A stretch of 64,000 bases of DNA from Candidatus Bathyarchaeia archaeon (GTDB lineage Bacteria; Patescibacteriota; Microgenomatia; PFEM01; JAFGMK01), in the NCBI GenBank assembly GCA_035529595.1, contig DATKWK010000023.1, positions 601 to 64,600 on the forward strand. The letters run 5' to 3'. How positions within the stretch are numbered: the first letter of the stretch is position 1; every line of letters starts with the position of its first letter. The notes beneath the pieces were generated by a model. The model did not search any database, was not told the origin of the DNA, and worked only from the letters and a program-made list of their open reading frames with translations. Shown here one piece after another: positions 1-64,000 of this stretch. A program made the position numbers and the translations under genes.

Positions 1-10
1 CCGGAACCAA

Positions 11-1114
11 GTGTTGGCAATCGGTGATTTTTTAAGCGCCGTCGGCCGGGAATATTGGCCTCATTTTTTCACCCTGGCTGAGACGGCTTTAGCCGATAAC
101 CTGTCATCAGATCTCCGCTTATCTCCCCAAGCTCATTTAGAACTTTATCTTAATTTTGTTACCGGCATGACTTTAGACAGTATGAAGGCCAGTTTAGGCG
201 TCAGTGACGCGGCGATGACTGACGCCAAAAACCGGGTTGCCAGGCAAACTGCGGTTTTACTGGAAAGTTTACATGCCGGGCAGATCAAAGAGGAGGGAAG
301 GAAGGCTCAGGCGGTAATCTGGCAGGAATGGTGTGATGATCATCATGAGTTAGCAAGAGATGTGCAAGAAATAGATTCATTAGCTGATTCCCAGGATATG
401 ACTAATATTCACCCTGCCGACCGTCCGGTAGTGACTTTCTTACAGCAGATTCCCCGGCAAAATTGGCCATGGCTTTTGGTGGAAGTTGGGAAAAGGGAGG
501 CAAATTCCTGCCGGCTGTCTTCAAAATTGGCGCCGGCGGACACTTTTGCCATGGTTGAGGCAACGCTTCATCATTTGGTTCAGGATCAAGCAACGGTTAT
601 TGCCGGTGAAAGACGAAGCGGCCAACAGCTCCATTCTTGGCGCCGGCGGATTTTATCCCATCTTAAAGGAATTGCTCAGGATCAGGCGTTAGTTCAGACT
701 TTAAGCGGACAGGAAATGCTGGTGCCGGGCTTGGTTATTCCCGAATGGGATCCGATGGGGCAGGTTTTGACCTGGTTGGGCCGGCAAAGAATCGTTCTTT
801 CTGACGGCGCTGAGCCGTCGGCGCTGTTTTCCCTTTTAGCCGGTGTGGATAGATCAGTTGTCCAGCGCAGGATTCCTTTATCAAAAAACAGCCTAGCAGT
901 CCTAAGAAAAGTCTGCCAAGGAACTGCTCTTGCGCTTGAAGCAGGTGATTTAGCAAAATTGGGGGAATTGAGACGATCATTAGAAAGAGCTGGTTTAGAC
1001 GGCCTGCTTAAACACCAGGTAGTTGCCAGAAATAACCGACAGCTAGGAGTGTACTCGTTACGATTGTTATCAGATAGGCAGAGATTAAACTTAGAGATGG
1101 CTCGACAAGTTTAG
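11..1114 (+). CDS. hypothetical cytoplasmic protein. It may be 5'-partial, because the ORF opens at the window edge with GTG.
   Basis: 367-aa ORF. It is first of four co-directional genes. I recognise no motif in it. Confidence 0.45.
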   Translation: MLAIGDFLSAVGREYWPHFFTLAETALADNLSSDLRLSPQAHLELYLNFVTGMTLDSMKASLGVSDAAMTDAKNRVARQTAVLLESLHAGQIKEEGRKAQAVIWQEWCDDHHELARDVQEIDSLADSQDMTNIHPADRPVVTFLQQIPRQNWPWLLVEVGKREANSCRLSSKLAPADTFAMVEATLHHLVQDQATVIAGERRSGQQLHSWRRRILSHLKGIAQDQALVQTLSGQEMLVPGLVIPEWDPMGQVLTWLGRQRIVLSDGAEPSALFSLLAGVDRSVVQRRIPLSKNSLAVLRKVCQGTALALEAGDLAKLGELRRSLERAGLDGLLKHQVVARNNRQLGVYSLRLLSDRQRLNLEMARQV

Positions 1115-1226
1115 ATGGAGGTTGTGAATAAAAGGAAAAGCAGAGAGAAAAGGGCCTCCTAAAGTTGGGTCGTAGGTTCAGGGCCGGACCCTGAGTTTGT
1201 TGAAATAATTAATTCGAGGGATACTT

Positions 1227-3689
1227 ATGGAAAATGATCAAGAGTCAAGAGTAGATGATCGAAAGCGCCAGGCCGGCACGCCACTAAAGGTGGAGTTTAA
1301 ACCAATCGGACCAAGAGATCTAGGTTTAAGTGGACAAGATTACGAAATAGTTGAAGCTTTGCCGCCTGAGTATCATCAAGTTGTTGCTCAAACTAGAGAA
1401 CAATTGCAAAGATTAGTTATCGAGGGAGACAGTAATCAGCGAGGAGACCGACAGAGATCAGTTAGGGATTGGATTTTCGCCAGTCCAGCCCATTATATGG
1501 CTATGCAAGGCGAAATTGATTATTGTTTTCAACATGGAACTTTAAACAGGGAACAGGAAAAATTAGTTAGCCTGTTAGTCAATCCCAATGATAAAGTTCT
1601 TACTAATACGAGTCTGCGTTTCTCTGAAGCTTCCCGAAAGTTACCGCAACCTTGGGAATTTCAAGTTTTAATGATGGGAATCGGAAGGCAGGATAAAGGG
1701 GCACTGGCGGTTTGGGATGGGATTTTTAATCTTCCAGAAAAGACGCTTCGAATCGGTGAAGCAAAGATTAAGCACAAAGTCAAAGATGGAGAGCCGGAAG
1801 AAACCTTAGAAGCAGCAAGAAGAGAAGTCGTAGTTCGTGCCTGTCAAGAAGGTCTAGAAATTACTTATAATGCGATTATGGGTCTCTTGCCCTGGGCTGA
1901 GGCATCACCGGTTTTTTACGCCGGTGTTGAAAAACTCCGGAATATTCCCGAGGATACAAGGGGCAAACTTATTCCTCAAGCAACGATATTGATTGCTGGT
2001 CGCCTGAGGGAAATTGACAGTCAGCAGTTGTCGCAAGTTGAACAAGCGATGGATTTCGTTGACCATCTTCATCTGGCAAATAGGCGCCAATTGGGCCAAT
2101 CTTATCCAGCTCTTTTAGAGCAGCAGGTTAGAACCGTTTTTGATCAGCATCCTTTAGTCGCAAGGCAGTTTCGGGCGCAAAGCCCGATTTCATTGCCCCA
2201 GGATCGGCGTTTCCCAAGAGATACGGAAATAAGTCTTTGGGGGATGGATTTTATTTCTACGATAATTGAGGCAATTGAAGCAAACAGACCATTACCGGTA
2301 GCGGTAGCCCGAACGCCCGTTGCCCGCGGACAGCTATTGGAAAAATTATATCAGGCTAGAGTCGCTCTTTGGATTGAGCTTTTAGACACTGAGGCTTATC
2401 AACTAAGAAGAGCCGGATATACTTCAGAACTAGCGTACCAGGCTTTCAGTTTGCCTGATGGTACCTTCGGTTTAGCCGCTGGTTTTGAGCCGGCACCGAG
2501 TCAGGATTTGGCTGCCAGGTTAAGACAACGGATTAGAGATGAATTTACCGGAATACTTAAAAATCAGCCGTCAAAGCCACTTACGGTTACCGATGTTCAG
2601 GGAATTGTTCAGGCTTTAGGGCCGGTCGGGCTTAGAAGAGTTGAGTATAGCGGTCAGACCCAGGACCGTATTGAAGCGCTTCGGCGGACAGTTCAGGAAA
2701 GCGGTAAATCGCTGCCGGAAAAAGGAGCTCGTGTTACTTTCAGAGGTGGTTTGCAGGCGGCTTGTTTAAAAAATATTGAATTTACACCGATCGGAAAGGG
2801 CGAGATTGGGGTTCGTTTTAATTTTGTTGGTGGCAGCCATTTTTATACTCATCTAACCCGTGATTTTTCGGTACCAGGACTTGAAGAGTTAGATAATACC
2901 GGCTTATTTTTGCATTTAGCGGCTTTAACTAACCTGGCGCCGTTTTTGGAAACCAAAATCCGGCCCGAAACGGGGTTAAGAAGAGCAATTCGGAATGAAC
3001 AGGGTGAAATAACAACTTTAATAAATCCAGAAAGAACGGCTGAATTATTAGAGACGACCGCTTTCCATTTACGGACTTTAGTGATTACCCACGAACCGCA
3101 TCCAACAAAAAGGGCTTGTTTACTGGTAGAGAAATCTTTCGGCTATGAACTTGCCGATTTGGATGCGGCCTTTGTCGCGGCTCAGTTATCGTTTAATTTT
3201 TTGGAGCAGCTGATGAGAGCAGATGAGACTTTAGCCAGACGGGTGATTAGCCGGCTTCGGGTAGTCTTTGGAAAGCGCCGGGACGAAGAGGCTGGTTACT
3301 TGCTTTTTGAAAGACCGGATGGCCAAATTGATGGCCGATTATGTCTTCTGAAACCAACACCGGATGAGCAGGAGAACCGACCGCCAGGGCGAATACTGGG
3401 GCCGATGGCGGAACAAGATTTGGTTAAAGTTTTTGGACCGCAGGCGGCTGATTGGTTAACCGACTTAGACTGGAGTCAGGCAGTCCCGGCTCATCTGGAA
3501 CGTGAGTTGAATTTTCAGCCCGGTTATCAAAATGATTATTGGACAGCGTGGGTTGATCATGTTCAGAAAATGGGTGGTCATCAGTTGATCTATCGGATTA
3601 GGCCAGTACTGAGTGAAGAGAAGCCAAAAGGAGGAGAGATGATCGAAGTAGTAGTCAGTGGCAGCCAGCCGGGTTTGGAAGTCGGTTAA
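1227..3689 (+). CDS. large hypothetical protein with no signal peptide
   Basis: 820-aa uninterrupted ORF. A GGA-rich RBS-like sequence (attcgagggatactt) precedes the ATG. It is co-operonic with its neighbours. Confidence 0.55.
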   Translation: MENDQESRVDDRKRQAGTPLKVEFKPIGPRDLGLSGQDYEIVEALPPEYHQVVAQTREQLQRLVIEGDSNQRGDRQRSVRDWIFASPAHYMAMQGEIDYCFQHGTLNREQEKLVSLLVNPNDKVLTNTSLRFSEASRKLPQPWEFQVLMMGIGRQDKGALAVWDGIFNLPEKTLRIGEAKIKHKVKDGEPEETLEAARREVVVRACQEGLEITYNAIMGLLPWAEASPVFYAGVEKLRNIPEDTRGKLIPQATILIAGRLREIDSQQLSQVEQAMDFVDHLHLANRRQLGQSYPALLEQQVRTVFDQHPLVARQFRAQSPISLPQDRRFPRDTEISLWGMDFISTIIEAIEANRPLPVAVARTPVARGQLLEKLYQARVALWIELLDTEAYQLRRAGYTSELAYQAFSLPDGTFGLAAGFEPAPSQDLAARLRQRIRDEFTGILKNQPSKPLTVTDVQGIVQALGPVGLRRVEYSGQTQDRIEALRRTVQESGKSLPEKGARVTFRGGLQAACLKNIEFTPIGKGEIGVRFNFVGGSHFYTHLTRDFSVPGLEELDNTGLFLHLAALTNLAPFLETKIRPETGLRRAIRNEQGEITTLINPERTAELLETTAFHLRTLVITHEPHPTKRACLLVEKSFGYELADLDAAFVAAQLSFNFLEQLMRADETLARRVISRLRVVFGKRRDEEAGYLLFERPDGQIDGRLCLLKPTPDEQENRPPGRILGPMAEQDLVKVFGPQAADWLTDLDWSQAVPAHLERELNFQPGYQNDYWTAWVDHVQKMGGHQLIYRIRPVLSEEKPKGGEMIEVVVSGSQPGLEVG

Positions 3690-3822
3690 AGATTAAATCA
3701 GTCTTCAATTCTTGAATTTTTTCCCAGAATATATTATTATAGGGTACTTGTTATATTAATGATCGATTTACAAGGCGAGTTATTCAGATTTTGCATAAAA
3801 ATTAATCAAACCTCATAGAAGT

Positions 3823-4101
3823 ATGTCAAAAGAAGCGATTGCTGTTTCAGGCGAGCTTTTAACTTGGTGTGCGCCGGTTTACACCGCCGCCAGAGACTTT
3901 CTTGGTCCAGCCGAAACAGAAGCTTTGGCTTATTGGTCAGAAAATGCCGGTTCGCCTTTAACCTGGGAAGAATATCGGCGGGCAAGCGGCGGCCATAGCG
4001 GCCGGGAAAAAGAGATGGTCTTGTCGTTAATGTCTTTGGCCGGCTATTGCCAAACTAGCGCCACAGCCGGAAAGCTTCCTTCCCTGGGAAGATGCAATTA
4101 G
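3823..4101 (+). CDS. small hypothetical protein
   Basis: 92-aa ORF in the same orientation within the cluster. Confidence 0.3.
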   Translation: MSKEAIAVSGELLTWCAPVYTAARDFLGPAETEALAYWSENAGSPLTWEEYRRASGGHSGREKEMVLSLMSLAGYCQTSATAGKLPSLGRCN

Positions 4102-4288
4102 AAAAGAAAGCAGTTCTAGAAGGAGGGATAATGCTGGGGCTCTAGCGACCTTTGTCCGTTATTTACCTTTTGATTATTGGCCGCTGCTGCTGGCTGCCTG
4201 GGAGATAGAATTTTATCAAAACGAAGAATTTACAAAATATCTAAGTTACTTTCCGATTACCAACATTCCGGAAGCACCGCTTAATTGG

Positions 4289-4834
4289 ATGATCCGCTAC
4301 TTAAACGGTGAGCTGCTGCCCGAGCTATCGCTGAGAGCTGGGAATGATCAAAAAGCAGTCAATTTTTGGATCGGACAGGCAATTTTAGCTTTTTGGAGGG
4401 TTGCCAAAGTAGGCTATTTTGACCGTCTGCTTGAGGGTCGAGGAGATGACGTAGGCGAGCACATGGTAAACGTGTCTGCGGTTATCGGTAGGGATAACGG
4501 ACAATCGTTACTAGAAGTCGACTTTCAGGATCCGTATCTTGCCGATCTATCTTGCCGGATCCCTCTTGCTGGTTTGCCGGCTAATAGTTCTCGTCTTTTG
4601 TCCCGACTGATGACTGGTGAAGAGATTAGTCTTACTGATACGGCAATCGGAAGATTGGGGGATAGCGATAGTTCGTACCAGACGCTTAAAAGATGGTTGG
4701 CCAGATCTCGTTTGGAATGGCTGATTACTCAGGATGACGGTAAATTGAGGCTAGCGGAAACAGTACCTTATTGGCGATTGAATAGTTTAGTAAGCGCGCA
4801 GGAAATTGTTCACCCCGGGGGTGCCCACAACTAG
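4289..4834 (+). CDS. hypothetical protein
   Basis: 181-aa ORF. The last codons overlap REP copy 1. Confidence 0.45.
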   Translation: MIRYLNGELLPELSLRAGNDQKAVNFWIGQAILAFWRVAKVGYFDRLLEGRGDDVGEHMVNVSAVIGRDNGQSLLEVDFQDPYLADLSCRIPLAGLPANSSRLLSRLMTGEEISLTDTAIGRLGDSDSSYQTLKRWLARSRLEWLITQDDGKLRLAETVPYWRLNSLVSAQEIVHPGGAHN

Positions 4835-4848
4835 ACACCTTGGTACAA
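4808..4848. repeat. REP-like element copy 1 (GTTCACCCCGGGGGTG hairpin plus TAGACACCTTGGTACA box)
   Basis: It has the same composite motif as copies at 17395, 54571, 55287 and 60818. It sits between convergent genes. Confidence 0.6.
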
Positions 4849-4850
4849 AC

Positions 4851-6152
4851 TCAGCGACAGTAATTACCGAAAAGAATCATAGCGTCATTTTTGCCGACAC
4901 TGCCCTGACCGTCTAAATTAGTTTCGGGTTGGTTTGTTGCCCAAAATTTCAGTAAATAACCGAGATCAAGCCCATTGGTTTTTCCGGAACCGTCAATGTC
5001 GGTTTCTGGTTTCTGATTTGAGGAAAGCCAAGAAGGAGCAGGCTGACTGAAAGGACCATTTTTTAAAGCATCAATTAGGGGCTGGTCGTTGACACTGCCA
5101 GCACCCAGCTGGAAAATACCAAAACCCCGAACCCCCTGCTGGTGGCCGTATTCGATTTTTCTGACAATACCGGGAGCGTCAAGCTTTCGATCCGGGTCAT
5201 TATCATTAGGCGGCATCCAGCCCAAGCCCATAATAACGGGATTAATATTTTTACCTTGAAATTCAAGAAAGGATTTCCAGCTGTCAACATCGTCATTCCA
5301 TTCTTGGTCGCTAGTCGAATACATCATCGGGACAATAGCGTCCAGATTGTCTGTTTTAAACCAAAGCGGGGGATCTTGCTGACCTTTAAAAAAATTTGGT
5401 ATGTATGGGTGGTTAGAATCGCTGCTCTGGCTAACGTAGATATTACCCGGATTAAGACTGCTCCAGTTCAGAAACCATTGGGGGATATACCTGTCTTGGC
5501 TGTAATTAGTCCACATCGGGCCGCTGTGAAAGACGGCGGCGGTAAGAAATTTGTTGGGAAAATTCGCCTTGATGGCTTGATTGGCCAGTTTAATCGTGGC
5601 GGTGACCGCCTCCATTTTGGTTTTGTTGGTATCGTGTGTCCACCCATAGCGGATATAGTCAAAATGAACGCCATCCAGTTCCGGATACTGGTTATATTGC
5701 CGCAGCCAGTCAAGGGCCCATTCAATTTGCGCTTCCTGCTCTGCCAGATCGGTAAAATCAGCCTGGCCGGCACCGCTGTTATAGCCGGTGCGATACATAT
5801 TACAGAGCCAAACATGAACACTGATACCCTTTTCCCTCAGCATCGACAGCATGGCTTTAAAATCAGTTTCGTTGGACCAACCGTGATTCCAACCGTATTC
5901 GTTAGTCAGCGGATAGGCAGCTAAAAAGACGGTATTCAGATTAGCCGCCAGGATTTTTTCCAAAGTAGCCTGTCTTCTTTCCGGCGAATTAAAAGCCGTT
6001 GGGTTAAGCCAGGCGCCCCGGACTTCAGCTTCGGTTTGGGCATAAACTAATGGAATGCTAGACAGTTTGGAAGAAGACATAAAAAGACGACTCGGAAAAA
6101 GAAGAATAATGAATAATAGAATAGTTTGCCGAAAAAATTTCCTTGTAGCCAT
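4851..6152 (-). CDS. secreted glycoside-hydrolase-like protein (GHL10/YngK-type TIM-barrel motif DGVHFDYIRY) with a C-terminal dockerin-like module
   Basis: The N-terminus is a hydrophobic signal. The C-terminus reads DIDGSGKTNGLDLGYLL...NLDGQGSVGKNDAMILFGNY, which is a duplicated Ca-binding dockerin repeat. Confidence 0.55.
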   Translation of the reverse strand: MATRKFFRQTILLFIILLFPSRLFMSSSKLSSIPLVYAQTEAEVRGAWLNPTAFNSPERRQATLEKILAANLNTVFLAAYPLTNEYGWNHGWSNETDFKAMLSMLREKGISVHVWLCNMYRTGYNSGAGQADFTDLAEQEAQIEWALDWLRQYNQYPELDGVHFDYIRYGWTHDTNKTKMEAVTATIKLANQAIKANFPNKFLTAAVFHSGPMWTNYSQDRYIPQWFLNWSSLNPGNIYVSQSSDSNHPYIPNFFKGQQDPPLWFKTDNLDAIVPMMYSTSDQEWNDDVDSWKSFLEFQGKNINPVIMGLGWMPPNDNDPDRKLDAPGIVRKIEYGHQQGVRGFGIFQLGAGSVNDQPLIDALKNGPFSQPAPSWLSSNQKPETDIDGSGKTNGLDLGYLLKFWATNQPETNLDGQGSVGKNDAMILFGNYCR

Positions 6153-6160
6153 AGTCTAGG

Positions 6161-7345
6161 TTAATGTTGAGCGAGACAGGTTTTTCCCCAATTCAAATAG
6201 AGATAACCAAGGTCAAAACCATTAATTAAGTTGTTCTGATAATTAACGGTTGTTGTTCGGAAATCGTCCTGATCAATTTTATTGTTGTTACCAGGACAGG
6301 GAATTATTGTCGGTGTGGCGGTTGGTGGAATGAGCGTCGGAGTAGCGGTGGAACAAATATTTCCTGCCAAGTCAAATTGGTATTGGGTGTTAACAAAACC
6401 GATGATCGATTCCGCCAGTGCTCGAGCATAAAGGTTGACTTTTTCGCTGCTGCTGATAAATGAATACTGGGTTTCGATTTGGAGGCCGTTAATCGTCCCG
6501 CCGCCTCTGGAACCGAAATGAGCGGTATTATAACCACCAGTGAAATAAGGATTGCCTTCCGGATCCGGATTTAGGGGACTGGGAAGAGACGAGTAACCCT
6601 GATTTTGAAGGTAGCCGCTGAGACTGGTTTCGCCTCGGATGACTTCAGGGAAGTATAAATCATTCCGGTAAATCAGGTTTTTAATGCTTGATTTATCAAT
6701 ATAAGTAGCGGAGTTAAGCTGTTCGTCAGAGTGGGAGAGGTCGCTACTACCTAAAAGATAACCCAGTTCAATCCATTTCATTTCGTGGCCGCTGGTATGA
6801 AAATCAAAATATTGACCTTGAACGCATTGCTGGTGGACCATACTTTTGGCATAATCAATGAATTCGTGGTACTCGTACCAGGCTTGTTCCGCCCATTGGT
6901 GGTCGCAAGCGGCCATATCCAGATAGCGGTTGGCATCCAATTTTTTCCGGGCCAGATGATTGATAATAATATGCGGGTATTTGCCGGTCAGCTGTTTAAT
7001 GTCTTCCCAAACACCACGGGCATATTCTTGACTGTTGGTATCGCGACCAACAACAAAACTATCTGAGCCGGTGCAGCCAGCCTTTGTCCGATCAGGGATT
7101 TCTGAAGGGTATAAATAGCCACCGTGGGGCGCAGAAATAATTATTGGCAGATTACCTTTAATATATTCAATGTACTGGTTTCTACCGTAGCATGATTTTC
7201 CCAATTCACACTGACCGGGATTAGTGTAGTCAGCCAGAGCTTGGCCGGCTAGTAGTCCGGAAAAATTGAACAAAAATAATTCCGCCAGAAAAATGATCGG
7301 AATTAGAATTTTTTTTAAGTGTAAAAAGTTGTTAATCTTAGTCAT
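6161..7345 (-). CDS. secreted hydrolase with IISAPHGG and FDFHTSGHE motifs, possibly of the N-formylglutamate amidohydrolase superfamily. The C-terminus is a half dockerin-like segment.
   Basis: Signal peptide and metal-hydrolase-like His motifs. The C-terminus has a PT stretch followed by DLGYLYLNW. Confidence 0.4.
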   Translation of the reverse strand: MTKINNFLHLKKILIPIIFLAELFLFNFSGLLAGQALADYTNPGQCELGKSCYGRNQYIEYIKGNLPIIISAPHGGYLYPSEIPDRTKAGCTGSDSFVVGRDTNSQEYARGVWEDIKQLTGKYPHIIINHLARKKLDANRYLDMAACDHQWAEQAWYEYHEFIDYAKSMVHQQCVQGQYFDFHTSGHEMKWIELGYLLGSSDLSHSDEQLNSATYIDKSSIKNLIYRNDLYFPEVIRGETSLSGYLQNQGYSSLPSPLNPDPEGNPYFTGGYNTAHFGSRGGGTINGLQIETQYSFISSSEKVNLYARALAESIIGFVNTQYQFDLAGNICSTATPTLIPPTATPTIIPCPGNNNKIDQDDFRTTTVNYQNNLINGFDLGYLYLNWGKTCLAQH

Positions 7346-7727
7346 TCAGAATACACTGACAGACTGGACAGCCATTAGTGTCAAGATAAATCTGGCCTTG
7401 TTCCAGGCAGTTAAGATCGCAGGTTGAACATTGGTCGGGGAGCGGCTTTTTGGGATCGTAAAGACGACAGCGGCCAGGGTATAGGATTTGCGCCTGGTCG
7501 CATTCAGCCTCACAGGTATTAGGGTAGGTAAAATAATTGCTGCCGCAAACAGGTGTGTCTTCGTCCGAACAGCCGCAGAAAAAATCGAACCTGGCTTCTG
7601 CCGGTTGGTTCTCGGTTGGTCCGGTTCTTTGCTTGGAAATCAGTAAAACATTGATAAAAAACAAAAAAACAGCCAAAATAAATGTAAAAAGAGGAGTTTT
7701 TCGAAAAATATTAACTTTTTTGGCCAT
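7338..7727 (-). CDS. small secreted Cys-rich protein with a Kazal-like module (CGCSDEDTPVCGSNYFTYPNTCEAEC)
   Basis: Its Cys spacing matches the Kazal pattern. It is a paralog of 35423..36007. Confidence 0.5.
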   Translation of the reverse strand: MAKKVNIFRKTPLFTFILAVFLFFINVLLISKQRTGPTENQPAEARFDFFCGCSDEDTPVCGSNYFTYPNTCEAECDQAQILYPGRCRLYDPKKPLPDQCSTCDLNCLEQGQIYLDTNGCPVCQCILND

Positions 7728-7806
7728 TTATTTTAAAATAAGGAAACTTTTTGTGGTCAACATAACAACATTCGGCTGCGGGACTTTCCCGGTCCGTATT
7801 GGATCC

Positions 7807-7881
7807 TGGTCGGGGAGAGAGGACTCGCACCTCCGACCTCACGGTCCCGAACCGTGCGTTCTACTTCTGAACTACTCCCCG
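7807..7881 (-). tRNA. tRNA-Pro (anticodon CGG) with encoded CCA
   Basis: A cloverleaf folds by hand. The acceptor is CGGGGAG/CTCCCCG, the anticodon loop is TTCGGGA, and the T-loop is GGAGG-TGCGAGT-CCTCT. Confidence 0.7.
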
Positions 7882-7972
7882 AATCTTTATGGGTACTTAC
7901 CATCTGATTTTATCATTAATACCAAGCTTTGGGGAGTACCGGTAAAAGCTGTTCTTGGGGATTATTAGCGTT

Positions 7973-8626
7973 TTATGCTCTTAAGAAAAACACTCTGAAT
8001 AGAAGAACTAGTGCCAAAATAGCCGCAATAACCAGCAGCGCAGTTCCGGTCGCCGGTAAAGAAGTAATCCCTTCGCCTTCGGGAATTCTTGTTGGAGTAG
8101 CAGTCGGCGCCGGTCCTCCGCCTACTTGAGGTTGAGGAGTTGGTGTTGCGGTATTGGTTGGTGTGGGCGTTGGGGTGTTGGTCGGCTGACCAGGTATCTG
8201 AGTTGGTGTTGCTGTCGGCGTATTCGTTGGTCTTGGTGTTGAAGTGGGTAGCGGATTTGGCGTTGCCGTCAAGACTGGCGTCGGTGTTTGGCTGGGAATC
8301 GGTGTTGAGGAGGGATTAATAGTTGGCGTGCCGGTTGGCGGTGGCGTATTGGTAGGTTGAATAATTGAAGTTGGCGTAGGTGAAAAGCTAATGGTTGGTG
8401 TTACTGTTGGCGTTACGGTCGGTGTCAAGGAAGGTTGGGAAAAGCAAAGAGTCAAAGTGCAATCGGAAGGGATTGGTGTTCCGGTGGCTGCCGGAGCGGC
8501 TTCTTTTCTGATTTCCTGCCGTTGTTTCGTCCGGGAGCTAATCAGGATAATCGAAAGGAAAAGCAATAAGTTTCCTATCAGGAAAAAAATTAAAGTGACT
8601 TTTCGTTTATCAATTTTTAATGGCAT
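7973..8626 (-). CDS. Pro/Thr-rich surface protein with a C-terminal LPATG sorting signal
   Basis: N-terminal TM helix and a long PT linker. The C-terminus is LPATG, then a hydrophobic stretch, then an RVFFLRA basic tail. Confidence 0.5.
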   Translation of the reverse strand: MPLKIDKRKVTLIFFLIGNLLLFLSIILISSRTKQRQEIRKEAAPAATGTPIPSDCTLTLCFSQPSLTPTVTPTVTPTISFSPTPTSIIQPTNTPPPTGTPTINPSSTPIPSQTPTPVLTATPNPLPTSTPRPTNTPTATPTQIPGQPTNTPTPTPTNTATPTPQPQVGGGPAPTATPTRIPEGEGITSLPATGTALLVIAAILALVLLFRVFFLRA

Positions 8627-9309
8627 GTTTGATTAATACAAACCCGGGAATGAATATTGAAACAAACCGGGTAGATAAAAGCATGGCACCAGCGGTAATA
8701 GTAATATTCGCCCTCTTGTCTGTTGAACTCGCCCGGTTGCCAATCAATTCTATCAATAACCTGAAAATCAACTCCGGTAATTCCATCCGGACAGTCAGTC
8801 CAAGCCTCGGCTTCAAAGCAGATCCTCTGTAGGTCGAGGTTTTCTAAACTGGGAAGCGGATTCCAGTTAGCGTCATAGGCAGTCAGACCGGTACAGAAAA
8901 AATCGCAGGTTGGTGTGATAGTTATTGTTGGCGGAGGAGGTGGAGTTGGAGTCGGGGTGCCGGTTAATGGTGGCGGTGTCGGTGTCGGACTTGGAGTACT
9001 GGTTAATGGTGGTAGGGTCGGGGTGGGGGTTTTGGTTGCCGGCGGTGGAGTTGGAGTCGGGGTCTTGGTTGACGTCGGAGTAACGGTCGGGGTCGGAACG
9101 TAGAAAAGAATAGAACAATTTAGTTGGCGATATTCAACAGCTTCAGTGCGCTTAGGTACAAATTGCGAGGGCGCCTGAGTCGGGCCCGGAAGTCGGGAGA
9201 TAATAAAAACGCTTGCTAAAACTGAGGAGCCTAAAGCGACTACAATCAGAACAGCCATCAGTTTTAGTAACCGTCTGATTTTATCCGGGTTTAAGCTTTC
9301 GAAAAACAT
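8617..9309 (-). CDS. membrane-anchored PT-linker protein with a Cys-rich C-terminal domain
   Basis: N-terminal TM helix, then a TPTPTP linker, then a Cys-rich domain. Confidence 0.45.
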   Translation of the reverse strand: MFFESLNPDKIRRLLKLMAVLIVVALGSSVLASVFIISRLPGPTQAPSQFVPKRTEAVEYRQLNCSILFYVPTPTVTPTSTKTPTPTPPPATKTPTPTLPPLTSTPSPTPTPPPLTGTPTPTPPPPPTITITPTCDFFCTGLTAYDANWNPLPSLENLDLQRICFEAEAWTDCPDGITGVDFQVIDRIDWQPGEFNRQEGEYYYYRWCHAFIYPVCFNIHSRVCINQTCH

Positions 9310-9316
9310 ATACCTA

Positions 9317-10690
9317 TCATTCGTAAATTATAAACTCTTCCCAAGCGCTACAGTTGGAATCATTGTCGGTGGAGCAACTCTGACATTGAGTGATGAAAAT
9401 ACCATAATCGGAAATACGAAATACGGCATTGGCCGATCGTTGACCGGATGGGACATCGACTCTGGAAAAAAGCGACGGAGTACTCCAGGAATCGCTGCTT
9501 GAAAAACGGTAAAAATATCGGAAATTAAAATGATCAATCGGGGCTTTGTTATCGGTTGCTTGGCAAGTAAAAATAACCTCATCGTTAATACTTAATATGG
9601 GTTCAGGTGAAATATCCATAAAATCAGCATGAATCAAGTAGCACATCGGAAGAGGCGGCATCGGCGTCGGTGTTAGAGTCGGAGTTGGGCTTGGAGTTGG
9701 AGTAGGTGTCGGGGTTGGGGTTAGTGTCGGTGTTGGTGTAATAAGAGGAATTGTATAAGTGGTATTGCACTCCGGACTGCTTGACCAAGCATCGCCAGCG
9801 ACATGTGGATTTTTGACAGAAGCGGCAATTTGGATTGTTTGGCCGTTGGCCGGAATATCGTTAAATGTATGATAAACAGTGCAGACATATCTTTTACCTC
9901 GCGGATCGTTGTCTGTTCCGCCGTTGGCGCCTAAGATCGGCCAAATAGGATCTCCCTCAGTATTACAGCTTGAAGAATCAATTTCGCCGGAGGTTGCCGT
10001 TACTCCTCTGGAAAGATCTAACTTGAATTTTAAAGCGCTTTGAGCAGTAACGACATGGGCACAGCCCTCGCCGTGGGGATCACTGACAATGCAGCTAATC
10101 TTCTCAGTTACCGGGTAGTCGTTATAACCGCGGACAGAAATATTCAGACTGTTTTGGGAATAAGAAACATTAATTATCTGGGTACATTGATCACAGAGTG
10201 AAACATTGATTGTTTGGCCTTTATCAACATTCGGCCAGTTGGTTGAAGCTCCGGTTTCCTCATAGTATTGATTTTTGTTTAACGAAGAGCAACCGACGGA
10301 ATAAAGATTATGAACGTAAGTTGCATCATGGCCAATGATACAGGAATTTACCGGTCCGTAATTGGGTCCGCCTAAAGGCGATTTGTTTGTTCCGTCGCTT
10401 CTTCTGGTTATTGAATATAAATTGGATGAGCTTCTGCCACATTTCGCTCCCTGAGTAAAATTACCGTTACACCAATAACACCAGTCCCAATAGGCGTTTA
10501 AAGCCGGATCATAAGCATGAACAGCCGGAGGCTTTTCTTGGTTCTTAAGAAAAACAGCGCTCCAGGACAGACAAAAAAGAGCTAAAGCAAGAAATAACAA
10601 AGAACGGCCCCGATTTCTGGATTTGAGGTTGTTCATTTGGAAAATAAATGATATTGATTTAAACATAGATGACTTTTTGATGACTGTCAA
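9317..10690 (-). CDS. secreted Cys-rich protein with an internal PT linker
   Basis: 457-aa ORF with a signal peptide and a PTPTLTPTPTPTPTP linker. Confidence 0.5.
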   Translation of the reverse strand: MTVIKKSSMFKSISFIFQMNNLKSRNRGRSLLFLALALFCLSWSAVFLKNQEKPPAVHAYDPALNAYWDWCYWCNGNFTQGAKCGRSSSNLYSITRRSDGTNKSPLGGPNYGPVNSCIIGHDATYVHNLYSVGCSSLNKNQYYEETGASTNWPNVDKGQTINVSLCDQCTQIINVSYSQNSLNISVRGYNDYPVTEKISCIVSDPHGEGCAHVVTAQSALKFKLDLSRGVTATSGEIDSSSCNTEGDPIWPILGANGGTDNDPRGKRYVCTVYHTFNDIPANGQTIQIAASVKNPHVAGDAWSSSPECNTTYTIPLITPTPTLTPTPTPTPTPSPTPTLTPTPMPPLPMCYLIHADFMDISPEPILSINDEVIFTCQATDNKAPIDHFNFRYFYRFSSSDSWSTPSLFSRVDVPSGQRSANAVFRISDYGIFITQCQSCSTDNDSNCSAWEEFIIYE

Positions 10691-10782
10691 GGATGATTGA
10701 GAGTTTTAATTCTTGTCTGGAGAAGATTAGTTGATTAAACTGGCAAACTAGCGTTGATTTATGATAAAATTTTTATGATCAA

Positions 10783-10854
10783 GCCCCCATAGCTCAACGG
10801 ACAGAGCAGCCGCCTCCTAAGCGGCAGATCCCAGTTCAATTCCGGGTGGGGGCA
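10783..10854 (+). tRNA. tRNA-Arg (anticodon CCT); CCA is not encoded
   Basis: The acceptor is GCCCCCA/TGGGGGC, the D-arm is AGCTCAACGG, the anticodon loop is CTCCTAA, and the T-arm is TTCAATTCC. Confidence 0.7.
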
Positions 10855-11958
10855 CTAATGATTGCCAATTATTCTGGCGACGCCGAAGTTAAGTGAGTGG
10901 TCTGTTCCTTGAAGGCTGCCGGTTCCGGCAATTGCTCCTTGCCAGAATTCACCTCTCGGGGAGGAAAAAAGCTGATTCTCGACAGTCGGTTGGAGAATGA
11001 TCTTCAAATCAGGTTCAGCAACAGTTAGCTTGTAAGCAACCGTAACTCTTTTTCCGCTTGGCGCGGTCCATTGTGCCAAGGGTTCAAGATTAAATTCTGC
11101 AGTCTCAAATTGATTTCCGGTTTCGTCTACGAAACTAAAATATTTATCGGCAACAGAGCCGTCCTGATTGAAGGTTTGCCCAAAAACCGCTTCCGTATGA
11201 TTATCAAACTGCAACCAGAACCACTCATTTGGAGAAGACACAAAGTTGAAATTAGCCAGTTCTTGGTCGGATAAATTCAGCCACTGGTGGTCGAGCCAGG
11301 AAGTTCCGGTAACAGTATGAATGAGATGGGATTGACCTCCGATACTTAAACTACCGCTGGCCTCCTGTCGGGAAAAGGCGTAATAGTGGGCATTGATAGC
11401 CATCTCTTTGATAAATAATGGGACAAATTTATTCCTATTTACAGTTAAAGGGGGTTTTTGGTTATTAAGCATTAATTCAAAAGTCGCTAGCGGTGAATTG
11501 CAGGCAAGTTGGTAAGTGAGTGGCCCCAGCCAGTTACCGGTTAATTTAATTTGATCTTGGCTGTCTTTTCCTCTGAACTCCAGCTGGAAGTTTTCCGGAT
11601 CGTAGGTTATTTCCCCTTCAGCGAATTTTTGGACATTTGCGCCTGAGTCAATATCGGTGAGGGATAATAAAAGCAGGCCATTGGCTTGTTTGCCCAGCTT
11701 GAATAAAGTCAAGAAACCTGAATACCAAGAGATGTCTGTTTTTAGCTTAAAATTAGCCGACCAAGATTCGAGATTGCTTTCTTGGTGGAGGCCTTCGTCT
11801 TCGGGAAAGTTTATTTCTCCGTTCGTGAAGGGGTAAGCTTGCCAAGATTTAGCCCGTGGAGCGGAATACTGGCGCCGTGGTAACCAGAGGTAAACCAGGG
11901 ATAAGGTGAATGCGGCCGAAGCGAGAAAGGTGATGATCGCAAAAAGTGTTTTCTTCAT
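10855..11958 (-). CDS. secreted AttH/CrtC-like lipocalin-domain protein
   Basis: Signal peptide. The motif FPEDEGLHQESNLESW resembles the AttH FPxDHGxH...EWWY region. Confidence 0.45.
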   Translation of the reverse strand: MKKTLFAIITFLASAAFTLSLVYLWLPRRQYSAPRAKSWQAYPFTNGEINFPEDEGLHQESNLESWSANFKLKTDISWYSGFLTLFKLGKQANGLLLLSLTDIDSGANVQKFAEGEITYDPENFQLEFRGKDSQDQIKLTGNWLGPLTYQLACNSPLATFELMLNNQKPPLTVNRNKFVPLFIKEMAINAHYYAFSRQEASGSLSIGGQSHLIHTVTGTSWLDHQWLNLSDQELANFNFVSSPNEWFWLQFDNHTEAVFGQTFNQDGSVADKYFSFVDETGNQFETAEFNLEPLAQWTAPSGKRVTVAYKLTVAEPDLKIILQPTVENQLFSSPRGEFWQGAIAGTGSLQGTDHSLNFGVARIIGNH

Positions 11959-12091
11959 TTGGTCTCTCTAAAACATTATAGCAGAAGCCGGTCAAAGTCA
12001 AAAGAGTCACCGGGATATTTTTTATATGTTTGCATCGTGCTTGATAATTTAGGGACTTTAACCTGAATCGTAAATTGGGTATAATTATCTC

Positions 12092-14380
12092 TTGGTAATT
12101 CCCAAAACTTTTCGTTTAACTATGCCTATGCCGGAAATAGATTTACGACCACCGATCGGAGCTTTTGCCACGAGAGTAACTCAATTTTTCGACCAAAAAA
12201 GAGAGGAGTTAAGGGAACGACAAGAACGAAAAGAGTTGCGAAAATACCTGGATACCGGAATCGAAGTAATCCGGCAGTCTGCCTATTCGCAGGAAATACC
12301 GATTGTTGATCCGGTTACCCAAGAAATGATTATCGATAAGGAAGAGCAGGAGAGAAGCGATCAGGCTAAGCAAAATTTGGAGAAGGTTATCGCAGAAATC
12401 AGATGGCGGCCGCCGAAAGAGGCTAGCCAAACTTTCCGGCGAAAAGAATTGAGACTCGAAGATGCTTGGGAAAGGGCTTGGGTTTGGCAAATGCCGGAAC
12501 CGGTTACCGGGGCGGAAACAGGACTTCCTGAAAGGGAGAAAGCGTATTTTTTAGCCTTTGACGTTTCCGTCAGACAAACTTATTCGGCAGAAAATTTCAA
12601 GAAAGCCGGTTATTCAGCTGAGCAAGCCAAAAAGCTAGCCGCCGCAGTTGCCTTTTTTTTCGCCGCCCAAGCCGGAGTTAAGGATGTTCCTCTGACGGCA
12701 GTTGTCAGACTCGACCGACAGGCCATCGCCGAGATTGATCCGAGAATGATCGGGAATTTTGGTGATAAGCTGAGCCCGAGTTTTGATCGTTCCCGGGAAG
12801 AAGATCTGGCTCAGATTTTACGGGCCGGTTATCAGGTTTTTGCTGAAGCCTACCAGGTATTTGAGAGTGATCATGGTTGGTCAGCCGATCGCTGGGCAAT
12901 GATGGCTGAACCGGAGAAAATCAGGTTGATTTTTGAGGCAATGGGTCAAGGGACGGTAGCGATTTTCCCTTCGTCGATGGGGATTGAGGAGGGAACCGAA
13001 GACTGGCGAATCGATGAACGTAACTGTATTACTCCGCGTGATTATGCTCTTAGTTGGATGATGGTTAAAGACATCCTTGGTCTCTATTTTGATTTTCACT
13101 TGACTGAGGCTCATTCTGCCGGTGGACAAATGGTTTTTCCCGCCAGACAGGCTCTTAATCAACGTCTGTCAAAAAATGATGAGCAATTAGTTAATCTCTG
13201 TAAAAAGAAAGCGGGAAGAGCCGGGAAAGGTAATTGGAAAGTCCACTACGCCCGTTTAAGCGAAGAGGAAAAGTGGGTGCCCTCATTTGCTTGGATTATC
13301 TGTAACCCGGCTTTGCATTATTCCAATTATTGGCTTTTTCATACCGCCGCCAGCCGGGTGCTGACGGCCGCTTTAATGCTCAAAGGGAAAATTGACCTAG
13401 AAGCGATTCCGGTTCCACTTAATTTGCCTGAAAGAGAAGCCCGGGTTTACGAAGCGATTGTGGCTAATCTAGTGCCTAAGGTTGCCATCGAAGCACTCCA
13501 AGAACCGGTTACCGATCGGCTTTTAAAATATTATCTTCAATTTTCCCCGCCTCAAGTTTTATCAATTCATAAGGAAAATATTAATCGGCGGCTTAAAGTA
13601 GTTATCGCTCAGGCAAACGGTTTAGCTTACGGGGTTGACCCGAATAATTTAAGAAATAATAAGCTGTTTGTCAGACAGACCTTAAAAATGCTGACCGATT
13701 TTTCCGCCTATCAGTATGGAATTATTACCACTGCCGAGAAGGATCGTCTGGTAGATCTGAAGGCGCTTTTGGAAATTCTCTCCGGAGCCGAAGAAATGAT
13801 TACCGAAGCAGAGGAAGAATTGATTCTAATGACGTCACGGACATTGGGGATAAACGCTAGAGAGTCAATGGTTCGAACACCTATAGTTGGCTATTTTGGT
13901 GATCATGGTGATCACGACCATTACATTCCACTTGATCCTGAATACTGGAAGAACCTGCCGGCCGCCTTTTATCAACCAGTGAAGGAAATGGCCGATTTCC
14001 GAAGAAAAGTCCATCACCGGATCCCGGTTTATTGCCGTAATTGGTGGCGGTTTGATCCTTGGGTGCTGTTAACGATTGCTCTTTCTTCCGCCTCGCCGGG
14101 GAAAGAGCTGCTTGTTCCTGAGAAACGGCAGGAGTTTTGGGATCAAAATCCAGACTTTGGGGATACTGTTCTGGCTGGTTTCATGAAAAACTGGGAACTA
14201 AATCGGAAGCAGTTTGATCAATTTATAAGAGGGGAATTGCCTGAGCCTTATCCGACAGAGCTTCTTGAAGCTTACGATCAACTTTCTCGGACAATTCCGG
14301 TACCGCTTATTAATCTGGGAATAGTTCTAACCGAAAAGGCTTTATGTTTAAGAAAAAGAACCAATCAAGATGTAAGGTAA
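12092..14380 (+). CDS. large hypothetical cytoplasmic protein
   Basis: 762-aa ORF. The only notable stretch is HGDHDH. Confidence 0.5.
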   Translation: MVIPKTFRLTMPMPEIDLRPPIGAFATRVTQFFDQKREELRERQERKELRKYLDTGIEVIRQSAYSQEIPIVDPVTQEMIIDKEEQERSDQAKQNLEKVIAEIRWRPPKEASQTFRRKELRLEDAWERAWVWQMPEPVTGAETGLPEREKAYFLAFDVSVRQTYSAENFKKAGYSAEQAKKLAAAVAFFFAAQAGVKDVPLTAVVRLDRQAIAEIDPRMIGNFGDKLSPSFDRSREEDLAQILRAGYQVFAEAYQVFESDHGWSADRWAMMAEPEKIRLIFEAMGQGTVAIFPSSMGIEEGTEDWRIDERNCITPRDYALSWMMVKDILGLYFDFHLTEAHSAGGQMVFPARQALNQRLSKNDEQLVNLCKKKAGRAGKGNWKVHYARLSEEEKWVPSFAWIICNPALHYSNYWLFHTAASRVLTAALMLKGKIDLEAIPVPLNLPEREARVYEAIVANLVPKVAIEALQEPVTDRLLKYYLQFSPPQVLSIHKENINRRLKVVIAQANGLAYGVDPNNLRNNKLFVRQTLKMLTDFSAYQYGIITTAEKDRLVDLKALLEILSGAEEMITEAEEELILMTSRTLGINARESMVRTPIVGYFGDHGDHDHYIPLDPEYWKNLPAAFYQPVKEMADFRRKVHHRIPVYCRNWWRFDPWVLLTIALSSASPGKELLVPEKRQEFWDQNPDFGDTVLAGFMKNWELNRKQFDQFIRGELPEPYPTELLEAYDQLSRTIPVPLINLGIVLTEKALCLRKRTNQDVR

Positions 14381-14453
14381 GGTCTAAAAAGCAAGAAATA
14401 CTTCTTGCAGAATGCTTAAAGTTAATTTATTATAATTTTAAGTATAAATAATA

Positions 14454-16235
14454 ATGAACTTATCAGATTTAGCTAAACAAGAATCGATTGCCAATAAAAG
14501 CAATCCGGTTATCGGGACAGTACCAACTTCTTCGGATAGCCCGGTTGAGCTTGCGCCTGATTCCAGAATCGGTCCCTTTCTTTTCGGCATCGGCATAATT
14601 TTAACTATCGTGGCAATGTTTGCCGGCTCCTATTACGTTAATATATCGAAACATAATGAAACCCCTCTTAATATACCGGAAATGCCGTTGGTAACCGCTA
14701 GCCCGTCGCCGCTTGAAGAAAAGTTAACGCTAAAAGAATTTTCCCAAAGAGTCGCCTATGTCCGGGGAGGGGATATTTATCTATTTGATACTACCAAGGC
14801 GACCGAGGAAAGATTAACTGAGACTGGTTTAAACACCGATCCTAAATGGTCGCCGGATGGAAAATTTTTAGCCTGGATTGAACGAACTGAACTGAGTGAT
14901 CCGAAAAAAATACCCTTATATGAAGACGGTAAAAATATTGTTGTTTATAAATTAGAAGATAAGACTTTCAAGAAAATTCTTCCGGAACTGCCTGAACTAG
15001 AGATTCCCGGTATTCCCCCGTGGGCAGTTGATGCTAAGCGCGAATTACGCTCATTTGATTGGGCGCCTGATAGTCAGTCAATCTGTTATGCTCGAGACGG
15101 GGTCGGAGTCATTAATGTTGATGGAAGCAAGCAAAAACATTTTCTAACTAATACTCTTAGTAAACCGTTTAATGAGGACAATCCGTTTGATGTTTGTTAT
15201 GAGTATGCCGTTTACTCGCCGGATAATAAACGGATTCTGTTGAGCTGGCTTTGGGGCGAAGCAGACCGATTCGAACTAATCGATACTAACGGTCGAAATA
15301 AAAAAGAGCTACTACCCGGCAGGGCTATTTACTTCACATCTTGGTATGGTAATGATCAGATTCTAGGGGTTGGTTTGCCTCTTCATCTCGAGCCCGGTCT
15401 TTATTTGCTTAATATCAAAAATAATAAACTTACCAGTTTAAATAATAAATATATTATAGAAGTTGCTGTTGATCCGAAAAACTTACAAATAGCCATGATC
15501 CAATATTTCTTTAAAGATCAAACTAAATCAGATTCAGATCGCTATGATCTTTTTTTAAAGAGCCCTTCGAGTTCGGATTTAAAACAATTAACTGCTGATC
15601 AATTAGTCGAAGATCAACTGGCCTGGTCCGATGATGGCAGAGTTTTAGCCTATGTCACTATTGATGAACCATGGGGACAATTAGTACTTCCCGGTGATCT
15701 TTGGCTTCTTGATACGGAAACCGGCCAAAAAGTTAAAATCGCCGACGAGGCCTCTCAACCGGTTCTGAAATCACTCCCGAGAGAGTTATCAGAGGATGAC
15801 TGGCAGACTTTTGAAAAATTTGGCTTACGTTTTAATTATCCTTCTCTTTGGTCAAGTCCGAAGGCTTCTCAATCAGAAGATGAGACTACTGTTAGTTTGT
15901 ATGATGACCGTTTCAAGGTTTCCTACGGAGTCTACTATGATCAAAAGTACGGACGGAAACTGACCTTGGCCGAATATCTGAAGGAACGCGTTCCCAGCGG
16001 CTACCAGTCAGAAGAAGATTTTATTCTGCTTGGCTTTCAGGGTAAAAAGTTCAGCTATGACCAGGGAAAACAAGGTAAAAAAATCTTGATCGTTTTGCCG
16101 ATGCTTGAACCGAATAAAGAAATTCTAACGATTTCCTACACTATTTCCGGAAGCGATAACAGTGAACAGGATCTGATTGACCAGCTTCTGTCAACGCTTG
16201 AGTATATCAAAGCCCAAATCACTCCTTCGCCTTAG
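14454..16235 (+). CDS. membrane-anchored TolB-like beta-propeller protein
   Basis: N-terminal TM helix. Repeated DPKWSPDGK / YSPDNK / WSDDGR blades are typical of PD40/TolB propellers. Confidence 0.55.
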   Translation: MNLSDLAKQESIANKSNPVIGTVPTSSDSPVELAPDSRIGPFLFGIGIILTIVAMFAGSYYVNISKHNETPLNIPEMPLVTASPSPLEEKLTLKEFSQRVAYVRGGDIYLFDTTKATEERLTETGLNTDPKWSPDGKFLAWIERTELSDPKKIPLYEDGKNIVVYKLEDKTFKKILPELPELEIPGIPPWAVDAKRELRSFDWAPDSQSICYARDGVGVINVDGSKQKHFLTNTLSKPFNEDNPFDVCYEYAVYSPDNKRILLSWLWGEADRFELIDTNGRNKKELLPGRAIYFTSWYGNDQILGVGLPLHLEPGLYLLNIKNNKLTSLNNKYIIEVAVDPKNLQIAMIQYFFKDQTKSDSDRYDLFLKSPSSSDLKQLTADQLVEDQLAWSDDGRVLAYVTIDEPWGQLVLPGDLWLLDTETGQKVKIADEASQPVLKSLPRELSEDDWQTFEKFGLRFNYPSLWSSPKASQSEDETTVSLYDDRFKVSYGVYYDQKYGRKLTLAEYLKERVPSGYQSEEDFILLGFQGKKFSYDQGKQGKKILIVLPMLEPNKEILTISYTISGSDNSEQDLIDQLLSTLEYIKAQITPSP

Positions 16236-16274
16236 GGCTAATTGTCCGGAAACAAGCCGGAGAAAGTTTATTAA

Positions 16275-16640
16275 ATGAGTAGAAAAAAGCATCAGCTTTC
16301 CGCAGGGAAGATTGGCTTATTTGATCCGTATTTTATCGGTGTGATCCTGTTTGCCTTCTTTCTTACGCTTGGGCATATGTATTTTACGGTGCTCAGGCCC
16401 AGGAATGAAGCCAAAAGCAGTTCGATATTTACGCCGACGCCAACATTGACTCAGACAGCTAAAAAGCGAGTTTGCCCGGAGGCCTGGTATATCGATAAAA
16501 TGCCCGGTCCGGCTGAGGAGACGCCTCCCGTATCCCGTGAATATTTGGTAATTGACGGCCAGCGTGTAGAAGCTCGCGACTACGATCTTGCCTGGATTAG
16601 GGCTAATTGCTCCGTTAAACAGCCGGCGGTAGTGTGGTAG
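16275..16640 (+). CDS. small membrane protein
   Basis: 121-aa ORF with one TM helix. Confidence 0.4.
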   Translation: MSRKKHQLSAGKIGLFDPYFIGVILFAFFLTLGHMYFTVLRPRNEAKSSSIFTPTPTLTQTAKKRVCPEAWYIDKMPGPAEETPPVSREYLVIDGQRVEARDYDLAWIRANCSVKQPAVVW

Positions 16641-16700
16641 GGGAGATCACTTCGGCAAATGGACTTGACAATGTTTCCGAATTTCTGATATTCTGTATAT

Positions 16701-16958
16701 ATGAACGGCGAGACAGTGATTATTCGTGATCGGTACCAAATAACCATTCCTTATTCTTTGAGAAAAATGTTAACTTGGTTGGTTCCTAAAAAGGTAGTTC
16801 GGGTTAAGATTATCAATAAAGAAAAAGTCCTAATTGAACCCTATAGAGAGATTAAAGTGGATTGGCAGGAAATTTTCAGGCAGTTGACTATAATCAGAGA
16901 TTGGGGAGCAAAAACCTCTTTAAGTCAATTTATTGCCAAAGATAGGGAGTTCCACTGA
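16701..16958 (+). CDS. vapB: AbrB/SpoVT-type (VapB-like) antitoxin
   Basis: Swapped-hairpin N-terminus (ETVIIRDRYQITIPYSLRKML). Its stop overlaps the PIN gene start (ATGA). Confidence 0.55.
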   Translation: MNGETVIIRDRYQITIPYSLRKMLTWLVPKKVVRVKIINKEKVLIEPYREIKVDWQEIFRQLTIIRDWGAKTSLSQFIAKDREFH

Positions 16959-17371
16959 TGATAAAAATAGTTTTAGATACTTCTGTTATTGTGAAATGGT
17001 TTAGTCAGGAAAAAGAAGCAGACAAGGCGGAAGAATTACTTTGCGACTTGAGAGAAGAGAAAGTTCAGATTCTTTTGCCTGAATTGGTTAAATACGAATT
17101 GGCTAATGCCTTATTGAAGGGAAAGAAACTTAATTCATCTCAGGCTCAAAAAGCTTTAGCGATTTTTTACCGTTTGCCAGTCCTTTATATATCCGAATCA
17201 GAATCTTTGGCCTTTTCTTCTTACAAGATGGCTCAGGATTTAAATATAACTTACTACGATGCTTGCTTTCTCGCCTTAGCCAGAGCCGAAAAAGCAGTTT
17301 TAGTGACTGCTAATCCGAAACATCAGGCAGGAGTCAAAGGGATTAAGATTACCAAACTTCAGGATTATTGA
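16958..17371 (+). CDS. vapC: PIN-domain toxin (VapC-like)
   Basis: IVLDTSVIVKWF N-terminus and conserved acidic positions; the size (137 aa) is typical. Confidence 0.7.
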   Translation: MIKIVLDTSVIVKWFSQEKEADKAEELLCDLREEKVQILLPELVKYELANALLKGKKLNSSQAQKALAIFYRLPVLYISESESLAFSSYKMAQDLNITYYDACFLALARAEKAVLVTANPKHQAGVKGIKITKLQDY

Positions 17372-17394
17372 TATTTTCTTTCCATTATCTTTCC

Positions 17395-17437
17395 CCAAGG
17401 TGTCAATATATGTTCACCCCCGGGTGCACAGTCTACT
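17395..17437. repeat. REP-like element copy 2 (CCAAGGTGTCAATA, then a TTCACCCCCGGGTGCAC hairpin)
   Basis: Same motif family; it lies directly 3' of vapC. Confidence 0.5.
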
Positions 17438-17613
17438 TATTAAATAGCCAAAAAAAACGGACCGGCAAATGCTCTCTCCTTGTGGGTAAGGAAAATAACA
17501 AGCGGCAGGACGTTTGGACTGGACTGATCTCTGAAAAAGGGAAAGCGCTACCGGTGATAAGGTGATTTTTCATTCTTGACAACTATTATTAAAACATTTT
17601 AATTACAATAAAT

Positions 17614-17949
17614 ATGGATAAAACGGTTTTACAAATACCAGTCTCAAAAGATCTTCGGCTTAAAGCTCAGCAAGCTGCTTTTGATCTTGGTTTTTCCTCT
17701 CTTCAAGAAAGTATTCGGCTTTTTTTAAAGAAACTAGCTGACGAAACAGTAACAGTTAGTTTTCATGAAAGAGGAACGATTCAATTGTCGCCAAAAGCTG
17801 CCGTCCGTTATCGTAAAATACTTCAGGATATTAAAGAAAACAAGCATCTTTATTATGCTAAAAACATCAATGATCTTTTTAGTCAATTAGATGGAGATAC
17901 TTTACCACGCCCGGTTTCTAAAAAAATATCGAAAGAGAATTCTTCCTGA
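17614..17949 (+). CDS. RelB/DinJ-like antitoxin
   Basis: 111 aa, lying upstream of and overlapping a RelE/YafQ-like ORF. The N-terminal region is RHH-like. Confidence 0.4.
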   Translation: MDKTVLQIPVSKDLRLKAQQAAFDLGFSSLQESIRLFLKKLADETVTVSFHERGTIQLSPKAAVRYRKILQDIKENKHLYYAKNINDLFSQLDGDTLPRPVSKKISKENSS

Positions 17950-18094
17950 TAAGCGCCTCAAAAGACAGGCTAAACTCAAGTTTGATTTGTTTTCAAAAGA
18001 TCCATTTCATGAATCGTTATCTAGCCATTGCCTAAGAGGCAAAAAGATTGGTTTAAGAGCTTTTTCTGTTACTGGAGATTATCGGGTAATCTAG
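17891..18094 (+). pseudogene. RelE/YafQ-family mRNA interferase toxin, C-terminally truncated
   Basis: HESLSSHCLRGKKIGLRAFSVTGDYRVI matches the RelE/YafQ core (H.L.G....R...V..DYRII). The ORF stops immediately before MITE copy A. Confidence 0.45.
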
Positions 18095-18099
18095 AATTC

Positions 18100-18219
18100 A
18101 TTTCAAAACCTACTTTCTGTGTCATCCTGAGGGGTCGAAATTTCGGCCCCGAAGGATCTAGCGAAGCGCTTACGCTAGATTCCTCGCTCTTGCTCGGAAT
18201 GACAATGGGGTTTTGAAAT
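18100..18219. mobile_element. MITE-like palindromic element, copy A (GTCATCC...GGAATGAC, flanked by ATTTCAAAACC / GGTTTTGAAAT)
   Basis: Terminal inverted repeats with two internal hairpins. It is related to the copies at 24935 and 39801. Confidence 0.55.
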
Positions 18220-18398
18220 AGCTTCTATAAGATGCTTGATAAATCAAAAGTAATTTTTCTTGATATCGGTACTCATAATCAGGTTTATTGATTGGTTTTT
18301 TCAAAAATCTTTCCCGAATCGGCGAAGATACTTCCTCTCCAACTCAGGAAAGATCATGAAGTTTTTTCAGCTTGGGGTAGGAAAAGTCTATAAATCCA

Positions 18399-18447
18399 AA
18401 AAAAAAGCCGGACACGTCTTCCTGTGGGGGGAAGGGTGTCCGGCATC
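18399..18447 (-). terminator. Rho-independent terminator (GCCGGACACCC...GGGTGTCCGGC plus a T9 run on the minus strand)
   Basis: GC-rich stem with a T-run. It is nearly identical to the terminator at 21889..21937. Confidence 0.7.
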
Positions 18448-18469
18448 GGACTGCGGTTTCAAGAAAAGG

Positions 18470-20728
18470 CTACGGCCGTGGTTGTGGGAGGGGTCCAGTG
18501 CGTGCGACGGTGGGTAGATACAGCCACGCCGTAGGCGTGAAGGGAGGTGTGTTGCGCACGACCAGGTCGGCTGTGACCTCCTTGACTATCTGGCCGTTGT
18601 CCCCCTGGAGATGGAAAGTGACCGTTCCCTCTGGGGCTTCTGAGGCGATGCGGACGCCCTCAAGCGGCATAAGGAGACCACAGGTATTGTTGACGTGGGT
18701 CCACCTCGTGGGTCCCTGAACGAAATCCAGAAGATTTGCCGGTTCGGTCTCGGTCCACAGAGAGACTGTTATAGGCGGAGACGGGCAAAACCGCTCCGAG
18801 CCTGCATTTCTCTGGATCCAGTCACCGCCGGGAACGGTAGAACTGGCGTAGAGGTAGAGCTCCAATCGGAACTGGAACTGGTCGGGGTAGAACTGTAGCC
18901 ACTCCATGTCCGTATCCTGGGAACAGGTGTTGTACACATCGGCGTGCCATGCGTACCTGTTCCACTCCGTAGTGATGGGGTACTCGAATGAGTATACTGT
19001 CCAACCGGGTTGTCCTTCGATACAGAAAGCCATTTCGCAGGCGCCCGGCTTGCAGCGCGAAGAACTGTTACAGATCCGAACGGACTGGAGCAGGTCGGGT
19101 GGCCAATTTCCGTTGACTTTCAGGATTGGCCGCTCTCCGAACGGGACCTTCCAGATGCCTCCTTCGAGAAACGCGCGGGAGAGGAAGTCGAGCCTATTCT
19201 CGAGCTGGAGGCCGCTGATGCAGGCCTCGTCGAAGAAGACCCATTCGTAGTCGGCATCCGACCAGGTCTCTCCAGAATCGGTAACCCCCGACACTGACAC
19301 GCGATTGACTTGGTGGCTGTGAGCTGTCCCATTGAGTTGTACCTGGAACTGACACTCGTAGGTATTGCCTGCCTCGACAATTTGGGGAACGGAACAGGTG
19401 CTATCGTCGATCTTGGTAACGTCCCCAAATGCCGAGTCTACGATGGACTGTAGGTGTAGATTCTGGTCTCCGGTTGCCCCTACTACGATCGTAAAGGAGA
19501 CCAAGCCGCCGGGCTGGGCCAGATGGTCTGGGTTGGCAGTCTTGTAGACCTGGACCAGCTCCGGGAGGTCACGGACATCCATTGTAACAACGGCCGTGTC
19601 TTCACCATATCCATTGGTGATGGTATAGGTGAAGGTGTCTATGCCGACCCAGTGTGGTGCCGTTTCTCCTCCGGGAGGAGAGTAGACGAGGTGACCCTCG
19701 TCGTGAATATAGACCTCACCATGTTCTGGTTGCCCGGCCGAGACGAGAGTGAGATTGCTTCCGAACCCCGGGAGGTCGTTTTCCCAAGGCCAGAGCAACA
19801 TTGTCCCGTTGTTTCTGACGATATACAGGTCGTCGATCGCAATGGGCCGGATCAGGTCGGCTGCAACTGTAGGTGGCGTATCGTAGTAGCGGTTGCCGTA
19901 GATATCACGCAGGTCGTTGCATTCCTGGTTAGTGTCAACGTACCAAAGGTCAGCACCCGCAGCCGTCATGGTGGCGACTAGCGAACTGACTGACCTAGTC
20001 GAGCAGCCGTCTCCCAATGCTCCGATCGAACACCTGTATCCTGGATTTGACACGCAGATTCCCCAGGCATGGAGGAGCCACTGGTCGAGATAGGTCCATC
20101 CGCTTGTTGATGCGCCTTGGGCATTGGTGATGGCTATACTGGCGCTCAGTGGTGTTGTAACGGTGACGATCTCTCTGAACGTTGGGTCACCGTTGTAGAA
20201 CCAGGCACCTGCCCGGTCCTCTGTGTGCAGATGAGCTGCGGTCTCCGAGCCGAGCCGGAGCAGACGGTTAAGATTCTCCCGCTCGACAGAACCTGACCCA
20301 TCGAACCCGAACAGGACCAACGTCGGGGTCGATTGCTGCATAGCCGCGAGAACTGTCAGCGCTGGCCGCGAGGGGACCTCGATCACGAACTCGTAGACCT
20401 CGTAGGGCAGCCCCGCTAGCGTCTGTTCGACACGCGTCTCGCAGTTGCCGGCAACCTCCGGATTGAGCGCCTTTACTGCGGCACAGATTTGTTCAACCTT
20501 CTGTGCCAGGCTTGTGCCGGAGGCTAAGTTGATCGTACGTGTGACCGTTTCCCCGGGGGTGGGGACGGTCACTTCGGTCTCGAACCCAAGGGTGGGCTCG
20601 GGATCCTGGCTACGGGGGGCAGCCAGGGCGGATAACGGGTGGATCCCAAGGATCCACACCAGGCCTAACGTAAGAGCGAGGCCTAGGGAAATGACGATTA
20701 CCAGGCGCAGAAGCGCCTTGGTGTTCAT
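18470..20728 (-). CDS. secreted vWA-domain giant protein (MIDAS motif FGFDGSGS) with a large beta-rich C-terminal region
   Basis: I assign the start at ATG 20728, which lies 8 nt after a perfect AGGAGG; the track ORF extends to 20884. There is a signal/TM segment at the N-terminus. The gene is GC-rich, about 55-58% in hand-counted samples. Confidence 0.6.
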   Translation of the reverse strand: MNTKALLRLVIVISLGLALTLGLVWILGIHPLSALAAPRSQDPEPTLGFETEVTVPTPGETVTRTINLASGTSLAQKVEQICAAVKALNPEVAGNCETRVEQTLAGLPYEVYEFVIEVPSRPALTVLAAMQQSTPTLVLFGFDGSGSVERENLNRLLRLGSETAAHLHTEDRAGAWFYNGDPTFREIVTVTTPLSASIAITNAQGASTSGWTYLDQWLLHAWGICVSNPGYRCSIGALGDGCSTRSVSSLVATMTAAGADLWYVDTNQECNDLRDIYGNRYYDTPPTVAADLIRPIAIDDLYIVRNNGTMLLWPWENDLPGFGSNLTLVSAGQPEHGEVYIHDEGHLVYSPPGGETAPHWVGIDTFTYTITNGYGEDTAVVTMDVRDLPELVQVYKTANPDHLAQPGGLVSFTIVVGATGDQNLHLQSIVDSAFGDVTKIDDSTCSVPQIVEAGNTYECQFQVQLNGTAHSHQVNRVSVSGVTDSGETWSDADYEWVFFDEACISGLQLENRLDFLSRAFLEGGIWKVPFGERPILKVNGNWPPDLLQSVRICNSSSRCKPGACEMAFCIEGQPGWTVYSFEYPITTEWNRYAWHADVYNTCSQDTDMEWLQFYPDQFQFRLELYLYASSTVPGGDWIQRNAGSERFCPSPPITVSLWTETEPANLLDFVQGPTRWTHVNNTCGLLMPLEGVRIASEAPEGTVTFHLQGDNGQIVKEVTADLVVRNTPPFTPTAWLYLPTVARTGPLPQPRP

Positions 20729-20730
20729 AT

Positions 20731-21175
20731 GTTCCTCCTTAGTATCTGGTTCCGGTAGCCTCCGATGTTTTGGAGTCCCACCTACCGGAAAAAAGTTGAT
20801 CTTGTGAAACCAGCAGTCCGATGAAAAGCAAAATCGTATTTTGCCATCCCACGCTCCAAGGAGTCCACGCCTTCGGCGGGACACCTTGCAGGAGGGATTA
20901 GCGCTTTTTGCTCTTTACCGGACTGCCGGTTGGGATCAGACTTTTTTCATTTCACCTCGGAGGAGCAAGATCGTTGTCTTGCACCATCCGAGGAGAAAAT
21001 CACTCGGAGGAATTCGCCTCACAACCCTTATGTCCTAATCCCTAAACCCTATATTTTGTAGCCTTTCAAGAAACCAGCTGTTTTGCTGTTTTTTCGACTG
21101 GCTCTTCGCATTACGAAGAACAGTCAAGCAAAACAACAAAGGTAACTTGAAATTGTTATTTCAAGTTGTCAAGGT
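20731..21175 (-). promoter_or_regulatory. promoter/operator plus ~450-nt conserved 5' leader of the vWA gene (copy A)
   Basis: Blocks 20731..20820 and 20913..21175 are near-identical to 24808..24898 and 25108..25330. The promoter region has TTGACA next to the 22-bp perfect palindrome ACTTGAAATAACAATTTCAAGT. Confidence 0.5.
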
Positions 21176-21373
21176 GCAATAGCAGCAATATTTACTGCTT
21201 TTTTGCGAGCCAAGTATTTTAGGCCGGCCGCTTTATGGCCGGTTTTGAATGGTCTTGACCGCAAAGAGGTAGGGGAGAGAGATTTTTCAATTAATTGTTT
21301 TTATCTCTATTTCTTTCCCATCTCTTTAGGGTCAAGGTTTGTTGATTGACTTTTAATTTTTAAAAGATCTGAA

Positions 21374-21658
21374 ATGATTTCAGTGTTAACCAAAACCGAT
21401 TTAAACCAGATTGAAAAATTGATTGACCGGAAACTAGAGGAGAAGTTGAAGAAATTTCTTACTAAAAAAGAATTTGAGGAAAAGATGAATCAGCTCCTCA
21501 CTAAGGATGAGTTTTACGATGCCTTCGATAAGTTGATGAAGGAGCTTCGTAACCACTGTGACGAGAGAGCGGCGGTGATGTTTCGCTTCACCGATCATGA
21601 AGATAGGATCACCACCCTCGGGAAGATCCACGCTTCCGATCTGCCTTCTTCCGGTTGA
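21374..21658 (+). CDS. small K/E-rich hypothetical protein
   Basis: 94-aa low-GC ORF between the two GC-rich cassettes. Confidence 0.35.
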   Translation: MISVLTKTDLNQIEKLIDRKLEEKLKKFLTKKEFEEKMNQLLTKDEFYDAFDKLMKELRNHCDERAAVMFRFTDHEDRITTLGKIHASDLPSSG

Positions 21659-21888
21659 CTAGGTTTTTAAAGTGCGAGCAAAATAACCCCTAGCTTTTTA
21701 CTAAAAAACTCTTTTTTACCAAAAACGGCCTCTTTTGGAGACCAATTTCTTGATCTCTAAAAGCAAGCCGATTATAGCATAAAATTAATGAATAAGCAAT
21801 ATTATAGGATAAGGCAGGTTTTTTCGAAGGTAAGGAATATTGTAAACTGGTTTTACTTTACTGATTGGCTTGAAAAAAGCCGTTAAAT

Positions 21889-21937
21889 CCAAAAAAAAAG
21901 CCGGACATGTCTCCTGTGGGGGGAGGGGTGTCCGGCT
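21889..21937 (-). terminator. Rho-independent terminator, a duplicate of 18399..18447
   Basis: Same hairpin and T-run; it follows the 21963 stop. Confidence 0.7.
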
Positions 21938-21962
21938 CGGACTGCGGTTTCAGGAAAGGCTA

Positions 21963-24802
21963 CTAGCGTGTCACTTGGACGGTGGCGGTCGCGGTATAGA
22001 CCCGACCGCTACTGTTGGACGTCACCGTCCAGATCGCTGTAAACGGCCCGACGTGGTCCGGCGAGCCGGTCCAGGCGTCCCAGTAATTGGTCGAACCGTA
22101 CCAGGCTCCCATCGGGAGCTGACCGGCCGGCCAGCACTGCCAGCCGTCGGACAAGGGGGGAGTCACACAGAGTTGCATGGCCACGACCAGGTCGTGACCG
22201 GAGATGTTGGAAACTCCCCACTGCCAACGGGCCTTAGAGCCTGGTGGAGTGACTACGTTTGGGTTGGGGCTGTTGGTACCCTTGACCCAAACCCTGAGTT
22301 CGGCCGGGGGCGGGCCGGGCGGAGGCCCGAAGATAATGGGTAGCCAGATTCGCGCAACACAGCCTGTGCAAGGTTGGACTGGTAGTCGCGATGGCCATTC
22401 GTAGGCGCCGAGGTCGATGCCACTGCCGTACGGCCTGCTTGCTCCGTAAGCGTCGTGATCGACGATTATGGGTGCCTTTGGATGGTCGCGGCAACGACTG
22501 TCCTTGCCGAGGCTGTAGTCGCCGTTGGCGGGATCGACGAAGAACGGATCTCCGTCGTATAGATCGCCCGAGTCCCAGGTCATTGGCCAGATGGGTCCCT
22601 CCCAACCAACACCTGGCCCAGGTTCAGGCCGCCAGCTGATGTAGTATAGTTCAGTGTAGCTGTGCCCGTCAGCTCGTGCTGCCAGTGTGTTGTTGTCGAG
22701 AATGGTGTTGTACACTTTGACGGTGGGCGCTCCACTGGAGTATTCGATCGCTTTGAAGCCGATCGGGTTATCCACCAAGGTGAGGTGAGCAACCGTTAGT
22801 ACCGATCCGCTATGAACCAGGCGCAGTTGTAGTCCGGCGTCGTTTGCCTTAGCAACGACATCGTTCACGATCTCGAGGTTGCCTGGGATCACAGCATAGA
22901 TGCTGGAGCCCCAGCTCGAATCTGCAAAGTCGCCGATCGAGACGATACCGTCGAGGCTTCCGTTCTGCCGGATACTTCCAACACAGGCTCCGAAGCTATC
23001 GGCATAGTTGTCCTGGCAGCGGATGCGGAAGACGCGGATGTTGCCTGGTCCAACCATGAGGCCTCCGCCTGAGGCGCCGCTTGACCGGTTGTTCTCGAAA
23101 GCACAGTCTTGGACTATGCCTTCGGTGATGTCTAGCCCGCCGCCGGTGAAGCTGGCGATGTTGCCAACGAAGTGGACGTTACGGATCTCGGCTCGGATGC
23201 CGCTAGCGACGTAGATTCCACCACCGGATTCCAAGTTGCCCATTGCCGAGGCATCACCGTTCATGATAGTGAGACCATCGATGGTGATGTCGGGTGTTTG
23301 CATAGCGGCCGCGTAGGCGAGGGAGTCGAACGGCGTGCCGTCGGCGTTGAGCACTTCGTGGGAAATGACTCCCCAGTGCTCGCCATCGCCAGCGAGAGTG
23401 CCGACTTCGGTCTCGGTAGCTGCACCGCAGGAGAGGCTGCTTCAGGAGCAACGTAGATCACTCGGCCGCGGCCTTGGGCATCAAGTGTTGTAGTGTAGGT
23501 GCCCGGTTTCCGGACCGAGAAGTCAGCCGAGTAGCCGCCCAGCAGACTCAAGTGCTGATCTACGAAGACCACTTGCGAGATGGTTTGCGTAGTAGCTTGG
23601 AGCTGCACTGCAGCTAGAAGGGTCTCGACCTCGTGTTGGCGCTTGGTATCGACCAACAGCCGCCAGTCGTCGCCAAGGGCAGCGAGTATGGACGCGTCGG
23701 TTGCGGCTGACTCAGTTCGCGACTGGACGTCGGTGTAGACGCCGCCGGCGATTCGGATCTCAGCGTCCGACTCGGCTCGGTTAACTGCCTGCTGTACTGT
23801 CCGACACGGATTCGTTGCGTCACTGCAGTCGTTGCTATCGTCGCTACCAGCAGTGCTCACGTAGCAGATTTGACAGGTTGGCAGTGGGATTGTCTCAACC
23901 GTCGTAGTCACCACGACCTCATCCCACGATCCCTTTGACCCATCGGTGCGGACTGTAGCTGTGATTGTGCCGATGAAGCTAGGGTTCACCGTGACGACCA
24001 CCGTGGTTTGCCACGTCATGGTCGGCGGCAGATCCGTAACCGTCCATGTGTGGCTGCCACTCGGGCTGACTTGCGACGGCAAGGTCAGAGTGAGGTGGAA
24101 GGTGTCGGTGATCCCGCCGACGTTGGCCAGTTGAACTGTGTAGGTCAGACTTCCGCCGGACGTGACCGGATCGGGTTGGGCCAGGAGGTCAACGTCGACA
24201 TTCGGTTGGTGATTCCGAAGGTCGTCGATAACCTTACCCTCGTCGGGTGGTGGTTGATAGTAATACTCATCCACGCACCCGAGGAGGTCGGTTCCCCCCT
24301 CCTGGTCTTGGATGTAGGCCGCCATAGTATAGCCCTGTGCCCGAAGCTCGTTCAATCGGACGCAGGCTTGGGCCGCGTCGGTACACCAGCCATCGCCGAC
24401 GAAGATGAATCCTCGAGTGCCAGCCCAGGGCAGCCCATCGAACATGGCAACACCGGCCTCAATTGCCGGCAGGCAGTAGGTGTCACCAGTGGGCGTGACT
24501 GTACCGGCTACGCGCAGGAACGCGTCTGAAGCGGTCTGGGGATCGGTCAGCAGCGTGACCGTGTAAAAACGATCCCCGTAGTAACCGCCCCCGGCGACTT
24601 CGGCCTCGTCGGCGTTCAATTCCAAGGCCAACCGGCTGGCGAACCCCAGCCCCTCTTGAGTGTCAGTGAAGGTCCGGCTCCCGGAGGAGTCAACCGCCAC
24701 AAACACACCCATCTTGGGTGAGGCGGCCAGCACGGCCATAACGCCCAGAGCCATCAGGAGCCCCAGGGTGAGAGCGAGAACTAAACGCATCTTTACATTC
24801 AT
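21963..24802 (-). pseudogene. second secreted vWA-domain (FVAVDSSGS) plus parallel beta-helix giant protein, split by a frameshift near 23440 into ORFs 23261..24802 and 21963..23354
   Basis: The upstream ORF ends in a low-complexity out-of-frame tail. The downstream frame is open from a TGA at ~23447 and reads like a beta-helix (GGGIYVASG...NVHFVGN). Same RBS and leader as copy A. Confidence 0.5.
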
Positions 24803-24807
24803 TCTGT

Positions 24808-25330
24808 GTTCCTCCTAAGTATCTGGTTCCGATAGCCTCCGATGTTTTGGAGTCCCACCTACCGGAAAAAAAGTTGATCTTGTGAAACCAGCAGCCCGGG
24901 AAAAAACAGAAGCAAAATTAAATTATGTGATTAAGTCATTCCGAGGGTCGACTATTCGACCCGAGGAATCTAGCGAAGCGTGAATTATTATTCTTATTAT
25001 CGATTTTTACGCTAATGCTGGATTCTTCTCCCACAAAATGCGGGATCAGAATGACCGGTTCTTGTTGCTAATCACTAAAAACTGATCACTGATGGACTGC
25101 TTCTATTCTTTACCGGACTGCCGGTTGGGATCAGACTTTTTTCATTTCACCTCGGAGGAATTCGCCTCACAAACCCTAGACTCTAGTGTCTAATCCCTAA
25201 ACCCTATATTTTGTAGCCTTTCAAGAAACCAGCTGTTTTGCTGTTTTTTCGACTGGCTCTTCGCCTAACGAAGAACAGTCAAGCAAAACAACAAAGGTAA
25301 CTTGAAATTGTTATTTCAAGTTGTCAAAGA
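24808..25330 (-). promoter_or_regulatory. promoter/operator plus leader of the vWA gene, copy B (interrupted by MITE copy B)
   Basis: Sequence identity to copy A. It lacks a 46-nt internal duplication present in copy A. Confidence 0.5.
24935..25055. mobile_element. MITE-like palindromic element, copy B (GTCATTCCGAGGGTCGA...CAGAATGAC)
   Basis: Terminal inverted repeats. It shares the internal TCTAGCGAAGCG motif with copy A and is inserted in the leader. Confidence 0.5.
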
Positions 25331-25656
25331 GCATTGTTGAGAGCAATGGTTAAGAGCAAAGTTCTCTAGCCTTGCGCCCAACCAGCCGATCTCAAGTTGA
25401 TAAAAAGATACTTGCATAACGCTTTCTGAGATAGTCGAATAAATAGACGACCGAGTCGTCCTGAAAGCGATTTTTCAGCATCCACCAATTCATAGTCCTA
25501 TAGTATTCTTAATCTCCTTTGGAAGCTTGATTGGAAAGTCGAAAAAACTAGCAAAAGAGGCCTATTTTTGACAAAAAGATTGACATTTGTTAAACATTAT
25601 GGGATAATCTTACATATAAAAATAAGAGCGGATTTATTTTAAGTTTATATAGGTTA

Positions 25657-26934
25657 ATGGGGGAAATACCAAAATATTTCTATCAATATTATAAGCCTGA
25701 ATTAATCAGGGTTAGTCGCCTGGTTAAAAATGGCCAGGCGGTCATTTTTGTGGGCATTAACGGCATCGGGAAAAACCTCCTGGCCGGTCAAATTTTATCC
25801 AACCGCTTTAGAAAAGAATTTTTAGGCCAGATTAAAACTCATCTGGTTTTTTTGGATTTCAAAGATAAAGCCGCGCCATCCCGGGAACAATTGTTGCAGT
25901 ATTGGCTGTCGCAAACCGCTCAGGCTTTAAAAATAAAGGCGGAAAAACTTAAGCCCCTCAATGAATTCACTTTTTATTCCCAGATGGAGAGGTTGATAAG
26001 GACGGTGGCAGCGGAAGAAAAAATTTGTTTCTTGGTTCTAGACGCGCAACAAATCTTATCTCAAAGTGAACAGTTTTTTGATTGTTTGATTAACCTCAAA
26101 TATTACTCTTACGGTAAAATCTCTTACGTCTTCTTGGCCGAACCCCGGATTTTGGCTCATCCGAATGCCGGATTGCAGCGGTTCATCCAGCGGCTGACGA
26201 ACAATAAATTTTCGTTTTTGAGAACCTTTGATCAAAAAACTTCTCTGGCCGATATTCGACGCGAGGAGAAATTATTTCAAACCAGCTTTGGGGGTCAGGA
26301 GAGAATGATTTTGGAACACTCTCACGGTTTGCACGGCCTGATCAGGGCCTTTAGCGTCTTTTTAAGAAAAAATCCTCAAGTAAAAGATATCAGGCAGCTT
26401 AAAAAAATTCTCTTTGCCAGCCAACTGTATTGCTTTTGGATAAGGGAAATTTTGGAGAGTTTGCCGGCTGAATCATTGCGGATTTTAAAAGCGGTTAGCC
26501 AGAACCGCTCGGAAATCAAACGCTTTAAAAAAAGCCTTTATCTTCAGTGGCTGTTTGATTTAGGGCTTTTAAAAAAGGACGGCCAGCTTAAGCAGCCTTT
26601 GTTTTTACCGGTGTTGGAAAAAATGACGGTGAGTACAAAAAGCCATCAACCGTTAATTAAGTTGGCAGTCGATCAATTTAGCTTTTCCGGAGAAAAAGTA
26701 AAGTTAACTCAAAAAGAGTTTTTAGTCTTACGGACTCTTTATAAGAACAGAGGCAAAGTGGTCAGTTTTGAAAGAATCGGCAATGTCTTGTGGTCAAACA
26801 AACCGGATAATTTTTCCCTGTGGGCGATTAGCCAAGTCATCCGCCGTTTGCGGAAAAAACTCAATTATTATTTTATTAATCCCAAGACCATCTCTTCTTT
26901 AAGAGGAGAGGGTTATTCTTTGGAGGTGAAATGA
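25657..26934 (+). CDS. P-loop ATPase (Walker A GINGIGKN) fused to a C-terminal OmpR/PhoB-type winged-helix DNA-binding domain
   Basis: The C-terminus LTQKEFLVLRTLYKNRGKVVSFERI...VIRRLRKKL...SLRGEGYSL matches trans_reg_C. The N-terminus has Walker A and hhhhD Walker B. Confidence 0.6.
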   Translation: MGEIPKYFYQYYKPELIRVSRLVKNGQAVIFVGINGIGKNLLAGQILSNRFRKEFLGQIKTHLVFLDFKDKAAPSREQLLQYWLSQTAQALKIKAEKLKPLNEFTFYSQMERLIRTVAAEEKICFLVLDAQQILSQSEQFFDCLINLKYYSYGKISYVFLAEPRILAHPNAGLQRFIQRLTNNKFSFLRTFDQKTSLADIRREEKLFQTSFGGQERMILEHSHGLHGLIRAFSVFLRKNPQVKDIRQLKKILFASQLYCFWIREILESLPAESLRILKAVSQNRSEIKRFKKSLYLQWLFDLGLLKKDGQLKQPLFLPVLEKMTVSTKSHQPLIKLAVDQFSFSGEKVKLTQKEFLVLRTLYKNRGKVVSFERIGNVLWSNKPDNFSLWAISQVIRRLRKKLNYYFINPKTISSLRGEGYSLEVK

Positions 26935-29132
26935 GATCACCGGAAGCTACTGCTGAGATAAAAAGCCGAATGATACCTCTTTTTATGAGAGATGCCTATA
27001 GGCAGACCGACGGTTGGTCAAAAGAAGCGCTTGATCAATTACCGCATCTCCTTACTGACGGAGATTTTTTCGATTTATTAAGAAGAGGTTTAGATGGTCT
27101 CAATAAAGAAGTTTGGCCAGTTTACCAAGCTTTCAGCGATGAAGCCAGAGTGGTTATTGCTGATCCTGACTATTTTGTTCAGCCTCGGCAGAGGAGTGAA
27201 GTCTTGAGACATTATGTCAGGAGACTCGGTCGTTCCTGGTGGTTAAAGGATGAAACCCGGGAGAATTATGAAAAGGTTTTCGAGAAAGACCAATACGGTT
27301 ATAGCTGGGCCGCGGGAAATCTTTGGGAAGGTTTAGGTTACCAGGTTTTAATCGATGCCCAGGATGAAGAAAAAGGCATTGTTTTAAGAGCCGATGAAGT
27401 CAGTATCAGCCGGGATTACTTAATTGGTTATTTGAATAATTATTTTAGCCGTTTCCGGTGTTTGAATATTCCCGAAAGAGTTCAGGCTTGTTTTGAGGCG
27501 ATTAACCGAAACCTTTGGCCGCTTGGCCGCCAGCCTCGCGACCGGCTGTTTTTTGATACGCCGGCGGTCTTTTTCTGGCTGGCCAGCGCCGGGTTTTTGT
27601 GTGAAGAAGGCCGGGTGACCGATTCAATGGCCTTTGAAAGCGGCTTTCTCAATCTTGAAGAGAGACTGGCGGCGACTAAAAAGAGACTGGCTGAATTAGA
27701 TCTTTTTAGCCAGCCTGATTTTCAAGAAAAGTATTTCCAGTTATTTGCCTTTATCAGTGATTATCTTTCTGATCACGGCCGGTTGGAGGAATTTGAGAAT
27801 TATCTTTCCTGGGTCGGCGACAGGACCGATCCTGATTTTGTTGCCCGGCTCTTTGGGGATGTTTATGTCAGCAATATCTATCCCCGAGGCGACCTTCCTG
27901 GGCTTTTGGGCAAAACTTACTTACTATCCAGGAAATTAAAAGCCGCCCTGCCTAATGATTCAGAGCAGAGAGTTGGTTTATCGGAGATTGAGGCTGATTT
28001 ATGGCGGCGTTGTCCGGGTGATATTTATCCCTTAAGACCGGAGCTGGTCAGTCCCGAACTGATTGCCCGCTTTCAGGAAAATCCGGCGGAATTTTGGCCG
28101 GAAATGTTTAGGCAGTTGGTGGCCTTGGAGATGGAAAGATTATTTAAAGGCCAGCCTCGGGTGAAAGGAATTTACGAAACCGCTGCCAATAGCGAGCGGA
28201 AACTGCTGCCTGACCTGATTGTTATTTTTGGCCATATTTTTGGTTTGGAGCCAAGCGAAGTTATCCGTTTGGCGGCGATCGGTTGCTTTGACTGGGCCGC
28301 GATTATTGAAAGAGATGACACTATTGATGATGGTGGTCTGAGGAAAGGCAGAAGACCGATGGCTGCTCAGGAAGGTGTCAGTCGGACGATTCGAATGACG
28401 ACGATTGCTCAAGCAGCAGCGACGCGGAACCTTTTGCCGCTTTGGGGCAAGGCGGCGACTGACGATTATTGCCAGATGGTCCAGCAGATGTATGATGCGG
28501 ATATGGAACTGGAAGAGACCGGTTTGGCGGCACCGGATGACCAAATCTGGCAGGCAATGGATAGACTGAATAGCGCCTTTAGCTGGTTTATTAACTGTAT
28601 GGCTGGTGTCAGAGCCAGGGATTTAGAGTCCGAAGCCGGGCAGCGCTTTATTGAAGCTGGTCAATCTTTCAGCGAGTTTATGTCCAGGATCAATATGATC
28701 GCCCAGCTGAAGAACGATTTCGAAGATTGGAATCAACCGCCTGGCAAGAAAAAACCGGGGGAAGATTTTGGTCATAAATTTAGCTTGCCACTACGGGAAT
28801 TACTAAAGCTGGTTAGTCCTAAAGAAAGGGCAACTATTCTTGAGGCCTATGCGAATCCAAAAGATGAGGAAATTAAAAGGCAAGCCCTAGAAATTGCCAA
28901 ACTATACCAGCCGCAAGTAATTGCCGCCTTAAAGCCAAGGGTCGAAGAAATTTACGAAAAAGCCAGATTGGCACTGGAAAAAGGATTTGAAGCGATTGCT
29001 GGTTTCCGACCGATGAATGGCGGCCCAGATCGGGTTAATCAGACCTACCAACAGCTTTTAGGGGATTATCTTGATAGCTTGCGAGATAGTTTATGTCAGT
29101 TAGGTAAGAGTCCTCAGGGTCAGCCGGTGTAA
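26931..29132 (+). CDS. 733-aa protein with a C-terminal trans-polyprenyl diphosphate synthase-like domain and a ~400-aa unknown N-terminal region
   Basis: First Asp-rich motif is DDTIDDGGLRKGRRP. A degenerate second motif NDFED is followed by PGKKKPGEDFGHKFSLP (the GKP.G.D...GK.TLP pattern). The start overlaps the upstream regulator (ATGA). Confidence 0.55.
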   Translation: MRSPEATAEIKSRMIPLFMRDAYRQTDGWSKEALDQLPHLLTDGDFFDLLRRGLDGLNKEVWPVYQAFSDEARVVIADPDYFVQPRQRSEVLRHYVRRLGRSWWLKDETRENYEKVFEKDQYGYSWAAGNLWEGLGYQVLIDAQDEEKGIVLRADEVSISRDYLIGYLNNYFSRFRCLNIPERVQACFEAINRNLWPLGRQPRDRLFFDTPAVFFWLASAGFLCEEGRVTDSMAFESGFLNLEERLAATKKRLAELDLFSQPDFQEKYFQLFAFISDYLSDHGRLEEFENYLSWVGDRTDPDFVARLFGDVYVSNIYPRGDLPGLLGKTYLLSRKLKAALPNDSEQRVGLSEIEADLWRRCPGDIYPLRPELVSPELIARFQENPAEFWPEMFRQLVALEMERLFKGQPRVKGIYETAANSERKLLPDLIVIFGHIFGLEPSEVIRLAAIGCFDWAAIIERDDTIDDGGLRKGRRPMAAQEGVSRTIRMTTIAQAAATRNLLPLWGKAATDDYCQMVQQMYDADMELEETGLAAPDDQIWQAMDRLNSAFSWFINCMAGVRARDLESEAGQRFIEAGQSFSEFMSRINMIAQLKNDFEDWNQPPGKKKPGEDFGHKFSLPLRELLKLVSPKERATILEAYANPKDEEIKRQALEIAKLYQPQVIAALKPRVEEIYEKARLALEKGFEAIAGFRPMNGGPDRVNQTYQQLLGDYLDSLRDSLCQLGKSPQGQPV

Positions 29133-29373
29133 GTTCTTCATTGGTCGGTCATGGAGTTTTTATTCATAATTGAGTGTCGATATGCCGGTGATTTCATATT
29201 GGGCTTGAACTTTCTTGACAAAACATTATTAACCACTAATCTTCTTACCTTGGGCAGATATGGACTACTGGTATAAGCCATTTTAAACATCCTTTCCGGC
29301 AAGTTATAGAACCAATATTTGATTCTACCAGTGTTTCCAAGGTATTGAGTAATTACATTAAGAGCCTATAGTA

Positions 29374-29402
29374 TTGACTTAATAACCTATTTTGGTTATA
29401 AT
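29374..29402 (+). promoter_or_regulatory. near-consensus sigma70-type promoter (TTGACT, 17-nt spacer, TATAAT)
   Basis: Read directly from the sequence. It lies ~440 nt upstream of the kinase-like gene. Confidence 0.45.
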
Positions 29403-29848
29403 TAGATTAGCTTTAGAGATCTTGGATTTCGTGAAGTTTTGGGGTCTCTAAAGAAGAGACCTATTTTAATAGGCGAAAGCTCTTTGACAATTGAAGATGG
29501 TTGTAGGGAGCTACCCCGGCACACTTCCGGTTATCCAATCAAGTTTCTGATCATCCATCTAGCTTGGATATAAAGGATTTTTTTGGTAATCGGAAAAGTG
29601 CGTCGGGATCGTCTCCCTACAACAAAGACCTTCTTTCTGCTGCTTGAGATTGGTTGGTGGCTTTTTGCAGCACAAGGGGACTTGTGTTCAGGAAGCCATC
29701 GGCCAATTGAAAAGCGGAAAAAGAAAGGAGGATTTGAAACCGCACCTTGAATGGGTCAAGGAAGTAAATTGGTAAATTAAAAGAAATGGACCCCAGTGAT
29801 GGCGAGGGTTGGAGTTTAAAACAGATCAAGTGCAAGTGAAGGAGTGAA

Positions 29849-30757
29849 ATGTCTAAGCAACAGTTGTGTGTTTCCGAAGTTCTGCCCGGTGCGTTCGTGG
29901 GCGTATCCTCCCAAACTATTCCGTGGGAGGAATTACCCGATCCTTTTGCACTTCCAATCCTCTCGGGAGCAACAGGAGTGGAGAAGGTGAATCTGGGGAA
30001 AAAGGCTCGGATGTGGCGAGCTGATTTGCCTTGCGGTCAACCGGTCCGTGTCAAGCAGGAGTCCCGTCTCGACCCTTGGTGGCACGAGGTTTGGTGTCTC
30101 AAACTCTTGCGCGATTACGACGCCGGTTTTCCGAGGTTGCTGGAAGTTCGAGAGGACGCACGGGTGATGGTTGTCACCGAACTCCCCGGTCAGAATACTG
30201 ACCATTATAGGGGGCCAGGTGTGGATCCCAGAACCCGTGTATCGATCCTGGAGCAGCTCGCTTTGCGGATGGAAGAAATGGCCGACATTGGTGTTGCCCA
30301 CGCCGATGTTTGGTGGGACAACGAGCTTTGGGATCCAGCGTCGGAAAGGCTCAGTATGGTGGACTTCGGCTCCAGTGCCCTCGTAGGTGATAAGCCTTTG
30401 GTGGCTATCCAGGGCCATCGTAAGAACCGAAATTCCAGGACGTGTCCTGGAATTCCTCACCATCCACCGGAGACGGTGTGGGAGTGGGAGCTCCCTCTTG
30501 TCGACGTCAACCGCTTCTACTACGCGGTGGAAGTGTTGGCTTTCGTCTGGGGAGAGGCTGTTGTCAGGCAAATTGCCTACACAAGCGAACTCCGTGTCAT
30601 GGTACCCTGGTTTGTGAGGCAAATGATCTCCCCCAAGACACCGGCCGAGGCAGGCTTACTAGAGGCTCTTTGTACGGCTTTAGACCCGCGCCCGGACCAT
30701 CGTGAAGCCAGCATCCCTGAGATGCTCGACCTCGCAAAGGAGGTGCTGATGCAGTAA
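29849..30757 (+). CDS. protein-kinase-like fold phosphotransferase; GC-rich
   Basis: VAHADVWWDNELWD resembles a catalytic loop and SMVDFGSS resembles a DFG motif. The gene is about 60% GC in one hand-counted sample. Confidence 0.45.
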   Translation: MSKQQLCVSEVLPGAFVGVSSQTIPWEELPDPFALPILSGATGVEKVNLGKKARMWRADLPCGQPVRVKQESRLDPWWHEVWCLKLLRDYDAGFPRLLEVREDARVMVVTELPGQNTDHYRGPGVDPRTRVSILEQLALRMEEMADIGVAHADVWWDNELWDPASERLSMVDFGSSALVGDKPLVAIQGHRKNRNSRTCPGIPHHPPETVWEWELPLVDVNRFYYAVEVLAFVWGEAVVRQIAYTSELRVMVPWFVRQMISPKTPAEAGLLEALCTALDPRPDHREASIPEMLDLAKEVLMQ

Positions 30758-31031
30758 TAACATAGGGAGACGAGGCCGGTAGGCTGATTTGAGCTGCGCT
30801 CTGCGCACAACAACTCAGACTCTACCGGCCCTCTCTTTTGGGCCTAAACGATTTAGATCCAAAAGAGAGGGATGACAGGAGGTTCAGTTTCAAGACAATA
30901 TTTTGCTTGCAGTTGCGGGATTTTATATAGTATACTCAGATTGTCTGCCTTAGGGGTGGAATTGAAAAGACGATTTGGGGGTATGATTTGCAGCATTTTG
31001 ATTAATTTTATGTAAATTATGTTGAGATAAA

Positions 31032-31883
31032 ATGGGCAAAGAAAAAGAACGGTCGGTTGTCTTTGCCGGTCAGAACAAATACTGGGGTACGGTTGAGGAA
31101 GCAACTCAATTTTGGACAGATATCGGTCTCAGTCATTTAATGATTAAAAGGGCAACTGATACCCGGCTGCTTGACGACCACGGCCGGCTGATCGAGACGG
31201 ATTTTGAAAAGCTGTCAAAACTTCAGGAAAAATACCAAGTAGACTATCATCTTCATCTTTATAATCTTATATTTGACGGTGTTTTTATGTCTCCGGCGCT
31301 TGAGAGAGCCCAACCGGTTTTCAGGGAGATTTTGGAAAATGTCGATCGGGCCATCGGCCGGTACCGACTGTATCCTTTAATTACCATCCATTTACCCAAA
31401 TACGCTGATCCCGAATACAATTTCGGCTTGAGTGAGGAAGCGGCTTTTCAGGCCAGCCGGAATTTTTTCCAAACACTTGATTTGGAATCGGAAGTAGCCT
31501 TGGAAACGATGCATGATCCCTTCAGGAACCCGGGACACGCTTTATTCGGCTACCAGGCTGACCATTTTAAAACATATATTCAGAGCAAAAATTTTGGTCT
31601 TTGTATTGATATCGGCCATTTGGTCATGGCCCAAGAGCCAATTCACCGATTTCTTGAGTTGCCTTATCCTCTATTGTGCGTTCATTTAAACGGAAACGAC
31701 GGGTCAAGCGACCAGCATCTTTTGCCGACAGAGGATAATGTCGGGGATTGTAGCAGTGTTGTCCAGGTTTTGAGAAACTGTCGCGGACCGATTGTTTTTG
31801 AAGTTAGAAAATATGCCTACTCCAAAGAGCAGGTACAGGATTGTCTCCGATTTTGGTCTGAAGCGGTCAAAAAGTCTTCTTAG
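31032..31883 (+). CDS. xylose-isomerase-like TIM-barrel protein (sugar phosphate isomerase/epimerase family)
   Basis: LCVHLNGNDG...HLLPTEDN and a C-terminal VFEVR, with the typical size. Confidence 0.45.
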   Translation: MGKEKERSVVFAGQNKYWGTVEEATQFWTDIGLSHLMIKRATDTRLLDDHGRLIETDFEKLSKLQEKYQVDYHLHLYNLIFDGVFMSPALERAQPVFREILENVDRAIGRYRLYPLITIHLPKYADPEYNFGLSEEAAFQASRNFFQTLDLESEVALETMHDPFRNPGHALFGYQADHFKTYIQSKNFGLCIDIGHLVMAQEPIHRFLELPYPLLCVHLNGNDGSSDQHLLPTEDNVGDCSSVVQVLRNCRGPIVFEVRKYAYSKEQVQDCLRFWSEAVKKSS

Positions 31884-32005
31884 GGTACCCGGATCTTATC
31901 GGTTTTCAAGTTCGGGAGAATTGCTTTTATCTGCCGGCAAGTATAGCTGCCACTTTAATTCCGAGATAATTACACTGTTTGTGTCTGGGGCAGATTTGGA
32001 AAATT

Positions 32006-33253
32006 TCATCTCAAGCTCACGGCATAGAGATTCGGCGGCTGGTTTTCGCCCAGTGAAGCCAAAATCAGGATCCGGTCACCGGAGGGGAAGGGGAAGGCAA
32101 AGCCATTAACAAACGGGCCGGTATAAACATCTGTCCAGTTGGTATTGTCGTACTCAAAGATCGTCACCTTGTTTTCCCGAACAAAAAAGAGATGCTGGGA
32201 GGTAGGGAACCAACTTAACGCTTTGGATGCAGAATTTGGAATTTGGAGTTTGGTATTTAGAATATCTTTTTCGTCGATCAGATAAAAATTCTTATCCTCA
32301 ATTAAATCGTAGATATAAATTTTGCCCGGTTCTATCCGTCGGTTTTCCGGTTGGCTATTGCTGGCCGGCAAAGATGCTAGCAGTTTTTCGGGAATCGTTG
32401 CCGAAGCCGTGGCGGTATAAAGAATCTTTTTTTCATTCGGGGCAAATTCGATGTCCACCGTGGTTTCTTTGATTACCTCTAGCAGTTTCTTTGGTAGTTT
32501 GCTAATTTGCTCATTTTTGCGCAAGATTCTTTCCTTATCCCATTGGTCTAAAATCGTGTCTAAATTAGGTGTAACATCAATTAAATCCGTAGTTTCGTTT
32601 AAGCGGTCGCTTTCGATGATGAAGTTTTCTGTTGCAGTGGTGCCTTGAGTTTTTCCCGGCCGGTTTTTGAGAGTAATCATAAGCTGTTTGGAATCGGGCG
32701 ACCAGCGGTAGCTGCTTTGAGAAAAGTCCCGGCCCCGGGGGGCGCTTTCCAGAATTTGCCTGGGTTCTCGTGAAAGACCAAGCGGTCGATCGGCCAGCTC
32801 CAGCATCCAGAGACCGGGTTTGCTAGCCGAAGCCGTGGCTACCGAGAAAGCAATTTTCTGGCTGTCGGGTGAAATAACCGGGTTGGCGGCGCCGGTATAA
32901 GTTAATGATTTTAAGGAGGGGAAAGTAGAAAAAAGGTAGGCATCGGTTTTGATAACCAGTTCTTTTTCAATGCTGAGTTTTTTCTTCCAGGGATGAAAGC
33001 CGTCTTTTTTAATCTCGACGTCGTAATCTCCGGGTGTAAGATTGACGGTGTCATCGGTGGCAGTTTTTAACTTGCCGTCAAGATAAACCGGGGCACCGTC
33101 GGGAATCGAGGAAGCAACCAGTAAGCCGGTAGGGGTAAGAGTCTTTGTTTCCGGGTTGATTCTTTCGCCGCGCGCAAAGCGGATGGCAATATAAGTCACG
33201 ATCGGGATCAGAATCAAAACCGCTAAAAAAATAAAGACGCGCTTAAAAGCCAT
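32006..33253 (-). CDS. membrane-anchored PEGA-domain plus TolB-like beta-propeller protein
   Basis: N-terminal TM helix. PEGA signature SSIPDGAPVYLDGK...TPGDYDVEIKKDGF, followed by SPDSQKIAF and WSPDSKQL propeller blades. Confidence 0.55.
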   Translation of the reverse strand: MAFKRVFIFLAVLILIPIVTYIAIRFARGERINPETKTLTPTGLLVASSIPDGAPVYLDGKLKTATDDTVNLTPGDYDVEIKKDGFHPWKKKLSIEKELVIKTDAYLFSTFPSLKSLTYTGAANPVISPDSQKIAFSVATASASKPGLWMLELADRPLGLSREPRQILESAPRGRDFSQSSYRWSPDSKQLMITLKNRPGKTQGTTATENFIIESDRLNETTDLIDVTPNLDTILDQWDKERILRKNEQISKLPKKLLEVIKETTVDIEFAPNEKKILYTATASATIPEKLLASLPASNSQPENRRIEPGKIYIYDLIEDKNFYLIDEKDILNTKLQIPNSASKALSWFPTSQHLFFVRENKVTIFEYDNTNWTDVYTGPFVNGFAFPFPSGDRILILASLGENQPPNLYAVSLR

Positions 33254-33319
33254 ACTAAATTAGATATTTTACCATCGTTTGGATATTGAAAACAGTAGAT
33301 CTTTTCCGGCTCTATTTTT

Positions 33320-34183
33320 TTAGGCAGCCAGCGGTAACATATTCGGTTTTACTGGGGAAATTATTCTGATGTTTTGATTCCAGTCCTCCAGGTTGAGATT
33401 ACCGTCAGTCAGGCACAAGCCGGTCTGAGATGAAAATCGAATCTGCGTGCCAAGAAGCCTCAGACCATGTTTAAGCCAAAGAGGCTCATCAGCATTTTTA
33501 ACAAAAGTAATTCCAGCAAATTTAGCCATGATTTCGCTGTCTTGTCCTCCCAAGAAACCCAAGCCGATAATTATGAAATATAGTGGATTATTTGTTTTTA
33601 CTAACTTAGGAAGTAATTGGTTAAATCGGGTTATCGCCTCCTCAATTCCGGCTTTTAGGCCGCTGGTAATAAGCATTAAGTCTGTTTGATGGAGAGGTGA
33701 TTTTAAAGATTGTAGCAGGCCGGTCCAACTGGTAGCTTCATCGGCTGTCAGTGAACCGTTTTGAAGCTTTCTGGCCAGTTGTTCTGCCAGTGGGTTAGTA
33801 TCAGAGGTAAAGTGAGTTTCTGCCCGGACGCCGACGAATCCGACTTCGTGGTGGTAGGTTCCGATTACCAAATCATCAAGGCAGGGGCCGGTAGAAAATT
33901 TTTCAGCTGCCGATTCTGATTTCGGAACAACCAGGGTTTTTCCCGGTTGCCAGTATTGGTAACCGCCGGCCTCGACCATGGCCTGCTGGTCAAGCTGTTC
34001 CAACTGATAAAGACAGTCAACTTTTTTTCGGGCAGTTAATCTTAATGAAGATCCGATACGGGAAGGATCGGGAGGATAATGTAAACAGTTATAAATACTG
34101 GCATCAAGATCGCCAAGTGTCTCCTGATACATCCGACGCAGTGCTTGTCGATTGTTGGTTACTGGCGTTTCTTCGGTGCTCAT
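33320..34183 (-). CDS. hypothetical protein
   Basis: 287-aa ORF with no motif I recognise. Confidence 0.45.
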   Translation of the reverse strand: MSTEETPVTNNRQALRRMYQETLGDLDASIYNCLHYPPDPSRIGSSLRLTARKKVDCLYQLEQLDQQAMVEAGGYQYWQPGKTLVVPKSESAAEKFSTGPCLDDLVIGTYHHEVGFVGVRAETHFTSDTNPLAEQLARKLQNGSLTADEATSWTGLLQSLKSPLHQTDLMLITSGLKAGIEEAITRFNQLLPKLVKTNNPLYFIIIGLGFLGGQDSEIMAKFAGITFVKNADEPLWLKHGLRLLGTQIRFSSQTGLCLTDGNLNLEDWNQNIRIISPVKPNMLPLAA

Positions 34184-34412
34184 AGTATTTCTAGATTTTA
34201 GGTCTTAATTTTATCATATTTCCGGTCACTGGCCAAAAACATAAGTTGTTAATAAATTACTGTTCTTAACTAATCGTTGATTTTGTGGTATAAATTGCTT
34301 GACTGTCTTTTTTGATATGGTAAAGAAGTCTTTTCAGGCACGAAAATATTCAATATAACAATCTATATCAGAGCGTAATAAAATTATAATTTAGCAGCTG
34401 ATTCTTGATAAA

Positions 34413-35426
34413 ATGAATCTGATGCTTTTTAAACAGTTAGGTATTGATTTGGGAACCGCCAACTCGGTCGTCTATTTAGCCGGCAAGGGGATTGTTTTAA
34501 ACGAGCCGACGGTGGTAGCTGTTTCCTTAGACGATAACCGGGTGGTAGCGGTGGGCAAAGAAGCCAAAGAAATGCTTGGCCGGACGCCCGGCAATATCCG
34601 CGCTTCACGGCCGATGCGTGACGGAGTGATTGCCGATTATGTGATCACCGAGGCGATGCTTCGTTATTTCGTTCAAAAGGTTTGCGGCCGGAATATTTTT
34701 TTTAAACCTGAGGTGATGATTTGTGTTCCCGCCGGCTGTACCCAAGTTGAGCGGCGGGCGGTTTTGGACGCGACTTTGCAAGCCGGCGCCCGGGTAGCTT
34801 ATTTGATTGATGAACCGCTAGCGGCGGCAATTGGCGCCAAAATTCCGATTGCCAATCCTTCCGGCAATATGATTGTGGACATCGGCGGCGGGGCGGCTGA
34901 GGCGGCCGTCATTTCTCTTGGCGGAGTTGTGGTTCATAAATCGGTCCGGGTAGCCGGCAATAAGCTTGATGAGGCGATTGCCGCCTATGTCCGTAAAAAA
35001 CACAATCTGATTATCGGCGACCAGACCGCTGAGCAGGTGAAAATCCAAATCGGTTCGGCTTTACCTCTATCGAAAGAAGAAAAAATGGAAGTTAAAGGCC
35101 GGGACAGCATTATGGGCCTGCCTAAATTGATTACTTTGACGTCAACTGAAGTAGCCGAAGCGATTAGAGGCTCACTCAACCAGATAATCGGAACGATCAA
35201 AGCAGTTTTTGAAGAGACCCCGCCGGAACTGACCAGTGATATAATTGATAAAGGGATTGTCATGAGCGGCGGTACTTCGCTCTTGCGAAACTTCGATAAA
35301 CTGATCACCGCCGAAATCGGAGTTCCGGCCCATGTGGCTGAAGACCCGCTGCTTTGCGTCGTAAAGGGCACCGGCGTAGCTCTCGAGAATATTGCTCTTT
35401 ATAAACGCTCGATTACTAAAAAATGA
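34413..35426 (+). CDS. mreB: rod-shape-determining actin homolog MreB
   Basis: GIDLGTANSVVY phosphate-1 motif, IVDIGGG, VMSGGTSLLRNFDKLI. Confidence 0.9.
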   Translation: MNLMLFKQLGIDLGTANSVVYLAGKGIVLNEPTVVAVSLDDNRVVAVGKEAKEMLGRTPGNIRASRPMRDGVIADYVITEAMLRYFVQKVCGRNIFFKPEVMICVPAGCTQVERRAVLDATLQAGARVAYLIDEPLAAAIGAKIPIANPSGNMIVDIGGGAAEAAVISLGGVVVHKSVRVAGNKLDEAIAAYVRKKHNLIIGDQTAEQVKIQIGSALPLSKEEKMEVKGRDSIMGLPKLITLTSTEVAEAIRGSLNQIIGTIKAVFEETPPELTSDIIDKGIVMSGGTSLLRNFDKLITAEIGVPAHVAEDPLLCVVKGTGVALENIALYKRSITKK

Positions 35427-36007
35427 AACAGATTGTAAAAGATATGAAGTTGAAAAATCACCCTAAGAAAATCTATTTGTATGGGGCGGTTACTATTTTT
35501 TCTTTTACGGCTCTTTTTCTTTTATCGCGGCACGTTAAACGGCAGTTTCTCTGGAACCACTCCGCCGCACAAAAACAGGCGGAAGAGGATCTACCCAGTT
35601 GCCCTCCCGGGACTGTTTTATCAAGAGTATCCAAATTTAAGGGCAGTTTCGAGAATATTGAGCAATTGGATATCAAGGATGAAGCAAATTACCAGGCTGA
35701 ATGGCGGTGTGATCCCAGTCAACCAGCTACTGAAGAGGCGAAGACTTTTTCCGACTTGTTTTGCGGTTGTTCCGATGATTATCAACCGGTTTGCGGTGGA
35801 GATTATTACACTCACCAAAATACCTGCGTGGCCAAATGTATCGGTACCACAGTAGCCTATCAGGGTGAATGCCGGATTTATAAAAAAGAAACGCCTTCGG
35901 CAGGTTGCCTGGCTTGTACCGATAAATGTCCGGACAACCAGGTCTTCTATGAAGACGAAAAAGGCTGTCCGGTGTGCGAATGCCGATTGGGTGAGGGACA
36001 GTGGTAG
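35423..36007 (+). CDS. secreted Kazal-like Cys-rich protein, a paralog of 7338..7727
   Basis: CGCSDDYQPVCGGDYYTHQNTCVAKC and a terminal CPVCEC, as in the paralog. Confidence 0.5.
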   Translation: MKQIVKDMKLKNHPKKIYLYGAVTIFSFTALFLLSRHVKRQFLWNHSAAQKQAEEDLPSCPPGTVLSRVSKFKGSFENIEQLDIKDEANYQAEWRCDPSQPATEEAKTFSDLFCGCSDDYQPVCGGDYYTHQNTCVAKCIGTTVAYQGECRIYKKETPSAGCLACTDKCPDNQVFYEDEKGCPVCECRLGEGQW

Positions 36008-36013
36008 TTACTT

Positions 36014-37489
36014 ATGAAGAGGTGTCTGGTAAAGGCGATCCTGGTCTTGGGCAGCAGTCTGTTTTTCTTTGTCCGCCCGGTTTTCGGATACAAAGCAGAC
36101 ATTTTACAATATTTGGGTGAAGGGCATGGTAGCGGCGGCGGTTACCATGAAAAATTAGCTCTTGATGAGTTAAGCGGTGAGGGAATCACTTATGAGACAG
36201 TCGCCTCGGATGGTGCTTCCGGATACGGTTACGCTTCTTTGTTTATTACCGACGGTAAATTAAGATATCCTGACGGACAACCGCGCTACGGGGTGGTTTT
36301 AGTCGGCGGCGGTGCTTCTTGGGAGTATACGACCGGTACGCCCGAAAGTGATTGTCTTTATAATAATCATCTCTATTGCGGTCCTGGGCTTCAGCGGCAT
36401 GATTCTTCATATACCAGCCTTTCCGGACGGACTCAATTAATTAACTATACCAATAATGGTGGTAACTATGTCGGAATTTGTGCCGGTGCTTATTATGCCA
36501 GCAGCCGTTATCGTTGTAACTGGGATAAAACATCGGATTGCGGTTTTTTAGGAATTTATCTGGGAATTTGGCCGGGGATTACCAATGCCCACGGTTGTAC
36601 TCTCGGGACTACTTTGAGACTGGATACTAGTCAGCCGATTAACGAAGGTTTCGGTTCCTCAATTCCCTGGGTAGGTTTGTATTCCGGTTGCGATTTTGCT
36701 GACTTCGGCAGTCCGGTACCGGATACCAGTTACGTGGCTTTTTTTGATGCTTACCAGAGCGGTGATTGTTATTGGGACAATTTCCAAGATAAACCGGCGG
36801 TGATGGTTTATGACAATGACGGCTTGAAAGGCCGGATTGTTGCCTCCGGTGTTCATCCGGAATATGGCGACAGTGACAGTACCCGGCCTTATTTTAAACG
36901 GCTGCTTAAATATGCATTAGCCAAAAAGCCAGCGATAAACTCCCTGGAATTAATCGGCGGTCAGGAGTATCAACCGGAAGATCCGGTCGGTGACGGCCAG
37001 TATCATTACTATTATCTGGATATTCCGGCAACGGAAGCTTATCAATTAACGGTAGAATTAAAAGACGGTTCCGGTTCAAGAGCCGGTCAAGATAATGATC
37101 TTTACCTTCGGAAAGGGGACTATCCGACTAAAGGAAATCATGATTATCACTCCGACAGCGCTGGTCCTCAGGAGACGATTAATGCCTTGCCGGCAACAAG
37201 TGGCCGTTGGTATGTGGGCGTTTACGGAGCTCATGATGACTGGCAGGGAGGCGGTTACCGGATATTGGCAAATTTGGTCCAAATTACCACTACCCCGACG
37301 CCGACGCCCGTCGTCTGCCAGCCCGCGGGCGATATTGACTGTTCCGGTAAGGTTAATAACCTGGATTTTGGCTCTTTAGCGGTTGATTGGCAGACGGCCG
37401 GGTCAGTTGCCAACCTTGACGGCTTGGGAGTGGTTGATGCGGCTGATGCGATCATTCTTCTGGGAAATTACCTGAGGAAAAGTTTGTGA
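36014..37489 (+). CDS. secreted protein with a PPC (pre-peptidase C-terminal) domain and a C-terminal dockerin
   Basis: The PPC signature is YYYLDIPATEAYQLT...DNDLYLRKGDYPT...SGRWYVGVYGAH. The dockerin reads DIDCSGKVNNLD...NLDGLGVVDAADAIILLGNY. Confidence 0.55.
   Translation: MKRCLVKAILVLGSSLFFFVRPVFGYKADILQYLGEGHGSGGGYHEKLALDELSGEGITYETVASDGASGYGYASLFITDGKLRYPDGQPRYGVVLVGGGASWEYTTGTPESDCLYNNHLYCGPGLQRHDSSYTSLSGRTQLINYTNNGGNYVGICAGAYYASSRYRCNWDKTSDCGFLGIYLGIWPGITNAHGCTLGTTLRLDTSQPINEGFGSSIPWVGLYSGCDFADFGSPVPDTSYVAFFDAYQSGDCYWDNFQDKPAVMVYDNDGLKGRIVASGVHPEYGDSDSTRPYFKRLLKYALAKKPAINSLELIGGQEYQPEDPVGDGQYHYYYLDIPATEAYQLTVELKDGSGSRAGQDNDLYLRKGDYPTKGNHDYHSDSAGPQETINALPATSGRWYVGVYGAHDDWQGGGYRILANLVQITTTPTPTPVVCQPAGDIDCSGKVNNLDFGSLAVDWQTAGSVANLDGLGVVDAADAIILLGNYLRKSL
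37301..37465 (+). repeat. ~165-bp dockerin-encoding module, near-identical to 38398..38562
   Basis: Nucleotide-level identity with only a handful of mismatches between the 3' ends of adjacent genes. Confidence 0.8.
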
Positions 37490-38586
37490 CTATTATGAGG
37501 TTAAAGATGTACAAATTAGTATTGAAGACAGTTATACTAATAACGATTTTTCTTTTATTAACAAAAGATATCGGAGCCGTTTTACCTTCCAGTATCATTC
37601 AACTTTCTCAAGACGTCGAGGAGTTGCGTTTGCAAACTGCCCCTCAGGCGTCGGTCGCTTTTTGGGCTGAATCAGTCAAAGACGGTTTTGTGGCTGAGAA
37701 TGAGTCAGAAAATTGGCCGACGGCGAGTACGATTAAATATTTTATCTTGACAGCTTTTTACCGGCAGTTTATGGACCAATGGAATAACCAGGCGCCGCTT
37801 GGCCAGTATGAGAAGGGAACAGGCGAGTCGGTAAGTGAAACTCTTAACGGTTTTACCTACCGTGATTTAGCCAGAGGAATGATGGGCTATGGCTATAGCG
37901 AGATCGGAAATTGGGCTTACAATCAGTGTGCCAATATCTGCATATATTTTTTAGGTGGACCTTCTGAATGTACGGTAAAAATTCATAGTTTAAATTCCGG
38001 ACTTGATTCGGTATCAATTGGTCGTTATATGCTGGAGGATCGACAGCCAGAAGATAATCTGAATCCCGTAGAGGATTTTGCCCTTTTATTACGCCTGCTT
38101 TTTAAGAACCAAATTCCCAATTTAACTGAAAGTGACCATGATAATATCCGTGAATGTCTTATACAGAATTATTTCCAGGAGAGATATCTAAGTTATATTA
38201 AAACCGGATCTTTAAGTTCTATACCTCCGGTCAGGAGTGAAGCCGGTTATTATCTCAAAGATGATAATGCCTTGATTTGGGCGGTAAATGTAGTTGACTT
38301 TACCGGAGACGGAGCCGGAATTGGCACCTTAGAAAACCAAATCAGTAGCTTGATTAAGCTACGTTTACTTGATGCGCCCGGCGATTCTATCTTGACGCCG
38401 ACGCCCGTCGTCTGCCAGCCCGCGGGCGATATTGACTGTTCCGGTAAGGTTAATAGCTTGGATTTTGGCTCTTTAGCGGTTGATTGGCAGACGGTCGGGT
38501 CAGTTGCCAACCTTGACGGCCTGGGAGTGGTTGATGCGGCTGATGCTATAATTCTATTTGCCAATTATAACAAGGAAGCAGACTAA
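37486..38586 (+). CDS. secreted serine-hydrolase / class-A beta-lactamase-like protein (STIK and KTG motifs) with a C-terminal dockerin
   Basis: ASTIKYF (S-x-x-K), IKTGSL (KTG), and the same dockerin as the upstream gene. Confidence 0.5.
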   Translation: MTIMRLKMYKLVLKTVILITIFLLLTKDIGAVLPSSIIQLSQDVEELRLQTAPQASVAFWAESVKDGFVAENESENWPTASTIKYFILTAFYRQFMDQWNNQAPLGQYEKGTGESVSETLNGFTYRDLARGMMGYGYSEIGNWAYNQCANICIYFLGGPSECTVKIHSLNSGLDSVSIGRYMLEDRQPEDNLNPVEDFALLLRLLFKNQIPNLTESDHDNIRECLIQNYFQERYLSYIKTGSLSSIPPVRSEAGYYLKDDNALIWAVNVVDFTGDGAGIGTLENQISSLIKLRLLDAPGDSILTPTPVVCQPAGDIDCSGKVNSLDFGSLAVDWQTVGSVANLDGLGVVDAADAIILFANYNKEAD

Positions 38587-38601
38587 TAAGTTTTTTCAAA
38601 T

Positions 38602-39759
38602 ATGGACAACGAGTTAAATTTGGGTTTAACCGAAAATTTATCTGAAGCCGGGCTGGCAAAAAAAATCGCCAAAGCGGCGGACGTCACGGCTTCCAATCGG
38701 GAACAATGGCGGAGAATAGGCGGAGACGAGATTCTTGACGAAGAAAGAAAACGCCGATTTGTTAGTTTACAGGCAGCGGCCGGTCAGGATAAACAGGCAG
38801 CGGAAAAACTGACTGCCCTTGACCGTTTAGGTAAATTCCAATCCGGATTAGGACGATTATCCGGGCGATTGACAGGGATGAGAAGCAGCCTGGTTTCTCA
38901 AGAGGCAGGTTATCCCTTAGAGCAGAAGATAGGTTATATCGAGCGATCGGCAAGAATTATTCATCAACGATTACTGCAAATCGGGGAAGTGGCGGCCAAA
39001 GTCCCGAGCTTTGCCTCTCTGGCTCACTCAGTAATTAGTTTATTAAGTTATGCTCAGAATTTATCAATGTACTCTGATCGGTTAGTAAATCAGCCTGAGA
39101 AGGTTGCCATTCTGGAAACAGCGCCAACTAGGATAACCGCCGCCGGTTTATGGATTACCCGGCTTCGCGATGAAATGCTCGGCGTCGGTATCGACCGCCT
39201 GTACTCATCATGGGAAGTTGCCAAGACTATTAAAGCTGGGCATTCGGCTATTCATTTTATCGAAGATGAATCCGTTTTCCCCTGGCTGATCGGTGACCCT
39301 CAACTTTTGCCTCTATTGGCTGGGGAATTGGAAAATAACAGCTTGAAAGCCCGGCCAAGAGATTTGAGAACTGAAATCCGGCTGGATTTTGACCCCGATG
39401 CCGAAAGCTTGATTTTCGTTTATCAGGATAATGCCGGCGGTTTGGTTGGTGATAATTTGAGGGCAGTGGCCGGACAAGGACAAAAGTTGGGATTGATTTC
39501 AGCCGAGGAATTGCAGCAAGTCGAAAGCGATGATCCGCTTAATCCCGAATTGGAAGCCAAAGTAATTAATCTGATTTTTACTCCGGGCATCAGCGGTTTT
39601 AGCCAAACCGGCCGGACCGGTACCGGTTTTGGTCTGGCTGATTTCAGACAAAGAATTCATGAGCAGGGAGGAGAAATCCGGGCAACTAATCTCCGGCAAG
39701 GTGAGAAAGTTATCGGCCTTCGTTTTGATGCTTGTTTTCCAGCTCGTTACCGAAAATAA
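38602..39759 (+). CDS. histidine-kinase-like ATPase (HATPase_c) protein without an obvious HisKA or TM region
   Basis: N box ELENNSLKA, G1 DNAGG, G2 GTGFGLA. Confidence 0.45.
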   Translation: MDNELNLGLTENLSEAGLAKKIAKAADVTASNREQWRRIGGDEILDEERKRRFVSLQAAAGQDKQAAEKLTALDRLGKFQSGLGRLSGRLTGMRSSLVSQEAGYPLEQKIGYIERSARIIHQRLLQIGEVAAKVPSFASLAHSVISLLSYAQNLSMYSDRLVNQPEKVAILETAPTRITAAGLWITRLRDEMLGVGIDRLYSSWEVAKTIKAGHSAIHFIEDESVFPWLIGDPQLLPLLAGELENNSLKARPRDLRTEIRLDFDPDAESLIFVYQDNAGGLVGDNLRAVAGQGQKLGLISAEELQQVESDDPLNPELEAKVINLIFTPGISGFSQTGRTGTGFGLADFRQRIHEQGGEIRATNLRQGEKVIGLRFDACFPARYRK

Positions 39760-39800
39760 GTTCTATTATCCGTAAGAGTCCAGATTTACTGACACACTTG

Positions 39801-39856
39801 GTCATTCTGAACTTGATTCAGGATCTATATAGATTCCGTGTCAAGCACGGAATGAC
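39801..39856. mobile_element. MITE-like palindromic element, copy C (GTCATTCTGAAC...CACGGAATGAC)
   Basis: Same termini as copies A and B, with a central GGATCTATATAGATTCC palindrome. Confidence 0.45.
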
Positions 39857-40731
39857 GGGGTTGCATCAAAGAATCTGAGTAGTTACTAACGTCCCATAGT
39901 GTTGACTTTAGCTGCCGGCACGGATTGAAGACTACCTCTTTGAGGCGGTCTGGAGGGATAACGGGGATGGCCCCCGAATGCCCGGGATCCGTGTAACCAA
40001 GGATGGAAACAAAATCCTTGAAGAGTACACTCTCGCCCGGGACGACCAGAACGATTTTCCCGACGTCTCGGGAGTTGTCTAGACTTGGAGGGGGGAGGTT
40101 ACGTAGAGTTCGTTTTCAGGTCAAGGGAGGGCGTTTTATACTACGATATCTATTAGCGCACTCGAGGCCAGAATCCGCCGTTTCTTGTCTCGCCACTAGG
40201 CGGACGGCGGATTCTGGCCCACTTTGGGAAAGGGAGAAACGGTTTTTTTTCTTGCCTCAAGCGGCAGGAAACCAAAAAACCGAAAAATCCCATTTTCCCA
40301 AGCCATCCTGAACCCTTTGTCACCACTTTTTCTTTTGTTAGACTTAGTATCTCCGTTTTTTTTAATTTATTTTTCACTTCAATAAAGACGGGGAGCTTCG
40401 AAATAGCCTATAACATTGTTTTTCTGTCGATTTTCTGCTCTACTAGATGTAGGCTTTAGAGATCCAAGAATTGGGTCTTTTGCGACCCATTTTTCTTACT
40501 CAAAGCCCCTGTCCCGCCAAAGGCGGGAGCACCTTAACAAGACAGCACGTTGTAATAAAAAAAGGCTATTAGCGCAGAAAGCTAGCACTTTGGATGATAG
40601 CCAAGGAAAAAGGTTACTGTCTAAAATGCTGGTTTTCTGCGCAAGATCGATGCAGAAAGGGGTTAGGCCAATATCCCAAAGCCAGGCTCGTAAGGTCACT
40701 GAACTGATTTCAATCTCAAGGGAGGACTGAA

Positions 40732-41343
40732 ATGAGTCGCAAATTAGTAGGATTCAGTTTATTAGTTCTGCTGGCCACGCAATTTGCGTGTTCTTTAGGT
40801 CAGCCTACCAAGACGCCGGTCTCCGTCACCCCTGAGTATGCAACTCAGACGCCGGCGCCAACGTCGACACCCCAGCCGAGGATTGAGGTTGTGGTATCTA
40901 CGCCTCCGAAGGTTCCGTTCGGACCGGCCAGCTACAGCGACCGGTATTCGGCCCTTTACCTGGAGGACAAGACTGTTCCTGACAGGACGGTAATGGTGCC
41001 AGGCCAGGTCTTTGTAAAGACCTGGAGGGTCAAAAATGTCGGTTCCGCCCCCTGGGAGGGAGACGTTTACTTAGTAAACGTCTCGGTGCAGTGTCGAGAC
41101 TACCCGGCACTGTGTGCTGGTGAGCTAACGCTCATTCCCGAGGACGCAATCTTGGTACCTATGACCGAAACGTCTTCCCTTCAGGTTACTACGACCGCCT
41201 CGGATGGGACCATTGAAATCTCGGTCGAGCTAGAGGCTCCCTTGGAGCCAGGTTTGTATTGCTCTCTCTGGACCTTTTGGGGTCCGGCTGGGAGATTTAT
41301 GGATGAGCTGTTCGTGCTCATCCAGGTCGTGGCGCCCCAATAG
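40732..41343 (+). CDS. secreted protein with an NBR1-like Ig domain (PGQVFVKTWRVKNVGSAPW); GC-rich
   Basis: N-terminal signal ending in FAC. The gene is about 58% GC in one hand-counted sample. Confidence 0.45.
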   Translation: MSRKLVGFSLLVLLATQFACSLGQPTKTPVSVTPEYATQTPAPTSTPQPRIEVVVSTPPKVPFGPASYSDRYSALYLEDKTVPDRTVMVPGQVFVKTWRVKNVGSAPWEGDVYLVNVSVQCRDYPALCAGELTLIPEDAILVPMTETSSLQVTTTASDGTIEISVELEAPLEPGLYCSLWTFWGPAGRFMDELFVLIQVVAPQ

Positions 41344-41549
41344 CCTTGTGATACCCCGCTGCTGCAAGCAGTATCCGCAGTGGCGGGGGTATCCGAAAGG
41401 AAAAAGACGAGGAGCTAGAAAAAAGCAAGATCAGCTCATTTCGAGCTGAACCCTTGATTTTCTCTTTCTTCCTCGATCTTCTGCAACGTGCTGTCTTTTT
41501 CCATTTCTTAAAGCCGATTTTCCAACTTGGAAGTGTTAAAATACATATT

Positions 41550-42686
41550 ATGGTTATTGGTATTGATGCCTCGCGGGCTTTTATAAAACAACGGACTGGC
41601 ACGGAAAATTATTCCTACCAGCTGATTAAGGCTTTAACCAAGATCGACCGCCAAAACCGCTATTTTTTGTACACCAAACCGGATTCGAAAGTTGATTTTC
41701 CGTTACCTCCGAATTTTCAGCTTAAATCGATCTCTTTTCCCCGTCTCTGGACGCAACTGGGTTTGGCTAGCCGGACATTTTTGGATCCGCTTGAGGTTTT
41801 ATTTATTCCCGCCCATACCTTGCCGCTAGTCAGGAAACCCGGTTTAAAAACAGTGGTGACGATTCACGGTTTGGAATACGAATATCTGCCGGAGTATTAC
41901 CGCTTTCCCCAGCGTTTGCTTTTGAACCGCTCGACCGAATATGCGGTCAGGCACGCCGACCGTTTGATCGCCGTTTCCCAGTGGACCAAAAAAGAGCTGG
42001 TAACTCGCTTAGCCGCCGATCCGAAAAAGATCACCGTTATCTACGAAGGAGTCGACCAAGATAAATTTCAAATATCTCGGCCAGAGGCCGATCGTCCTCC
42101 AGACGAAAAAATTAAAAACATTAAAGAAAAATATCGCATAAAAGGGGATTATGTTCTGTTTGTAGGTACCATCCAGCCCAGGAAGAATCTCGAGCGGTTG
42201 ATTGAAGCCTTTTCTTTGCTGGCGCCATCATATCCTGCTCTGGATTTGGTTCTGGCCGGTAAATTAGGTTGGTTGTATGATAAAATCCTTAAAGCGCCCC
42301 AAAAATTCAAGGTCAGGAAGAGGGTTCAATTTCTGGGCCATGTGTCGGATGGGGATTTGGCAGTTCTTTACCAAAAAGCGACAGTTTTTTGTCTTCCCAG
42401 CTTAACCGAAGGCTTTGGTCTGCCGGTGCTTGAAGCGATGGCCGCCGGTACGCCGGTCGTAGCGGCCAAGACCGGTGCCTTGCCGGAAATTGTCGGTAAA
42501 GCCGGACTCTTGATTGATCCTTTAAAGGTTAGAGAAATCGCTGGCGCAATCGGATTGATTCTGGAAAATAAAACTTTAGCTGAGGGGTTACGGGGACAGG
42601 GTTTTACCCGGGTCAAGCAGTTTTTCTGGGGAAAAACCGGCCGCCAAACCTTAAAAATTATTGCTTCCTGGAATATATTATTATAA
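41550..42686 (+). CDS. GT4-family glycosyltransferase
   Basis: EGFGLPVLEAMAAGTPVVA motif. The start is chosen at MVIGIDASRAF; the track ORF begins at 41454. Confidence 0.75.
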   Translation: MVIGIDASRAFIKQRTGTENYSYQLIKALTKIDRQNRYFLYTKPDSKVDFPLPPNFQLKSISFPRLWTQLGLASRTFLDPLEVLFIPAHTLPLVRKPGLKTVVTIHGLEYEYLPEYYRFPQRLLLNRSTEYAVRHADRLIAVSQWTKKELVTRLAADPKKITVIYEGVDQDKFQISRPEADRPPDEKIKNIKEKYRIKGDYVLFVGTIQPRKNLERLIEAFSLLAPSYPALDLVLAGKLGWLYDKILKAPQKFKVRKRVQFLGHVSDGDLAVLYQKATVFCLPSLTEGFGLPVLEAMAAGTPVVAAKTGALPEIVGKAGLLIDPLKVREIAGAIGLILENKTLAEGLRGQGFTRVKQFFWGKTGRQTLKIIASWNILL

Positions 42687-43045
42687 GTTATATTTTAATA
42701 AAAGTTGGGGGAATACAATCAGGGAAATAGTGATCTTATAGTAAGTAACGAATAAAATAAGAAAATAAGGTCTTTGAAGGGACTTTTTAACTAAATTTAG
42801 GTTTAATTAACCAGAGTAAGTATTGTTTGCAATAGAAGCGAAAAAGAAAGGTCACATTATTTAACTTGTTACCTTATAATATGTAAGCTAACCTTGATGA
42901 CTACTTTAAATGAGGTTTTATCATCATAATAACACTTTTGTTACTATAAGATGTTCATGTTTTTGAAACATAGGCGAAAAAATAAGCGTCAATTGATCGT
43001 ATTAGTCAATTTTATGAGTTTCATAGTCGGGAAAAGCTGGTATTT

Positions 43046-43861
43046 ATGGACAAAAAACATCTGAGCTTCGATAAAATTTTGGGTTTTGAGATTGTTAGCA
43101 GCTTACAGGAGAGATTGCTAGACTTTGTGCGTAGTCAAGTGAGGGAAGGCCAGCACCTGTTTATCGTTACCCTCAATCCGGAGTTTGTTATAGCCTCGAA
43201 AAATGATGCTGATTTCTTAAAAACCATCCACAAGGCCGACTTGGTTATTCCTGACGGTGTTGGCTTGGTTTGGGCCGGTGAAGTCTTAAAAGAGAGAGGT
43301 GTTTTGAGGAAAATTTTAAAGGGTTTTAGGGTTGGTATGGCTGTCTTGTCGGGAAATCATAAAAGGCAGGTGATTGCCGGGGTCGAGTTAATGGAAAGCC
43401 TTTGCCGATTGGCCGCTAAAAATGGTTGGTCGGTTTATCTTTTGGGCGCCGGGCCGGGTATTGCCCAAAAGACACTGGCGGTTTTAAAAGTTCGTTATCC
43501 CGGTCTTCGGGGCTGGGCGGCTCATGGACCAAAACTCAAAAGGCAAAACTCAAAATTTAAAACTCAAAACTGTTGGATTAAGGATATTAACCAGAAAAAA
43601 CCAAATTTTCTTTTCGTCGCTTTGGGGATGAAAAAGCAAGAGCAGTTTATCAGGCAGAATTGGTCGGTTTTGAAAGTTAACTTGGCGATAGGTGTCGGCG
43701 GTGCTTTTGACCAAATCGCGACGCCGTCACTAAAACCTCCAGGAGGCCTGCAACGGATCGGACTTGGCTGGTTATATCGTTTACTTCGTCAGCCGCGGCG
43801 TTGGCGACGACAACTTACACTTCTGAAATTTATCTGGCTGGTATTAAGAGAAGACGAGTAG
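43046..43861 (+). CDS. WecB/TagA/CpsF-family glycosyltransferase
   Basis: LFIVTLNPEFV...DLVIPDGVGLVWA, with the typical size. Confidence 0.7.
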   Translation: MDKKHLSFDKILGFEIVSSLQERLLDFVRSQVREGQHLFIVTLNPEFVIASKNDADFLKTIHKADLVIPDGVGLVWAGEVLKERGVLRKILKGFRVGMAVLSGNHKRQVIAGVELMESLCRLAAKNGWSVYLLGAGPGIAQKTLAVLKVRYPGLRGWAAHGPKLKRQNSKFKTQNCWIKDINQKKPNFLFVALGMKKQEQFIRQNWSVLKVNLAIGVGGAFDQIATPSLKPPGGLQRIGLGWLYRLLRQPRRWRRQLTLLKFIWLVLREDE

Positions 43862-44113
43862 ATATCGATCTCTAAATTATTCTAAAAGTTAATGTTTACA
43901 AGTGTAGCATATTAATATACTTTGTTCTTAAGATAACAATATATGTTAGTTAGTAGTATTATAATACTACGATATGTTAAGAAACATTTTGTTTAATAAA
44001 TATTACTTTTCGGGGTTAAGGAAAAAACAAATAAGTCTATTTTTTGGAAACACCAATTAAATTTATTGCTATATTGTTGGATTGTTTTATTAGCATATTA
44101 ACAATTAATTGGT

Positions 44114-44491
44114 TTATAACCAATCCGAGAAATATTTCTCTTTTTTCCTGAAAACTACGATTCCTAAAAGGAAGGTCAAGATGATAAATCCCGCTTGGGC
44201 AAGTAGAACCGAAGCCGGAATACCACTCTGAATTATTGGTTTTTGCAGAAGGGAAAAAATGCCGGACAGGGGATTAAGGTAAAAAACAGTTCTAAATCGT
44301 GAGGGAATTACTTTCAATGGGTAAACTACCGGGGTGGCGTAAAACCAAAGGAAAAACAAAGCCCATCACTAGCATTTGGATTAAAGGATTAAGGAAAATC
44401 CACAAAACCCCAAGATCGCATGTTTGTAGCGCGCCTTAATTTCTTTTTCGGTTAGAGCAAAGAGAAGATTGAGAAAATGGTTATTCATCAT
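44114..44491 (-). pseudogene. decayed ABC-2 (TagG/Wzm-like) exporter permease
   Basis: The N-terminus MMNNHFLNLLFALTEKEIKARYKHAILGF then frameshifts and stops. The C-terminal ORF (LWFYATPVVYPL...) matches the permease tail, and ~150 aa are missing between them. Confidence 0.5.
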
Positions 44492-44744
44492 GTGGGAATA
44501 TTATAACTTTATTTATTATTAACTAAAGTAGTTAATAATCCTAATTTAGATTTGCGGTTGATTACCAGCGGGGAAAGAGATTCGCTATTTCTGTTTCAAG
44601 TAGCCAGCGGTCAAGTTCTTTATGCTCGAAGCGAAAAAGAAAGAGTTGCTTTTGAAAAGAAAGCGATGTTTTTTTATTATGATACCCAGTATTTGAGAAA
44701 CATTTTCCAGCATCATTTGAGCCAGAGGATAAGGGAAGGCAATT

Positions 44745-45002
44745 ATGGTCGATAAAGATATGATTTATCGTTACCTCGGGAACTTAGAGGAATCGCTTAA
44801 GAGAATTGAAAATATGGATGTTACTTTCGAGATGATTTTGGGCAATGAAGACATTCAGGATCTTTTAGACAGAAGAATGCAAAAAGCAATCGAAGCTTGT
44901 TTAGATATTGCCGCTCATCTTGTAGCTTCGGAAAAATTAGGTCAGGCAAAATCAGCTAAGCTTTTAATTGCTGATTATTTTTTCTTCTCACTTCTTATTT
45001 GA
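44745..45002 (+). CDS. small helical protein, possibly a HEPN/DUF86-like fragment
   Basis: 85-aa ORF with weak similarity to HepT-type N-terminal helices. The upstream 67-aa ORF 44552..44755 is doubtful. Confidence 0.25.
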   Translation: MVDKDMIYRYLGNLEESLKRIENMDVTFEMILGNEDIQDLLDRRMQKAIEACLDIAAHLVASEKLGQAKSAKLLIADYFFFSLLI

Positions 45003-45253
45003 ATCAAAAAATTATAAAACTCCCGGATAGTATATTTATAACGGTTCTTGATTTTTTTAAAGTTAAGGCTGTCAGTAAGTTGAGTAAGGTGAGTGAATTT
45101 GTCAAAGCGAGTGAGTAATTACGACTGTCTATAGCTCGGCAACCTGGTTGGTTATAAATTAACGGTAGCACAAGAGAGGTGTTTTAGTGGTTATACGGCG
45201 GGCTCTTCAGAGCTGGCAGAACTTGGTTCTGCAGGGAATATCGACTTTTGGTT

Positions 45254-45859
45254 TTAAAGCAGCAGAAAAGAATTAAGGATTTGGTTAAATGTATTTTTGG
45301 CTTTTTCAGGTTCGATTTGAGTGGCATCATATCGGTAATAAATGATGTAAATTATTTCACCTTGCTGGTAATAAAATTGCTCAGTTGAATTTTTGCTTCT
45401 CAGACAGGAAACATAATAACCGAGATATTTTTGGCTAGTTTCTGCTTCGAAGATCAGACAGCCTTCTTGAGGATTGTCCTCAGCCAATTCCTTAGCCGAT
45501 ATTAAGTTGGAAGTTCCCGGATAATAATGTTTTCCAGTAGTGACTGAAAACCCCGAATCAGGGCCTAAATTAAAAGTGGTACGGTCGGCGATATTCTCAC
45601 TGCTTACTTCGCCCCATTCTTTCGGGTAACTGATACTGAAGTTGAATTGTTCATTTCGGTAGAAAGTTTGATCGCTTAAATCTTGTTCATCGGCGTTATT
45701 ATGTTTTGCAGATAGATTTAAAGACGGGTAAGGTTTTTGAATAGAAACTTTTTTGAAACTAGAATAAAGATACAAGATAGTAAATATCAAAATCAGACAC
45801 AGACAAGAAAAAAAAGCCAGAGCAAAATTTATTCGATTTTCTTTATTCTTACCAAGCAT
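45254..45859 (-). CDS. membrane-anchored secreted protein, a paralog of 52564..53274
   Basis: Shared blocks YP.EWG.V.SE....TTF.LGP.S.F..T.G..Y.P and a C-terminal FNSFLLL. Confidence 0.5.
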   Translation of the reverse strand: MLGKNKENRINFALAFFSCLCLILIFTILYLYSSFKKVSIQKPYPSLNLSAKHNNADEQDLSDQTFYRNEQFNFSISYPKEWGEVSSENIADRTTFNLGPDSGFSVTTGKHYYPGTSNLISAKELAEDNPQEGCLIFEAETSQKYLGYYVSCLRSKNSTEQFYYQQGEIIYIIYYRYDATQIEPEKAKNTFNQILNSFLLL

Positions 45860-45969
45860 TCTAATTAAACTTAAACTAAGTTAGCAATATTTGTCAAGCA
45901 GCACTGGCTCGAAGATACAGTCCTGAGATATCAGGTTGAAAAAAGCAAAACCACGGTCCACAAAAAATA

Positions 45970-47502
45970 TTATCTCATGATAATAGGCAGATGTAGGCGC
46001 TCTCTGAAGTAATTCGACGCATCACCGGGTTTGCTTGTGATACTGTGATTAAAATCATCCGGATGGATGCTTCCGTCGGCAAATTGCATTTCCAATTCCA
46101 CAAAAGTAGGCCTTCCGTTATGCAAATAGGCAAATGTCAAGTCTCCGAGATCGCCCCAACGCCATACTTTTTGGCCGTTTTTTTCGATTATCATAAACCA
46201 GGTTGCTTCAGGACCGGGAATCAAACCGGCCGGGGTCAAATCAGCTCCTGAAAACGGATTGCCGAACGGGACATATCCATCTTTGATTATGGCGCTGGAA
46301 ACCAAAACTAGTGTTTTTTTCAAAAAGCCGCCTGTCGTCCGGAAGACGGTTAAGGTTCCGCCGTCAAATTCATGATCAGGAAAAGTCAAAGCGTTAAAAC
46401 TGGCAACCGCGTCTTGACAGGGGAAATTTATCATTTCCCGTTCGGCTCTTCTGATATCGTGCAGCCAGCCTCCGCTAACCCGGCGCGCCAAGATCTCTGC
46501 CATATAGGGGCCGAGAGTATGGGGTGGAAACTGGCATTGGGCCATGATGCCCGAGCCACGTTCATCATTACGGCGGCCGACAAAGTAAGCGCGCCATTCT
46601 TCCGGGATGTCTTCCAGACATCTCGGTAGGTCGGCCGGAGCCGAAACGGAACCGGCGCGAAAATTACGAACGGCTTGTTGGAGACGGCGGCCATCCAAAT
46701 CCCACGGCTGCCTTCCGGTGACAGCGTATTCGTAAATGATTTGTTTTATCGTTTCGCTTGAACAGGTTGTGCCGGTGACCGGCGAGCAGAAATCAACGTC
46801 AAGCCTATATTCGTCAGGAAGAAGAGCGATCCAATGGAGAAATTCATGAATCCAACCCCAACTTTTACCGGTCGCCGGATCAAAATAATAATCTAATAGC
46901 GGATTATATGGCCTTGGCAGCAGCCATTGGCCGAAGCTGTTGCTGGAATCATAAAAATGGTCAACGGCAATATAAACGTTGTCGTCGATGCGTACAAGGC
47001 ACCTTAATTCCAGACCGGCAAGCAGCGGATGGGCTGATGTCAGCATCGCGTTTATTTCGGCAGCCTGGGCATTGATGAAAGCTTGGCAGCTACCATATTC
47101 GGTTACTGCCGGAATTAGATCATAGTCTGTTTTAGGAATGACAAGAGTAGCGTATAACTTATTCAGTGCTCGCGGTCGCGCTTCGGCGGTACCGTTTCGA
47201 TAATCTATTAAATCATAGATATTTTGCTGATTGAACGGCGGTTCTGGAAGACAGCCGTAACTTAGAAGTTCGTCAATTTTTTGGCTGGGAAAATTACCTT
47301 CTATCTGACCAGTTATTTCTGCGAGGAATCGGCCGTGCATAAGAGCTCCTCGACTTAATCCTGGTTGAGGTTTAGCATAATATCCAGGTATGTCCTGGCT
47401 CGGAGCGAAATCAGGCGGTTGGTCTTTAGCTGCCAGAAATGCAGCAAAACGAGTACAAAAATCCCGGCGATTCCAAATATTACTTTCCGGATTTCTGCCC
47501 AT
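45970..47502 (-). CDS. hypothetical protein with a HExxH (IHEFLHWIAL) zinc-metallopeptidase-like motif
   Basis: The 510-aa ORF has a single HEFLH motif. This is the only evidence. Confidence 0.4.
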   Translation of the reverse strand: MGRNPESNIWNRRDFCTRFAAFLAAKDQPPDFAPSQDIPGYYAKPQPGLSRGALMHGRFLAEITGQIEGNFPSQKIDELLSYGCLPEPPFNQQNIYDLIDYRNGTAEARPRALNKLYATLVIPKTDYDLIPAVTEYGSCQAFINAQAAEINAMLTSAHPLLAGLELRCLVRIDDNVYIAVDHFYDSSNSFGQWLLPRPYNPLLDYYFDPATGKSWGWIHEFLHWIALLPDEYRLDVDFCSPVTGTTCSSETIKQIIYEYAVTGRQPWDLDGRRLQQAVRNFRAGSVSAPADLPRCLEDIPEEWRAYFVGRRNDERGSGIMAQCQFPPHTLGPYMAEILARRVSGGWLHDIRRAEREMINFPCQDAVASFNALTFPDHEFDGGTLTVFRTTGGFLKKTLVLVSSAIIKDGYVPFGNPFSGADLTPAGLIPGPEATWFMIIEKNGQKVWRWGDLGDLTFAYLHNGRPTFVELEMQFADGSIHPDDFNHSITSKPGDASNYFRERLHLPIIMR

Positions 47503-47845
47503 ATATATAAATAGTATATAGCAGACTTTTTATTTTCACAAGTATTTGTCCTGAGGGCATTCTATTGACAAATGAGACATTAATGTTTAATTTGATTAAT
47601 AGGGTATTCACTAAAGTTATACTTAGAACCTTAATAATTTGCTGATAACTAGAAAGCAATAAGAAGAGGTAATTGTGTTGTGGTTACTACTAAATAATAA
47701 AAGTATAAACTTGGCAAAACACCTCTGTAATTCATTCAATCAATAAAATTAATTAGTGTAACTTTATTTAGGTATTGGCTTATTTTAATTTTTTTACCCT
47801 GCAAGATTTGACAAATAAGGAAAAAAAAGTTTCAATTAAAGATAG

Positions 47846-50800
47846 ATGAAAAAACACTTAGCTGCGACTTTTAAAAAATTAGTTTTCCTCACTTTTCTTT
47901 TCTTTTTTCTCGGGAAATTATCTTGTAAACAGAGCATAGCCTCAGGCGGTTCAATTATTTTGGAAGCCGGTGCTAATATGTCGATAAGAATGACAAAGAA
48001 ATCAAAGTGTGATCCGGCAAGAAATTATATTTTTCAAACGCAACCTGTTAATAGGCAGCTTTTTGATATGAATAGCGATCCACTTAATAGTACGTTTAAT
48101 TTAGGGTCTTACTCTGCGGGGACAGCATTAGTGTTTTTTTATGATACTAAACAAAGTGATTATTGTAAAGATTCGTATACAAATGTGAATTATACAACAT
48201 ATGGGTGGGCTATTAGTGACACGGGAGTGGATAGTTGGACATTAAATCTTGAGGATTGTGCCGCTTGTGGAGGGCCTTTTTTCCAAGACGCAAGTTTTAC
48301 TCTATACGGTGTATTATTGCCGACACCAACACCTATACCTACACCAACGCCAGTTTGTAGTTGTACTGCCTGGAGTAATCAAGGTTGCGATACTTGGTGT
48401 CAGGGAGCCAATTGTTCAGCCAATTTGCTTTGCCAGACTAGGACTTGTAGTCCCCCGCTAGGCTGTTTAACGGAGCAACGGTGTGTTTCAAGCGCCAGTT
48501 GTCCCGTTCCAACACCGACACCGATTCCGACAAACACCCCGAAGCCGCCAACCAATACTCCCATTCCACCGACAAACACCCCGAAGCCGCCGACAGCAAC
48601 CCCAACTCAAGTTCCTTACTGTCGCTGGTGCGGCGATACCTGGCCGTGTTCCAGCGGCCGGAATTGCGACAGTTCTCCCGGAATCTGTATCGTCCCTTTA
48701 AATCGTAATCAGGGAGACTGCGACTGTGATGCCAATTGCAGCGGTAGTCTGGTTTGTGTTGAGGCTGGAACAACCGATCGTTGCTGTTATTACGGTGAAT
48801 CTTACAGCGACGGTTGTTACTATCCCTGCCCCGGGGGGGATGCCGGCGACTCTTTCGGCAGTCCTACCTCAGTCAGCACCCCTTATAATGCTTGTGAATA
48901 TATCTGCCCGCCGGGCGATGAAGATTGGTATAGTTTTACGGTTACGAGCGGCCAGCTAATTAATCTTGACCTAACGAGTCTGCCGGCATCTACTGATTAC
49001 GAGCTTTATCTTTATCGGCCTAATCAAACTGTAGCTGCCAGTTCAACCAGAGGCGCAGGTCTTAGTGAAGCAATCGATTTTACCGCCGATGCCACTGGTA
49101 ACTGGCGCGCTCGGATTTACGGCTATAATAATGCTTGGAATTCATCGGATTCTTTTTGTCTAGCGATTGAAGTAACTACGCCATCCTGTGCCGGATGTTG
49201 GCAGGGAACCACTTGTCTTGCTGGCACCACTAATACTGCTTGTGGAATGAATGGAGTAATCTGTGTCGATTGCACTGCAAGTGGCCAGATTTGCCTTAAT
49301 CGGCAGTGTGTTTCGCTTTCACCAACTCCCACCACTACAATTACCCCGACACCGGTCACTCCCTTCTGTCGTTGGACTTGCGATACTTGGCCTTGTTCGT
49401 CCTCGCTGACTTGCGACTGCGGCCCTAATGCCGATTGTAGCGGAGGCAGCTGTATTATTCTTGACCGGAATCAGGGAGACTGCGATGGCGACTGTAACTG
49501 CCGGGGCAGCTTAGTCTGCTACCAGCGCGACGGTACCGACTATTGTTGTAATGTTGGAGAAATCTGGGATGGTTCTTGTACTACCCCAATTACCCCGATC
49601 CCGACACCGACGCCAACCGTTAACCCTGCTTGCCCGGCCGGTGATGTCGGCGATAGTTTTGACGCTGCCGCCGTTGTCTCTGCTCCTGCCAGTTACAACG
49701 AATATATTTGTGCCATCGGCGATGAAGACTGGTACCGTTTTTCGGTTATCGGCACCGATATTAATGTTAGCCTTACCAGCCTTCCGGCTGACTATGATCT
49801 TTATCTTTACCGGCCCGATGGTAGTCTGGCTGACCAATCGGAAAATAGCGGTACTGCCGATGAATCGATTAGCTTCACGGCCGATATGAGCGGTGATTGG
49901 CGAGTGATGATTCTTGGCTATAACGGCGCTTGGGATCCCTCCGATAGTTATTCCCTTTTAATAACTTTAATTAACGAACCGACTGCCACTGCTACGCCGG
50001 TTGAGACTTGCCAGTGGACTCAAGGTGAAACGTGGGATACTCATATTATGCTGGGTGATGATCCCCAGGTTCATAGCTTTTCACCGCCGTCAGGAACCGT
50101 TGGTGATACCGAGGAAGTGGAGATCCGAACTTACTGGCAATGGTCCGGCTCTTATAACCAGAACCAACATAATGAAGATCATCGTGTAACAACGCCTTTT
50201 GGTATTTCCCAATGCCGGGATTTGGGTGATGAAGAGCTGGAAGGCCAATCGTTGGTCTGTTCGCCGGGACCCGGTACTTTATCAGGAAATTGGACGCAAG
50301 CAGATGGCGATTTGGAAGTGACGGTGGCATTTGCCGGAGATGACAGCTCTCCCGGTTCCCATTACTCACGCGTTTCCATTTGGTGGTGTGTAACGCCGCC
50401 GCCGCCGACGGCTGTGCCAACGCCGACGCCGGTGATTTGCGAGGCGCCGGTTATTAGTAGTAACTACATCTGTCCTGATGAGACTGAAACTGGTTTTCGG
50501 TTTACCAATGTCACTATTCCTTCCGGAGCCCAAATTAACCAAGCCAACTTACGTTTATATACCCGTGACTTCCATGGTGACGTTAGCCTGTTGGTTTCGG
50601 CAGAAGATGTTGATAATGCCGAGAATTTTCTAACCGATCCGGTAAGTAATCGTCTCGGGACGACTGCTCAAGTCAACTGGTCGTTAACCCCGGCCGTCGG
50701 TTGGAATCAATCACCCAATTTGGCTTCACTAATTCAGGAGATAATCGATCGTGATAACTGGCAGGCCGGTTACAGCCTTAATCTTTTGCTTCACAATACG

Positions 50801-52339
50801 GGCAGTAACGGCGCTTGGGCAGTGAATGCTTATGATAATTTGCCCTCGGAAGCCGCGACCTTGATTGTTACTTATACCTTGCCGCCGGATCCAATCATAT
50901 ATTCCTTTGATGGCCAAATCGCTGCCAGTGCTGATGATTCCTGCTCCGGAGCCGGAGAAATTCATCCTAGTTGGTCTGCCGGTTGGCCTTTAGTGCCGTT
51001 GGGCGGTCCTTCGGTAACTATTAACTGGCTTTGGGATGAGATAGAAGATCCTTTCGGTGGAACAATGCAGTACCAGTTCCAGTTGGCCCGGGATGCTGAT
51101 TTTAACGAAATCATCTTCGATAGCGGCTGGCAGGTTGAACTTCTGGAGGTAACTACTCCTGGTCTGGAAGACGAAAGAGTCTATTATGCCCGAGTCCGCT
51201 CGGACGGTGAATGTTTACCTTCTTCTTGGACAAATACGTCAAGGATACCTAATTGTACAGATGAAGATCCTTTCTGTGCGGAGCCGCCGCCCCCCAGAGA
51301 TCCGCCTGATGCCTGGTGTCAGGGCGGCAGCGTTTGTATCCGCTGGGGTTGGTTGCCGGTTGAAGGAGCAAATGAGTATCGGGTCAAAATTTTTGACGAA
51401 AATCTTTGGGAAATCTTGGATACCGACTGGAACGGGGCGGCAACCTTTCCTCGGGTTGACAGTTATCTTACTTACACGACCTGCGGTCTCGACAGCGACG
51501 AAATTTACTCTAGTCAAATCGGGGCACGCGGATTTTGCAGCTTTGAGCGCTGGTCCGGTTTGACTCCTTACTCGCACCATTGCGAACCCGGTCTTTCTTC
51601 TTCTTGGTTCCAAACCCAGGGAGGCGATGTCCACTCGCAGGGAAGCGTCGACTCTAATATACCCGGGGCTACGGCCGAGCCTTATTTTTCCGTTGACGGT
51701 TCTGCCGGCTATCCCGGTTTAGTTTCTTATCACGGCGATGAGGCTAGTTTTGGCAGCGGCGATGTTTCCACTACCGGCTGGCTGGCCCAAGACAGTTTTG
51801 CTATTCTTTATAATTTTGATTACTTTTATCGTCGTTTTGATTCACCGGAGGATAACCTTAATGAACTATCAGTCTCCCTTGATGATCTGATTAATGCCCA
51901 AGTTGGCGAGGATTTAATCGTCGTTTATCCTGGTGCGAGTCAGGATTTAACGATTACCGGAGGGGAAGTCACTGGTGGCCAACAGCTGGTTATTCTAGTC
52001 GACGGCCAGTTAACTATTACTGGTGACATGACAGCCACTAGCGCCGATAAAAGCTTCCTAGGTATTTTTACGTCAGGTGATATTCTTGTTGAAGGTCAAG
52101 TAACCAATCTCGAAGGCCTTTATTTTAGTGATAGCCGGATTGATTCATGTTCTTATGCTCCCTGCAACCAGCAATTGGAAGTAAACGGAGCCATGGTCGC
52201 CGACGAGTTTATCCTGTCGAGAAACCTGGCCGATAATACCGAACCGGCCGAAGTTTTCCGCTACCGGCCTGATCTTGTTTTAAACGCTCCGCTTCTTATG
52301 TGGCGCAGTCCTCAGAGTTGGCAGGAACTGGCTCCGTAA
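47846..52339 (+). CDS. giant secreted Cys-rich protein with PT linkers and two PPC domains
   Basis: 1497-aa ORF with a signal peptide. It has two YIC..GDEDWY.F...DYDLYLYRP...W...I.GYN PPC modules and repeated CDTWPCSS-type Cys modules. Confidence 0.6.
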   Translation: MKKHLAATFKKLVFLTFLFFFLGKLSCKQSIASGGSIILEAGANMSIRMTKKSKCDPARNYIFQTQPVNRQLFDMNSDPLNSTFNLGSYSAGTALVFFYDTKQSDYCKDSYTNVNYTTYGWAISDTGVDSWTLNLEDCAACGGPFFQDASFTLYGVLLPTPTPIPTPTPVCSCTAWSNQGCDTWCQGANCSANLLCQTRTCSPPLGCLTEQRCVSSASCPVPTPTPIPTNTPKPPTNTPIPPTNTPKPPTATPTQVPYCRWCGDTWPCSSGRNCDSSPGICIVPLNRNQGDCDCDANCSGSLVCVEAGTTDRCCYYGESYSDGCYYPCPGGDAGDSFGSPTSVSTPYNACEYICPPGDEDWYSFTVTSGQLINLDLTSLPASTDYELYLYRPNQTVAASSTRGAGLSEAIDFTADATGNWRARIYGYNNAWNSSDSFCLAIEVTTPSCAGCWQGTTCLAGTTNTACGMNGVICVDCTASGQICLNRQCVSLSPTPTTTITPTPVTPFCRWTCDTWPCSSSLTCDCGPNADCSGGSCIILDRNQGDCDGDCNCRGSLVCYQRDGTDYCCNVGEIWDGSCTTPITPIPTPTPTVNPACPAGDVGDSFDAAAVVSAPASYNEYICAIGDEDWYRFSVIGTDINVSLTSLPADYDLYLYRPDGSLADQSENSGTADESISFTADMSGDWRVMILGYNGAWDPSDSYSLLITLINEPTATATPVETCQWTQGETWDTHIMLGDDPQVHSFSPPSGTVGDTEEVEIRTYWQWSGSYNQNQHNEDHRVTTPFGISQCRDLGDEELEGQSLVCSPGPGTLSGNWTQADGDLEVTVAFAGDDSSPGSHYSRVSIWWCVTPPPPTAVPTPTPVICEAPVISSNYICPDETETGFRFTNVTIPSGAQINQANLRLYTRDFHGDVSLLVSAEDVDNAENFLTDPVSNRLGTTAQVNWSLTPAVGWNQSPNLASLIQEIIDRDNWQAGYSLNLLLHNTGSNGAWAVNAYDNLPSEAATLIVTYTLPPDPIIYSFDGQIAASADDSCSGAGEIHPSWSAGWPLVPLGGPSVTINWLWDEIEDPFGGTMQYQFQLARDADFNEIIFDSGWQVELLEVTTPGLEDERVYYARVRSDGECLPSSWTNTSRIPNCTDEDPFCAEPPPPRDPPDAWCQGGSVCIRWGWLPVEGANEYRVKIFDENLWEILDTDWNGAATFPRVDSYLTYTTCGLDSDEIYSSQIGARGFCSFERWSGLTPYSHHCEPGLSSSWFQTQGGDVHSQGSVDSNIPGATAEPYFSVDGSAGYPGLVSYHGDEASFGSGDVSTTGWLAQDSFAILYNFDYFYRRFDSPEDNLNELSVSLDDLINAQVGEDLIVVYPGASQDLTITGGEVTGGQQLVILVDGQLTITGDMTATSADKSFLGIFTSGDILVEGQVTNLEGLYFSDSRIDSCSYAPCNQQLEVNGAMVADEFILSRNLADNTEPAEVFRYRPDLVLNAPLLMWRSPQSWQELAP

Positions 52340-52563
52340 GAAGAAAACAAAGACTTTTTTATTATTCTTGTTGAGCTCTCTACTTAATATATTGCCTCTA
52401 TTTGTTATCTTAATATTGCCAGTTTCAGTTGAAGAGAGTAAATAAAGGCAGATTGGTTTTAAAAGATGATGATTTGATAAATCACGAATGAAGGAACCTG
52501 TCGGAGTAGAAAATGCGGTAGTCAGCGAAAGTCAAACCCAAAGTATTAGGAACCTTACAGCTG

Positions 52564-53274
52564 TTATAATAACCTAAAGGAGTTAAAGATTAAGTCAAAA
52601 GTATCGGCGGCTTCGCTAGAGGCGGTTTTGACCGGGTCATATTCATAGCTAAAAGCATAAATGCTCGGTCCGTCTTGAATGAATCCTTGTTCCGATGGAT
52701 TTTCTGCCTTGTCACAGGCAACCCGGTAACCTTGCCGGTAAGAACCGATATCGACTTCTTTTTTATCACAGCCTTTTTGGGCGAGTTCTTCGGTCATCTT
52801 TTTTGCAGACGGAGTATTAGCGTCTTCGCTTGCCGGGTAGTAGCCGGCGGTTAAGGTAAATTTAGACTCCGGTCCTAACTTAAAAGTAGTTCCATTGTCG
52901 TTTTTTTCGGAAAGTACTTTGCCCCACTGAACCGGATAATCAACACTAAATTCATACGCTTCGCTTTTATAATTAGTAAGCTGAACTGATCCTGAAATTT
53001 GAGAATCTTGATTTGGGTTTTCATTAGGCAAATCCTGTGTTTCCAAGCCTTGTTTTTTAGGGTAGGGAGGGATTTTGGAAGGCGTTTTGCGTAAATTCAG
53101 AAAGAGGTAGATTATTACGCCCAAAGTAATTAGAAACAGCACTGAGAAGATAATCAAAGTAAGATTGGTTTTCTGGTCCTCAGAGGCTGATCTTGGAATC
53201 GCCTTGATTTCCGAGTTGGTTTTCTTATTGACCATTCTATCTTTAAGTAAAGCAATACTTGACTCTTTTGTCAA
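52564..53274 (-). CDS. membrane-anchored secreted protein, a paralog of 45254..45859
   Basis: See the paralog; the C-terminus is FNSFRLL. Confidence 0.5.
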   Translation of the reverse strand: MTKESSIALLKDRMVNKKTNSEIKAIPRSASEDQKTNLTLIIFSVLFLITLGVIIYLFLNLRKTPSKIPPYPKKQGLETQDLPNENPNQDSQISGSVQLTNYKSEAYEFSVDYPVQWGKVLSEKNDNGTTFKLGPESKFTLTAGYYPASEDANTPSAKKMTEELAQKGCDKKEVDIGSYRQGYRVACDKAENPSEQGFIQDGPSIYAFSYEYDPVKTASSEAADTFDLIFNSFRLL

Positions 53275-53319
53275 GCGATAAATTCTGCTGTCTCTACCGT
53301 ATATTTGTATAAAAGAGAC

Positions 53320-53562
53320 TTATTCCGTTTTACTTTGCATTCCCAGGAGCCAGAGAACCGCTTCTTTACGATAGCGCCGGTCGCCCCGGCTGTTAATGCG
53401 GATTGCCGGCAACTTGCCTCTTTTACCCCAGCGCTTGATTGTCAGGGGAGAAACCCGCAGAAGATTGGCTACTTCGCGAACAGTTAGTAAATCAGGCAGG
53501 TCATCAAGCCTGGGCGATTTCTTGGGCTTTTTTTGTTCGTCTGTCATGATTGACCTTTTCAA
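53320..53562 (-). CDS. excisionase/MerR-type helix-turn-helix DNA-binding protein
   Basis: LLTVREVANLLRVSPLTIKRWGKRGKLPAIRI is typical of the excisionase-family HTH. Confidence 0.55.
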   Translation of the reverse strand: MKRSIMTDEQKKPKKSPRLDDLPDLLTVREVANLLRVSPLTIKRWGKRGKLPAIRINSRGDRRYRKEAVLWLLGMQSKTE

Positions 53563-53668
53563 AAATAATTAATAAATTCTTCGCTTGTCTGTCTGAATAA
53601 TGTGCTTTCTTAGTCTTAATGTATCAAAATATGGCAGTAACTGTCAAGAGGGTAAGATTAATGAAAAC

Positions 53669-54250
53669 TTAAGTCTTTATTCTGCGGCCGAAACGCAACA
53701 GGAAATGAAGAACTTCAGTAACTGTCGGAAAGAAATCATTAATTTCATCTTGTGAGAGAACTAAACTGGTTTCGGAAAGATATCTGCTAATTAAGCCAAC
53801 GATTTGCCGGCCGCTTAGGCCCTGAGCTGTTTTTTCCAGCAAAAATCTTTCAAGAGTTAACAGTTCGGTCATGGCTAAATCTTGAGCAAAACAGGCAGTA
53901 ATTTCCTGTTTTAGGTTAACTTGCGTGCCTATTTTCCTTCGAACAAAGAGATAAGCCCGACCGATTTTTTGGCCGATTTGCTCTTCCGGGCAAGACTGTC
54001 CGACGACAATTTGAGAAAAGGAGAATTCGGGGTCAGTCGTCGGATCCATAAAGCCGGCCTTAACAGCAAAAAGCCGTTGTGTTTCTTCAGGTTTGATTCC
54101 GGCCAGTAAACCTTCGATAATTAGAGCATCAGTCAAATAACCCATCCCGGCTGGGGCTAAGCCAAATTCTTTAGCCAGTTTACCTGCCCACTCGGTTGGA
54201 TTCTGACTTGATTTTTGAGCGATTGCCTGGAAAAAAGGTCGGTTGGCCAT
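53669..54250 (-). CDS. hypothetical protein
   Basis: 193-aa ORF. Confidence 0.4.
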   Translation of the reverse strand: MANRPFFQAIAQKSSQNPTEWAGKLAKEFGLAPAGMGYLTDALIIEGLLAGIKPEETQRLFAVKAGFMDPTTDPEFSFSQIVVGQSCPEEQIGQKIGRAYLFVRRKIGTQVNLKQEITACFAQDLAMTELLTLERFLLEKTAQGLSGRQIVGLISRYLSETSLVLSQDEINDFFPTVTEVLHFLLRFGRRIKT

Positions 54251-54570
54251 TCTTTTTGTAGATATCCTGGAGAAGTTGCCTGATTCGGCGGCTAGTATAA
54301 TTCGCTGACATGGTCTTTATCTACCGGTAAAGCCTCAATATCCTCAATATCGCTAAGGAGGACAATTTCCGGTTGTCTTTCTTCGGCCCTATGACCACGT
54401 TCAGTTAGAATTGTCTTCAACAAAGCGGATTCTGGATCTAATGGCGGTTAAGGAGAAGGTGTTAATCTTTCTATGCTTGGTCCGGCCATATTTTAAATTC
54501 AATAATAAAAAACGAATGTATTATAGGACTTGATTTTCAGAAAATCAATCCCTGATTACCTAACTCCGCC

Positions 54571-54616
54571 TGACACCCCGGGGGTGCACTGCTATTGACA
54601 CCTTGGTACAGAGGTG
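54571..54616. repeat. REP-like element copy 3 (GACACCCCGGGGGTGCAC hairpin plus TATTGACACCTTGGTACA)
   Basis: It lies immediately upstream of the Y1 transposase start. Confidence 0.6.
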
Positions 54617-54632
54617 TTATTTTATCCTCAGA

Positions 54633-55286
54633 ATGGCCCGACGAAAAGTCATCCTTGCCGAAGGACAAATCTATCATATCTTTAACCGGGGCGTAGAAAA
54701 AAGAGAAACATTTCTTGATAAAAGAGATTACCTTCGTTTTTTTAAAACCTCTGAGTATTACCAAATGGCTAATCCTGAAGTTCGTTTTTCCTTTCGTAAG
54801 CGCCCAAAAGTCGGAAAACAAACGATTCCTAAAAAAACACAGAAATCAGTCGATATTTATGCCTATTGTCTGATGCCTAATCATTTCCATTTTTTATTAA
54901 AACAAAATATTCAAAACGGGATATCAACTTTTATAAGTAGGCTTACCAATAGCTACACTAGATATTTCAATATTCGATATAAAAGGATTGGGCACCTTTT
55001 TCAGGGCAGTTTTAAGGCGGTCAGAATTATCGGTAATGAGCAATTACTACATGTAGCCCGTTATATCCACCTTAATCCTTTGATTGATTATTTAGTTAAA
55101 GATTTAAAAGAATTCAATTTTTCTTCCTATCCCGAATATGTCGGTCTGAAAAAGGGAATTAGTTCGCCTGACGAGATTTTGGGACAGTTTCAGTCAATTT
55201 CCGACTACGAAAAATTCGTTTTAGACCAGGAAGATTATGCCAGGGAACTGAAAAGTATCCAGCGTTTACTTCTTGAAGACCATTAA
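54633..55286 (+). CDS. IS200-like Y1 (HUH) transposase, REP-associated (RAYT-like)
   Basis: HUH motif MPNHFHFLL. The catalytic Tyr region is SYTRYFNIRY and the N-terminus is IYHIFNRG. It is flanked on both sides by REP hairpins. The start is at MARRKV; the track ORF begins at 54603. Confidence 0.75.
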   Translation: MARRKVILAEGQIYHIFNRGVEKRETFLDKRDYLRFFKTSEYYQMANPEVRFSFRKRPKVGKQTIPKKTQKSVDIYAYCLMPNHFHFLLKQNIQNGISTFISRLTNSYTRYFNIRYKRIGHLFQGSFKAVRIIGNEQLLHVARYIHLNPLIDYLVKDLKEFNFSSYPEYVGLKKGISSPDEILGQFQSISDYEKFVLDQEDYARELKSIQRLLLEDH

Positions 55287-55343
55287 CCAAGGTGTCTACT
55301 TATGTACACCCCGGGGGTGAACGCATATAGACACCTTGGTAGA
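55287..55343. repeat. REP-like element copy 4 (CCAAGGTGTCTA, then a TACACCCCGGGGGTGAAC hairpin, then TAGACACCTTGGTAGA)
   Basis: It lies between the transposase stop and the rplL stop. Confidence 0.6.
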
Positions 55344-55350
55344 GGAAGGT

Positions 55351-55788
55351 TTATTTCAGTTCAACGGTAGCGCCGACGCCTTCGAGTTTTTTCTTGGCTT
55401 CCTCGGCGGTTTTTTTATTAACACCGGTCAAAATTTCTTTTGGTGCGGCATCGACTAAATCTTTGGCTTCTTTAAGACCGAGATTCTGGTTGATTTCTCT
55501 GACAGTTTTGATTACCTGGATTTTGTTAGCACCGGCGTTTGCCAGGACGACATTAAAGGTTGTCTGTTCCGGAGCGGCTTTTTCACTAGCAGCTTCTCCG
55601 GTAGTAGCGGGAGCGGCCACGGCAGTGGGCATGGCGCTGACGCCAAACTTGTCTTCCAAGGCTTTAACCAAGTCATTGAGCTCTAAAACGGAAAGTTTTT
55701 CGATTTCTCCAATTATCTGGCCAAGCTTTGGCGAAACTTTAACTTCTTTTTTTTCTTCTTGTTTTGGTTCGTCTACCATAAATTTCAC
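55351..55788 (-). CDS. rplL: 50S ribosomal protein L7/L12
   Basis: The C-terminal domain [31 protein letters not shown]...GATVELK. Confidence 0.9.
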
Positions 55789-55801
55789 CTCCTTTAATAA
55801 T

Positions 55802-56335
55802 TTACGATACCTGTTGTTTATCGGCTAAATTGTTAATAATTAGTACTAATTTCCGCCGGTTCCAATTTAAGCTGTTGACCAAGCCGTAGATCGGGGAAGC
55901 CACCAGTCCGACCAATTTGGCCTCAAGTTGGTTTCGGGCGGGGATTTGAGCCAGCTGATTGACTCTATCGGCAGATAATAATTCGTCAGCCAAAAAACCG
56001 GCTTTGATCTTTGGCAGCTCGTTTTCCTTCGCGAATTGAGTCAAGGTTTTAAGAGGGGCAAGTTCGTCTTCATTAGCCCAGAGGATGGCAGTCGGCCCGG
56101 TCAGCAAAGAACTGGTTTCGTCGTTTAATAAATTTTTATTAACTGCTTGGAACGCCAGCTTTAAAAGCCGGTTTTTGGTGACCTCCAGCTCGCCACCGGC
56201 TTCTTTGATCGCCTGACGTAAAGCGGTCATCTTTACTACATTTAAGCCGCGATAATCGGTTAAAAAGATGGCCTTGGCCTCTTTGATTTTTTGAGTCAGA
56301 TTCTGAACTGTAAAAATTTTACTTTGGACAACCAT
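55802..56335 (-). CDS. rplJ: 50S ribosomal protein L10
   Basis: N-terminal [20 protein letters not shown]. It lies upstream of rplL. Confidence 0.85.
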
Positions 56336-56371
56336 ATTTGTTCCTTTCTGCCTGCCTGTCGGTATAAAAAA

Positions 56372-56400
56372 ACCTCGGTCTGGCCGAGGTGAAATTCTAA
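56372..56400 (-). terminator. hairpin plus T-run (CACCTCGGCCAGACCGAGGTTTTTTT on the minus strand) 35 nt upstream of rplJ; terminator or attenuator
   Basis: Stem CCTCGG/CCGAGG with a T7 run. Confidence 0.4.
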
Positions 56401-56552
56401 ATTATCTTTACCTCGGCGGGCTCGGTTATAGTTTTACCGAATTATTCCGATCAATAATCGGAACCGGCTGTCTTTGGCTTATGATGTTTTTATATTTTAT
56501 AGCATATTCAATTTAAAATCAAGACTTCCGTTTCTTTCTAAGTGAAACCGGT

Positions 56553-56834
56553 TTATGCCTTAGCCTTAGCCTTAGCCTTAGCCTTAGCCTTAGCCTTAGC
56601 CTTAGCTTCTCGTATTCTTATTTTTTGTTCATCCGAAGCAATTAATTCTCCAAGCATCCTTTGATCTTGAGCCACTTGATCAGCTAGGCTTGGGTGGCGA
56701 CTCGTCCGTGGTCTGTTAAGTTGCATCTCTTTCCAGCCAGGTTTGGCTTTCTCTGAGATAATTTGAGAAGGAGTTTTCCTTTCAGTATTTGTCGCTGGGG
56801 TTTGATTATCAGACGTTGGTTGTTGTTCGTCCAT
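56553..56834 (-). CDS. small protein ending in an (AK)n tail
   Basis: 93-aa ORF. The C-terminal AKAKAK... tail is encoded by a hexamer microsatellite. Confidence 0.4.
   Translation of the reverse strand: MDEQQPTSDNQTPATNTERKTPSQIISEKAKPGWKEMQLNRPRTSRHPSLADQVAQDQRMLGELIASDEQKIRIREAKAKAKAKAKAKAKAKA
56557..56607. repeat. (GCCTTA)x8 tandem hexamer
   Basis: A perfect tandem repeat read directly from the sequence. Confidence 0.9.
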
Positions 56835-56962
56835 AGTCTCCTTTCTGTCCAGAGTATTATACCGCGGCTTTTAAATTAAAAACAAGTATATTCAGTCGTT
56901 CTGCAATTATAAATTAAACCAGCGCTATTTGGACTAGAACAAACAGTTGCTGTCAACCGCTT

Positions 56963-57487
56963 TTAGGTTTGTTGAAAGATCATTAGGGCATGCAGCAAGA
57001 TTCTGGCCATCAGCTGCGTTAAAGCGTCCCTTTCGGGTTGAGAAAGCTGTTCTCTAGACCGTTTAACTATTTTTGCAAATTCTCGGTCATTGATTCCCCA
57101 ATAAGGTTCGGCCGAATCAAGCGCTGCTTGAAAAGCAGTATGCAGTTTCCGGCCTGTTGACGAAAGGCTTTCCTTAAGTAGAAAAAGTTCGTTAAGCTGG
57201 TCATGGACGCCGTCAGTCGAAAAGCTGACTATAACTAGAGTTTTAATTGAAGGATGGGCCATCGGATTTTTTTTGGGAAACCTTATTCTTTGAGCCATTT
57301 TTTCGACGTCTCCGCTGCGGATATTCATTTGTTCAACAAATGCCTTGGCAAACCTTTCCCAAAAGGGTTGTCCTGAAGCGCTTTCAGTCGGCTGGTACAA
57401 AAATTTGCCGTCGGTGACGGTTAAGCCCGTAACCGGTGGTGGCGGTTGAGGAGTTTCTTGTTTAGTAGTAGCTTCTTCGTCAGGCAC
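56963..57487 (-). CDS. hypothetical protein inserted between rplA and rplJ
   Basis: 174-aa ORF. Confidence 0.4.
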   Translation of the reverse strand: MPDEEATTKQETPQPPPPVTGLTVTDGKFLYQPTESASGQPFWERFAKAFVEQMNIRSGDVEKMAQRIRFPKKNPMAHPSIKTLVIVSFSTDGVHDQLNELFLLKESLSSTGRKLHTAFQAALDSAEPYWGINDREFAKIVKRSREQLSQPERDALTQLMARILLHALMIFQQT

Positions 57488-57514
57488 GTTCGGGGGCCCT
57501 TTTAAAAATTGAAA

Positions 57515-58348
57515 TTATAGAGATCCCAGATCGATTTTAATTCCTACGCCCATCGTGGCGGAAAGAACTGCTTTTTTGATGTTTCCCGGAGCGATGGTAT
57601 TGACAGCCGCTTTGGCATTTTCCAGCAGGTTCTGTTCAGAGTGATCGGTCCTGCCGATTGTCAAATGAATTAAGGGTGCTTTTTTCTCGGTCCGGTATTG
57701 AGTTTTTCCGGCCAGTTTTTTGGCCGCTGTCTCCGGATTTTCGGATATGGTGCCGTTTTTCGGATTGGGCATCAAGCCTTTCGGGCCTAAAGTTTTGGCC
57801 AGAGGCGCCAGCTTGGCCATCATTGACGGCGGTGCAATCAAAACATCAAAGTCAAGCTTGCCTTTTTTAATCTGTTCAATGAGCTTGTCGTCAGCGATGG
57901 CAATTCTCTGTTCCTTACCGGTTGGATGGGGAAAACTTATTTGGCCGCTTAAACCAATCTCTTTGGCAACCAAGTGCAGGTCTATGCTTCCGGGAAAGCG
58001 GCTGATTGAGGTTTCTTTGGCCAATTTAACCGCTTCCTGAAGCAGGTAGAGCTTATGAAGATCAACTTTGGCACGGGCATTAAGATAACTCTGACCCTTT
58101 TTTTTTGCTTTAGTAGGTAACTTTTTAGTTTCTTTGGTGACTCTTTCAGCCAGTTCTTTAGTCTCGTTTTCGATTTCTTTCTCTTTTTCGGCAATTCTTT
58201 TGGCTTCCTCGAGGGCGATTTGGCCCATATCAGTGATCCGGCCGCGTTCCTTGCCGGTTTTAACCGCCCTTTTTTCCTCCGTACCGGCAGGGCGACCTTT
58301 TTTCGATTCTTTTTCGTTGTTGATAAGTTTAATTCGTTTTTTGCCCAT
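57515..58348 (-). CDS. rplA: 50S ribosomal protein L1 with a K/E-rich N-terminal extension
   Basis: Core motifs FDVLIAPPSMMAKL...LGPKGLMPNPKNGT. About 40-80 extra N-terminal residues, depending on which Met is used. Confidence 0.85.
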   Translation of the reverse strand: MGKKRIKLINNEKESKKGRPAGTEEKRAVKTGKERGRITDMGQIALEEAKRIAEKEKEIENETKELAERVTKETKKLPTKAKKKGQSYLNARAKVDLHKLYLLQEAVKLAKETSISRFPGSIDLHLVAKEIGLSGQISFPHPTGKEQRIAIADDKLIEQIKKGKLDFDVLIAPPSMMAKLAPLAKTLGPKGLMPNPKNGTISENPETAAKKLAGKTQYRTEKKAPLIHLTIGRTDHSEQNLLENAKAAVNTIAPGNIKKAVLSATMGVGIKIDLGSL

Positions 58349-58366
58349 ATTTCTTTCGTTAACCCT

Positions 58367-58798
58367 TCAGTCAGATTTTACTTTTACCCCCATCGACTTG
58401 GCCGTTCCGGCGACGGTTCTTTTAGCTTGTTCTAAATCCTTGGTATTTAAATCCGGTAATTTTGCCTGGGCGATTTTCCCGATCTGGGCTTGAGTCAGTG
58501 TGCCAACTTCATCCCGGCCGGTGGTCGATGAGCCTTTTTCTATTTTTAGTTCCTTTTTAATCATTGCAGATACCGGTGGCAGTTTGGTGATAAAGGAAAA
58601 AGTCCGGTCCTCGTAGACCGTAATTACCACCGGGATAATTTCTCCCTTTTGGTCGGTTGTCCGGGCGTTGTAATCTTTGATAAATTCCATAATATTTAAA
58701 CCGTGTTGTCCCAGCGCCGGTCCGACCGGAGGCGCCGGCGTGGCTTCGGCTGCCGGAAGATTAAGTTTAATCATCGTCTTAACTTTTTTGGTTGCCAT
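58367..58798 (-). CDS. rplK: 50S ribosomal protein L11
   Basis: [22 protein letters not shown]. Confidence 0.9.
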
Positions 58799-58867
58799 TT
58801 TTTCTGAGTCCTTTTGAAAATCTAGAGCTTATCCTACAGTTTTTGACACAAAATTTCAATCTTCGAT

Positions 58868-59500
58868 TTACAACTTGCTGACTTGTAAAAAGTCAAGTTC
58901 AACCGGTGTTTCCCGGCCGAAAATAGAGACTAATACTTTTACTTTTCCTTTTTCTTCATCAATATTATCTACGGTTCCCAGGAGTTCATTAAAAGGCCCA
59001 TCGATAATTTTGACTGCCTCGCCTTCAGTAAATTTGGCTTTAAACTTGGGAGCCTCGGTTTTAATAAATTTCAGGATCGCCTCAACTTCTTTATCAGGCA
59101 AAGAGGTTGGGTCGGTGCCAATGCCGACAAAACCGGTAATCCCTTGGGTGGTCCGCACGGCCAGCCAAGATTCATCCGTTAAAATCATTTTCACTAGAAG
59201 ATAACCAGGAAAGATTTTTTCTCTTACTGTTCTCTTTTCCCTTTGTCTGATTTCGATTTTCTCCTGGGTTGGGATAAGGATCTCCAGGACTTTATCGGTC
59301 AGACCCATGGAAATGATTCTCTGCCGTAACTGCTCGGAAACTTTGACTTCGTGTCCGGAATACGTGTGGGCAACATACCATTTTGCCTTACTGTTCTCGA
59401 CCTTATTAATGATGATGTGGCCCGGCGTCAGCAGTTTCTTAGCTCTTTTCTTGCTTTTGGTGTTTGCTCTTGCTTTCTGCGCTTTGCTTTTTTTGATCAC
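58868..59500 (-). CDS. nusG: transcription termination/antitermination factor NusG
   Basis: [17 protein letters not shown] domain and a KOW-like C-terminus, with a K-rich N-terminal extension. Confidence 0.85.
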
Positions 59501-59529
59501 GTTGACTCCTTGAGTTGTATTAATGTATT

Positions 59530-59733
59530 TTATTTTTTAATGATTAGCTCAATTAATTTGGTAAAGCTGAAATCGGCTATTCCGATAAAGAGAGCTACTG
59601 CCAGAGACATAACAATTACAATAACTGTCAGCCTGAGAGTTTCTTCCCTTGAAGGCCAACTGGCTTTCTTAAGCTCGTTTTGGGTTTCTTTTAAAAAAAC
59701 TAAGGGCTTGAGGCCCCCTTTCCTAATGGCCAT
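59530..59733 (-). CDS. secE: preprotein translocase subunit SecE
   Basis: 67 aa with a single C-terminal TM helix, located upstream of nusG. Confidence 0.7.
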
Positions 59734-59851
59734 TTTCTCCTACTTGAAAAAAATTTTACCATATATGTTAGAATAGATCAATGAGGGCAGCTATTCTGCC
59801 TGTCTTTTTTACGGTATAAATCCCAAGACGGAGAAGAAAGATTCTTAAAAT

Positions 59852-60754
59852 ATGAAGTCAGATAAAGTTAAGCCTGTCCGGAAAGCAATTATTGCGGTTG
59901 CTGGATACGGAACGCGGTTTTTGCCGGCGACGAAATCGATTCCCAAGCAGATGATGCCGATTATTGACAAGCCAATTGTTCAATATGTAGTCGAGGAAGC
60001 GGTTGCCTCTGGCATCAAAGACATAATCTTGGTCACCCAGAAAGGCCAGTACGCCATGGAGGACCATTTTGATTCGGCCTTTGAACTTGAGGAACAGTTA
60101 AGAAACAGTCATAAAACCGAGATGCTACGGCAGTTAAAGGAAATACCTCAAATGGCTAATTTTGTTTATTTGCGTCAAACCAAAGACTATCCCTATGGCA
60201 ATGCGACTCCTCTCTTAGTAGCTAAGAACCTGATCGATAAAGATGAACCTTTCGCCTATTATTTTGGAGACGATTTGGTTAAAAGTAAAGTTCCTTGCAC
60301 GAAGCAATTAATGAAAGTTTTTTACAAGCAACAACCGGCTGCTATTTTGGCCGTGCAAAAAACACCGCCGGAGGAGCTTTATCGTTATGCGACTGTCAGG
60401 TACAAAAAAGGGACAAAGATTAACCAAATTGTGGAGATTTTAGAAAAAATGCCTCCGGGGAAGGCGCCCTCTGATATGGCTCAATTCGGTCGTTTTATCT
60501 TCTCCTATAAGGTGATTAAGCAGGCGGAAAAGAGAGTTGCCGAGGGCCGTTATGGGACAGGCAACGAGCTTTGGATAGCTGATATATTAAACGATCTGGC
60601 TAAAAGTGAAAAAATCATTGCCCAGCCGATTAAAGGTTACTGGATGACGACCGGTGATCCTCTTCGGTATTTGCAGACGATGGTGACCTACGCGCTGGAT
60701 AGGGAAGACATTGGCCCTGAATTTAAAAAGTATCTTCGAGCTCTCAAGGTGTAG
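59852..60754 (+). CDS. galU: UTP--glucose-1-phosphate uridylyltransferase
   Basis: AVAGYGTRFLPATKSIPKQMMPIIDKP. Confidence 0.8.
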   Translation: MKSDKVKPVRKAIIAVAGYGTRFLPATKSIPKQMMPIIDKPIVQYVVEEAVASGIKDIILVTQKGQYAMEDHFDSAFELEEQLRNSHKTEMLRQLKEIPQMANFVYLRQTKDYPYGNATPLLVAKNLIDKDEPFAYYFGDDLVKSKVPCTKQLMKVFYKQQPAAILAVQKTPPEELYRYATVRYKKGTKINQIVEILEKMPPGKAPSDMAQFGRFIFSYKVIKQAEKRVAEGRYGTGNELWIADILNDLAKSEKIIAQPIKGYWMTTGDPLRYLQTMVTYALDREDIGPEFKKYLRALKV

Positions 60755-60817
60755 ATTATTCTTCTGGTTTTGCCTTTTTTTGTATTCAATTTGGTTGCGT
60801 TAAGAAGTGTTTACCGG

Positions 60818-60868
60818 GGTGTCAATACCCGTGCACCCCGGGGTGAACACCGATAGACACCTTGGTGA
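60818..60868. repeat. REP-like element copy 5 (GGTGTCAATA, then a GTGCACCCCGGGGTGAAC hairpin, then ATAGACACCTTGGTGA)
   Basis: It lies between the convergent galU and GT2 genes. Confidence 0.6.
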
Positions 60869-60869
60869 T

Positions 60870-61673
60870 TTAGCCGGTAATTCTTTTTAGGTAGGGAATG
60901 ATCGAATTTTTAATCAGATCAGAAACTTCTTTATCCTTGATTTCGGCCACTTTTTTCCGAAACGCTTTGATTGATTTTATTTCTTTAGGATTAAGGATTT
61001 TCATCAATTGCCGGTGCTGGTTTATCTGCATTTCTAATTTCGTTTTGGAAATCTCCAAAATTTCCTGAAGATAGGCCGGCAGCACTTCGCTAGTCGGCAT
61101 TTTACGGTATTTAACCAGATGGACTAAATCATTCAGGTAAACAATCTTTCCCCAGCGCGGTTTGTAGATTTCATTCAGATAAGTCTCAACCCCGAGACGG
61201 GTTTTTTTGAGGTGCTTTAAGTAAGGTAAAATTAGAGCTTTTAAATATGCCCGTTGCCCGGTCAGATCGGCAAAAAGATCACTTTTAACTAGTTGCATTT
61301 TAAAATAGGCCAGAACATAGTTAGCCTCCTGTTTCTGAATAGGCTGCACCAGTTTTTTCAAGTGTTTATCCCTGAGTTTTTCCAGATGGGCATCCAAAAA
61401 AACGACTATTGTGCCTTGGGCAGCCTTAATCCCTTGGCAAAGAGCATAACCCTTGCCGCGGTTTTTCCTGTAACTGACCAGTTTAATTTTTTTGCCGAAG
61501 TTCTTTAATAAAGTTTCGGTTTTGTCAGTTGACCCGTCATTAACCACCACAATTTCTTCCGCTGTCGGACATTTAATAAGGTCTGTCAGTGTCTGGCCGA
61601 GATGCTCCTGCTCGTTATAAGCGCAGACTATTACCGATACTTGAATTCGTTTATTTCGCCTTGCCATGTGCAA
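60870..61673 (-). CDS. GT2-family glycosyltransferase (dolichol-P-mannose synthase-like)
   Basis: VSVIVCAYNEQEHL...VVVNDGSTDKT...VFLDAHL. Confidence 0.75.
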   Translation of the reverse strand: MHMARRNKRIQVSVIVCAYNEQEHLGQTLTDLIKCPTAEEIVVVNDGSTDKTETLLKNFGKKIKLVSYRKNRGKGYALCQGIKAAQGTIVVFLDAHLEKLRDKHLKKLVQPIQKQEANYVLAYFKMQLVKSDLFADLTGQRAYLKALILPYLKHLKKTRLGVETYLNEIYKPRWGKIVYLNDLVHLVKYRKMPTSEVLPAYLQEILEISKTKLEMQINQHRQLMKILNPKEIKSIKAFRKKVAEIKDKEVSDLIKNSIIPYLKRITG

Positions 61674-61728
61674 AAACTATGTTATCACACAAAATAACTC
61701 AAAGAAATAAAAAAAAGGCGGTTAACTT

Positions 61729-62223
61729 TTAGGCGGGAGAAGACTGGAGCTTACGGATTTTCTTGACCGATTCGGCAATTCTTTGGTTATCCGCCCGGCC
61801 AGACAGGTTTTTAATGCAAATTCCGATTAAGGCGCCGGGGTTGGTAACTTTCGGATTTTCGATTATGATTTTGCCGACTTCCTTTTCCAGCTCCTCATCC
61901 GAAAGCTGTCGCGGCAAGTAGCTGTTCAAGACTTTAATTTCGGCGCCTGTCTGGGTCACCAAGTCCGGCCTTTTTCCTTTTTCAAAAAGAACCAGGCTTT
62001 CCTTTAATTTTTTGATTTGAGTACTGATAAGCTTGAAAATTTCTTCCTCAGTTAATTGCCGGCGGCCTTTTTCAATTTCTTTATTTTTAATATCTGCTTG
62101 AAGAAGCCGAAGAATCGAAAGATCAGGTTCCTGACGATTCTTCAAGGCTTTTCGAGTATCTTCCTGAATGCGGATTAATAAACTCATTGATAAGCATTGT
62201 AGCAGAACTGGCCATAAAAGCAA
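61729..62223 (-). CDS. GatB/YqeY domain protein
   Basis: ALKNRQEPDLSILRLL...GALIGICIKNLSGRAD. Confidence 0.65.
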   Translation of the reverse strand: MLLWPVLLQCLSMSLLIRIQEDTRKALKNRQEPDLSILRLLQADIKNKEIEKGRRQLTEEEIFKLISTQIKKLKESLVLFEKGKRPDLVTQTGAEIKVLNSYLPRQLSDEELEKEVGKIIIENPKVTNPGALIGICIKNLSGRADNQRIAESVKKIRKLQSSPA

Positions 62224-62297
62224 ACTTTTTGCTTATGTTATAATGCTTTTGAGCAAAAGCTGACGCGCTTGGTTTTTCTATTTATTATTTCGTAGAT

Positions 62298-63125
62298 ATG
62301 GTCAAAAAAGCCGTTATCGCGGCGGCCGGTAACGGGACCCGTTTCCTGCCGGTAACGAAAGCCTATCCTAAAGAACTCTTACCGGTTATGGGTGAGCCGG
62401 TAATTCATCATCTGGTCGAAGAGGTTATTAATGCCGGTATTAAAAAAGTCGCGATTGTTCACCGGACAGGTAATAATTTAATCAAAAAATATTTTTCCGC
62501 TGATGGTAATCTCGATCGATATCTCAAACGGGTCGGTAAATATCATCTTCTTGAAGGACTGCGGAAAATTAGCCGGCGGCTTGTTTTCATTTCTCAACCC
62601 GAGCGTTTATCCTATGGTACCGGTGCACCGGTTTTAGCAGCTAAGGATTTCATCGGTAGTGATCCCTTTGTATATCTGTATGGCGACGATCTGATTCTCG
62701 AGAAAAAAACCGGTCGTTTCATCTCCAAGCTGATTGAGACTTTTGAAAAATATCAAGCTGCGGCGGTCTTTGGGGCACAGAGAGTTCCTTGGGCTGATGT
62801 TGACCGTTACGGTTCAGTCAGGTTTAAAAAAGACAGCCCGGTTTCTTATCAAATTGAAACCGTAGAAGAGGGCTTGTCGGCAGACGAAGCACCCTCAAAC
62901 TTAGTTCAGTTTGGCAGATTTGTAGTTTCGTCCCGAGCAGTCAAGGTTTTGGAACATCAGGAATTAAGTTCGCGTAAAGAACTTTTCTTTACGGATACGA
63001 TGAAAATTCTTGCCAAAACCGGCGTGGTAATCGCTCAGCCGATATCCGCTGGAGAGTGGTTAACGACCGGAGACCCCGAACGTTGGCTGGCAACCAACAT
63101 AAAATTTAAGAAATTCTTTGCTTAG
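62298..63125 (+). CDS. second GalU-like sugar-1-phosphate nucleotidyltransferase
   Basis: AVIAAAGNGTRFLPVTKAYPKELLPV. Confidence 0.75.
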   Translation: MVKKAVIAAAGNGTRFLPVTKAYPKELLPVMGEPVIHHLVEEVINAGIKKVAIVHRTGNNLIKKYFSADGNLDRYLKRVGKYHLLEGLRKISRRLVFISQPERLSYGTGAPVLAAKDFIGSDPFVYLYGDDLILEKKTGRFISKLIETFEKYQAAAVFGAQRVPWADVDRYGSVRFKKDSPVSYQIETVEEGLSADEAPSNLVQFGRFVVSSRAVKVLEHQELSSRKELFFTDTMKILAKTGVVIAQPISAGEWLTTGDPERWLATNIKFKKFFA

Positions 63126-63988
63126 TTTTCCTTCTTTCGTTTTAAGGCACAAAGGGCAAAAATTAACCCTGAGGCGGTGAAAAGAACTACTATCGTTCCG
63201 GCCAAGATTATCTGGCCGGGCAGAAGGGTAATTTTTTGTCTTGGTTCTTCCGGAGTTAGTGTTGGTTCCGGTATGGGAGATGGCTCTGGGGAAGGAGTTG
63301 GTGAAAGTTCCTCCGGTGTGGGGGTAATGGTTGCCTCAATCTCTACCACGGTAACAGGATAAATTGTTGCCGGAAGTGAAGGAGTAACCGTTAAATTATA
63401 GTCAAGAACCAGTTCGGCCGGATTAGCGGCTGATTGCCGTGATTTAAAGGAAAAAGCAAAACCGCCGGTTGATAAGCCATACAAATAACCGCTGGGATAG
63501 ATAAAAATACTGGTCGGTTTGACTTTATTTTCTAACCACTGATTGAAAATTTCGGTAATATCGACTTCTTTCCAACCGGTACTTAAAGTGATTTCAAAAC
63601 TTCGGGTGTCTTCCTGGTAGACTTGAGGCCGGTTTTCCCAGGTAATGCCGGATTCTTCCCAATTATCTTTCACCGGACCGATATCAATTTTGGCCACTTC
63701 GCTGTAATTTTGCTCATAGACATAAAATCTTAGAAGCACTCGGTTGACTGATTGGACCTGTTCCGGTAAATCCGCCGGTTGAAATTCAAGATAACCGAAG
63801 CGGTTGATTGGTTCGTTGCTGATGGTTAAAAACTGTTGACTGCCGGAATCCCGGGTCGGATAGGCTTCGTTGGCAAAAGCATCTTTTTCTACTTGAAGAG
63901 TTTTTGTCTCCGCTGTGGCTGGTGAGGCGGTAATTAAAAAAAGAGCCAAAAAAGACAGAAGACGGAAGATAAGTTTTGCCTGCCTCAT
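63122..63988 (-). CDS. secreted protein with a PT/E-rich linker and a C-terminal TM anchor
   Basis: Signal peptide. A TPTPEELSPTPSPEPSPIPEPTLTPEEP linker is followed by a hydrophobic helix and a KRKKEN tail. Confidence 0.5.
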   Translation of the reverse strand: MRQAKLIFRLLSFLALFLITASPATAETKTLQVEKDAFANEAYPTRDSGSQQFLTISNEPINRFGYLEFQPADLPEQVQSVNRVLLRFYVYEQNYSEVAKIDIGPVKDNWEESGITWENRPQVYQEDTRSFEITLSTGWKEVDITEIFNQWLENKVKPTSIFIYPSGYLYGLSTGGFAFSFKSRQSAANPAELVLDYNLTVTPSLPATIYPVTVVEIEATITPTPEELSPTPSPEPSPIPEPTLTPEEPRQKITLLPGQIILAGTIVVLFTASGLIFALCALKRKKEN

Positions 63989-64000
63989 ATATGAATATTA

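Follow-up and report, generated by a model that had tools for sequence, protein, structure and literature searches.

An apparently undescribed two-gene cassette of Microgenomates pairing an ATPase-winged-helix regulator with an IPPS-fold protein

A two-gene unit lies on the forward strand of the 64-kb window (the whole stretch of DNA analysed; Table 1). The ORF listing recovers both reading frames called by the first-pass annotation, at exactly its coordinates and lengths. The ATGA through which the genes were said to be translationally coupled is likewise present, the ATG at 26931-26933 overlapping the TGA at 26932-26934, and a GGAGG Shine-Dalgarno sequence for gene 2 is located at 26922-26926. 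The junction is as tight in other cassettes, which show an overlap or a gap of 1-5 nt. The proposed operon is supported. The pairing is conserved, from which a functional link between the two genes follows. A possible terminator hairpin downstream has no conserved counterpart at other cassettes, since unrelated genes directly follow them. The gene 1-gene 2 pair appears to be undescribed.

Table 1. Features of the cassette and its upstream region, in window positions
Feature	Position	Strand	Description
Distal conserved box GCTTGAT	25525..25531	+	43 bp upstream of first TTGACA; candidate third regulator site
Tandem direct repeat TTTTTGACAAAAAGATTGACA	25564..25585	+	Operator proposed for the winged helix of gene 1
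-10 region TATGGGATAAT	25598..25608	+	GATAAT 25603-25608, 17 bp after the -35
Gene 1	25657..26934	+	425 aa; read as a nucleotide-dependent transcription regulator
Walker A GINGIGKN	25753..25776	+	Gene 1 residues 33-40
Walker B aspartate D129	26041..26043	+	Context hhhhD-A-Q; D129 in 35/35 homologues
OmpR/PhoB-type winged helix-turn-helix	26656..26931	+	Gene 1 residues 334-425
Translational coupling	26922..26934	+	GGAGG ribosome-binding site within the end of gene 1, plus ATGA start/stop overlap
Gene 2	26931..29132	+	733 aa; orphan N-terminal region, then IPPS-fold C-terminal domain
Orphan N-terminal domain	27132..28034	+	Gene 2 residues ~68-368; model pLDDT mostly >80
trans-IPPS-fold domain	28053..29105	+	Gene 2 residues ~375-725
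First Asp-rich motif D462-D-T-I-D466, then R471-K-G	28314..28328	+	D462 27/28, D466 26/28, R471 25/28
Pseudo-second motif Q592-L-K-N595-D596-F-E-D599	28704..28727	+	N595 22/28, D596 26/28, D599 26/28
Hairpin and T-run	29442..29470	+	Possible operon terminator, 310 nt past the gene 2 stop; assignment uncertain

Gene 1 comprises a P-loop ATPase core (residues ~1-190), a helical lid with a winged-helix-like bundle (~191-330), and an OmpR/PhoB winged helix-turn-helix (wHTH). An HMM search confirms the C-terminal domain: residues 345-422 match Pfam Trans_reg_C (E 3.9e-15, 56 bits; cut-off 26.2 bits), and the family profile matches response-regulator DNA-binding domains in the PDB, down to E 1e-10. 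The N-terminal P-loop is weakly matched by Pfam in the window copy (AAA_16 and AAA_14, E ~0.03), but AAA_14 matches 32 of 35 homologues (best E 2.7e-6), G33, G38, K39 and D129 are invariant, and the fold matches the Walker ATPase 2qen at E 8e-9, with further matches to 2fna and ORC/Cdc6. Family members also give weak nSTAND3, nSTAND6 and NPHP3_N matches, and the fold resembles NB-ARC/ORC. The P-loop module is ORC/Cdc6- or STAND-like. As the first-pass annotation had it, the domain order is opposite to that of SARPs, with the ATPase N-terminal and the OmpR-type wHTH C-terminal. Walker A position 40 is Asn in the window copy and Thr in 24/35 homologues; together with A161, at a position where the family has Ser, this substitution suggests that the ATPase of the window copy may be impaired. 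The Walker B aspartate is not followed by a catalytic Glu, and Q131 is found in 33/35 homologues.

Gene 2 opens with a segment predicted to be disordered (residues 1-67), after which the orphan domain is modelled as an alpha/beta subdomain (~88-223) that contains two beta-hairpins, followed by a bundle of helices (~242-368). The first-pass annotation had recognised nothing here, and the first ~370 aa indeed have no match in Pfam, NCBIfam, PHROGs, PADLOC, PDB or BFVD. No similarity was found between this domain and the protein's own C-terminal domain (hhalign probability 0.5%). It is the fastest-evolving part of gene 2, and phmmer detects it in only five distinct other members. Family members of 373-392 aa lack it, and some partners (L009, P0046) have only the C-terminal domain.

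The C-terminal domain is homologous to polyprenyl synthases. Residues 427-654 score just below the gathering cut-off of Pfam polyprenyl_synt (E 1.4e-5, 24.9 bits; cut-off 27 bits) and gene 2 has no NCBIfam match, but the family profile matches the GGPP synthase 1wy0 over ~300 columns at E 7e-8, and Foldseek with the structure model (pLDDT 81) retrieves the polyprenyl synthases 3oyr, 9imr and 4jyx (E 3e-6, TM 0.73). The first-pass annotation had described an N-terminally extended protein whose first Asp motif is clear and whose second is degenerate, and both motifs are as claimed in the window copy (DDTID at 462-466, NDFED at 595-599), which also retains RKG and GxD..K.S. Across 28 non-redundant family members, the second Asp of the first motif, and with it the full DDxxD, is retained in only 7; most members carry DNxxD. 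The second motif is NDxED in 22/28, D612 is found in 28/28, and K/R616 in 23/28. The retained diphosphate/Mg residues are D462, D466, R471, D596, D599 and D612, kept though members are otherwise ~26-29% identical. Conservation is lacking at the positions that correspond to R69 and H98, IPP-site residues of E. coli FPPS, and to the 'KT' lysine.

The first-pass reading of a polyprenyl-synthase-like protein stands for the fold. A canonical polyprenyl synthase was rejected on the sub-threshold Pfam score, the NDxED motif, the lost IPP-site residues and the scarcity of full DDxxD, and a terpene cyclase on the absence of an NSE/DTE motif. With the IPP-site residues lost and a pseudo-SARM as second motif, a housekeeping chain-elongating role for gene 2 is unlikely.

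The strong promoter claimed upstream is real: the promoter scan finds TTGACA-17-GATAAT at 25580-25608 with 11/12 matches and a TG upstream, and its conservation in related cassettes makes it more than a chance match. The first-pass annotation had overlooked the proposed tandem-TTGACA operator that contains it. TTGACA copies at 25568-25573 and 25580-25585 stand in a 12-bp register, the second forming the -35 hexamer. The window contains a single exact TTGACA-N6-TTGACA, as does each related locus, where it invariably sits shortly before the gene 1 homologue, and variants in an 11-12 bp register precede every other cassette with upstream DNA. The GCTTGAT box lies at a fixed distance in 10/10 anchored cassettes and is also present in L019, L020, L021, L023 and L027; TATAGGATAAT is conserved in 9/10 aligned cassettes. 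Every cassette with upstream DNA has in common a ~110-bp promoter that runs from GCTTGAT through the tandem TTGAC repeats to TATAGGATAAT. Spacing from the repeats to the box and to the -10 is fixed, though the regulators are 38-76% identical. The motif was seen only at the cassette's own promoter in ~250 kb of sequence. This conserved promoter probably serves the regulator as an operator of its own.

At least 17 independent cassettes contain the pair, with the IPPS-like partner immediately downstream of the regulator, and all hosts are Woesebacteria/Gottesmanbacteria-type assemblies (Microgenomates, which are very small, uncultured CPR bacteria). One Gottesmanbacteria MAG holds three copies and another MAG two, and one tandem pair of cassettes was found. 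The gene 2 family has only 23 representatives among 1.84 billion proteins, confined to one CPR lineage. Mean identity is 48% for gene 1, 29% for the gene 2 C-domain and 26% for its N-domain, gene 2 diverging at about twice the rate of gene 1. In 7/12 contexts, toxin-antitoxin (TA) modules or a transposase are found no more than 5 kb away, one cassette interrupts the rpsG-fusA (str) operon, and one gene 1 paralogue (L011) has an unrelated 519-aa partner. TA modules are generally abundant in CPR genomes, which makes the neighbourhood signal weak, and in one lineage the cassette occupies a syntenic site (EamA ... L31/RF1) that is also compatible with plain vertical inheritance. No PADLOC model matches the cassette, and no relatives were found on viral contigs or phage genomes. 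The first-pass notion that this is one of the sparse isoprenoid enzymes of a reduced genome is at odds with these data. More likely, the cassette is an autoregulated accessory module: it occurs in several copies, diverges fast, is confined to one lineage and sits in variable neighbourhoods beside TA genes.

Taken as a whole, the locus is tentatively explained as an accessory cassette of two genes that is self-contained, regulates itself and is specific to Microgenomates, and whose enzyme prenylates a non-IPP acceptor. Gene 1 would be a nucleotide-switch regulator with an ATP-binding module, its hydrolysis probably slow because Walker B reads D-A-Q. It would bind head-to-tail to the tandem TTGAC repeats over its own -35, and also to the distal CTTGAT box four helical turns upstream. 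With a core promoter that is near-consensus by itself, binding at the repeats would most likely repress, and a change of nucleotide or ligand state would relieve repression; PhoB-style activation is the alternative direction of control. Gene 2, translationally coupled to gene 1, would be the output of the cassette. The retained Mg2+/allylic-diphosphate residues, the lost IPP residues and the N-D-x-x-D pseudo-SARM suggest that it most likely ionises a prenyl diphosphate and prenylates an acceptor other than IPP, for example a protein, the side chain of a peptide or a small aromatic compound, probably without chain elongation. None of the cassettes is accompanied by a small ComX-like ORF carrying a C-terminal Trp that could serve as acceptor. 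The hypervariable N-terminal domain may recognise the acceptor or target, or dock to gene 1. The way the cassette evolves suggests that it acts in conflict or interaction and not in core lipid metabolism: its paralogues have expanded, divergence is rapid, neighbourhoods vary and one regulator paralogue has exchanged its partner.

The gene 2 domain could instead bind a ligand without catalysis, which is conceivable because most members have DNxxD and have lost the 'KT' lysine, an allylic diphosphate contact in canonical enzymes. As a pseudoenzyme co-sensor, it would bind a diphosphate-containing ligand such as a prenyl diphosphate or lipid-carrier intermediate and modulate the ATPase-wHTH protein through the N-domain, with targets elsewhere in the genome. 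The first motif is degenerate in 21/28 members, several canonical catalytic residues are lost, the cassettes contain no other conserved biosynthetic gene, and translational coupling gives stoichiometric co-expression that would suit a complex. Control by protein partners and small ligands is known for regulators of the STAND type, for example MalT. Such a role is nevertheless doubtful: both metal-binding Asp pairs, R471 and D612 are conserved near-completely, beyond the usual need for ligand binding, the restriction of the operator motif to its own promoter in ~250 kb of sequence lends a wider regulon no support, and some partners lack the N-domain through which a signal would pass.

One concrete form that the role of the prenylation cassette could take is defence against phage or mobile elements, in which the ATPase-wHTH protein would sense infection, the IPPS-fold effector would deplete or divert prenyl diphosphates or prenylate an invader or host target, and the N-domain would act in recognition. 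The nSTAND and NPHP3_N matches and NB-ARC/ORC-like fold of gene 1, the paralogue expansions, tandem pair and swapped effector, the hypervariable N-domain, the adjacent TA modules and transposase and the insertion in the str operon are all consistent with defence. It is rather unlikely, however, given the lack of a PADLOC match or of cassettes on viral contigs, a regulator of classic promoter-bound design instead of a fused effector, and an island signal inseparable from the high TA background of CPR genomes; a prenyltransferase-fold defence effector is without precedent in the literature searched.

Gene 2 might also be a genuine divergent FPP, GGPP or polyprenyl diphosphate synthase that makes lipid-carrier or membrane precursors, its expression tuned by gene 1. 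The C-domain is nearest to chain-elongating IPPSs by sequence and fold, the window copy retains its DDTID, RKG and GxD..K.S blocks, and a WecG/TagA-type transferase, which needs polyprenyl-linked substrates, is also encoded in the window. Such an enzyme would be expected to be single-copy, slowly evolving and widespread, which makes this reading quite improbable for a family that is rare, confined to a single CPR lineage, multi-copy per genome and diverging faster than its regulator, with the first SARM Asp replaced by Asn, the IPP-site residues and 'KT' lysine lost, and database scores below threshold or absent. A replication or maintenance module of an integrated element, with gene 1 as an ORC/Cdc6-like initiator on iteron-like repeats, would fit the ORC/Cdc6-like fold and the direct repeats in an AT-rich upstream region, but is very improbable: the repeats number just two or three, are short and coincide exactly with a sigma-70 -35 box; the pair, whose flanks are housekeeping genes, was not found to travel with integrase or partition genes or any others typical of mobile elements; and the gene 1 C-terminus is an OmpR-type transcription-factor wHTH.

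The regulator of the tentatively preferred prenylating cassette has partial counterparts among known systems. Like MalT/LAL and SARP/AfsR proteins, gene 1 fuses a P-loop STAND/AAA+ switch to a DNA-binding domain, and its predicted site resembles the direct repeats at or upstream of the -35 that their DNA-binding domains recognise. It shares an N-terminal ATPase and C-terminal DNA-binding domain with MalT/LAL, and the OmpR-type wHTH with SARPs. MalT/LAL proteins have a LuxR-type HTH and long sensor repeats, and SARP/AfsR proteins an N-terminal wHTH and BTAD, whereas gene 1, at only 425 aa, has no BTAD, TPR or LuxR HTH. Its closest structures are not MalT/SARP, but the small archaeal Arch_ATPase/AAA_14-type proteins (2qen PAB2304, 2fna SSO1545) and Orc1/Cdc6, matched over ~360 residues (E 8e-9 to 1e-6) that span the ATPase core, helical lid and winged-helix-like domain. 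These proteins lack the extra C-terminal OmpR/PhoB wHTH and have D-E in Walker B where gene 1 has D-A-Q. They are not known to occur beside a gene for an IPPS-fold protein.

Fungal bifunctional terpene synthases (PTTS, for example variediene synthase 9e2i) resemble gene 2 in size, in having two helical domains and in a C-terminal prenyltransferase domain. Foldseek aligns 570-670 columns, but the rmsd of ~30 A and TM of only ~0.4 mean that just one domain superposes. In addition, the gene 2 N-domain has beta-hairpins and no DDxxD or NSE/DTE, and a profile comparison shows no resemblance to the terpenoid-synthase fold that the C-domain adopts. Chain-elongating trans-IPPSs (PF00348; for example GGPPS 1wy0, polyprenyl synthase 3oyr and OPPS) are homologous to gene 2 and have the same fold, with aligned DDxxD (window copy), R-(R/K)-G, Q-x-x-[DN]-D-x-x-D and G-x-D...[KR]-h-[TS] blocks. 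Gene 2 differs from them in its sub-threshold Pfam score, the Asp-to-Asn change in the SARM, the lost R69, H98 and 'KT' lysine equivalents, the N-terminal extension, multiple copies and rapid divergence.

The all-alpha-helical prenyltransferases ComQ, StheQ and Ord1-XiaM, members of the trans-IPPS superfamily, have the IPPS fold and the first Asp motif, with metal-binding D1 and D5, in common with gene 2. Unlike ComQ loci, the cassettes have no adjacent ComX-like Trp peptide gene and no ComP/ComA two-component pair; gene 2 adds the orphan N-domain of ~370 aa and is mostly DNxxD, and its hosts are CPR bacteria instead of Firmicutes, Chloroflexi or actinomycetes. By sequence, gene 2 is detectably no closer to ComQ-type enzymes than to canonical IPPSs, and its family profile found only canonical IPPSs in the PDB and no Ord1-type entry. 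The ComQ-like motif may be convergent or coincidental. In StheQ, of the ComQ family, metal is bound only at FARM D85/D89, and Trp prenylation depends on the pseudo-SARM N215-D216-x-x-D219, since the N215D mutant loses 98% of activity (bioRxiv 10.64898/2026.08.29.745113). A pseudo-SARM is also present in another indole prenyltransferase with the IPPS fold, Ord1 (PMC12510300). The StheQ motif Q212-x-x-N215-D216-x-x-D219 parallels Q592-x-x-N595-D596-x-x-D599 of gene 2, the IPP-condensation machinery is unconserved in both groups, and ComQ is likewise encoded beside its signalling and regulatory genes.

The regulator gene (gene 1) and the gene with an isoprenyl diphosphate synthase (IPPS) fold (gene 2) form a conserved, translationally coupled pair, served by a conserved promoter/operator that is specific to the cassette. 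Both ORFs lie exactly where the first-pass annotation had placed them, the ATGA overlap it described joins them, with a GGAGG ribosome-binding site inside the end of gene 1, and its TTGACA-17-GATAAT promoter is likewise in place. Existing annotation of the two proteins reads just 'hypothetical' or 'helix-turn-helix domain-containing'.

Coordinates and motifs of the cassette. Nucleotide positions refer to the window; conservation counts refer to 28 non-redundant members of the gene 2 family. FARM, first Asp-rich motif.
Feature	Position or layout	Strand	Length or conservation	Source
Gene 1 ORF	25657-26934	+	425 aa	
Gene 2 ORF	26931-29132	+	733 aa	
Promoter TTGACA-17-GATAAT with upstream TG	25580-25608			
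GCTTGA(T/C) box	43 bp 5' of first repeat			
CAAAA box	after GCTTGA(T/C), before repeats			
Tandem repeats	TTTTTGACAAAA and, 2-3 bases further on, TTGACA			
Spacer and -10 region	17-bp spacer after second TTGACA, then TATAGGATAAT			
Gene 1 P-loop alpha/beta core	residues ~1-190			model
Gene 1 helical lid and winged-helix-like bundle	residues ~191-330			model
Gene 1 short flexible linker	between bundle and wHTH			model
Gene 1 OmpR wHTH	residues 334-425			model
Gene 2 disordered region	residues 1-67			model
Gene 2 alpha/beta subdomain with two beta-hairpins, then helical bundle	residues ~68-368			model
Gene 2 all-alpha IPPS fold	residues ~375-725			model
FARM D1	D462		27/28	
FARM D5	D466		26/28	
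R of R-(R/K)-G	R471		25/28	
Second motif	D596		26/28	
Second motif	D599		26/28	
G-x-D block	D612		28/28	
[KR]-h-[TS] block	K/R616		23/28	

The winged helix (wHTH) of gene 1 matches Pfam Trans_reg_C (PF00486) at residues 345-422 over profile positions 1-77/77 (E 3.9e-15; 56.1 bits vs a cut-off of 26.2), and this match recurs in 35/35 homologues. NCBIfam matches to gene 1 are all confined to the same region (residues ~333-425) and fall far below their cut-offs. Pfam detects the ATPase weakly (E ~0.03; AAA_14 at 14.8 bits vs 27, AAA_16 at 15.4 vs 32.6), with AAA_14 found in 32/35 family members (best E 2.7e-6) and scattered matches to NPHP3_N, nSTAND3 and nSTAND6. An AlphaFold model from 35 homologues has a mean pLDDT of 92, and Foldseek places it closest in the PDB to 2qen (E 8e-9) and 2fna, both archaeal Walker ATPases, followed by Orc1/Cdc6 and ORC subunits and then by plant NB-ARC (NRC) proteins. 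Walker A residues G33, G38 and K39 are invariant, while position 40 is T/S in 26/35 homologues and N in the window protein, which departs from its family at two conserved positions (N40 for Thr and A161 for Ser). D129 of Walker B is also invariant; the motif reads hhhhD-A-Q, and because its second residue is not acidic the protein may be a switch that binds nucleotide and hydrolyses it slowly. A two-component response regulator is rejected, since Response_reg has no match and the N-terminus is a P-loop ATPase; a replication-initiator reading was considered and likewise rejected.

When upstream regions are anchored on the promoter, a conserved architecture of ~110 bp is common to 10/10 cassettes, whose regulators are 38-76% identical and whose surrounding DNA is unalignable. 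The same design, with repeats in a register of 11 or 12 bp, is seen in the remaining cassettes with upstream DNA (loci L019, L020, L021, L023, L024 and L027). A single exact copy of TTGACA-N6-TTGACA is present in the 64-kb window (25568-25585) and in each fetched locus (10-17 kb), every time at the cassette promoter, so that tandem TTGACA is rejected as a promoter feature common to these genomes at large. With up to 2 mismatches allowed, the window has 6 matches vs 5.1 expected by chance, which leaves the exact copy as the only distinctive one. Tandem direct repeats spaced by about one turn and overlapping the -35 are the classic geometry for OmpR/PhoB winged helices. Because the cassette repeats have this geometry, gene 1 probably binds them in its own promoter and would thereby autoregulate the cassette; autorepression is favoured, as the -35, spacer and -10 are already near-consensus. 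The ~850 bp upstream of gene 1 (24803-25656) hold no ORF of at least 60 aa, some short inverted repeats (e.g. 24938-24969) and, 171 bp upstream of the real operator, a degenerate second operator half at 25389-25417 (TTGATAAAAAGATACTTGCAT vs TTGACAAAAAGATTGACAT).

Neighbourhoods were drawn from around gene 1 homologues and from loci in genome and metagenome scans, and downstream ORFs were scored with gene 2 family HMMs, one kind for the N-terminal half and one for the C-terminal half. This survey, which the first-pass annotation had proposed, finds a gene 2 relative directly downstream, either overlapping the gene 1 homologue or 1-5 nt beyond it, in 17 independent cassettes (the window and loci L002, L005, L007, L009, L011a, L012, L013, L015, L016, L017, L019, L020, L021, L023, L024 and L027). 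Two family members, L009/P0049 (392 aa) and P0046 (373 aa), consist of the C-terminal domain only; the cassette core is therefore the regulator plus the IPPS-fold domain, and the N-terminal domain is accessory. The minus strand of locus L011 (3663-6486) carries a gene 1 paralogue (420 aa, Trans_reg_C plus a KAP/NPHP3_N-like P-loop) with a variant repeat, TTTGACAATCTGACAAT, at its promoter. In place of an IPPS-like protein, the gene coupled to this paralogue encodes an orphan of 519 aa that is unrelated to gene 2, which suggests that gene 1-type regulators can be combined with different partner genes. The representative protein search also returned P0053 (343 aa), in which a WecG/TagA-like N-terminal segment of ~85 aa is joined to an IPPS-like domain without the second motif. 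P0053 was left out of the family counts as a gene call that is probably either a chimera or in decay.

The cassette is lineage-restricted, multi-copy and placed in variable genomic settings. Three copies occur in one Gottesmanbacteria MAG and two in GCA_964354025.1, and one contig carries two adjacent cassettes. Flanking genes vary from cassette to cassette. In Woesebacteria (L002/L003/L004, 6600-12350), a cassette, a BrnT/CopG toxin-antitoxin (TA) pair and a 290-aa ORF lie between rpsG (S7) and fusA (EF-G), an insertion that breaks the str operon, to our knowledge otherwise universally conserved. Other cassettes adjoin HEPN/NT, Gp49/HTH, MazE/PIN, PhdYeFM/PIN or DUF433/DUF5615 modules or an IS200-type transposase, and in one lineage the cassette is placed between EamA and rpmE/prfA. 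Six contexts (L009, L011, L013, L020, L021 and the contig of P0037) have a gene for an EamA-family transporter a few kb or less from the cassette, usually as hisS-EamA ... rpmE-prfA with variable TA cargo between, and this shared arrangement with variable cargo looks like an integration hotspot peculiar to the lineage. No conserved third gene was found among the upstream and downstream neighbours, except that L009 and L011 share lineage synteny.

Homologues of gene 1 number ~40, at 40-70% identity; those with a named source come from Woesebacteria and an 'ACD' groundwater bacterium, and genome scans recover relatives in Woesebacteria and Gottesmanbacteria MAGs only, apart from one MAG labelled Gammaproteobacteria. 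Since gene 1 relatives are found in these lineages, the window most likely comes from a Microgenomates (CPR) genome, and the NCBI label of its 846,852-nt contig, 'Candidatus Bathyarchaeia archaeon', is doubtful; the window has bacterial genes for MreB, an OmpR-type domain and ribosomal protein L1. A related MAG, GCA_964354025.1 (L005, L007 and L014), bears the label 'uncultured Gammaproteobacteria'. In both cases a CPR genome seems to have been mis-classified, given the window's MreB, OmpR-type wHTH and sigma-70-type promoters and cassette relatives restricted to Woesebacteria and Gottesmanbacteria. Sequences like gene 2 are far scarcer than those like gene 1. HMMER, run exhaustively over 1.84 billion representative proteins, gives only 23 matches (E<=1e-3, 23-32% identity), and a word-indexed protein search with gene 2 alone or with a 25-sequence family alignment returns the query itself as its sole match; gene 2 homologues were accordingly taken from the exhaustive search and from genes lying next to homologues of gene 1. 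Viral contigs hold no cassette relative and phage genomes no match to gene 2, and the matches to gene 1 in plasmid records and PHROGs are limited to the wHTH domain.

Elsewhere in the window, two islands of 55-63% GC (18500-21000 and 22000-24800) stand in a background of ~36-44% GC and encode large minus-strand proteins of 804 aa (Big_9/DUF7507 Ig-like), 463 aa and 513 aa (signal peptide). Either horizontal acquisition or a join made in assembly could explain these islands; L001, a Logan assembly of this locus made independently, begins at ~25298, just past the second island. The 716-bp gap at 29133-29848 has no ORF of at least 60 aa and no Rfam match. Within it, a near-consensus promoter, TTGACT-17-TATAAT (29374-29402), is followed 40 nt on by a hairpin and T-run (29442-29470), and 29374-29470 could hold a very short transcript or the terminator of the operon. 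Directly downstream of the cassette, a 302-aa ORF (29849-30757, +) bears the protein-kinase motifs HADVWWDN (HxDxxxxN) and VDFGS (DFG); it has no Pfam match and a weak one to PADLOC PD-T4-6 (E 1e-3), and is not conserved beside other cassettes. The window also encodes a CrtC/lipocalin-like protein (10855-11958, -), a GT4 glycosyltransferase (41454-42686, +) and a WecG/TagA-family transferase (43046-43861, +). WecG/TagA enzymes act on polyprenyl-diphosphate-linked sugars, and the organism therefore presumably uses polyprenyl carriers.

Homology of the gene 2 C-terminal domain to trans-IPPSs is secure, because Foldseek matches the model to polyprenyl, GGPP, octaprenyl and solanesyl diphosphate synthases (3oyr, 9imr, 4jyx; E 3e-6, TM 0.73 on target) and the family profile aligns with GGPP synthase 1wy0 over ~300 columns (E 7e-8). 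The polyprenyl-synthase-like C-terminus of the first-pass annotation thus stands by fold and profile and falls short by Pfam score, as polyprenyl_synt (PF00348) reaches 24.9 bits at residues 427-654 (E 1.4e-5), below its 27-bit gathering threshold, and matches just 8/22 family members at E<=0.1. Among the other Pfam families named there, Trans_reg_C passes, the AAA families are sub-threshold and Terpene_synth_C has no match; NCBIfam has none anywhere in gene 2. Its terpene-synthase-like option falls away with the absence of an NSE/DTE motif, and a class I terpene cyclase is rejected on the same Terpene_synth_C result and on NDFEDWNQP, which has D at position 5 (not S/T) and P at position 9 (not E).

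The gene 2 model, from 22 family members, has a mean pLDDT of 81, and it supplies the predicted structure of the N-terminus that the first-pass annotation had called for: an alpha/beta subdomain ahead of a helical bundle. That annotation recognised nothing in this region, and searches of Pfam, PADLOC, PHROGs and, by structure, Foldseek come back equally empty. The N-domain is not a duplicate of the C-domain (hhalign probability 0.5%), and conserved polar residues are all but absent from it. Foldseek also aligns the model at length with fungal variediene synthase; the idea of a cyclase and prenyltransferase chimera that this raised is rejected by an rmsd of ~30 A and a TM of ~0.4, by the lack of cyclase motifs and by the same hhalign result. 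Divergence within the cassette is asymmetric between the two genes, with a mean pairwise identity of 48% in gene 1 against 29% in the C-domain of gene 2 and 26% in its N-domain.

Inside the otherwise fast-diverging gene 2, the diphosphate/Mg site is under purifying selection. Taking residue roles (Mg2+/allylic diphosphate, IPP site and 'KT' lysine) to be those of E. coli FPPS (1RQI), the counterparts of the canonical Mg2+ and allylic-diphosphate residues are almost invariant across the 28 members. The second FARM Asp is kept in 7/28 and is Asn in 13/28; the window protein has the full DDxxD that the first-pass annotation read (D462-D-T-I-D466), a minority state in the family. Position 1 of the second motif is Asn in 22/28, as in the window's N595-D-F-E-D599, so that this motif is indeed degenerate and departs from the canonical DDxxD. 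Neither the IPP-site equivalents (the GGKRxR Lys/Arg and the His before the FARM) nor the 'KT' lysine is conserved: the window protein has R423/K424 but L426 (I/L/M/E in the family) and E460 (variable), and N547-S548, without Lys, at the 'KT' position.

The pattern D462..D466 plus Q592-x-x-N595-D596-x-x-D599 fits a FARM followed by an altered second motif, or pseudo-SARM, defined as N-D-x-x-x with a Gln one helical turn ahead. In StheQ, a member of the ComQ family, metal is held by FARM D85/D89 only, and the pseudo-SARM N215-D216-x-x-D219 is essential, with activity losses of 98% for N215D, 96% for D216A and 83% for D219A; Q212 lies one turn ahead of it (bioRxiv 10.64898/2026.08.29.745113). 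Ord1 is a second IPPS-fold example with a pseudo-SARM (PMC12510300), and both enzymes prenylate indoles, chain elongation having been lost (bioRxiv 10.64898/2026.08.29.745113; PMC12510300). Because the gene 2 motif pattern equals that described for StheQ and Ord1, we propose by analogy that its C-terminal domain may act like these transferases. Gene 2 would then be catalytically active on a prenyl diphosphate with an acceptor other than IPP, its N-terminal domain would give specificity, and the module would serve conflict or interaction, not core metabolism.

This proposal has three main rivals. Gene 2 may be a pseudoenzyme that acts as a ligand-binding partner of the regulator. The module may, as a more specific form of the conflict or interaction reading, be an anti-phage system, although PADLOC-DB v2 models match neither gene 1 nor gene 2 at E<=0.1. 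A true but divergent synthase that elongates chains as a housekeeping enzyme, with the IPP-site equivalents not conserved, fits the data least. At its fullest, the transferase proposal makes the cassette an unrecognised, CPR-specific, self-regulating system for protein/peptide prenylation or prenyl-diphosphate diversion, in which an ORC/STAND-like ATPase-wHTH controls an IPPS-fold transferase and a hypervariable N-domain picks a host, phage or episymbiotic-partner macromolecule; we consider this elaborate version improbable. If true, it would be a new type of conflict/interaction module and its first prenyltransferase-fold effector, and should the module prove to be a defence or interaction system, the prenyltransferase fold would constitute a new effector class; a prenylation-based conflict module as a new class has a minority chance.

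On the current view, CPR/Patescibacteria are cell-attached organisms in which lipid and secondary metabolism is largely missing. A cassette that is confined to one lineage, present in several copies, diversifying and built on an enzyme that binds prenyl diphosphates would point to unexplored CPR chemistry, for instance protein, peptide or small-molecule prenylation. Its building blocks are of known kinds; what is new is the gene 1 architecture, the gene 2 N-domain, their pairing and the operator, and the literature searched yielded no relevant account of a defence effector resembling polyprenyl synthases or of an N-terminally extended IPPS in CPR bacteria. As a regulatory system the cassette is unusually clean, with one ATP-switch regulator (an undescribed union of ORC-like ATPase and OmpR wHTH), one operator and one output gene.

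Among known regulators, SARP/AfsR proteins run from wHTH to BTAD (then NB-ARC/TPR in AfsR), whereas gene 1 runs from ATPase to OmpR wHTH, a reversal that the first-pass annotation noticed and that the Trans_reg_C and fold matches bear out; BTAD has no match in gene 1, and similarity to EmbR is confined to the wHTH (E 0.05). MalT/LAL regulators resemble gene 1 functionally but differ in their DNA-binding domain, while AAA+/STAND proteins (ORC/Cdc6-like, AAA_14) share its fold of ATPase core, helical lid and winged helix. For gene 2, all 45 PDB sequence matches to the family profile are IPPSs or terpene-synthase prenyltransferase domains, with no Ord1 entry, and no small ORF like ComX/StheX, the Trp-containing precursor peptides, with Trp near its C-terminus is conserved within 900 bp of 16 cassettes. 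With PDB matches all canonical and no ComX-like gene, membership in the ComQ family is not supported; among PDB sequences gene 2 has no closer tie to ComQ/Ord1 than to elongating IPPSs, ComQ and StheQ being compared by motif only, and the likeness to ComQ-type enzymes may be parallel evolution. Gene 2 shares with the StheQ/Ord1 type a kept first-motif core, a Q-x-x-N-D-x-x-D second motif and a degraded IPP site, and would carry the recently recognised pseudo-SARM IPPS-fold group (ComQ, StheQ and Ord1) into another phylum, in a domain architecture new to the group.

What the first reader, a model, noticed from the sequence alone, without database searches (positions are those of the whole stretch)
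36014..38586. Dockerin-tagged secreted enzymes, including a freshly duplicated dockerin module
At least three proteins end in canonical two-repeat dockerin sequences (D-I-D-x-S-G-K-V/T-N...NLDG.G.V...A.IL). They are the GHL10-like hydrolase at 4851..6152, the PPC protein at 36014..37489 and the beta-lactamase-like serine hydrolase at 37486..38586. A fourth, at 6161..7345, has a half-module. The last ~165 nt of the two adjacent genes 36014 and 37486 are nearly identical at the nucleotide level, which points to recent module shuffling or gene conversion. No cohesin or scaffoldin is evident in the window. The partner may be host-derived or may lie elsewhere in the genome; this is speculative. A cellulosome-like docking system would be unexpected in a CPR-like organism.
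Basis: partly seen in the sequence, partly recalled or inferred. Interest (0 to 1): 0.6.

Follow-up and report, generated by a model that had tools for sequence, protein, structure and literature searches.

The report
Dockerin-tagged secreted enzymes in a CPR bacterium
Three secreted enzymes of a tiny candidate-phyla-radiation (CPR) bacterium end in a real but divergent dockerin "docking tag"; two neighbouring tags were recently made alike by DNA exchange, and such tags are already known in this group, so this is a solid but modestly new case.

Summary
Genes A (36014..37489), B (37486/37507..38586) and C (4851..6152, minus strand) end in the same ~55-residue two-repeat module. Gene D (6161..7345, minus strand) ends in a single repeat.

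Each tail alone scores below Pfam's Dockerin_1 cut-off (11.5, 14.8 and 20.1 bits against 22.9), but Dockerin_1 is the only family hit. A family profile seeded on the tails matches solved dockerins along their whole length (E=2.6e-12). An AlphaFold model of tail A (pLDDT 92) superposes on a solved dockerin at 1.0 Å. RTX and generic EF-hand readings are rejected.

The A and B tails share a 162-nt tract at 96% identity. Its edges are sharp, and the last 11 codons of both genes have diverged. This fits gene conversion between two existing tails better than a fresh module duplication.

The organism is a Microgenomates-type CPR bacterium; the NCBI label "Bathyarchaeia archaeon" is wrong. Relatives carry arrays of up to six consecutive enzymes with the same cysteine-bearing tail variant.

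No cohesin was found in 57 window ORFs. Dockerins, and cohesins, have already been reported in CPR bacteria.

Verdict: a new member of a known kind, of modest interest.

The parts
36014..37489 (+). Gene A, 491 aa. It consists of a signal-peptide-like N-terminus (MKRCLVKAILVLGSSLFFFVRPVFG), a class-I glutamine-amidotransferase-like (BPL_N) domain, a PPC domain, a Thr/Pro linker and a dockerin tail.
   Evidence: ORF. Pfam BPL_N 6.4e-10 and PPC 6.2e-9 (residues 329-405). C156 and H281-P282-E283 are invariant in 12 homologues. A full-length homologue with the same kind of tail is P0031 / L009 8663..10192, 40% identity, E=3e-104. The signal peptide is inferred from the sequence.
37316..37477 (+). 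Dockerin module of A (residues 435-488). The sequence is C-QPAG-DIDCSGKVNNLD (loop 1), helix 1, the linker QTAGSVA, NLDGLGVVDAAD (loop 2) and helix 2.
   Evidence: Dockerin_1 is the only Pfam hit: 11.5 bits, E=0.35, below the 22.9 cut-off. The AF2 model has pLDDT 92.3 with helices at tail residues 23-31 and 50-58. The top 21 Foldseek PDB hits are all dockerins; 2y3n_B gives TM 0.78/0.84 and rmsd 1.0 Å.
37297..37458 (+). Homogenised (gene-conversion) tract, copy in A.
   Evidence: 6 mismatches in 162 nt against 38394-38555. It is the longest direct repeat in the window.
37486..38586 (+). Gene B. The longest ORF starts at GTG 37486 (366 aa). The likely start is ATG 37507 (359 aa), with GAGG 6 nt upstream. 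It consists of a signal-like N-terminus, a beta-lactamase-like serine hydrolase domain (S-T-I-K and K-T-G motifs present) and a dockerin tail.
   Evidence: ORF. Pfam Beta-lactamase2 2.9e-12, residues 62-267. The database entry P0003/HUW21564.1 is 359 aa. Start context. The motifs were read from the translation.
38413..38574 (+). Dockerin module of B.
   Evidence: Dockerin_1 is the only Pfam hit: 14.8 bits, E=0.033. It is 83-85% identical to A's tail at protein level.
38394..38555 (+). Homogenised (gene-conversion) tract, copy in B.
4851..6152 (-). Gene C, 433 aa. A secreted protein of unidentified catalytic fold with a dockerin tail that lacks the two cysteines.
   Evidence: ORF. No Pfam, NCBIfam or PDB match for the body.
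4854..5012 (-). Dockerin module of C (TDIDGSGKTNGLD ... NLDGQGSVGKND ...).
   Evidence: Dockerin_1 20.1 bits, E=7.4e-4, two stretches. It is 49% identical to A's tail.
6161..7345 (-). Gene D, 394 aa. A secreted protein with a weak N-formylglutamate-amidohydrolase-like signal, a Thr/Pro linker and a single-repeat ending.
   Evidence: ORF. FGase E=0.05 and TIGR02017 E=0.078, both far below their cut-offs.
6179..6232 (-). Half-module of D (NLINGFDLGYLYLNWGKT), equivalent to the end of loop 1 plus helix 1.
   Evidence: hhalign against the family profile gives probability 89% and E=2.4e-6 over 18 columns. The three-tail HMM gives only E=0.31. A similar ending, NSFDLGYLLLHWQEDCQ, occurs in L003/L007.
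35423..36007 (+). Context gene. A Cys-rich Kazal-like small protein that heads the A-B gene string. Its start overlaps the mreB stop, and it ends 6 nt before A.
   Evidence: ORF. It is a paralogue of 7338..7727: 40% identity over 101 aa, E=1e-23. The Kazal hit is weak.
7338..7727 (-). Context gene. The paralogous Kazal-like small protein that heads the D-C gene string.
   Evidence: Kazal_2 E=4.8e-4, below the cut-off. Paralogy.

Best explanation
The tails of A, B and C are true members of the dockerin family. Each has two EF-hand-like Ca2+ loops, each followed by a helix. They belong to a divergent non-cellulosomal subtype common in CPR/Patescibacteria.

In A and B the module carries two cysteines (C-x-P-x-G-D-I-D-C). 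These probably form a disulfide that clamps the N-terminal strand to the first Ca loop.

The modules sit behind Thr/Pro linkers at the C-termini of secreted hydrolases. A is a Cys-His-Glu amidotransferase-like protein with a PPC domain. B is a beta-lactamase-like serine hydrolase. C is an unidentified enzyme.

The tails most likely act as a shared, Ca2+-dependent address tag. The tag would hold these enzymes on a cohesin-type or other surface receptor encoded elsewhere in the ~0.85-Mb genome.

Because all tails must fit the same receptor, they evolve in concert. The A/B pair shows the latest event, a ~160-nt gene-conversion tract between two existing tails in adjacent, probably co-transcribed genes.

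**Shown:** family membership by profile and by predicted fold; the DNA tract and its boundaries; the variety of cargo; the arrays in relatives.
**Inferred:** secretion, the disulfide, Ca2+ binding, the receptor, and conversion as the mechanism.
For: **Identity of the module**
- Dockerin_1 is the only Pfam family hit by the tails.
- The three-tail profile already ranks dockerins first in the PDB (2y3n_B, E=0.0012).
- The same profile finds 520 proteins at E<=1e-3 among 1.84 billion.
- Of 58 aligned modules, 48 hit Dockerin_1, best E=2.8e-13.
- The 58-sequence profile matches about 30 solved dockerins along the full module (E=2.6e-12). Calmodulin matches only over one 12-residue loop, at E~0.02.
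- The AF2 model has pLDDT 92.3. The top 21 PDB fold hits are all dockerins, with rmsd 1.0 Å to 2y3n_B.
- P0002, a 37%-identical homologue of A, has a precomputed Dockerin_1 hit; its sequence shows a canonical-looking two-repeat segment directly after the PPC domain, the same position as A's tail.

**Cysteine pair**
- The loop cysteine co-occurs with an upstream cysteine in 44 of 47 modules, against 34 of 128 modules without the loop cysteine.

**Tag behaviour**
- Only the tails are shared between the window proteins and the proteins of a related contig.
- That contig has six consecutive genes with different cargo and tails 68-86% identical at DNA level.
- Cargo of 38 Cys-type proteins includes beta-helix, GH5, GH16, GH26, GH39, beta-lactamase and M12 peptidase domains.

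**Gene conversion**
- The tract is 96% identical with sharp edges. The last 11 codons are in register but differ at 14 of 33 nt. The upstream sequence is unrelated.

**Precedent for a receptor**
- Cohesin-domain genes are reported as expressed in a Microgenomates MAG (PMC9123182).
Against: - Each tail alone is below Pfam's gathering score.
- Loop 2 of A and B has Leu, and loop 2 of C has Gln, at Ca-ligand position 5. C also has Gly at position 9. The second site may therefore bind Ca2+ weakly or not at all.
- No cohesin was found in 57 window ORFs, in 9 neighbours of related arrays, or in the precomputed Pfam lists of about 13 kb of flanking DNA.
- No window protein has scaffoldin-like internal repeats.
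- The rest of the genome could not be searched, so the receptor is hypothetical.
- The AF2 alignment contained canonical dockerin-like sequences, so the model leans towards that fold.
- Many bacteria carry dockerin-like modules with no known cohesin.
Confidence: 0.6

Rival explanations
1. The tails have the dockerin fold but no cohesin partner. They act alone, either as a Ca2+-dependent stabilising or solubility module, or as a direct binder of host or own cell-wall glycan. This is what is assumed for many non-cellulosomal dockerin-like modules.
For: No cohesin was detected in any sequence examined. In other small-celled bacteria, dockerin domains are discussed as adhesins or glycan-targeting domains without a cohesin (PMC10066038; PMC10633639). 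The giant protein next to the related array has five Laminin_G_3 lectin-like domains.
Against: Strong within-genome homogenisation of tails on unrelated cargo is most easily explained by one shared specific partner. Cohesin-domain genes are reported in a related Microgenomates MAG. Only about 10% of the genome was searched.
Confidence: 0.25
2. The A/B identity reflects a recent duplication or domain shuffle that newly attached a copy of A's dockerin to a previously untagged B.
For: The tract begins inside the Thr/Pro linker, exactly at the domain boundary. A's family carries this tail type in another genome (P0031), so A could be the donor.
Against: The tract ends about 30 nt before the stop codon. 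Downstream, both genes keep the same number of codons and a conserved N-Y in register, yet differ at 14 of 33 nt. This means B already had a homologous tail. A beta-lactamase-family enzyme in a related genome also carries a tail (L003 7161..8348).
Confidence: 0.12
3. The repeats are generic Ca-binding motifs (RTX-like or calmodulin-type EF-hands), not dockerins.
For: EF-hand_1 or EF-hand_6 models hit 15 and 11 of the 58 family modules. Calmodulins appear in the PDB search lists.
Against: Calmodulin matches cover only one 12-residue loop (E~0.02, TM 0.24). Dockerins match both loops and both helices (E=2.6e-12, TM 0.78-0.84). No RTX or HemolysinCabind hit appears even at E<=10, and no GGxGxDxUx nonapeptides are present in the sequence.
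Confidence: 0.03

Closest known systems
Type I dockerin modules of cellulosomal enzymes (Pfam PF00404; e.g. Pseudobacteroides cellulosolvens Cel48 dockerin 2Y3N_B, C. thermocellum Xyn10B 1OHZ_B, CelS 1DAQ)
   Same: Two tandem segments, each a 12-residue EF-hand-like loop plus a helix. The module is C-terminal, follows a linker and sits on secreted hydrolases. The profile match is E=2.6e-12 and the fold match is rmsd 1.0 Å.
   Different: Each tail alone is below the Pfam threshold. The inter-repeat linker is shorter, with a conserved W-(G/Q)-T. There is a Cys pair C-x-P-x-G-D-x-D-C. Loop 2 lacks a ligand at position 5. No scaffoldin or cohesin was seen, and the cargo here is amidase- or peptidase-like rather than cellulase.
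Non-cellulosomal dockerin-like modules (Peer et al. 2009, cited in PMC10066038; C. perfringens NagH/NagJ complex 2OZN)
   Same: A dockerin fold outside cellulolytic clostridia, on varied secreted proteins. 2ozn_B is among the fold hits, with TMq 0.68.
   Different: In C. perfringens the cohesin partner is known. Here it is not.
Dockerin and cohesin genes already reported in CPR/Patescibacteria (SEML1_0315 in Southlakia epibionticum, PMC10633639; Shapirobacterales BG1-G2, PMC9123182)
   Same: The same superphylum. By MreB the window is Microgenomates-like: 89% to Pacebacteria and 80% to Shapirobacteria. The dockerin domains are on envelope or secreted proteins.
   Different: The parts of those papers read here mention only the presence of the domains. 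Tandem arrays, within-genome homogenisation and the Cys-pair variant are not mentioned there. Sequence relatedness to those proteins was not tested.
Calmodulin-type EF-hand
   Same: The 12-residue D-x-D-x-(D/S)-G-x-(I/V)-(D/N)-x-x-D Ca loop.
   Different: There is no entering helix, the overall fold differs, and the match covers the loop only.

Membership tests
Dockerin (Pfam PF00404 Dockerin_1) | Scores at or above the curated Pfam gathering threshold (22.9 bits) | tested here: not met
   A 11.5, B 14.8 and C 20.1 bits. It is nevertheless the only family hit. No hit at all appears when the full-length proteins are scanned.
Dockerin (Pfam PF00404 Dockerin_1) | Homology to bona fide dockerins shown through a family profile | tested here: met
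   The tail-seeded search finds 520 proteins. Of 58 modules, 48 hit Dockerin_1, best 2.8e-13. The profile against the PDB gives about 30 dockerins at the top, E=2.6e-12 over profile positions 11-63.
Dockerin (Pfam PF00404 Dockerin_1) | Two tandem loop-helix segments forming the dockerin fold | tested here: met
   AF2 pLDDT 92.3, with two helices each following a loop. The top 21 Foldseek hits are all dockerins; 2y3n_B gives TM 0.78/0.84 and rmsd 1.0 Å. Caveat: the alignment used for the model included canonical family members.
Dockerin (Pfam PF00404 Dockerin_1) | Ca2+ ligands at loop positions 1, 3, 5, 9 and 12 in both repeats | tested here: inconclusive
   Loop 1 is complete: D, D, S, N, D. 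Loop 2 of A and B is N, D, L, D, D. Loop 2 of C is N, D, Q, G, D. Residues were read. Binding itself cannot be tested here.
Cellulosome-like cohesin-dockerin system | A cohesin-bearing partner or scaffoldin in the same genome | tested here: not met
   No Cohesin (PF00963) hit in 57 window ORFs, at E cut-offs of 0.01-1. No internally repeated protein. None in the flanks.
Cellulosome-like cohesin-dockerin system | Ca2+-dependent, high-affinity binding of dockerin to cohesin | not testable with these tools
   Needs protein biochemistry or complex prediction against candidate partners.
RTX / beta-roll Ca-binding repeats | Tandem GGxGxDxUx nonapeptides (Pfam HemolysinCabind) | tested here: not met
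   No such hit at E<=10. The motif is absent from the tail sequences.
Class A beta-lactamase-like serine hydrolase (cargo of B) | Pfam Beta-lactamase2 above threshold, with S-x-x-K and K-T-G motifs | tested here: met
   46.8 bits against 22. ASTIK and IKTGS are present in the translation. No PDB relative was found by single-sequence search.
   No Pfam family at E<=1, no NCBIfam hit and no PDB hit.

The most novel reading that the evidence does not exclude
CPR (Microgenomates-type) bacteria use a lineage-specific, disulfide-clamped dockerin variant (C-x-P-x-G-D-I-D-C) as a genome-wide address tag. The tag displays a changing set of hydrolases on a single, still unidentified receptor, either on their own envelope or on the host cell. 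Gene conversion keeps all tails matched to that receptor. This would amount to a minimal enzyme-display system adapted to an episymbiotic lifestyle rather than to cellulose breakdown.
Probability: 0.25. Interest if true: 0.55.

Novelty: new member of a known kind. Interest (0 to 1): 0.33.

Why it matters
CPR bacteria have tiny genomes and depend on other cells, and how they place enzymes on their own or their host's surface is largely unknown. A shared docking tag on varied secreted hydrolases, kept uniform by gene conversion, points to one receptor that organises their extracellular enzymes. Finding that receptor would give an experimental handle on envelope biology and host interaction in CPR bacteria. 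The practical by-products are smaller. The Pfam dockerin model misses this subtype, so CPR dockerin counts are probably underestimates. The public MAG that holds this locus is mislabelled as an archaeon.

Tried and rejected
1. Searching the word-indexed protein database with the three-tail alignment returned nothing. The exhaustive representative search worked instead.
2. The genome contigs and metagenome-contig scans with the tail pattern GDIDCSGK gave only 1 and 4 loci. This was too few for a guilt-by-association search for a partner. The window's own genome is not in genome contigs.
3. The 26-sequence alignment was too variable for a pattern scan.
4. The Kazal-like proteins that head both window clusters were tested as a recurrent neighbour of tail arrays. 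They occur only in this genome, so they were rejected as a general partner.
5. Giant proteins next to related arrays were tested for cohesins. They contain Laminin_G_3 or glycosyltransferase/transposase domains and no cohesin.
6. Single-sequence PDB searches for the bodies of B, C and D found nothing useful.
7. The full-length AF2 model of A was too poor to search (mean pLDDT 59; only the PPC domain was confident).
8. The direction of transfer between A and B could not be settled. A's orthologue tail (P0031) is not the closest relative of the A/B tail.
9. RTX, generic EF-hand and C-terminal sorting-signal readings were considered and rejected. There is no nonapeptide, calmodulin matches cover the loop only, and the tail has no hydrophobic segment or LPXTG motif.
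Full report
**1. What is in the sequence**

- A: 36014..37489, plus strand, 491 aa.
- B: 37486..38586, plus strand, 366 aa as the longest ORF. Public gene calls, and a GAGG 6 nt upstream, favour ATG 37507, giving 359 aa.
- C: 4851..6152, minus strand, 433 aa.
- D: 6161..7345, minus strand, 394 aa.

All four begin with a basic-then-hydrophobic N-terminus typical of exported proteins. This is read from the sequence; no signal-peptide predictor was available.

The cargo domains are as follows.
- A has BPL_N (a class-I glutamine-amidotransferase-like fold, E=6.4e-10) and PPC (E=6.2e-9). C156 and H281-P282-E283 are invariant in 12 homologues, which suggests a Cys-His-Glu hydrolase.
- B is Beta-lactamase2 (E=2.9e-12). 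It retains S-T-I-K and K-T-G.
- C has no Pfam, NCBIfam or PDB match, so the 'GHL10-like' label is unverified.
- D has only very weak N-formylglutamate-amidohydrolase-like signals.

**2. The tails**

The last ~55 residues of A, B and C align with 26 invariant positions. An HMM built from them finds only these three in the six-frame translation of the window. D comes next, at E=0.31.

D's ending NLINGFDLGYLYLNWGKT matches the end of loop 1 plus helix 1 of the family profile (hhalign probability 89%, E=2.4e-6, 18 columns). A comparable single-repeat ending closes the last gene of a related array. The 'half-module' is therefore real but weak.

**3. Are they dockerins?**

Scanned alone, each tail hits only Dockerin_1, and each falls below the 22.9-bit cut-off: A 11.5, B 14.8 and C 20.1 bits. 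Three independent lines rescue membership.

- **Family profile.** A profile of just the three tails already ranks solved dockerins first (2y3n_B, E=0.0012). Against 1.84 billion representative proteins it finds 520 proteins at E<=1e-3. I aligned 58 modules with the window tails first. Of these, 48 hit Dockerin_1 (best E=2.8e-13), while EF-hand models hit at most 15. The 58-sequence profile matches about 30 solved dockerins over the whole module (E=2.6e-12). Calmodulins appear only at E~0.02, over a single 12-residue loop.
- **Predicted fold.** An AlphaFold2 model of tail A has pLDDT 92.3 and two helices, each following a loop. The 21 best Foldseek PDB hits are all dockerins. The best is 2y3n_B, with TM 0.78/0.84 and rmsd 1.0 Å over 54 columns. 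Calmodulin aligns over 21 residues with TM 0.24.
- **Position.** P0002, a 37%-identical homologue of A, has a precomputed Dockerin_1 hit, and its sequence shows a canonical-looking two-repeat segment directly after the PPC domain.

No RTX motif or model matches.

There are two caveats. First, the AF2 alignment contained canonical relatives. Second, the second Ca loop is degenerate: Leu (A, B) or Gln (C) at ligand position 5, and Gly at position 9 in C.

**4. A cysteine-bearing subtype**

A and B, and many database relatives, share C-x-P-x-G-D-I-D-C. Among 175 modules from the top hits, a cysteine at loop position 4 co-occurs with a cysteine 3-7 residues (typically 5) before the loop in 44 of 47 cases. 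The figure is 34 of 128 for modules without the loop cysteine. The sequences are related, so the Fisher p-value is not a true probability.

I infer a disulfide clamp. This is reminiscent in purpose of the intramolecular clasp described for a Ruminococcus dockerin (title and abstract of PMC3821032).

**5. The A/B near-identity**

The repeat is the longest direct repeat in the window. In codon register the identical tract runs from the Thr/Pro linker to '...DAIIL': 37297-37458 against 38394-38555. It has 6 mismatches in 162 nt, of which 4 are synonymous and 2 are not.

Upstream identity is 32%, which is chance level. Downstream, both genes have exactly 11 more codons with a conserved N-Y in register, yet they differ at 14 of 33 nt.

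A fresh copy would be uniformly similar through to its end. A sharp internal 3' boundary inside an already homologous, equal-length tail is the signature of gene conversion between existing paralogous tails. This is an inference. Tail C is only 49% identical to A at protein level and about 60% at DNA level, so it is an older paralogue.

**6. Organism and context**

The window carries the following genes:
- mreB (E=5.6e-139);
- an OmpR-type regulator;
- wecG;
- the gene string nusG, L11, L1, L10 and L7/L12; a secE gene sits just upstream of nusG in the public gene calls for the same contig.

It is therefore bacterial. Apart from the window's own entry, every named MreB hit is from Patescibacteria:
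- Pacebacteria, 89%;
- 'Patescibacteria group', 85% and 81%;
- Shapirobacteria, 80%.

The locus lies on an 846,852-bp contig. The NCBI label 'Candidatus Bathyarchaeia archaeon' (HUW21563.1 and HUW21564.1) is therefore a misclassification.

mreB, the Kazal-like gene, A, B and a 385-aa gene are packed with gaps of -4 to 17 nt, and the scan found no convincing terminator in these short gaps. They are probably one transcript.

In two relatives the order PEGA | mreB | X | GT4 | wecG is conserved but X varies. In a Pacebacteria MAG, X is an 858-aa DUF5060 protein with a non-Cys dockerin tail (E=2e-4). In another relative it is an untagged 790-aa protein. A and B therefore sit in a variable slot.

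**7. The same tag elsewhere**

- Contig Ga0307379_10000188 has six consecutive genes with different cargo: NosD-like, DUF6298, beta-lactamase, an unknown protein, and two Pel9A-like beta-helix proteins. All end in Cys-type tails. These tails carry genome-specific features (WGLSSYPAANLDD) and are 68-86% identical at DNA level. The contig also has three looser dockerin-like modules and one half-module.
- Between that contig and the window, only the tails are similar.
- P0031 (L009) is a full-length homologue of A, including the tail (40% identity, E=3e-104).
- Other carriers are named Roizmanbacteria and Patescibacteria.
- Cargo of 38 Cys-type proteins includes beta-helix (7), beta-propellers (4), GH5, GH39, GH26, GH16, beta-lactamase and M12 peptidase domains.

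Overall the module behaves as a portable tag that is homogenised within each genome.

**8. The partner**

No cohesin was found in any of the following:
- 57 window ORFs;
- the precomputed Pfam lists for flanking DNA;
- 9 neighbours of related arrays.

No window protein has scaffoldin-like internal repeats. About 90% of the genome could not be reached with the available tools, so the receptor remains hypothetical.

The literature lowers the surprise. An essential dockerin-domain protein is reported in a cultivated patescibacterium (PMC10633639). Expressed cohesin- and dockerin-domain genes are reported in a Shapirobacterales (Microgenomates) MAG (PMC9123182). Non-cellulosomal dockerins have been discussed since Peer et al. 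2009, as cited in PMC10066038.

**9. Verdict**

The tails are genuine but divergent dockerins. The A/B identity is gene conversion rather than a new module.

This is a new member of a known kind, with a modestly new twist: the Cys-pair subtype and the concerted evolution of tails in arrays. Interest is about 0.33.

Noticed in passing
whole window; proteins HUW21563.1 / HUW21564.1 (36014..38586): The public MAG that holds this locus is labelled 'Candidatus Bathyarchaeia archaeon'. The window encodes bacterial MreB, NusG-L11-L1-L10-L7/L12, an OmpR-type regulator and WecG. Its MreB is 80-89% identical to Pacebacteria, Shapirobacteria and Patescibacteria proteins. The taxonomic label is wrong.
   Followed up: yes
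35423..36007 (+) and 7338..7727 (-): Two paralogous Cys-rich Kazal/antistasin-like small proteins (40% identity, E=1e-23), each with an N-terminal hydrophobic segment. Each sits directly upstream of one dockerin-enzyme pair, so the two clusters share the layout [Kazal-like]-[enzyme-tail]-[enzyme-tail]. They were not found next to tail arrays in other genomes.
   Followed up: partly
20650..21300 and 24730..25450 (minus-strand genes 18470..~20710 and 23261..24802): Two secreted-protein genes about 4.1 kb apart share a duplicated upstream region. It has a ~180-nt block and a ~95-nt block just before the AGGAGG/start, at 97-100% identity, separated by variable sequence. The downstream ends (18364-18466 and 21857-21957) are also alike, at 75-78%. 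This looks like a duplicated promoter or leader. There is no Rfam hit.
   Followed up: partly
7973..8626 (-): A 217-aa protein made almost entirely of Thr/Pro-rich linker. It ends in LPATG plus a hydrophobic stretch and basic residues, which is a sortase-type cell-wall anchor signal. It lies next to the C/D cluster.
   Followed up: no
39760..40731: A stretch of about 970 nt between the 385-aa gene and the NBR1-like Ig-domain gene. It holds only two Arg-rich, implausible ORFs. There is no Rfam family at gathering threshold.
   Followed up: no
34413..43861; compare L004 and L006: The segment between mreB and the GT4/wecG genes is a variable slot. This genome holds the Kazal-like gene, A, B, an HATPase_c-like 385-aa gene and an NBR1-like Ig protein. 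A Pacebacteria relative holds one 858-aa DUF5060 protein with a dockerin-like tail. Another relative holds an untagged 790-aa protein.
   Followed up: yes
45254..45859 (-), 47846..52339 (+), 52564..53274 (-): A 1497-aa secreted protein with two PPC domains is flanked by two PsbP_2-like paralogues (35% identity, E=9e-38).
   Followed up: no
54603..55286 (+): An IS200-type Y1 transposase sits between a MerR-like gene and the L7/L12-L10 ribosomal genes.
   Followed up: no
L011 (Ga0307379_10000024) and L003 (Ga0307379_10000188): The window's genome and the second CPR genome with the six-gene tail array were both assembled from the same JGI sample, 3300031565.
   Followed up: no
16701..17371 (+) and 44745..45002 (+): Toxin-antitoxin-like genes: a PrlF-like (weak, E=0.0045) plus PIN pair, and a HepT-like fragment.
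   Followed up: no

What the first reader, a model, noticed from the sequence alone, without database searches (positions are those of the whole stretch)
54571..55343. REP / RAYT-like system: IS200-like Y1 transposase flanked by REP hairpins, with dispersed REP copies
The transposase at 54633..55286 carries the HUH and Tyr motifs. It is bracketed by two copies of a composite element, a CACCCCGGGGGTG hairpin plus a GACACCTTGGTA box, in inverted arrangement. Three more copies lie at 4808, 17395 and 60818, each at a 3' gene end or between convergent genes. This is the classic architecture of REP-associated tyrosine transposases, which are mostly described in Proteobacteria. It would be unusual in a small-genome CPR-like organism. 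The insertion also replaces the rpoB/rpoC genes that normally follow rplL.
Basis: partly seen in the sequence, partly recalled or inferred. Interest (0 to 1): 0.6.

Follow-up and report, generated by a model that had tools for sequence, protein, structure and literature searches.

The report
Domesticated Y1 transposase with dispersed end-repeats
A small-genome (CPR/Microgenomates) bacterium carries a single, vertically inherited HUH/tyrosine "transposase" gene whose two 40-base end repeats also occur scattered between other genes; it belongs to an already described sister class of the REP/RAYT systems, so it is real but not a new kind of system.

Summary
A 217-aa Y1/HUH protein (54633-55286) is bracketed by inverted copies of a ~40-nt module: a 13-nt palindrome CACCCCGGGGGTG, a 10-nt linker and a GACACCTTGG box. 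Three more modules lie in intergenic 3' regions, giving 7 arms at 5 sites where 0 are expected by chance.

The protein is not a canonical REP-associated RAYT. It misses the NCBIfam RAYT cutoff (54 vs 80 bits), and the repeats have no GTAG foot. Its sequence and motifs (NHFH, FQ, YIHLNP, FSSY) place it with the TIRYT / TnpA_Y1 subclass 2.1 / Bertels Group 1 class. Those genes are flanked by terminal inverted repeats that form modest repeat families ("TIRtrons").

Eight related gene copies in seven other CPR genomes keep the same up/down architecture, and the palindrome centre varies by lineage. The upstream box supplies a TTGACA -35 for an apparently leaderless gene.

The gene sits at fixed, syntenic loci in sister species, which points to vertical inheritance. 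Homologues are abundant in CPR metagenomes.

The claim that it replaced rpoBC is not supported. A relative without the gene also lacks rpoBC after rplL.

Verdict: a new member of a known kind, of moderate-to-low interest. A genome-wide copy count could not be made.

The parts
54570..54610 (+). Upstream terminal repeat (half module B). It consists of the palindrome CACCCCGGGGGTG (54574-54586), a 10-nt linker, and the box GACACCTTGGTA (54597-54608).
   Evidence: The same module sits at the same place upstream of 8 homologous genes in 7 other genomes.
54595..54623 (+). Promoter-like site inside the upstream repeat. The -35 is TTGACA (54595-54600, overlapping the box), followed by a 17-nt spacer and the -10 TATTTT (54618-54623). 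The ATG lies 9 nt downstream, and there is no Shine-Dalgarno sequence, so the mRNA is probably leaderless.
   Evidence: 10 of 12 match, with TG extension. TTGACA plus a -10-like hexamer 16-18 nt downstream, with ATG 6-9 nt after it, recurs in 8 of the 9 box-carrying upstream flanks (read). Function is inferred, not shown.
54633..55286 (+). Gene for a 217-aa HUH/Y1 single-strand DNA endonuclease-like protein of the TIRYT / TnpA_Y1 subclass 2.1 type. HUH is at 54882-54890. Tyr144 is at 55062-55064.
   Evidence: HUH invariant and Tyr144 >=90% conserved in 75 homologues. AF2 model pLDDT is 87. The best fold match is 4er8 TnpA_REP, with TM 0.74 on the target.
55284..55343 (.). Downstream terminal repeat (two-armed module C). 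It overlaps the stop codon. It consists of CCAAGGTGTC (55287-55296), N10, the palindrome (55307-55319), N10 and GACACCTTGGTA (55330-55341). It ends 9 nt from the rplL stop codon.
   Evidence: As ssDNA it folds into a long hairpin of -17.9 kcal/mol, z = -6.4.
4807..4847 (+). Dispersed half module A. It overlaps the last ~24 nt of ORF 4289-4834, whose stop TAG lies at the 5' edge of the box, and it lies between convergent genes.
17390..17430 (-). Dispersed half module D, with a 12-nt palindrome variant. It lies 3' of a PIN-domain gene (16958-17371).
60810..60869 (.). Dispersed two-armed module E, between convergent genes: an NTP_transferase gene (59852-60754, +) and a glycosyltransferase gene (60870-61673, -).
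   Evidence: The fold is less stable than that of module C (-12.9 kcal/mol, z = -2.1).

Best explanation
This is a 'TIRtron'. It is a single-copy, vertically inherited gene for a class-2 Y1/HUH protein, known as TIRYT, TnpA_Y1 subclass 2.1 or Bertels Group 1 RAYT. Its own terminal inverted repeats flank it, and further copies of those repeats are scattered in intergenic DNA.

The cognate DNA is a ~40-nt module with three parts: a 13-nt palindrome CACC-N5-GGTG, a semi-conserved 10-nt linker (mACAnnTATw), and a GACACC box.

Proposed mechanism (inferred from E. coli TnpA_REP/REP and IS608 TnpA, not shown here):
- The protein binds the small hairpin that the palindrome forms on transiently single-stranded DNA, for example at the replication fork.
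- It uses the flanking conserved bases (linker and box) to position a cut.
- It cleaves using His84/His86-bound metal and Tyr144, forming a 5'-phosphotyrosine link.
- It rejoins the strands, so that modules (solo or head-to-head two-armed) are excised and inserted elsewhere while the gene itself stays put.

The upstream module also carries the gene's -35 (TTGACA inside the box). Binding of the protein there probably autoregulates a leaderless transcript.

Shown here: the fold and catalytic motifs, class assignment, module anatomy, its conservation with lineage-specific palindrome centres in 8 genomes (9 gene copies), dispersal in at least 3 genomes, and syntenic inheritance.

Inferred only: catalytic activity, ssDNA recognition, cut position, mobility of the modules, and autoregulation.
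For: **Protein.**
- It matches Pfam Y1_Tnp.
- The only NCBIfam hit is the RAYT model, and no IS200 model hits at E<=0.01.
- The best PDB sequence hit is 4er8, and that match spans both the HUH and Y motifs. 4er8 is also the best fold hit.
- BLASTP against the 35 reference sequences of Di Nocera 2013 (PMC3733652, Additional file 5) ranks 19 TIRYTs first, aligned from residue 1. Canonical RAYTs come after them.
- The motifs NHFH / FQ / YIHLNP and the FSSY tail equal the subclass 2.1 signature in Table 1 of Quentin 2018 (PMC6006769).
- HUH is invariant and Tyr144 is at least 90% conserved in 75 homologues.

**DNA.**
- There are 7 arms at 5 sites against 0 expected.
- Twenty-five modules from 8 genomes align with invariant CA.C...GGTG and a box conserved at 90% or more.
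- The fifth palindrome pair switches C-G to T-A in 9 modules.
- Palindrome centres are lineage-specific: CCGGG, TGGAA, CTCCA, CTGGG and CCAGG.
- A 41%-identical Levybacteria homologue keeps the same palindrome and box.
- Extra copies occur in L021 (3 in 20 kb) and L027 (1).

**Inheritance.**
- The Y1 genes of two Daviesbacteria sit at the same locus and are 84% identical. Their neighbours are 72-89% identical.
- The closest relative keeps Y1 next to rplL.

**Precedent.**
- TIRYT genes flanked by TIRs, some self-complementary, some forming moderate repeat families with dimers, are described in PMC3733652.
- 16-mers flanking Group 1 RAYTs occur about 12 times per replicon (PMC5581495).
- A R. 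rubrum plasmid TIRYT is flanked by a 13-nt palindrome, GGGGTCAGACCCC.
Against: - No biochemical data exist for any subclass 2.1 protein, so the mechanism rests on analogy.
- Half modules are not more stable than shuffled sequence as ssDNA hairpins (z = 0.2 to -1.2).
- Covariation rests on one pair and is not statistically decisive (74 of 500 shuffles reach the score). A dyad-symmetric double-strand binding site would fit the data equally well.
- Quentin 2018 found no REP-like sequences for subclass 2.1.
- The protein lacks the distal HTH / DnaA_C-like tail typical of that subclass.
- The GGGGWSAS motif is matched only 7 of 8 (GGGGTGAA).
- Only ~71 kb of the source genome could be examined, and it holds 5 sites, so genome-wide enrichment is unproven.
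- Five of the eight other Y1 gene copies examined show no clear extra copies within +-10 kb (L006, with shorter flanks, also shows none).
- No polymorphic (filled versus empty) site was found that would demonstrate mobility.
Confidence: 0.78

Rival explanations
1. It is a canonical REP/RAYT (REPtron) system. A RAYT sensu stricto disperses high-copy REP or REPIN hairpins.
For: It has the class-2 Y---NP motif. The RAYT model is the only NCBIfam hit. 4er8 is the best PDB match. The flanking repeats are inverted, and dispersed copies lie at 3' gene ends, two of them two-armed like REPINs.
Against: It scores below the NCBIfam equivalog cutoff (54 vs 80 bits). TIRYT references score 10-15 orders of magnitude better than RAYT references. 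The motif set FQ / NHFH / YIHLNP is that of subclass 2.1. Subclasses 2.2 and 2.5 have W[EQ], DH[LF]H and YIHYNP or YI[VI]ANP. There is no GT[AG]G tetranucleotide at the hairpin foot. The hairpin has only 5 bp. Density is about 1 site per 14 kb, whereas classic REP families have more than 100 copies per genome.
Confidence: 0.1
2. It is an autonomous IS200-like insertion sequence (TnpA only) that inserted next to rplL. The dispersed copies would be its MITE-like derivatives.
For: It has the Y1_Tnp domain. Both ends carry hairpin-containing sequences. One divergent paralogue (L022b) has direct, IS200-like end hairpins. L022 carries two Y1 genes 3 kb apart.
Against: It has the Y---NP motif, not Y---Q, and no IS200 NCBIfam model hits. 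Only one copy occurs in the 64-kb window. It sits at the same locus in sister species, with divergence equal to that of neighbouring genes. The ends are inverted repeats, which IS200/IS605 elements lack. The two L022 paralogues are divergent and have different palindromes, so they are not recent copies.
Confidence: 0.06
3. The modules are host regulatory sites, not substrates of the Y1 protein. They could be a promoter/operator, binding sites for a dimeric transcription factor, or 3'-end stabilisers. Their association with the gene would then be incidental.
For: The box contains a perfect -35 TTGACA with a -10 at 17 nt upstream of the gene. The palindrome has dyad symmetry. Dispersed copies sit at 3' gene ends. 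Half modules are weak hairpins. A MerR-type HTH gene is a conserved neighbour.
Against: The same module brackets both ends of the Y1 gene in 8 genomes with unrelated neighbours. The Daviesbacteria loci, for example, have no MerR gene nearby. The palindrome centre changes with the Y1 lineage. The downstream copy has no promoter role. The relative that lacks Y1 at this locus (L028, 16 kb) has no module. No Rfam family matches.
Confidence: 0.06

Closest known systems
TIRtrons / TIRYTs (Di Nocera et al. 2013, PMC3733652), also called TnpA_Y1 subclass 2.1 (Quentin et al. 2018, PMC6006769) or Group 1 RAYTs (Bertels et al. 2017, PMC5581495)
   Same: The best sequence matches are TIRYTs: gbm_2474 at 4e-26, then dau_2153, rba_2408 and pca_3049. 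The NH[YF]H / FQ / Y[IV]HLNP / SS signature is the same. The gene is flanked by terminal inverted repeats that contain a self-complementary tract. Repeat families are modest, with solo and dimeric copies. Gene copy number is low. A R. rubrum plasmid example is likewise flanked by a 13-nt palindrome.
   Different: The protein is shorter (217 aa against a median of 238, and many around 300) and lacks the distal HTH / DnaA_C-like basic tail. The TIR is CACC-N5-GGTG + N10 + GACACC rather than GGGGWSAS (7 of 8 match at best). The host is a CPR/Microgenomates bacterium, a group not sampled in those surveys. The upstream TIR doubles as the gene's -35.
E. coli TnpA_REP (RayT/YafM) with REP/BIME (REPtron; PDB 4ER8)
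   Same: It is the best structural match (TM 0.74 on the target) and the best PDB sequence match. Both have HUH plus a single Tyr in Y---NP. Both genes are single-copy and flanked by inverted cognate palindromic repeats that are dispersed at 3' gene ends.
   Different: Identity is 16-23% and confined to the core. The CPR modules have no GTAG guide tetranucleotide and no long bulged REP stems. The observed repeat density is much lower. The CPR protein has an N-terminal extension and a helical C-terminal tail. It scores below the NCBIfam RAYT cutoff.
REPINs (Bertels & Rainey 2011, PMC3116915)
   Same: The two-armed modules at 55284-55343 and 60810-60869 are two inverted half-modules that form one long hairpin. 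Their likely mobiliser is single-copy and vertically inherited.
   Different: The two halves share one central palindrome instead of being two separate REPs with a spacer. REPINs are tied to Group 2 and Group 3 RAYTs and reach tens to hundreds of copies.
IS200/IS605 TnpA (IS608, ISDra2)
   Same: They share the HUH/Y1 fold (Foldseek E about 1e-4 to 1e-5). Both have small hairpins near the ends of the gene. ssDNA chemistry is assumed for both.
   Different: IS200/IS605 TnpA has a Y---Q motif, is a ~150-aa core-only protein, has ends that are not inverted repeats, occurs in many identical copies, and spreads horizontally. None of these features is seen here.

Membership tests
TIRYT / TnpA_Y1 subclass 2.1 / Group 1 RAYT | Sequence is closest to TIRYT reference proteins over the full length. 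| tested here: met
   BLASTP against the 35 references from PMC3733652 Additional file 5. Nineteen TIRYTs rank first (E 4e-26 to 2e-14, aligned from residue 1). Canonical RAYTs score E >= 9e-11 and match the core only.
TIRYT / TnpA_Y1 subclass 2.1 / Group 1 RAYT | Motif signature NH[YF]H (HuH), FQ or W[EQ], Y[IV]HLNP, and a proximal tail with conserved Ser (SS). | tested here: met
   The protein has NHFH at 83-86, FQ at 123-124, YIHLNP at 144-149 and FSSY at 163-166. S164 is invariant in 75 homologues. The signature is from Table 1 of PMC6006769.
TIRYT / TnpA_Y1 subclass 2.1 / Group 1 RAYT | Gene flanked by terminal inverted repeats. | tested here: met
   The upstream repeat (54570-54610) and the reverse complement of the downstream repeat (55284-55323) align. 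The same holds for 8 homologous gene copies in 7 other genomes.
TIRYT / TnpA_Y1 subclass 2.1 / Group 1 RAYT | Distal C-terminal HTH-like domain (Bac_DnaA_C, HTH_23 or HTH_28). | tested here: not met
   The protein ends at residue 217. Pfam finds only Y1_Tnp. The basic GRPRK-type tail of the reference TIRYTs is absent. Subgroup 2.1.2 is described as heterogeneous in this domain.
TIRYT / TnpA_Y1 subclass 2.1 / Group 1 RAYT | GGGGWSAS motif in the TIR (present in many, not all, TIRtrons). | tested here: inconclusive
   Modules C, D and E read GGGGTGAA (7 of 8). Modules A and B read GGGGTGCC and GGGGTGCA.
RAYT sensu stricto (TnpA_REP, NCBIfam NF047646) | Score at or above the curated equivalog cutoff. 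| tested here: not met
   54.2 bits against a cutoff of 80.
RAYT sensu stricto (TnpA_REP, NCBIfam NF047646) | Flanking REPs with a 5' GT[AG]G tetranucleotide at the foot of a stable hairpin. | tested here: not met
   The feet read CTGA, TGTT, TGTA, TGTG and CGTG. Half modules fold no better than shuffled sequence. The definition comes from PMC6006769.
RAYT sensu stricto (TnpA_REP, NCBIfam NF047646) | Cognate repeat at high genomic copy number (tens to hundreds). | not testable with these tools
   The source genome is absent from the searchable contig collections. Only ~71 kb could be read, and it holds 5 sites.
RAYT-like domesticated transposase (general) | Single copy, fixed locus, vertical inheritance. 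| tested here: met
   One copy occurs in the window. Two Daviesbacteria carry it at a syntenic locus, 84% identical against 72-89% for neighbouring genes. The closest relative keeps it beside rplL.
IS200/IS605 TnpA (subclass 1.1) | Y---Q motif, ~150-aa core-only protein, non-inverted ends, and multiple identical copies. | tested here: not met
   The motif is YIHLNP and the protein is 217 aa with tails. The ends are inverted. There is a single copy. No IS200 NCBIfam model hits at E<=0.01.

The most novel reading that the evidence does not exclude
In streamlined CPR genomes this Y1 family may not be a relic. It may be a host-retained ssDNA-processing system whose 40-nt modules act as portable regulatory cassettes. 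The box is a ready-made -35 (TTGACA), and the two-armed form is a strong bidirectional 3' hairpin. The enzyme would then seed or maintain promoters and 3'-end structures across the genome and autoregulate itself from its own end repeat. This would give the first functional rationale for the large, uncharacterised subclass 2.1 (TIRYT) proteins.
Probability: 0.1. Interest if true: 0.6.

Novelty: new member of a known kind. Interest (0 to 1): 0.33.

Why it matters
Subclass 2.1 / TIRYT proteins are the largest RAYT-like group, and none has been studied biochemically. This CPR clade offers a compact protein of 217 aa with no extra HTH tail. It also offers a short, sharply defined cognate module that is conserved across lineages with lineage-specific palindrome centres. 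That makes it a convenient model for asking what these enzymes recognise and cut.

The finding also shows that reduced CPR genomes keep such a gene at fixed loci next to core genes, which argues for domestication rather than parasitism. It does not change current concepts. The architecture was already described in 2013 and 2018 for other phyla.

Tried and rejected
1. **Genome-wide count.** I scanned genome contigs and metagenome contigs with the pattern CCSGGGGTG-N10-GACACCTTGG.
   - Five and seven stretches matched.
   - Only the Levybacteria locus (L006 = L016 = L019) is clearly real, and L015 may be. The rest look like chance hits in unrelated, mostly high-GC contigs.
   - The source genome is not in either collection, so no count could be made.
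2. **Extending the window** through flanking proteins added only 4.4 kb on the right and 2.7 kb on the left. Neither stretch holds a new copy.
3. **Viral contigs.** A protein scan found one distant relative. A DNA-pattern scan found one chance hit. In that DNA pattern I mistakenly specified only the 12-nt form of the palindrome.
4. **Rfam** returned only two tRNAs, so no known RNA family covers the modules.
5. **Reference sequences.** The supplement of Bertels 2017 with group sequences is not held. I used the Di Nocera alignment instead.
6. **An intragenic TIR-like match in L011 (7406)** has no counterpart in L008 and could not be interpreted.
7. **Rejected: intrinsic terminator.** No T-run follows the hairpins. 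The single terminator-like call at 54596 is the box pairing with the downstream GGTGTT.
8. **Rejected: chance**.
9. **Rejected: rpoBC displacement** by the insertion.
Full report
**1. What is in the sequence**

The ORF at 54633-55286 (+) encodes 217 aa. The mechanical ORF begins at a TTG at 54603, but gene callers and all homologues use the ATG at 54633. It matches Pfam Y1_Tnp at 46.6 bits against a cutoff of 23. It carries H84-F85-H86 (nt 54882-54890) and Tyr144 within YIHLNP (nt 55062-55079).

Upstream lies CACCCCGGGGGTG (54574-54586), then 10 nt, then GACACCTTGGTA (54597-54608). Downstream, overlapping the stop codon, lies CCAAGGTGTC (55287-55296), then 10 nt, the same palindrome (55307-55319), 10 nt, and GACACCTTGGTA (55330-55341).

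Further copies lie at three places:
- 4807-4847 (+), a half module.
- 17390-17430 (-), a half module with a 12-nt palindrome variant.
- 60810-60869, a two-armed module with a 12-nt variant.

These are documented. The composite pattern CACC-N4-5-GGTG-N9-11-GACACC is found 7 times at 5 sites. It is found 0 times in 100 first-order Markov simulations. The dispersed copies are intergenic: A and E lie between convergent genes, and D lies 3' of a PIN-domain gene. Copy A overlaps the last ~24 nt of a predicted ORF.

**2. What organism**

The identical protein lies on contigs of up to 846,852 bp. NCBI labels the contig 'Candidatus Bathyarchaeia archaeon'. However, the contig carries the bacterial secE-nusG-rplKAJL cluster. 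The best RplL relatives are Microgenomates / Patescibacteria. The host is a CPR bacterium and the archaeal label is wrong.

**3. Which protein class**

- The only NCBIfam hit is the RAYT equivalog, at 54.2 bits against a cutoff of 80. No IS200 model appears.
- The best PDB sequence hit is E. coli TnpA_REP (4er8), covering both the HUH and the Tyr motif. ISDra2 TnpA matches only around HUH.
- An AlphaFold2 model (pLDDT 87) matches 4er8 best, with Foldseek E 1e-7 and TM 0.74 on the target. IS608 and ISDra2 TnpA follow.
- I rebuilt 35 reference proteins from Additional file 5 of Di Nocera et al. 2013 (PMC3733652) and ran BLASTP against them. Nineteen TIRYTs rank first, with E 4e-26 to 2e-14, aligned from residue 1. 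Canonical RAYTs follow with core-only matches, at 9e-11 for Pseudomonas and 5e-5 for E. coli b228.
- The motif set NHFH / FQ / YIHLNP / FSSY is exactly the signature given for TnpA_Y1 subclass 2.1 (Bertels Group 1) in Table 1 of Quentin et al. 2018 (PMC6006769).
- The protein lacks the distal HTH / DnaA_C-like tail that many members of that subclass have.

That subclass is described as follows. It is not associated with canonical REPs. It corresponds to Di Nocera's TIRYTs, whose genes are flanked by terminal inverted repeats. Some of those repeats are self-complementary, and some form moderately abundant families with dimers. Bertels et al. found flanking 16-mers of Group 1 about 12 times per replicon. 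An example I fetched, a R. rubrum plasmid 'transposase', is flanked on both sides by the 13-nt palindrome GGGGTCAGACCCC.

**4. Conservation of the DNA module**

Besides the window, I examined nine homologous gene copies in seven other CPR genomes. These are L006 (Levybacteria), L008 and L011 (two Daviesbacteria), L021, L022, L023, L024, L027, and the divergent second copy L022b discussed below. Eight of the nine share the following architecture:
- Upstream: (GA)CACC-N5-GGTG, a 10-nt linker (consensus mACAnnTATT), GACACC, and ATG 20-50 nt further on.
- Downstream: stop codon, GGTGTC within 0-10 nt, 9-10 nt, then CACC-N5-GGTG. L006 and L027 are exceptions on the downstream side, where the box is degenerate (L006) or absent (L027).

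Twenty-five modules align with invariant CA.C...GGTG and a GACACC box conserved at 90% or more.

The palindrome centre differs by lineage:

| Centre | Loci |
|---|---|
| CCGGG | window, L006 |
| CCAGG | L027 |
| CTGGG | L024 |
| TGGAA | L008, L011, L022, L023 |
| CTCCA | L021 |

The fifth stem pair switches C-G to T-A in 9 modules. That is the only covarying pair, and it is not statistically decisive.

A 41%-identical homologue (L006) retains the very same palindrome and box. The divergent paralogue L022b has CACCTTAAAGGTG at both ends in direct orientation and no box.

Folding as ssDNA:
- The two-armed module C forms a long hairpin of -17.9 kcal/mol, z = -6.4.
- Half modules form only a 5-bp stem that is no better than shuffled sequence.
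- In the Daviesbacteria type, the box can instead pair with the 3' half of the palindrome (-8.3 kcal/mol, z = -3.8).

**5. Dispersal and inheritance**

Extra modules beyond the two gene-flanking ones occur in:
- the window (3),
- L021 (3 in 20 kb),
- L027 (1 in 4 kb).

They do not occur within +-10 kb in L008, L022, L023 or L024, nor in the shorter flanks of L006. L011 has one doubtful intragenic match.

The source genome is not in the two searchable contig collections. The window could be extended by only about 7 kb. A genome-wide count was therefore impossible.

The gene is single-copy in the window. In two Daviesbacteria species it occupies the same locus and is 84% identical, and the neighbouring genes are 72-89% identical. 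In the closest relative (L027; Y1 65%, RplL 73%) it again lies between a MerR-type HTH gene and rplL. This is the pattern of a vertically inherited, domesticated gene and not of an active IS.

The HUH motif is invariant and the catalytic Tyr144 is at least 90% conserved in 75 homologues. The family is large: 5168 proteins score E<=0.001, and the 120 best are 53-66% identical. Where those are named, the names are CPR taxa.

**6. Promoter overlap**

The upstream box supplies a perfect -35, TTGACA (54595-54600). TATTTT follows 17 nt later, and the ATG lies 9 nt after that, with no Shine-Dalgarno sequence. The same TTGACA-16/18-(-10-like)-6/9-ATG layout can be read in 8 of the 9 box-carrying upstream flanks. 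I infer a leaderless transcript whose promoter lies inside the upstream end repeat. Such an arrangement would let the protein regulate itself. This is inference only.

**7. The rpoBC claim**

rplL is indeed not followed by rpoB or rpoC, and no rpoB is present in the window. But a Microgenomates relative that lacks the Y1 gene at this place (L028) has rplJ-rplL followed by a hypothetical gene and a MerR-HTH gene 85% identical to the window's. It too has no rpoBC there. The gene order is a lineage trait and not a consequence of this 0.77-kb unit.

**8. Mechanism**

The best-supported reading is a TIRtron. An HUH/Y1 ssDNA endonuclease/ligase would recognise its ~40-nt module and occasionally copy or move modules to other intergenic sites while the gene stays fixed. 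Recognition would involve the palindrome as a small hairpin on single-stranded DNA, with the linker and box as positioning or cleavage determinants.

The chemistry is taken from TnpA_REP and IS608 TnpA: His-bound metal, a Tyr144 5'-phosphotyrosine intermediate, and action on the lagging-strand template. It is not demonstrated for any subclass 2.1 protein.

Rival readings and my confidence in each:
- Canonical REP/RAYT, 0.10.
- Autonomous IS200-like element, 0.06.
- Host regulatory sites unrelated to the protein, 0.06.

The evidence for and against each is listed in the corresponding fields.

**9. Novelty and score**

Every architectural feature was already described for TIRYTs / Group 1 RAYTs in other phyla: the TIR-flanked Y1 gene, self-complementary tracts, modest dispersed families with dimers, low copy number, and vertical inheritance.

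What is new:
- The host group. No paper in the searched library links CPR with REP, RAYT or TIRYT.
- The specific module.
- The short protein form.
- The promoter overlap.

I rate it a new member of a known kind, with interest about 0.33.

Noticed in passing
window 20730-21178 and 24807-25333: A ~450-600-bp direct repeat, 97-100% identical, with copies ~4.1 kb apart. It lies upstream of two large minus-strand ORFs (18470-20884 and 23261-24802) (families D2, D6, D12 and D18). It may be a duplicated regulatory or leader region of paralogous genes.
   Followed up: no
window 37290-37470 and 38387-38567: A 181-nt direct repeat, 92% identical, inside adjacent ORFs 36014-37489 and 37486-38586. These look like tandem paralogues (D1).
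   Followed up: no
window 56553-57487: The rplKAJL cluster is interrupted between rplA and rplJ by two ORFs with no Pfam hit. One is 174 aa. The other is 93 aa and ends in an (AK)n tail encoded by a 12-nt tandem repeat at 56557-56604.
   Followed up: no
whole window / source contig: NCBI names the 846,852-bp source contig 'Candidatus Bathyarchaeia archaeon'. The contig carries bacterial secE-nusG-rplKAJL, and its RplL is closest to Microgenomates / Patescibacteria. The taxonomic label is probably a binning or labelling error.
   Followed up: partly
L022 10001-10654 (+) and 13507-14157 (-): One CPR genome carries two divergent Y1 paralogues 3 kb apart, each with its own palindrome (CACCTGGAAGGTG and CACCTTAAAGGTG). 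The second is flanked by direct, not inverted, repeats (palindrome + GCTAAATT) and has no GACACC box. That is an IS200-like end arrangement within the same protein family.
   Followed up: partly
L011 7406-7440: A TIR-like sequence, CACCCGGAAGGTG-N9-GACACC, lies inside a GT2/PMT_2 glycosyltransferase gene. The orthologous region of L008 shows no counterpart. It is either a possible intragenic module or chance.
   Followed up: partly
L008 9950-9978 (and L011, L022, L023 equivalents): In the Daviesbacteria-type upstream module, the box GACACCTTCC is exactly complementary to the 3' half of the palindrome (GGAAGGTG). The minimum-free-energy ssDNA fold is therefore an 8-bp alternative hairpin and not the palindrome hairpin (-8.3 kcal/mol, z = -3.8). 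This could be a structural switch or simply a consequence of repeated CACC motifs.
   Followed up: no
L031 (R. rubrum plasmid NC_007641.1, 32481-33188): A proteobacterial TIRYT-type 'transposase' (WP_011387744.1) is flanked on both sides by the 13-nt palindrome GGGGTCAGACCCC within a 19-nt inverted repeat. This matches the published GGGGWSAS motif and parallels the 13-nt palindrome of the CPR modules.
   Followed up: partly
window 47846-52339: A 1497-aa predicted secreted protein with Thr/Pro-rich linkers, repeated Cys-rich modules and PPC domains lies 1.3 kb from the Y1 neighbourhood. Internal repeats are visible (D15, D19).
   Followed up: no
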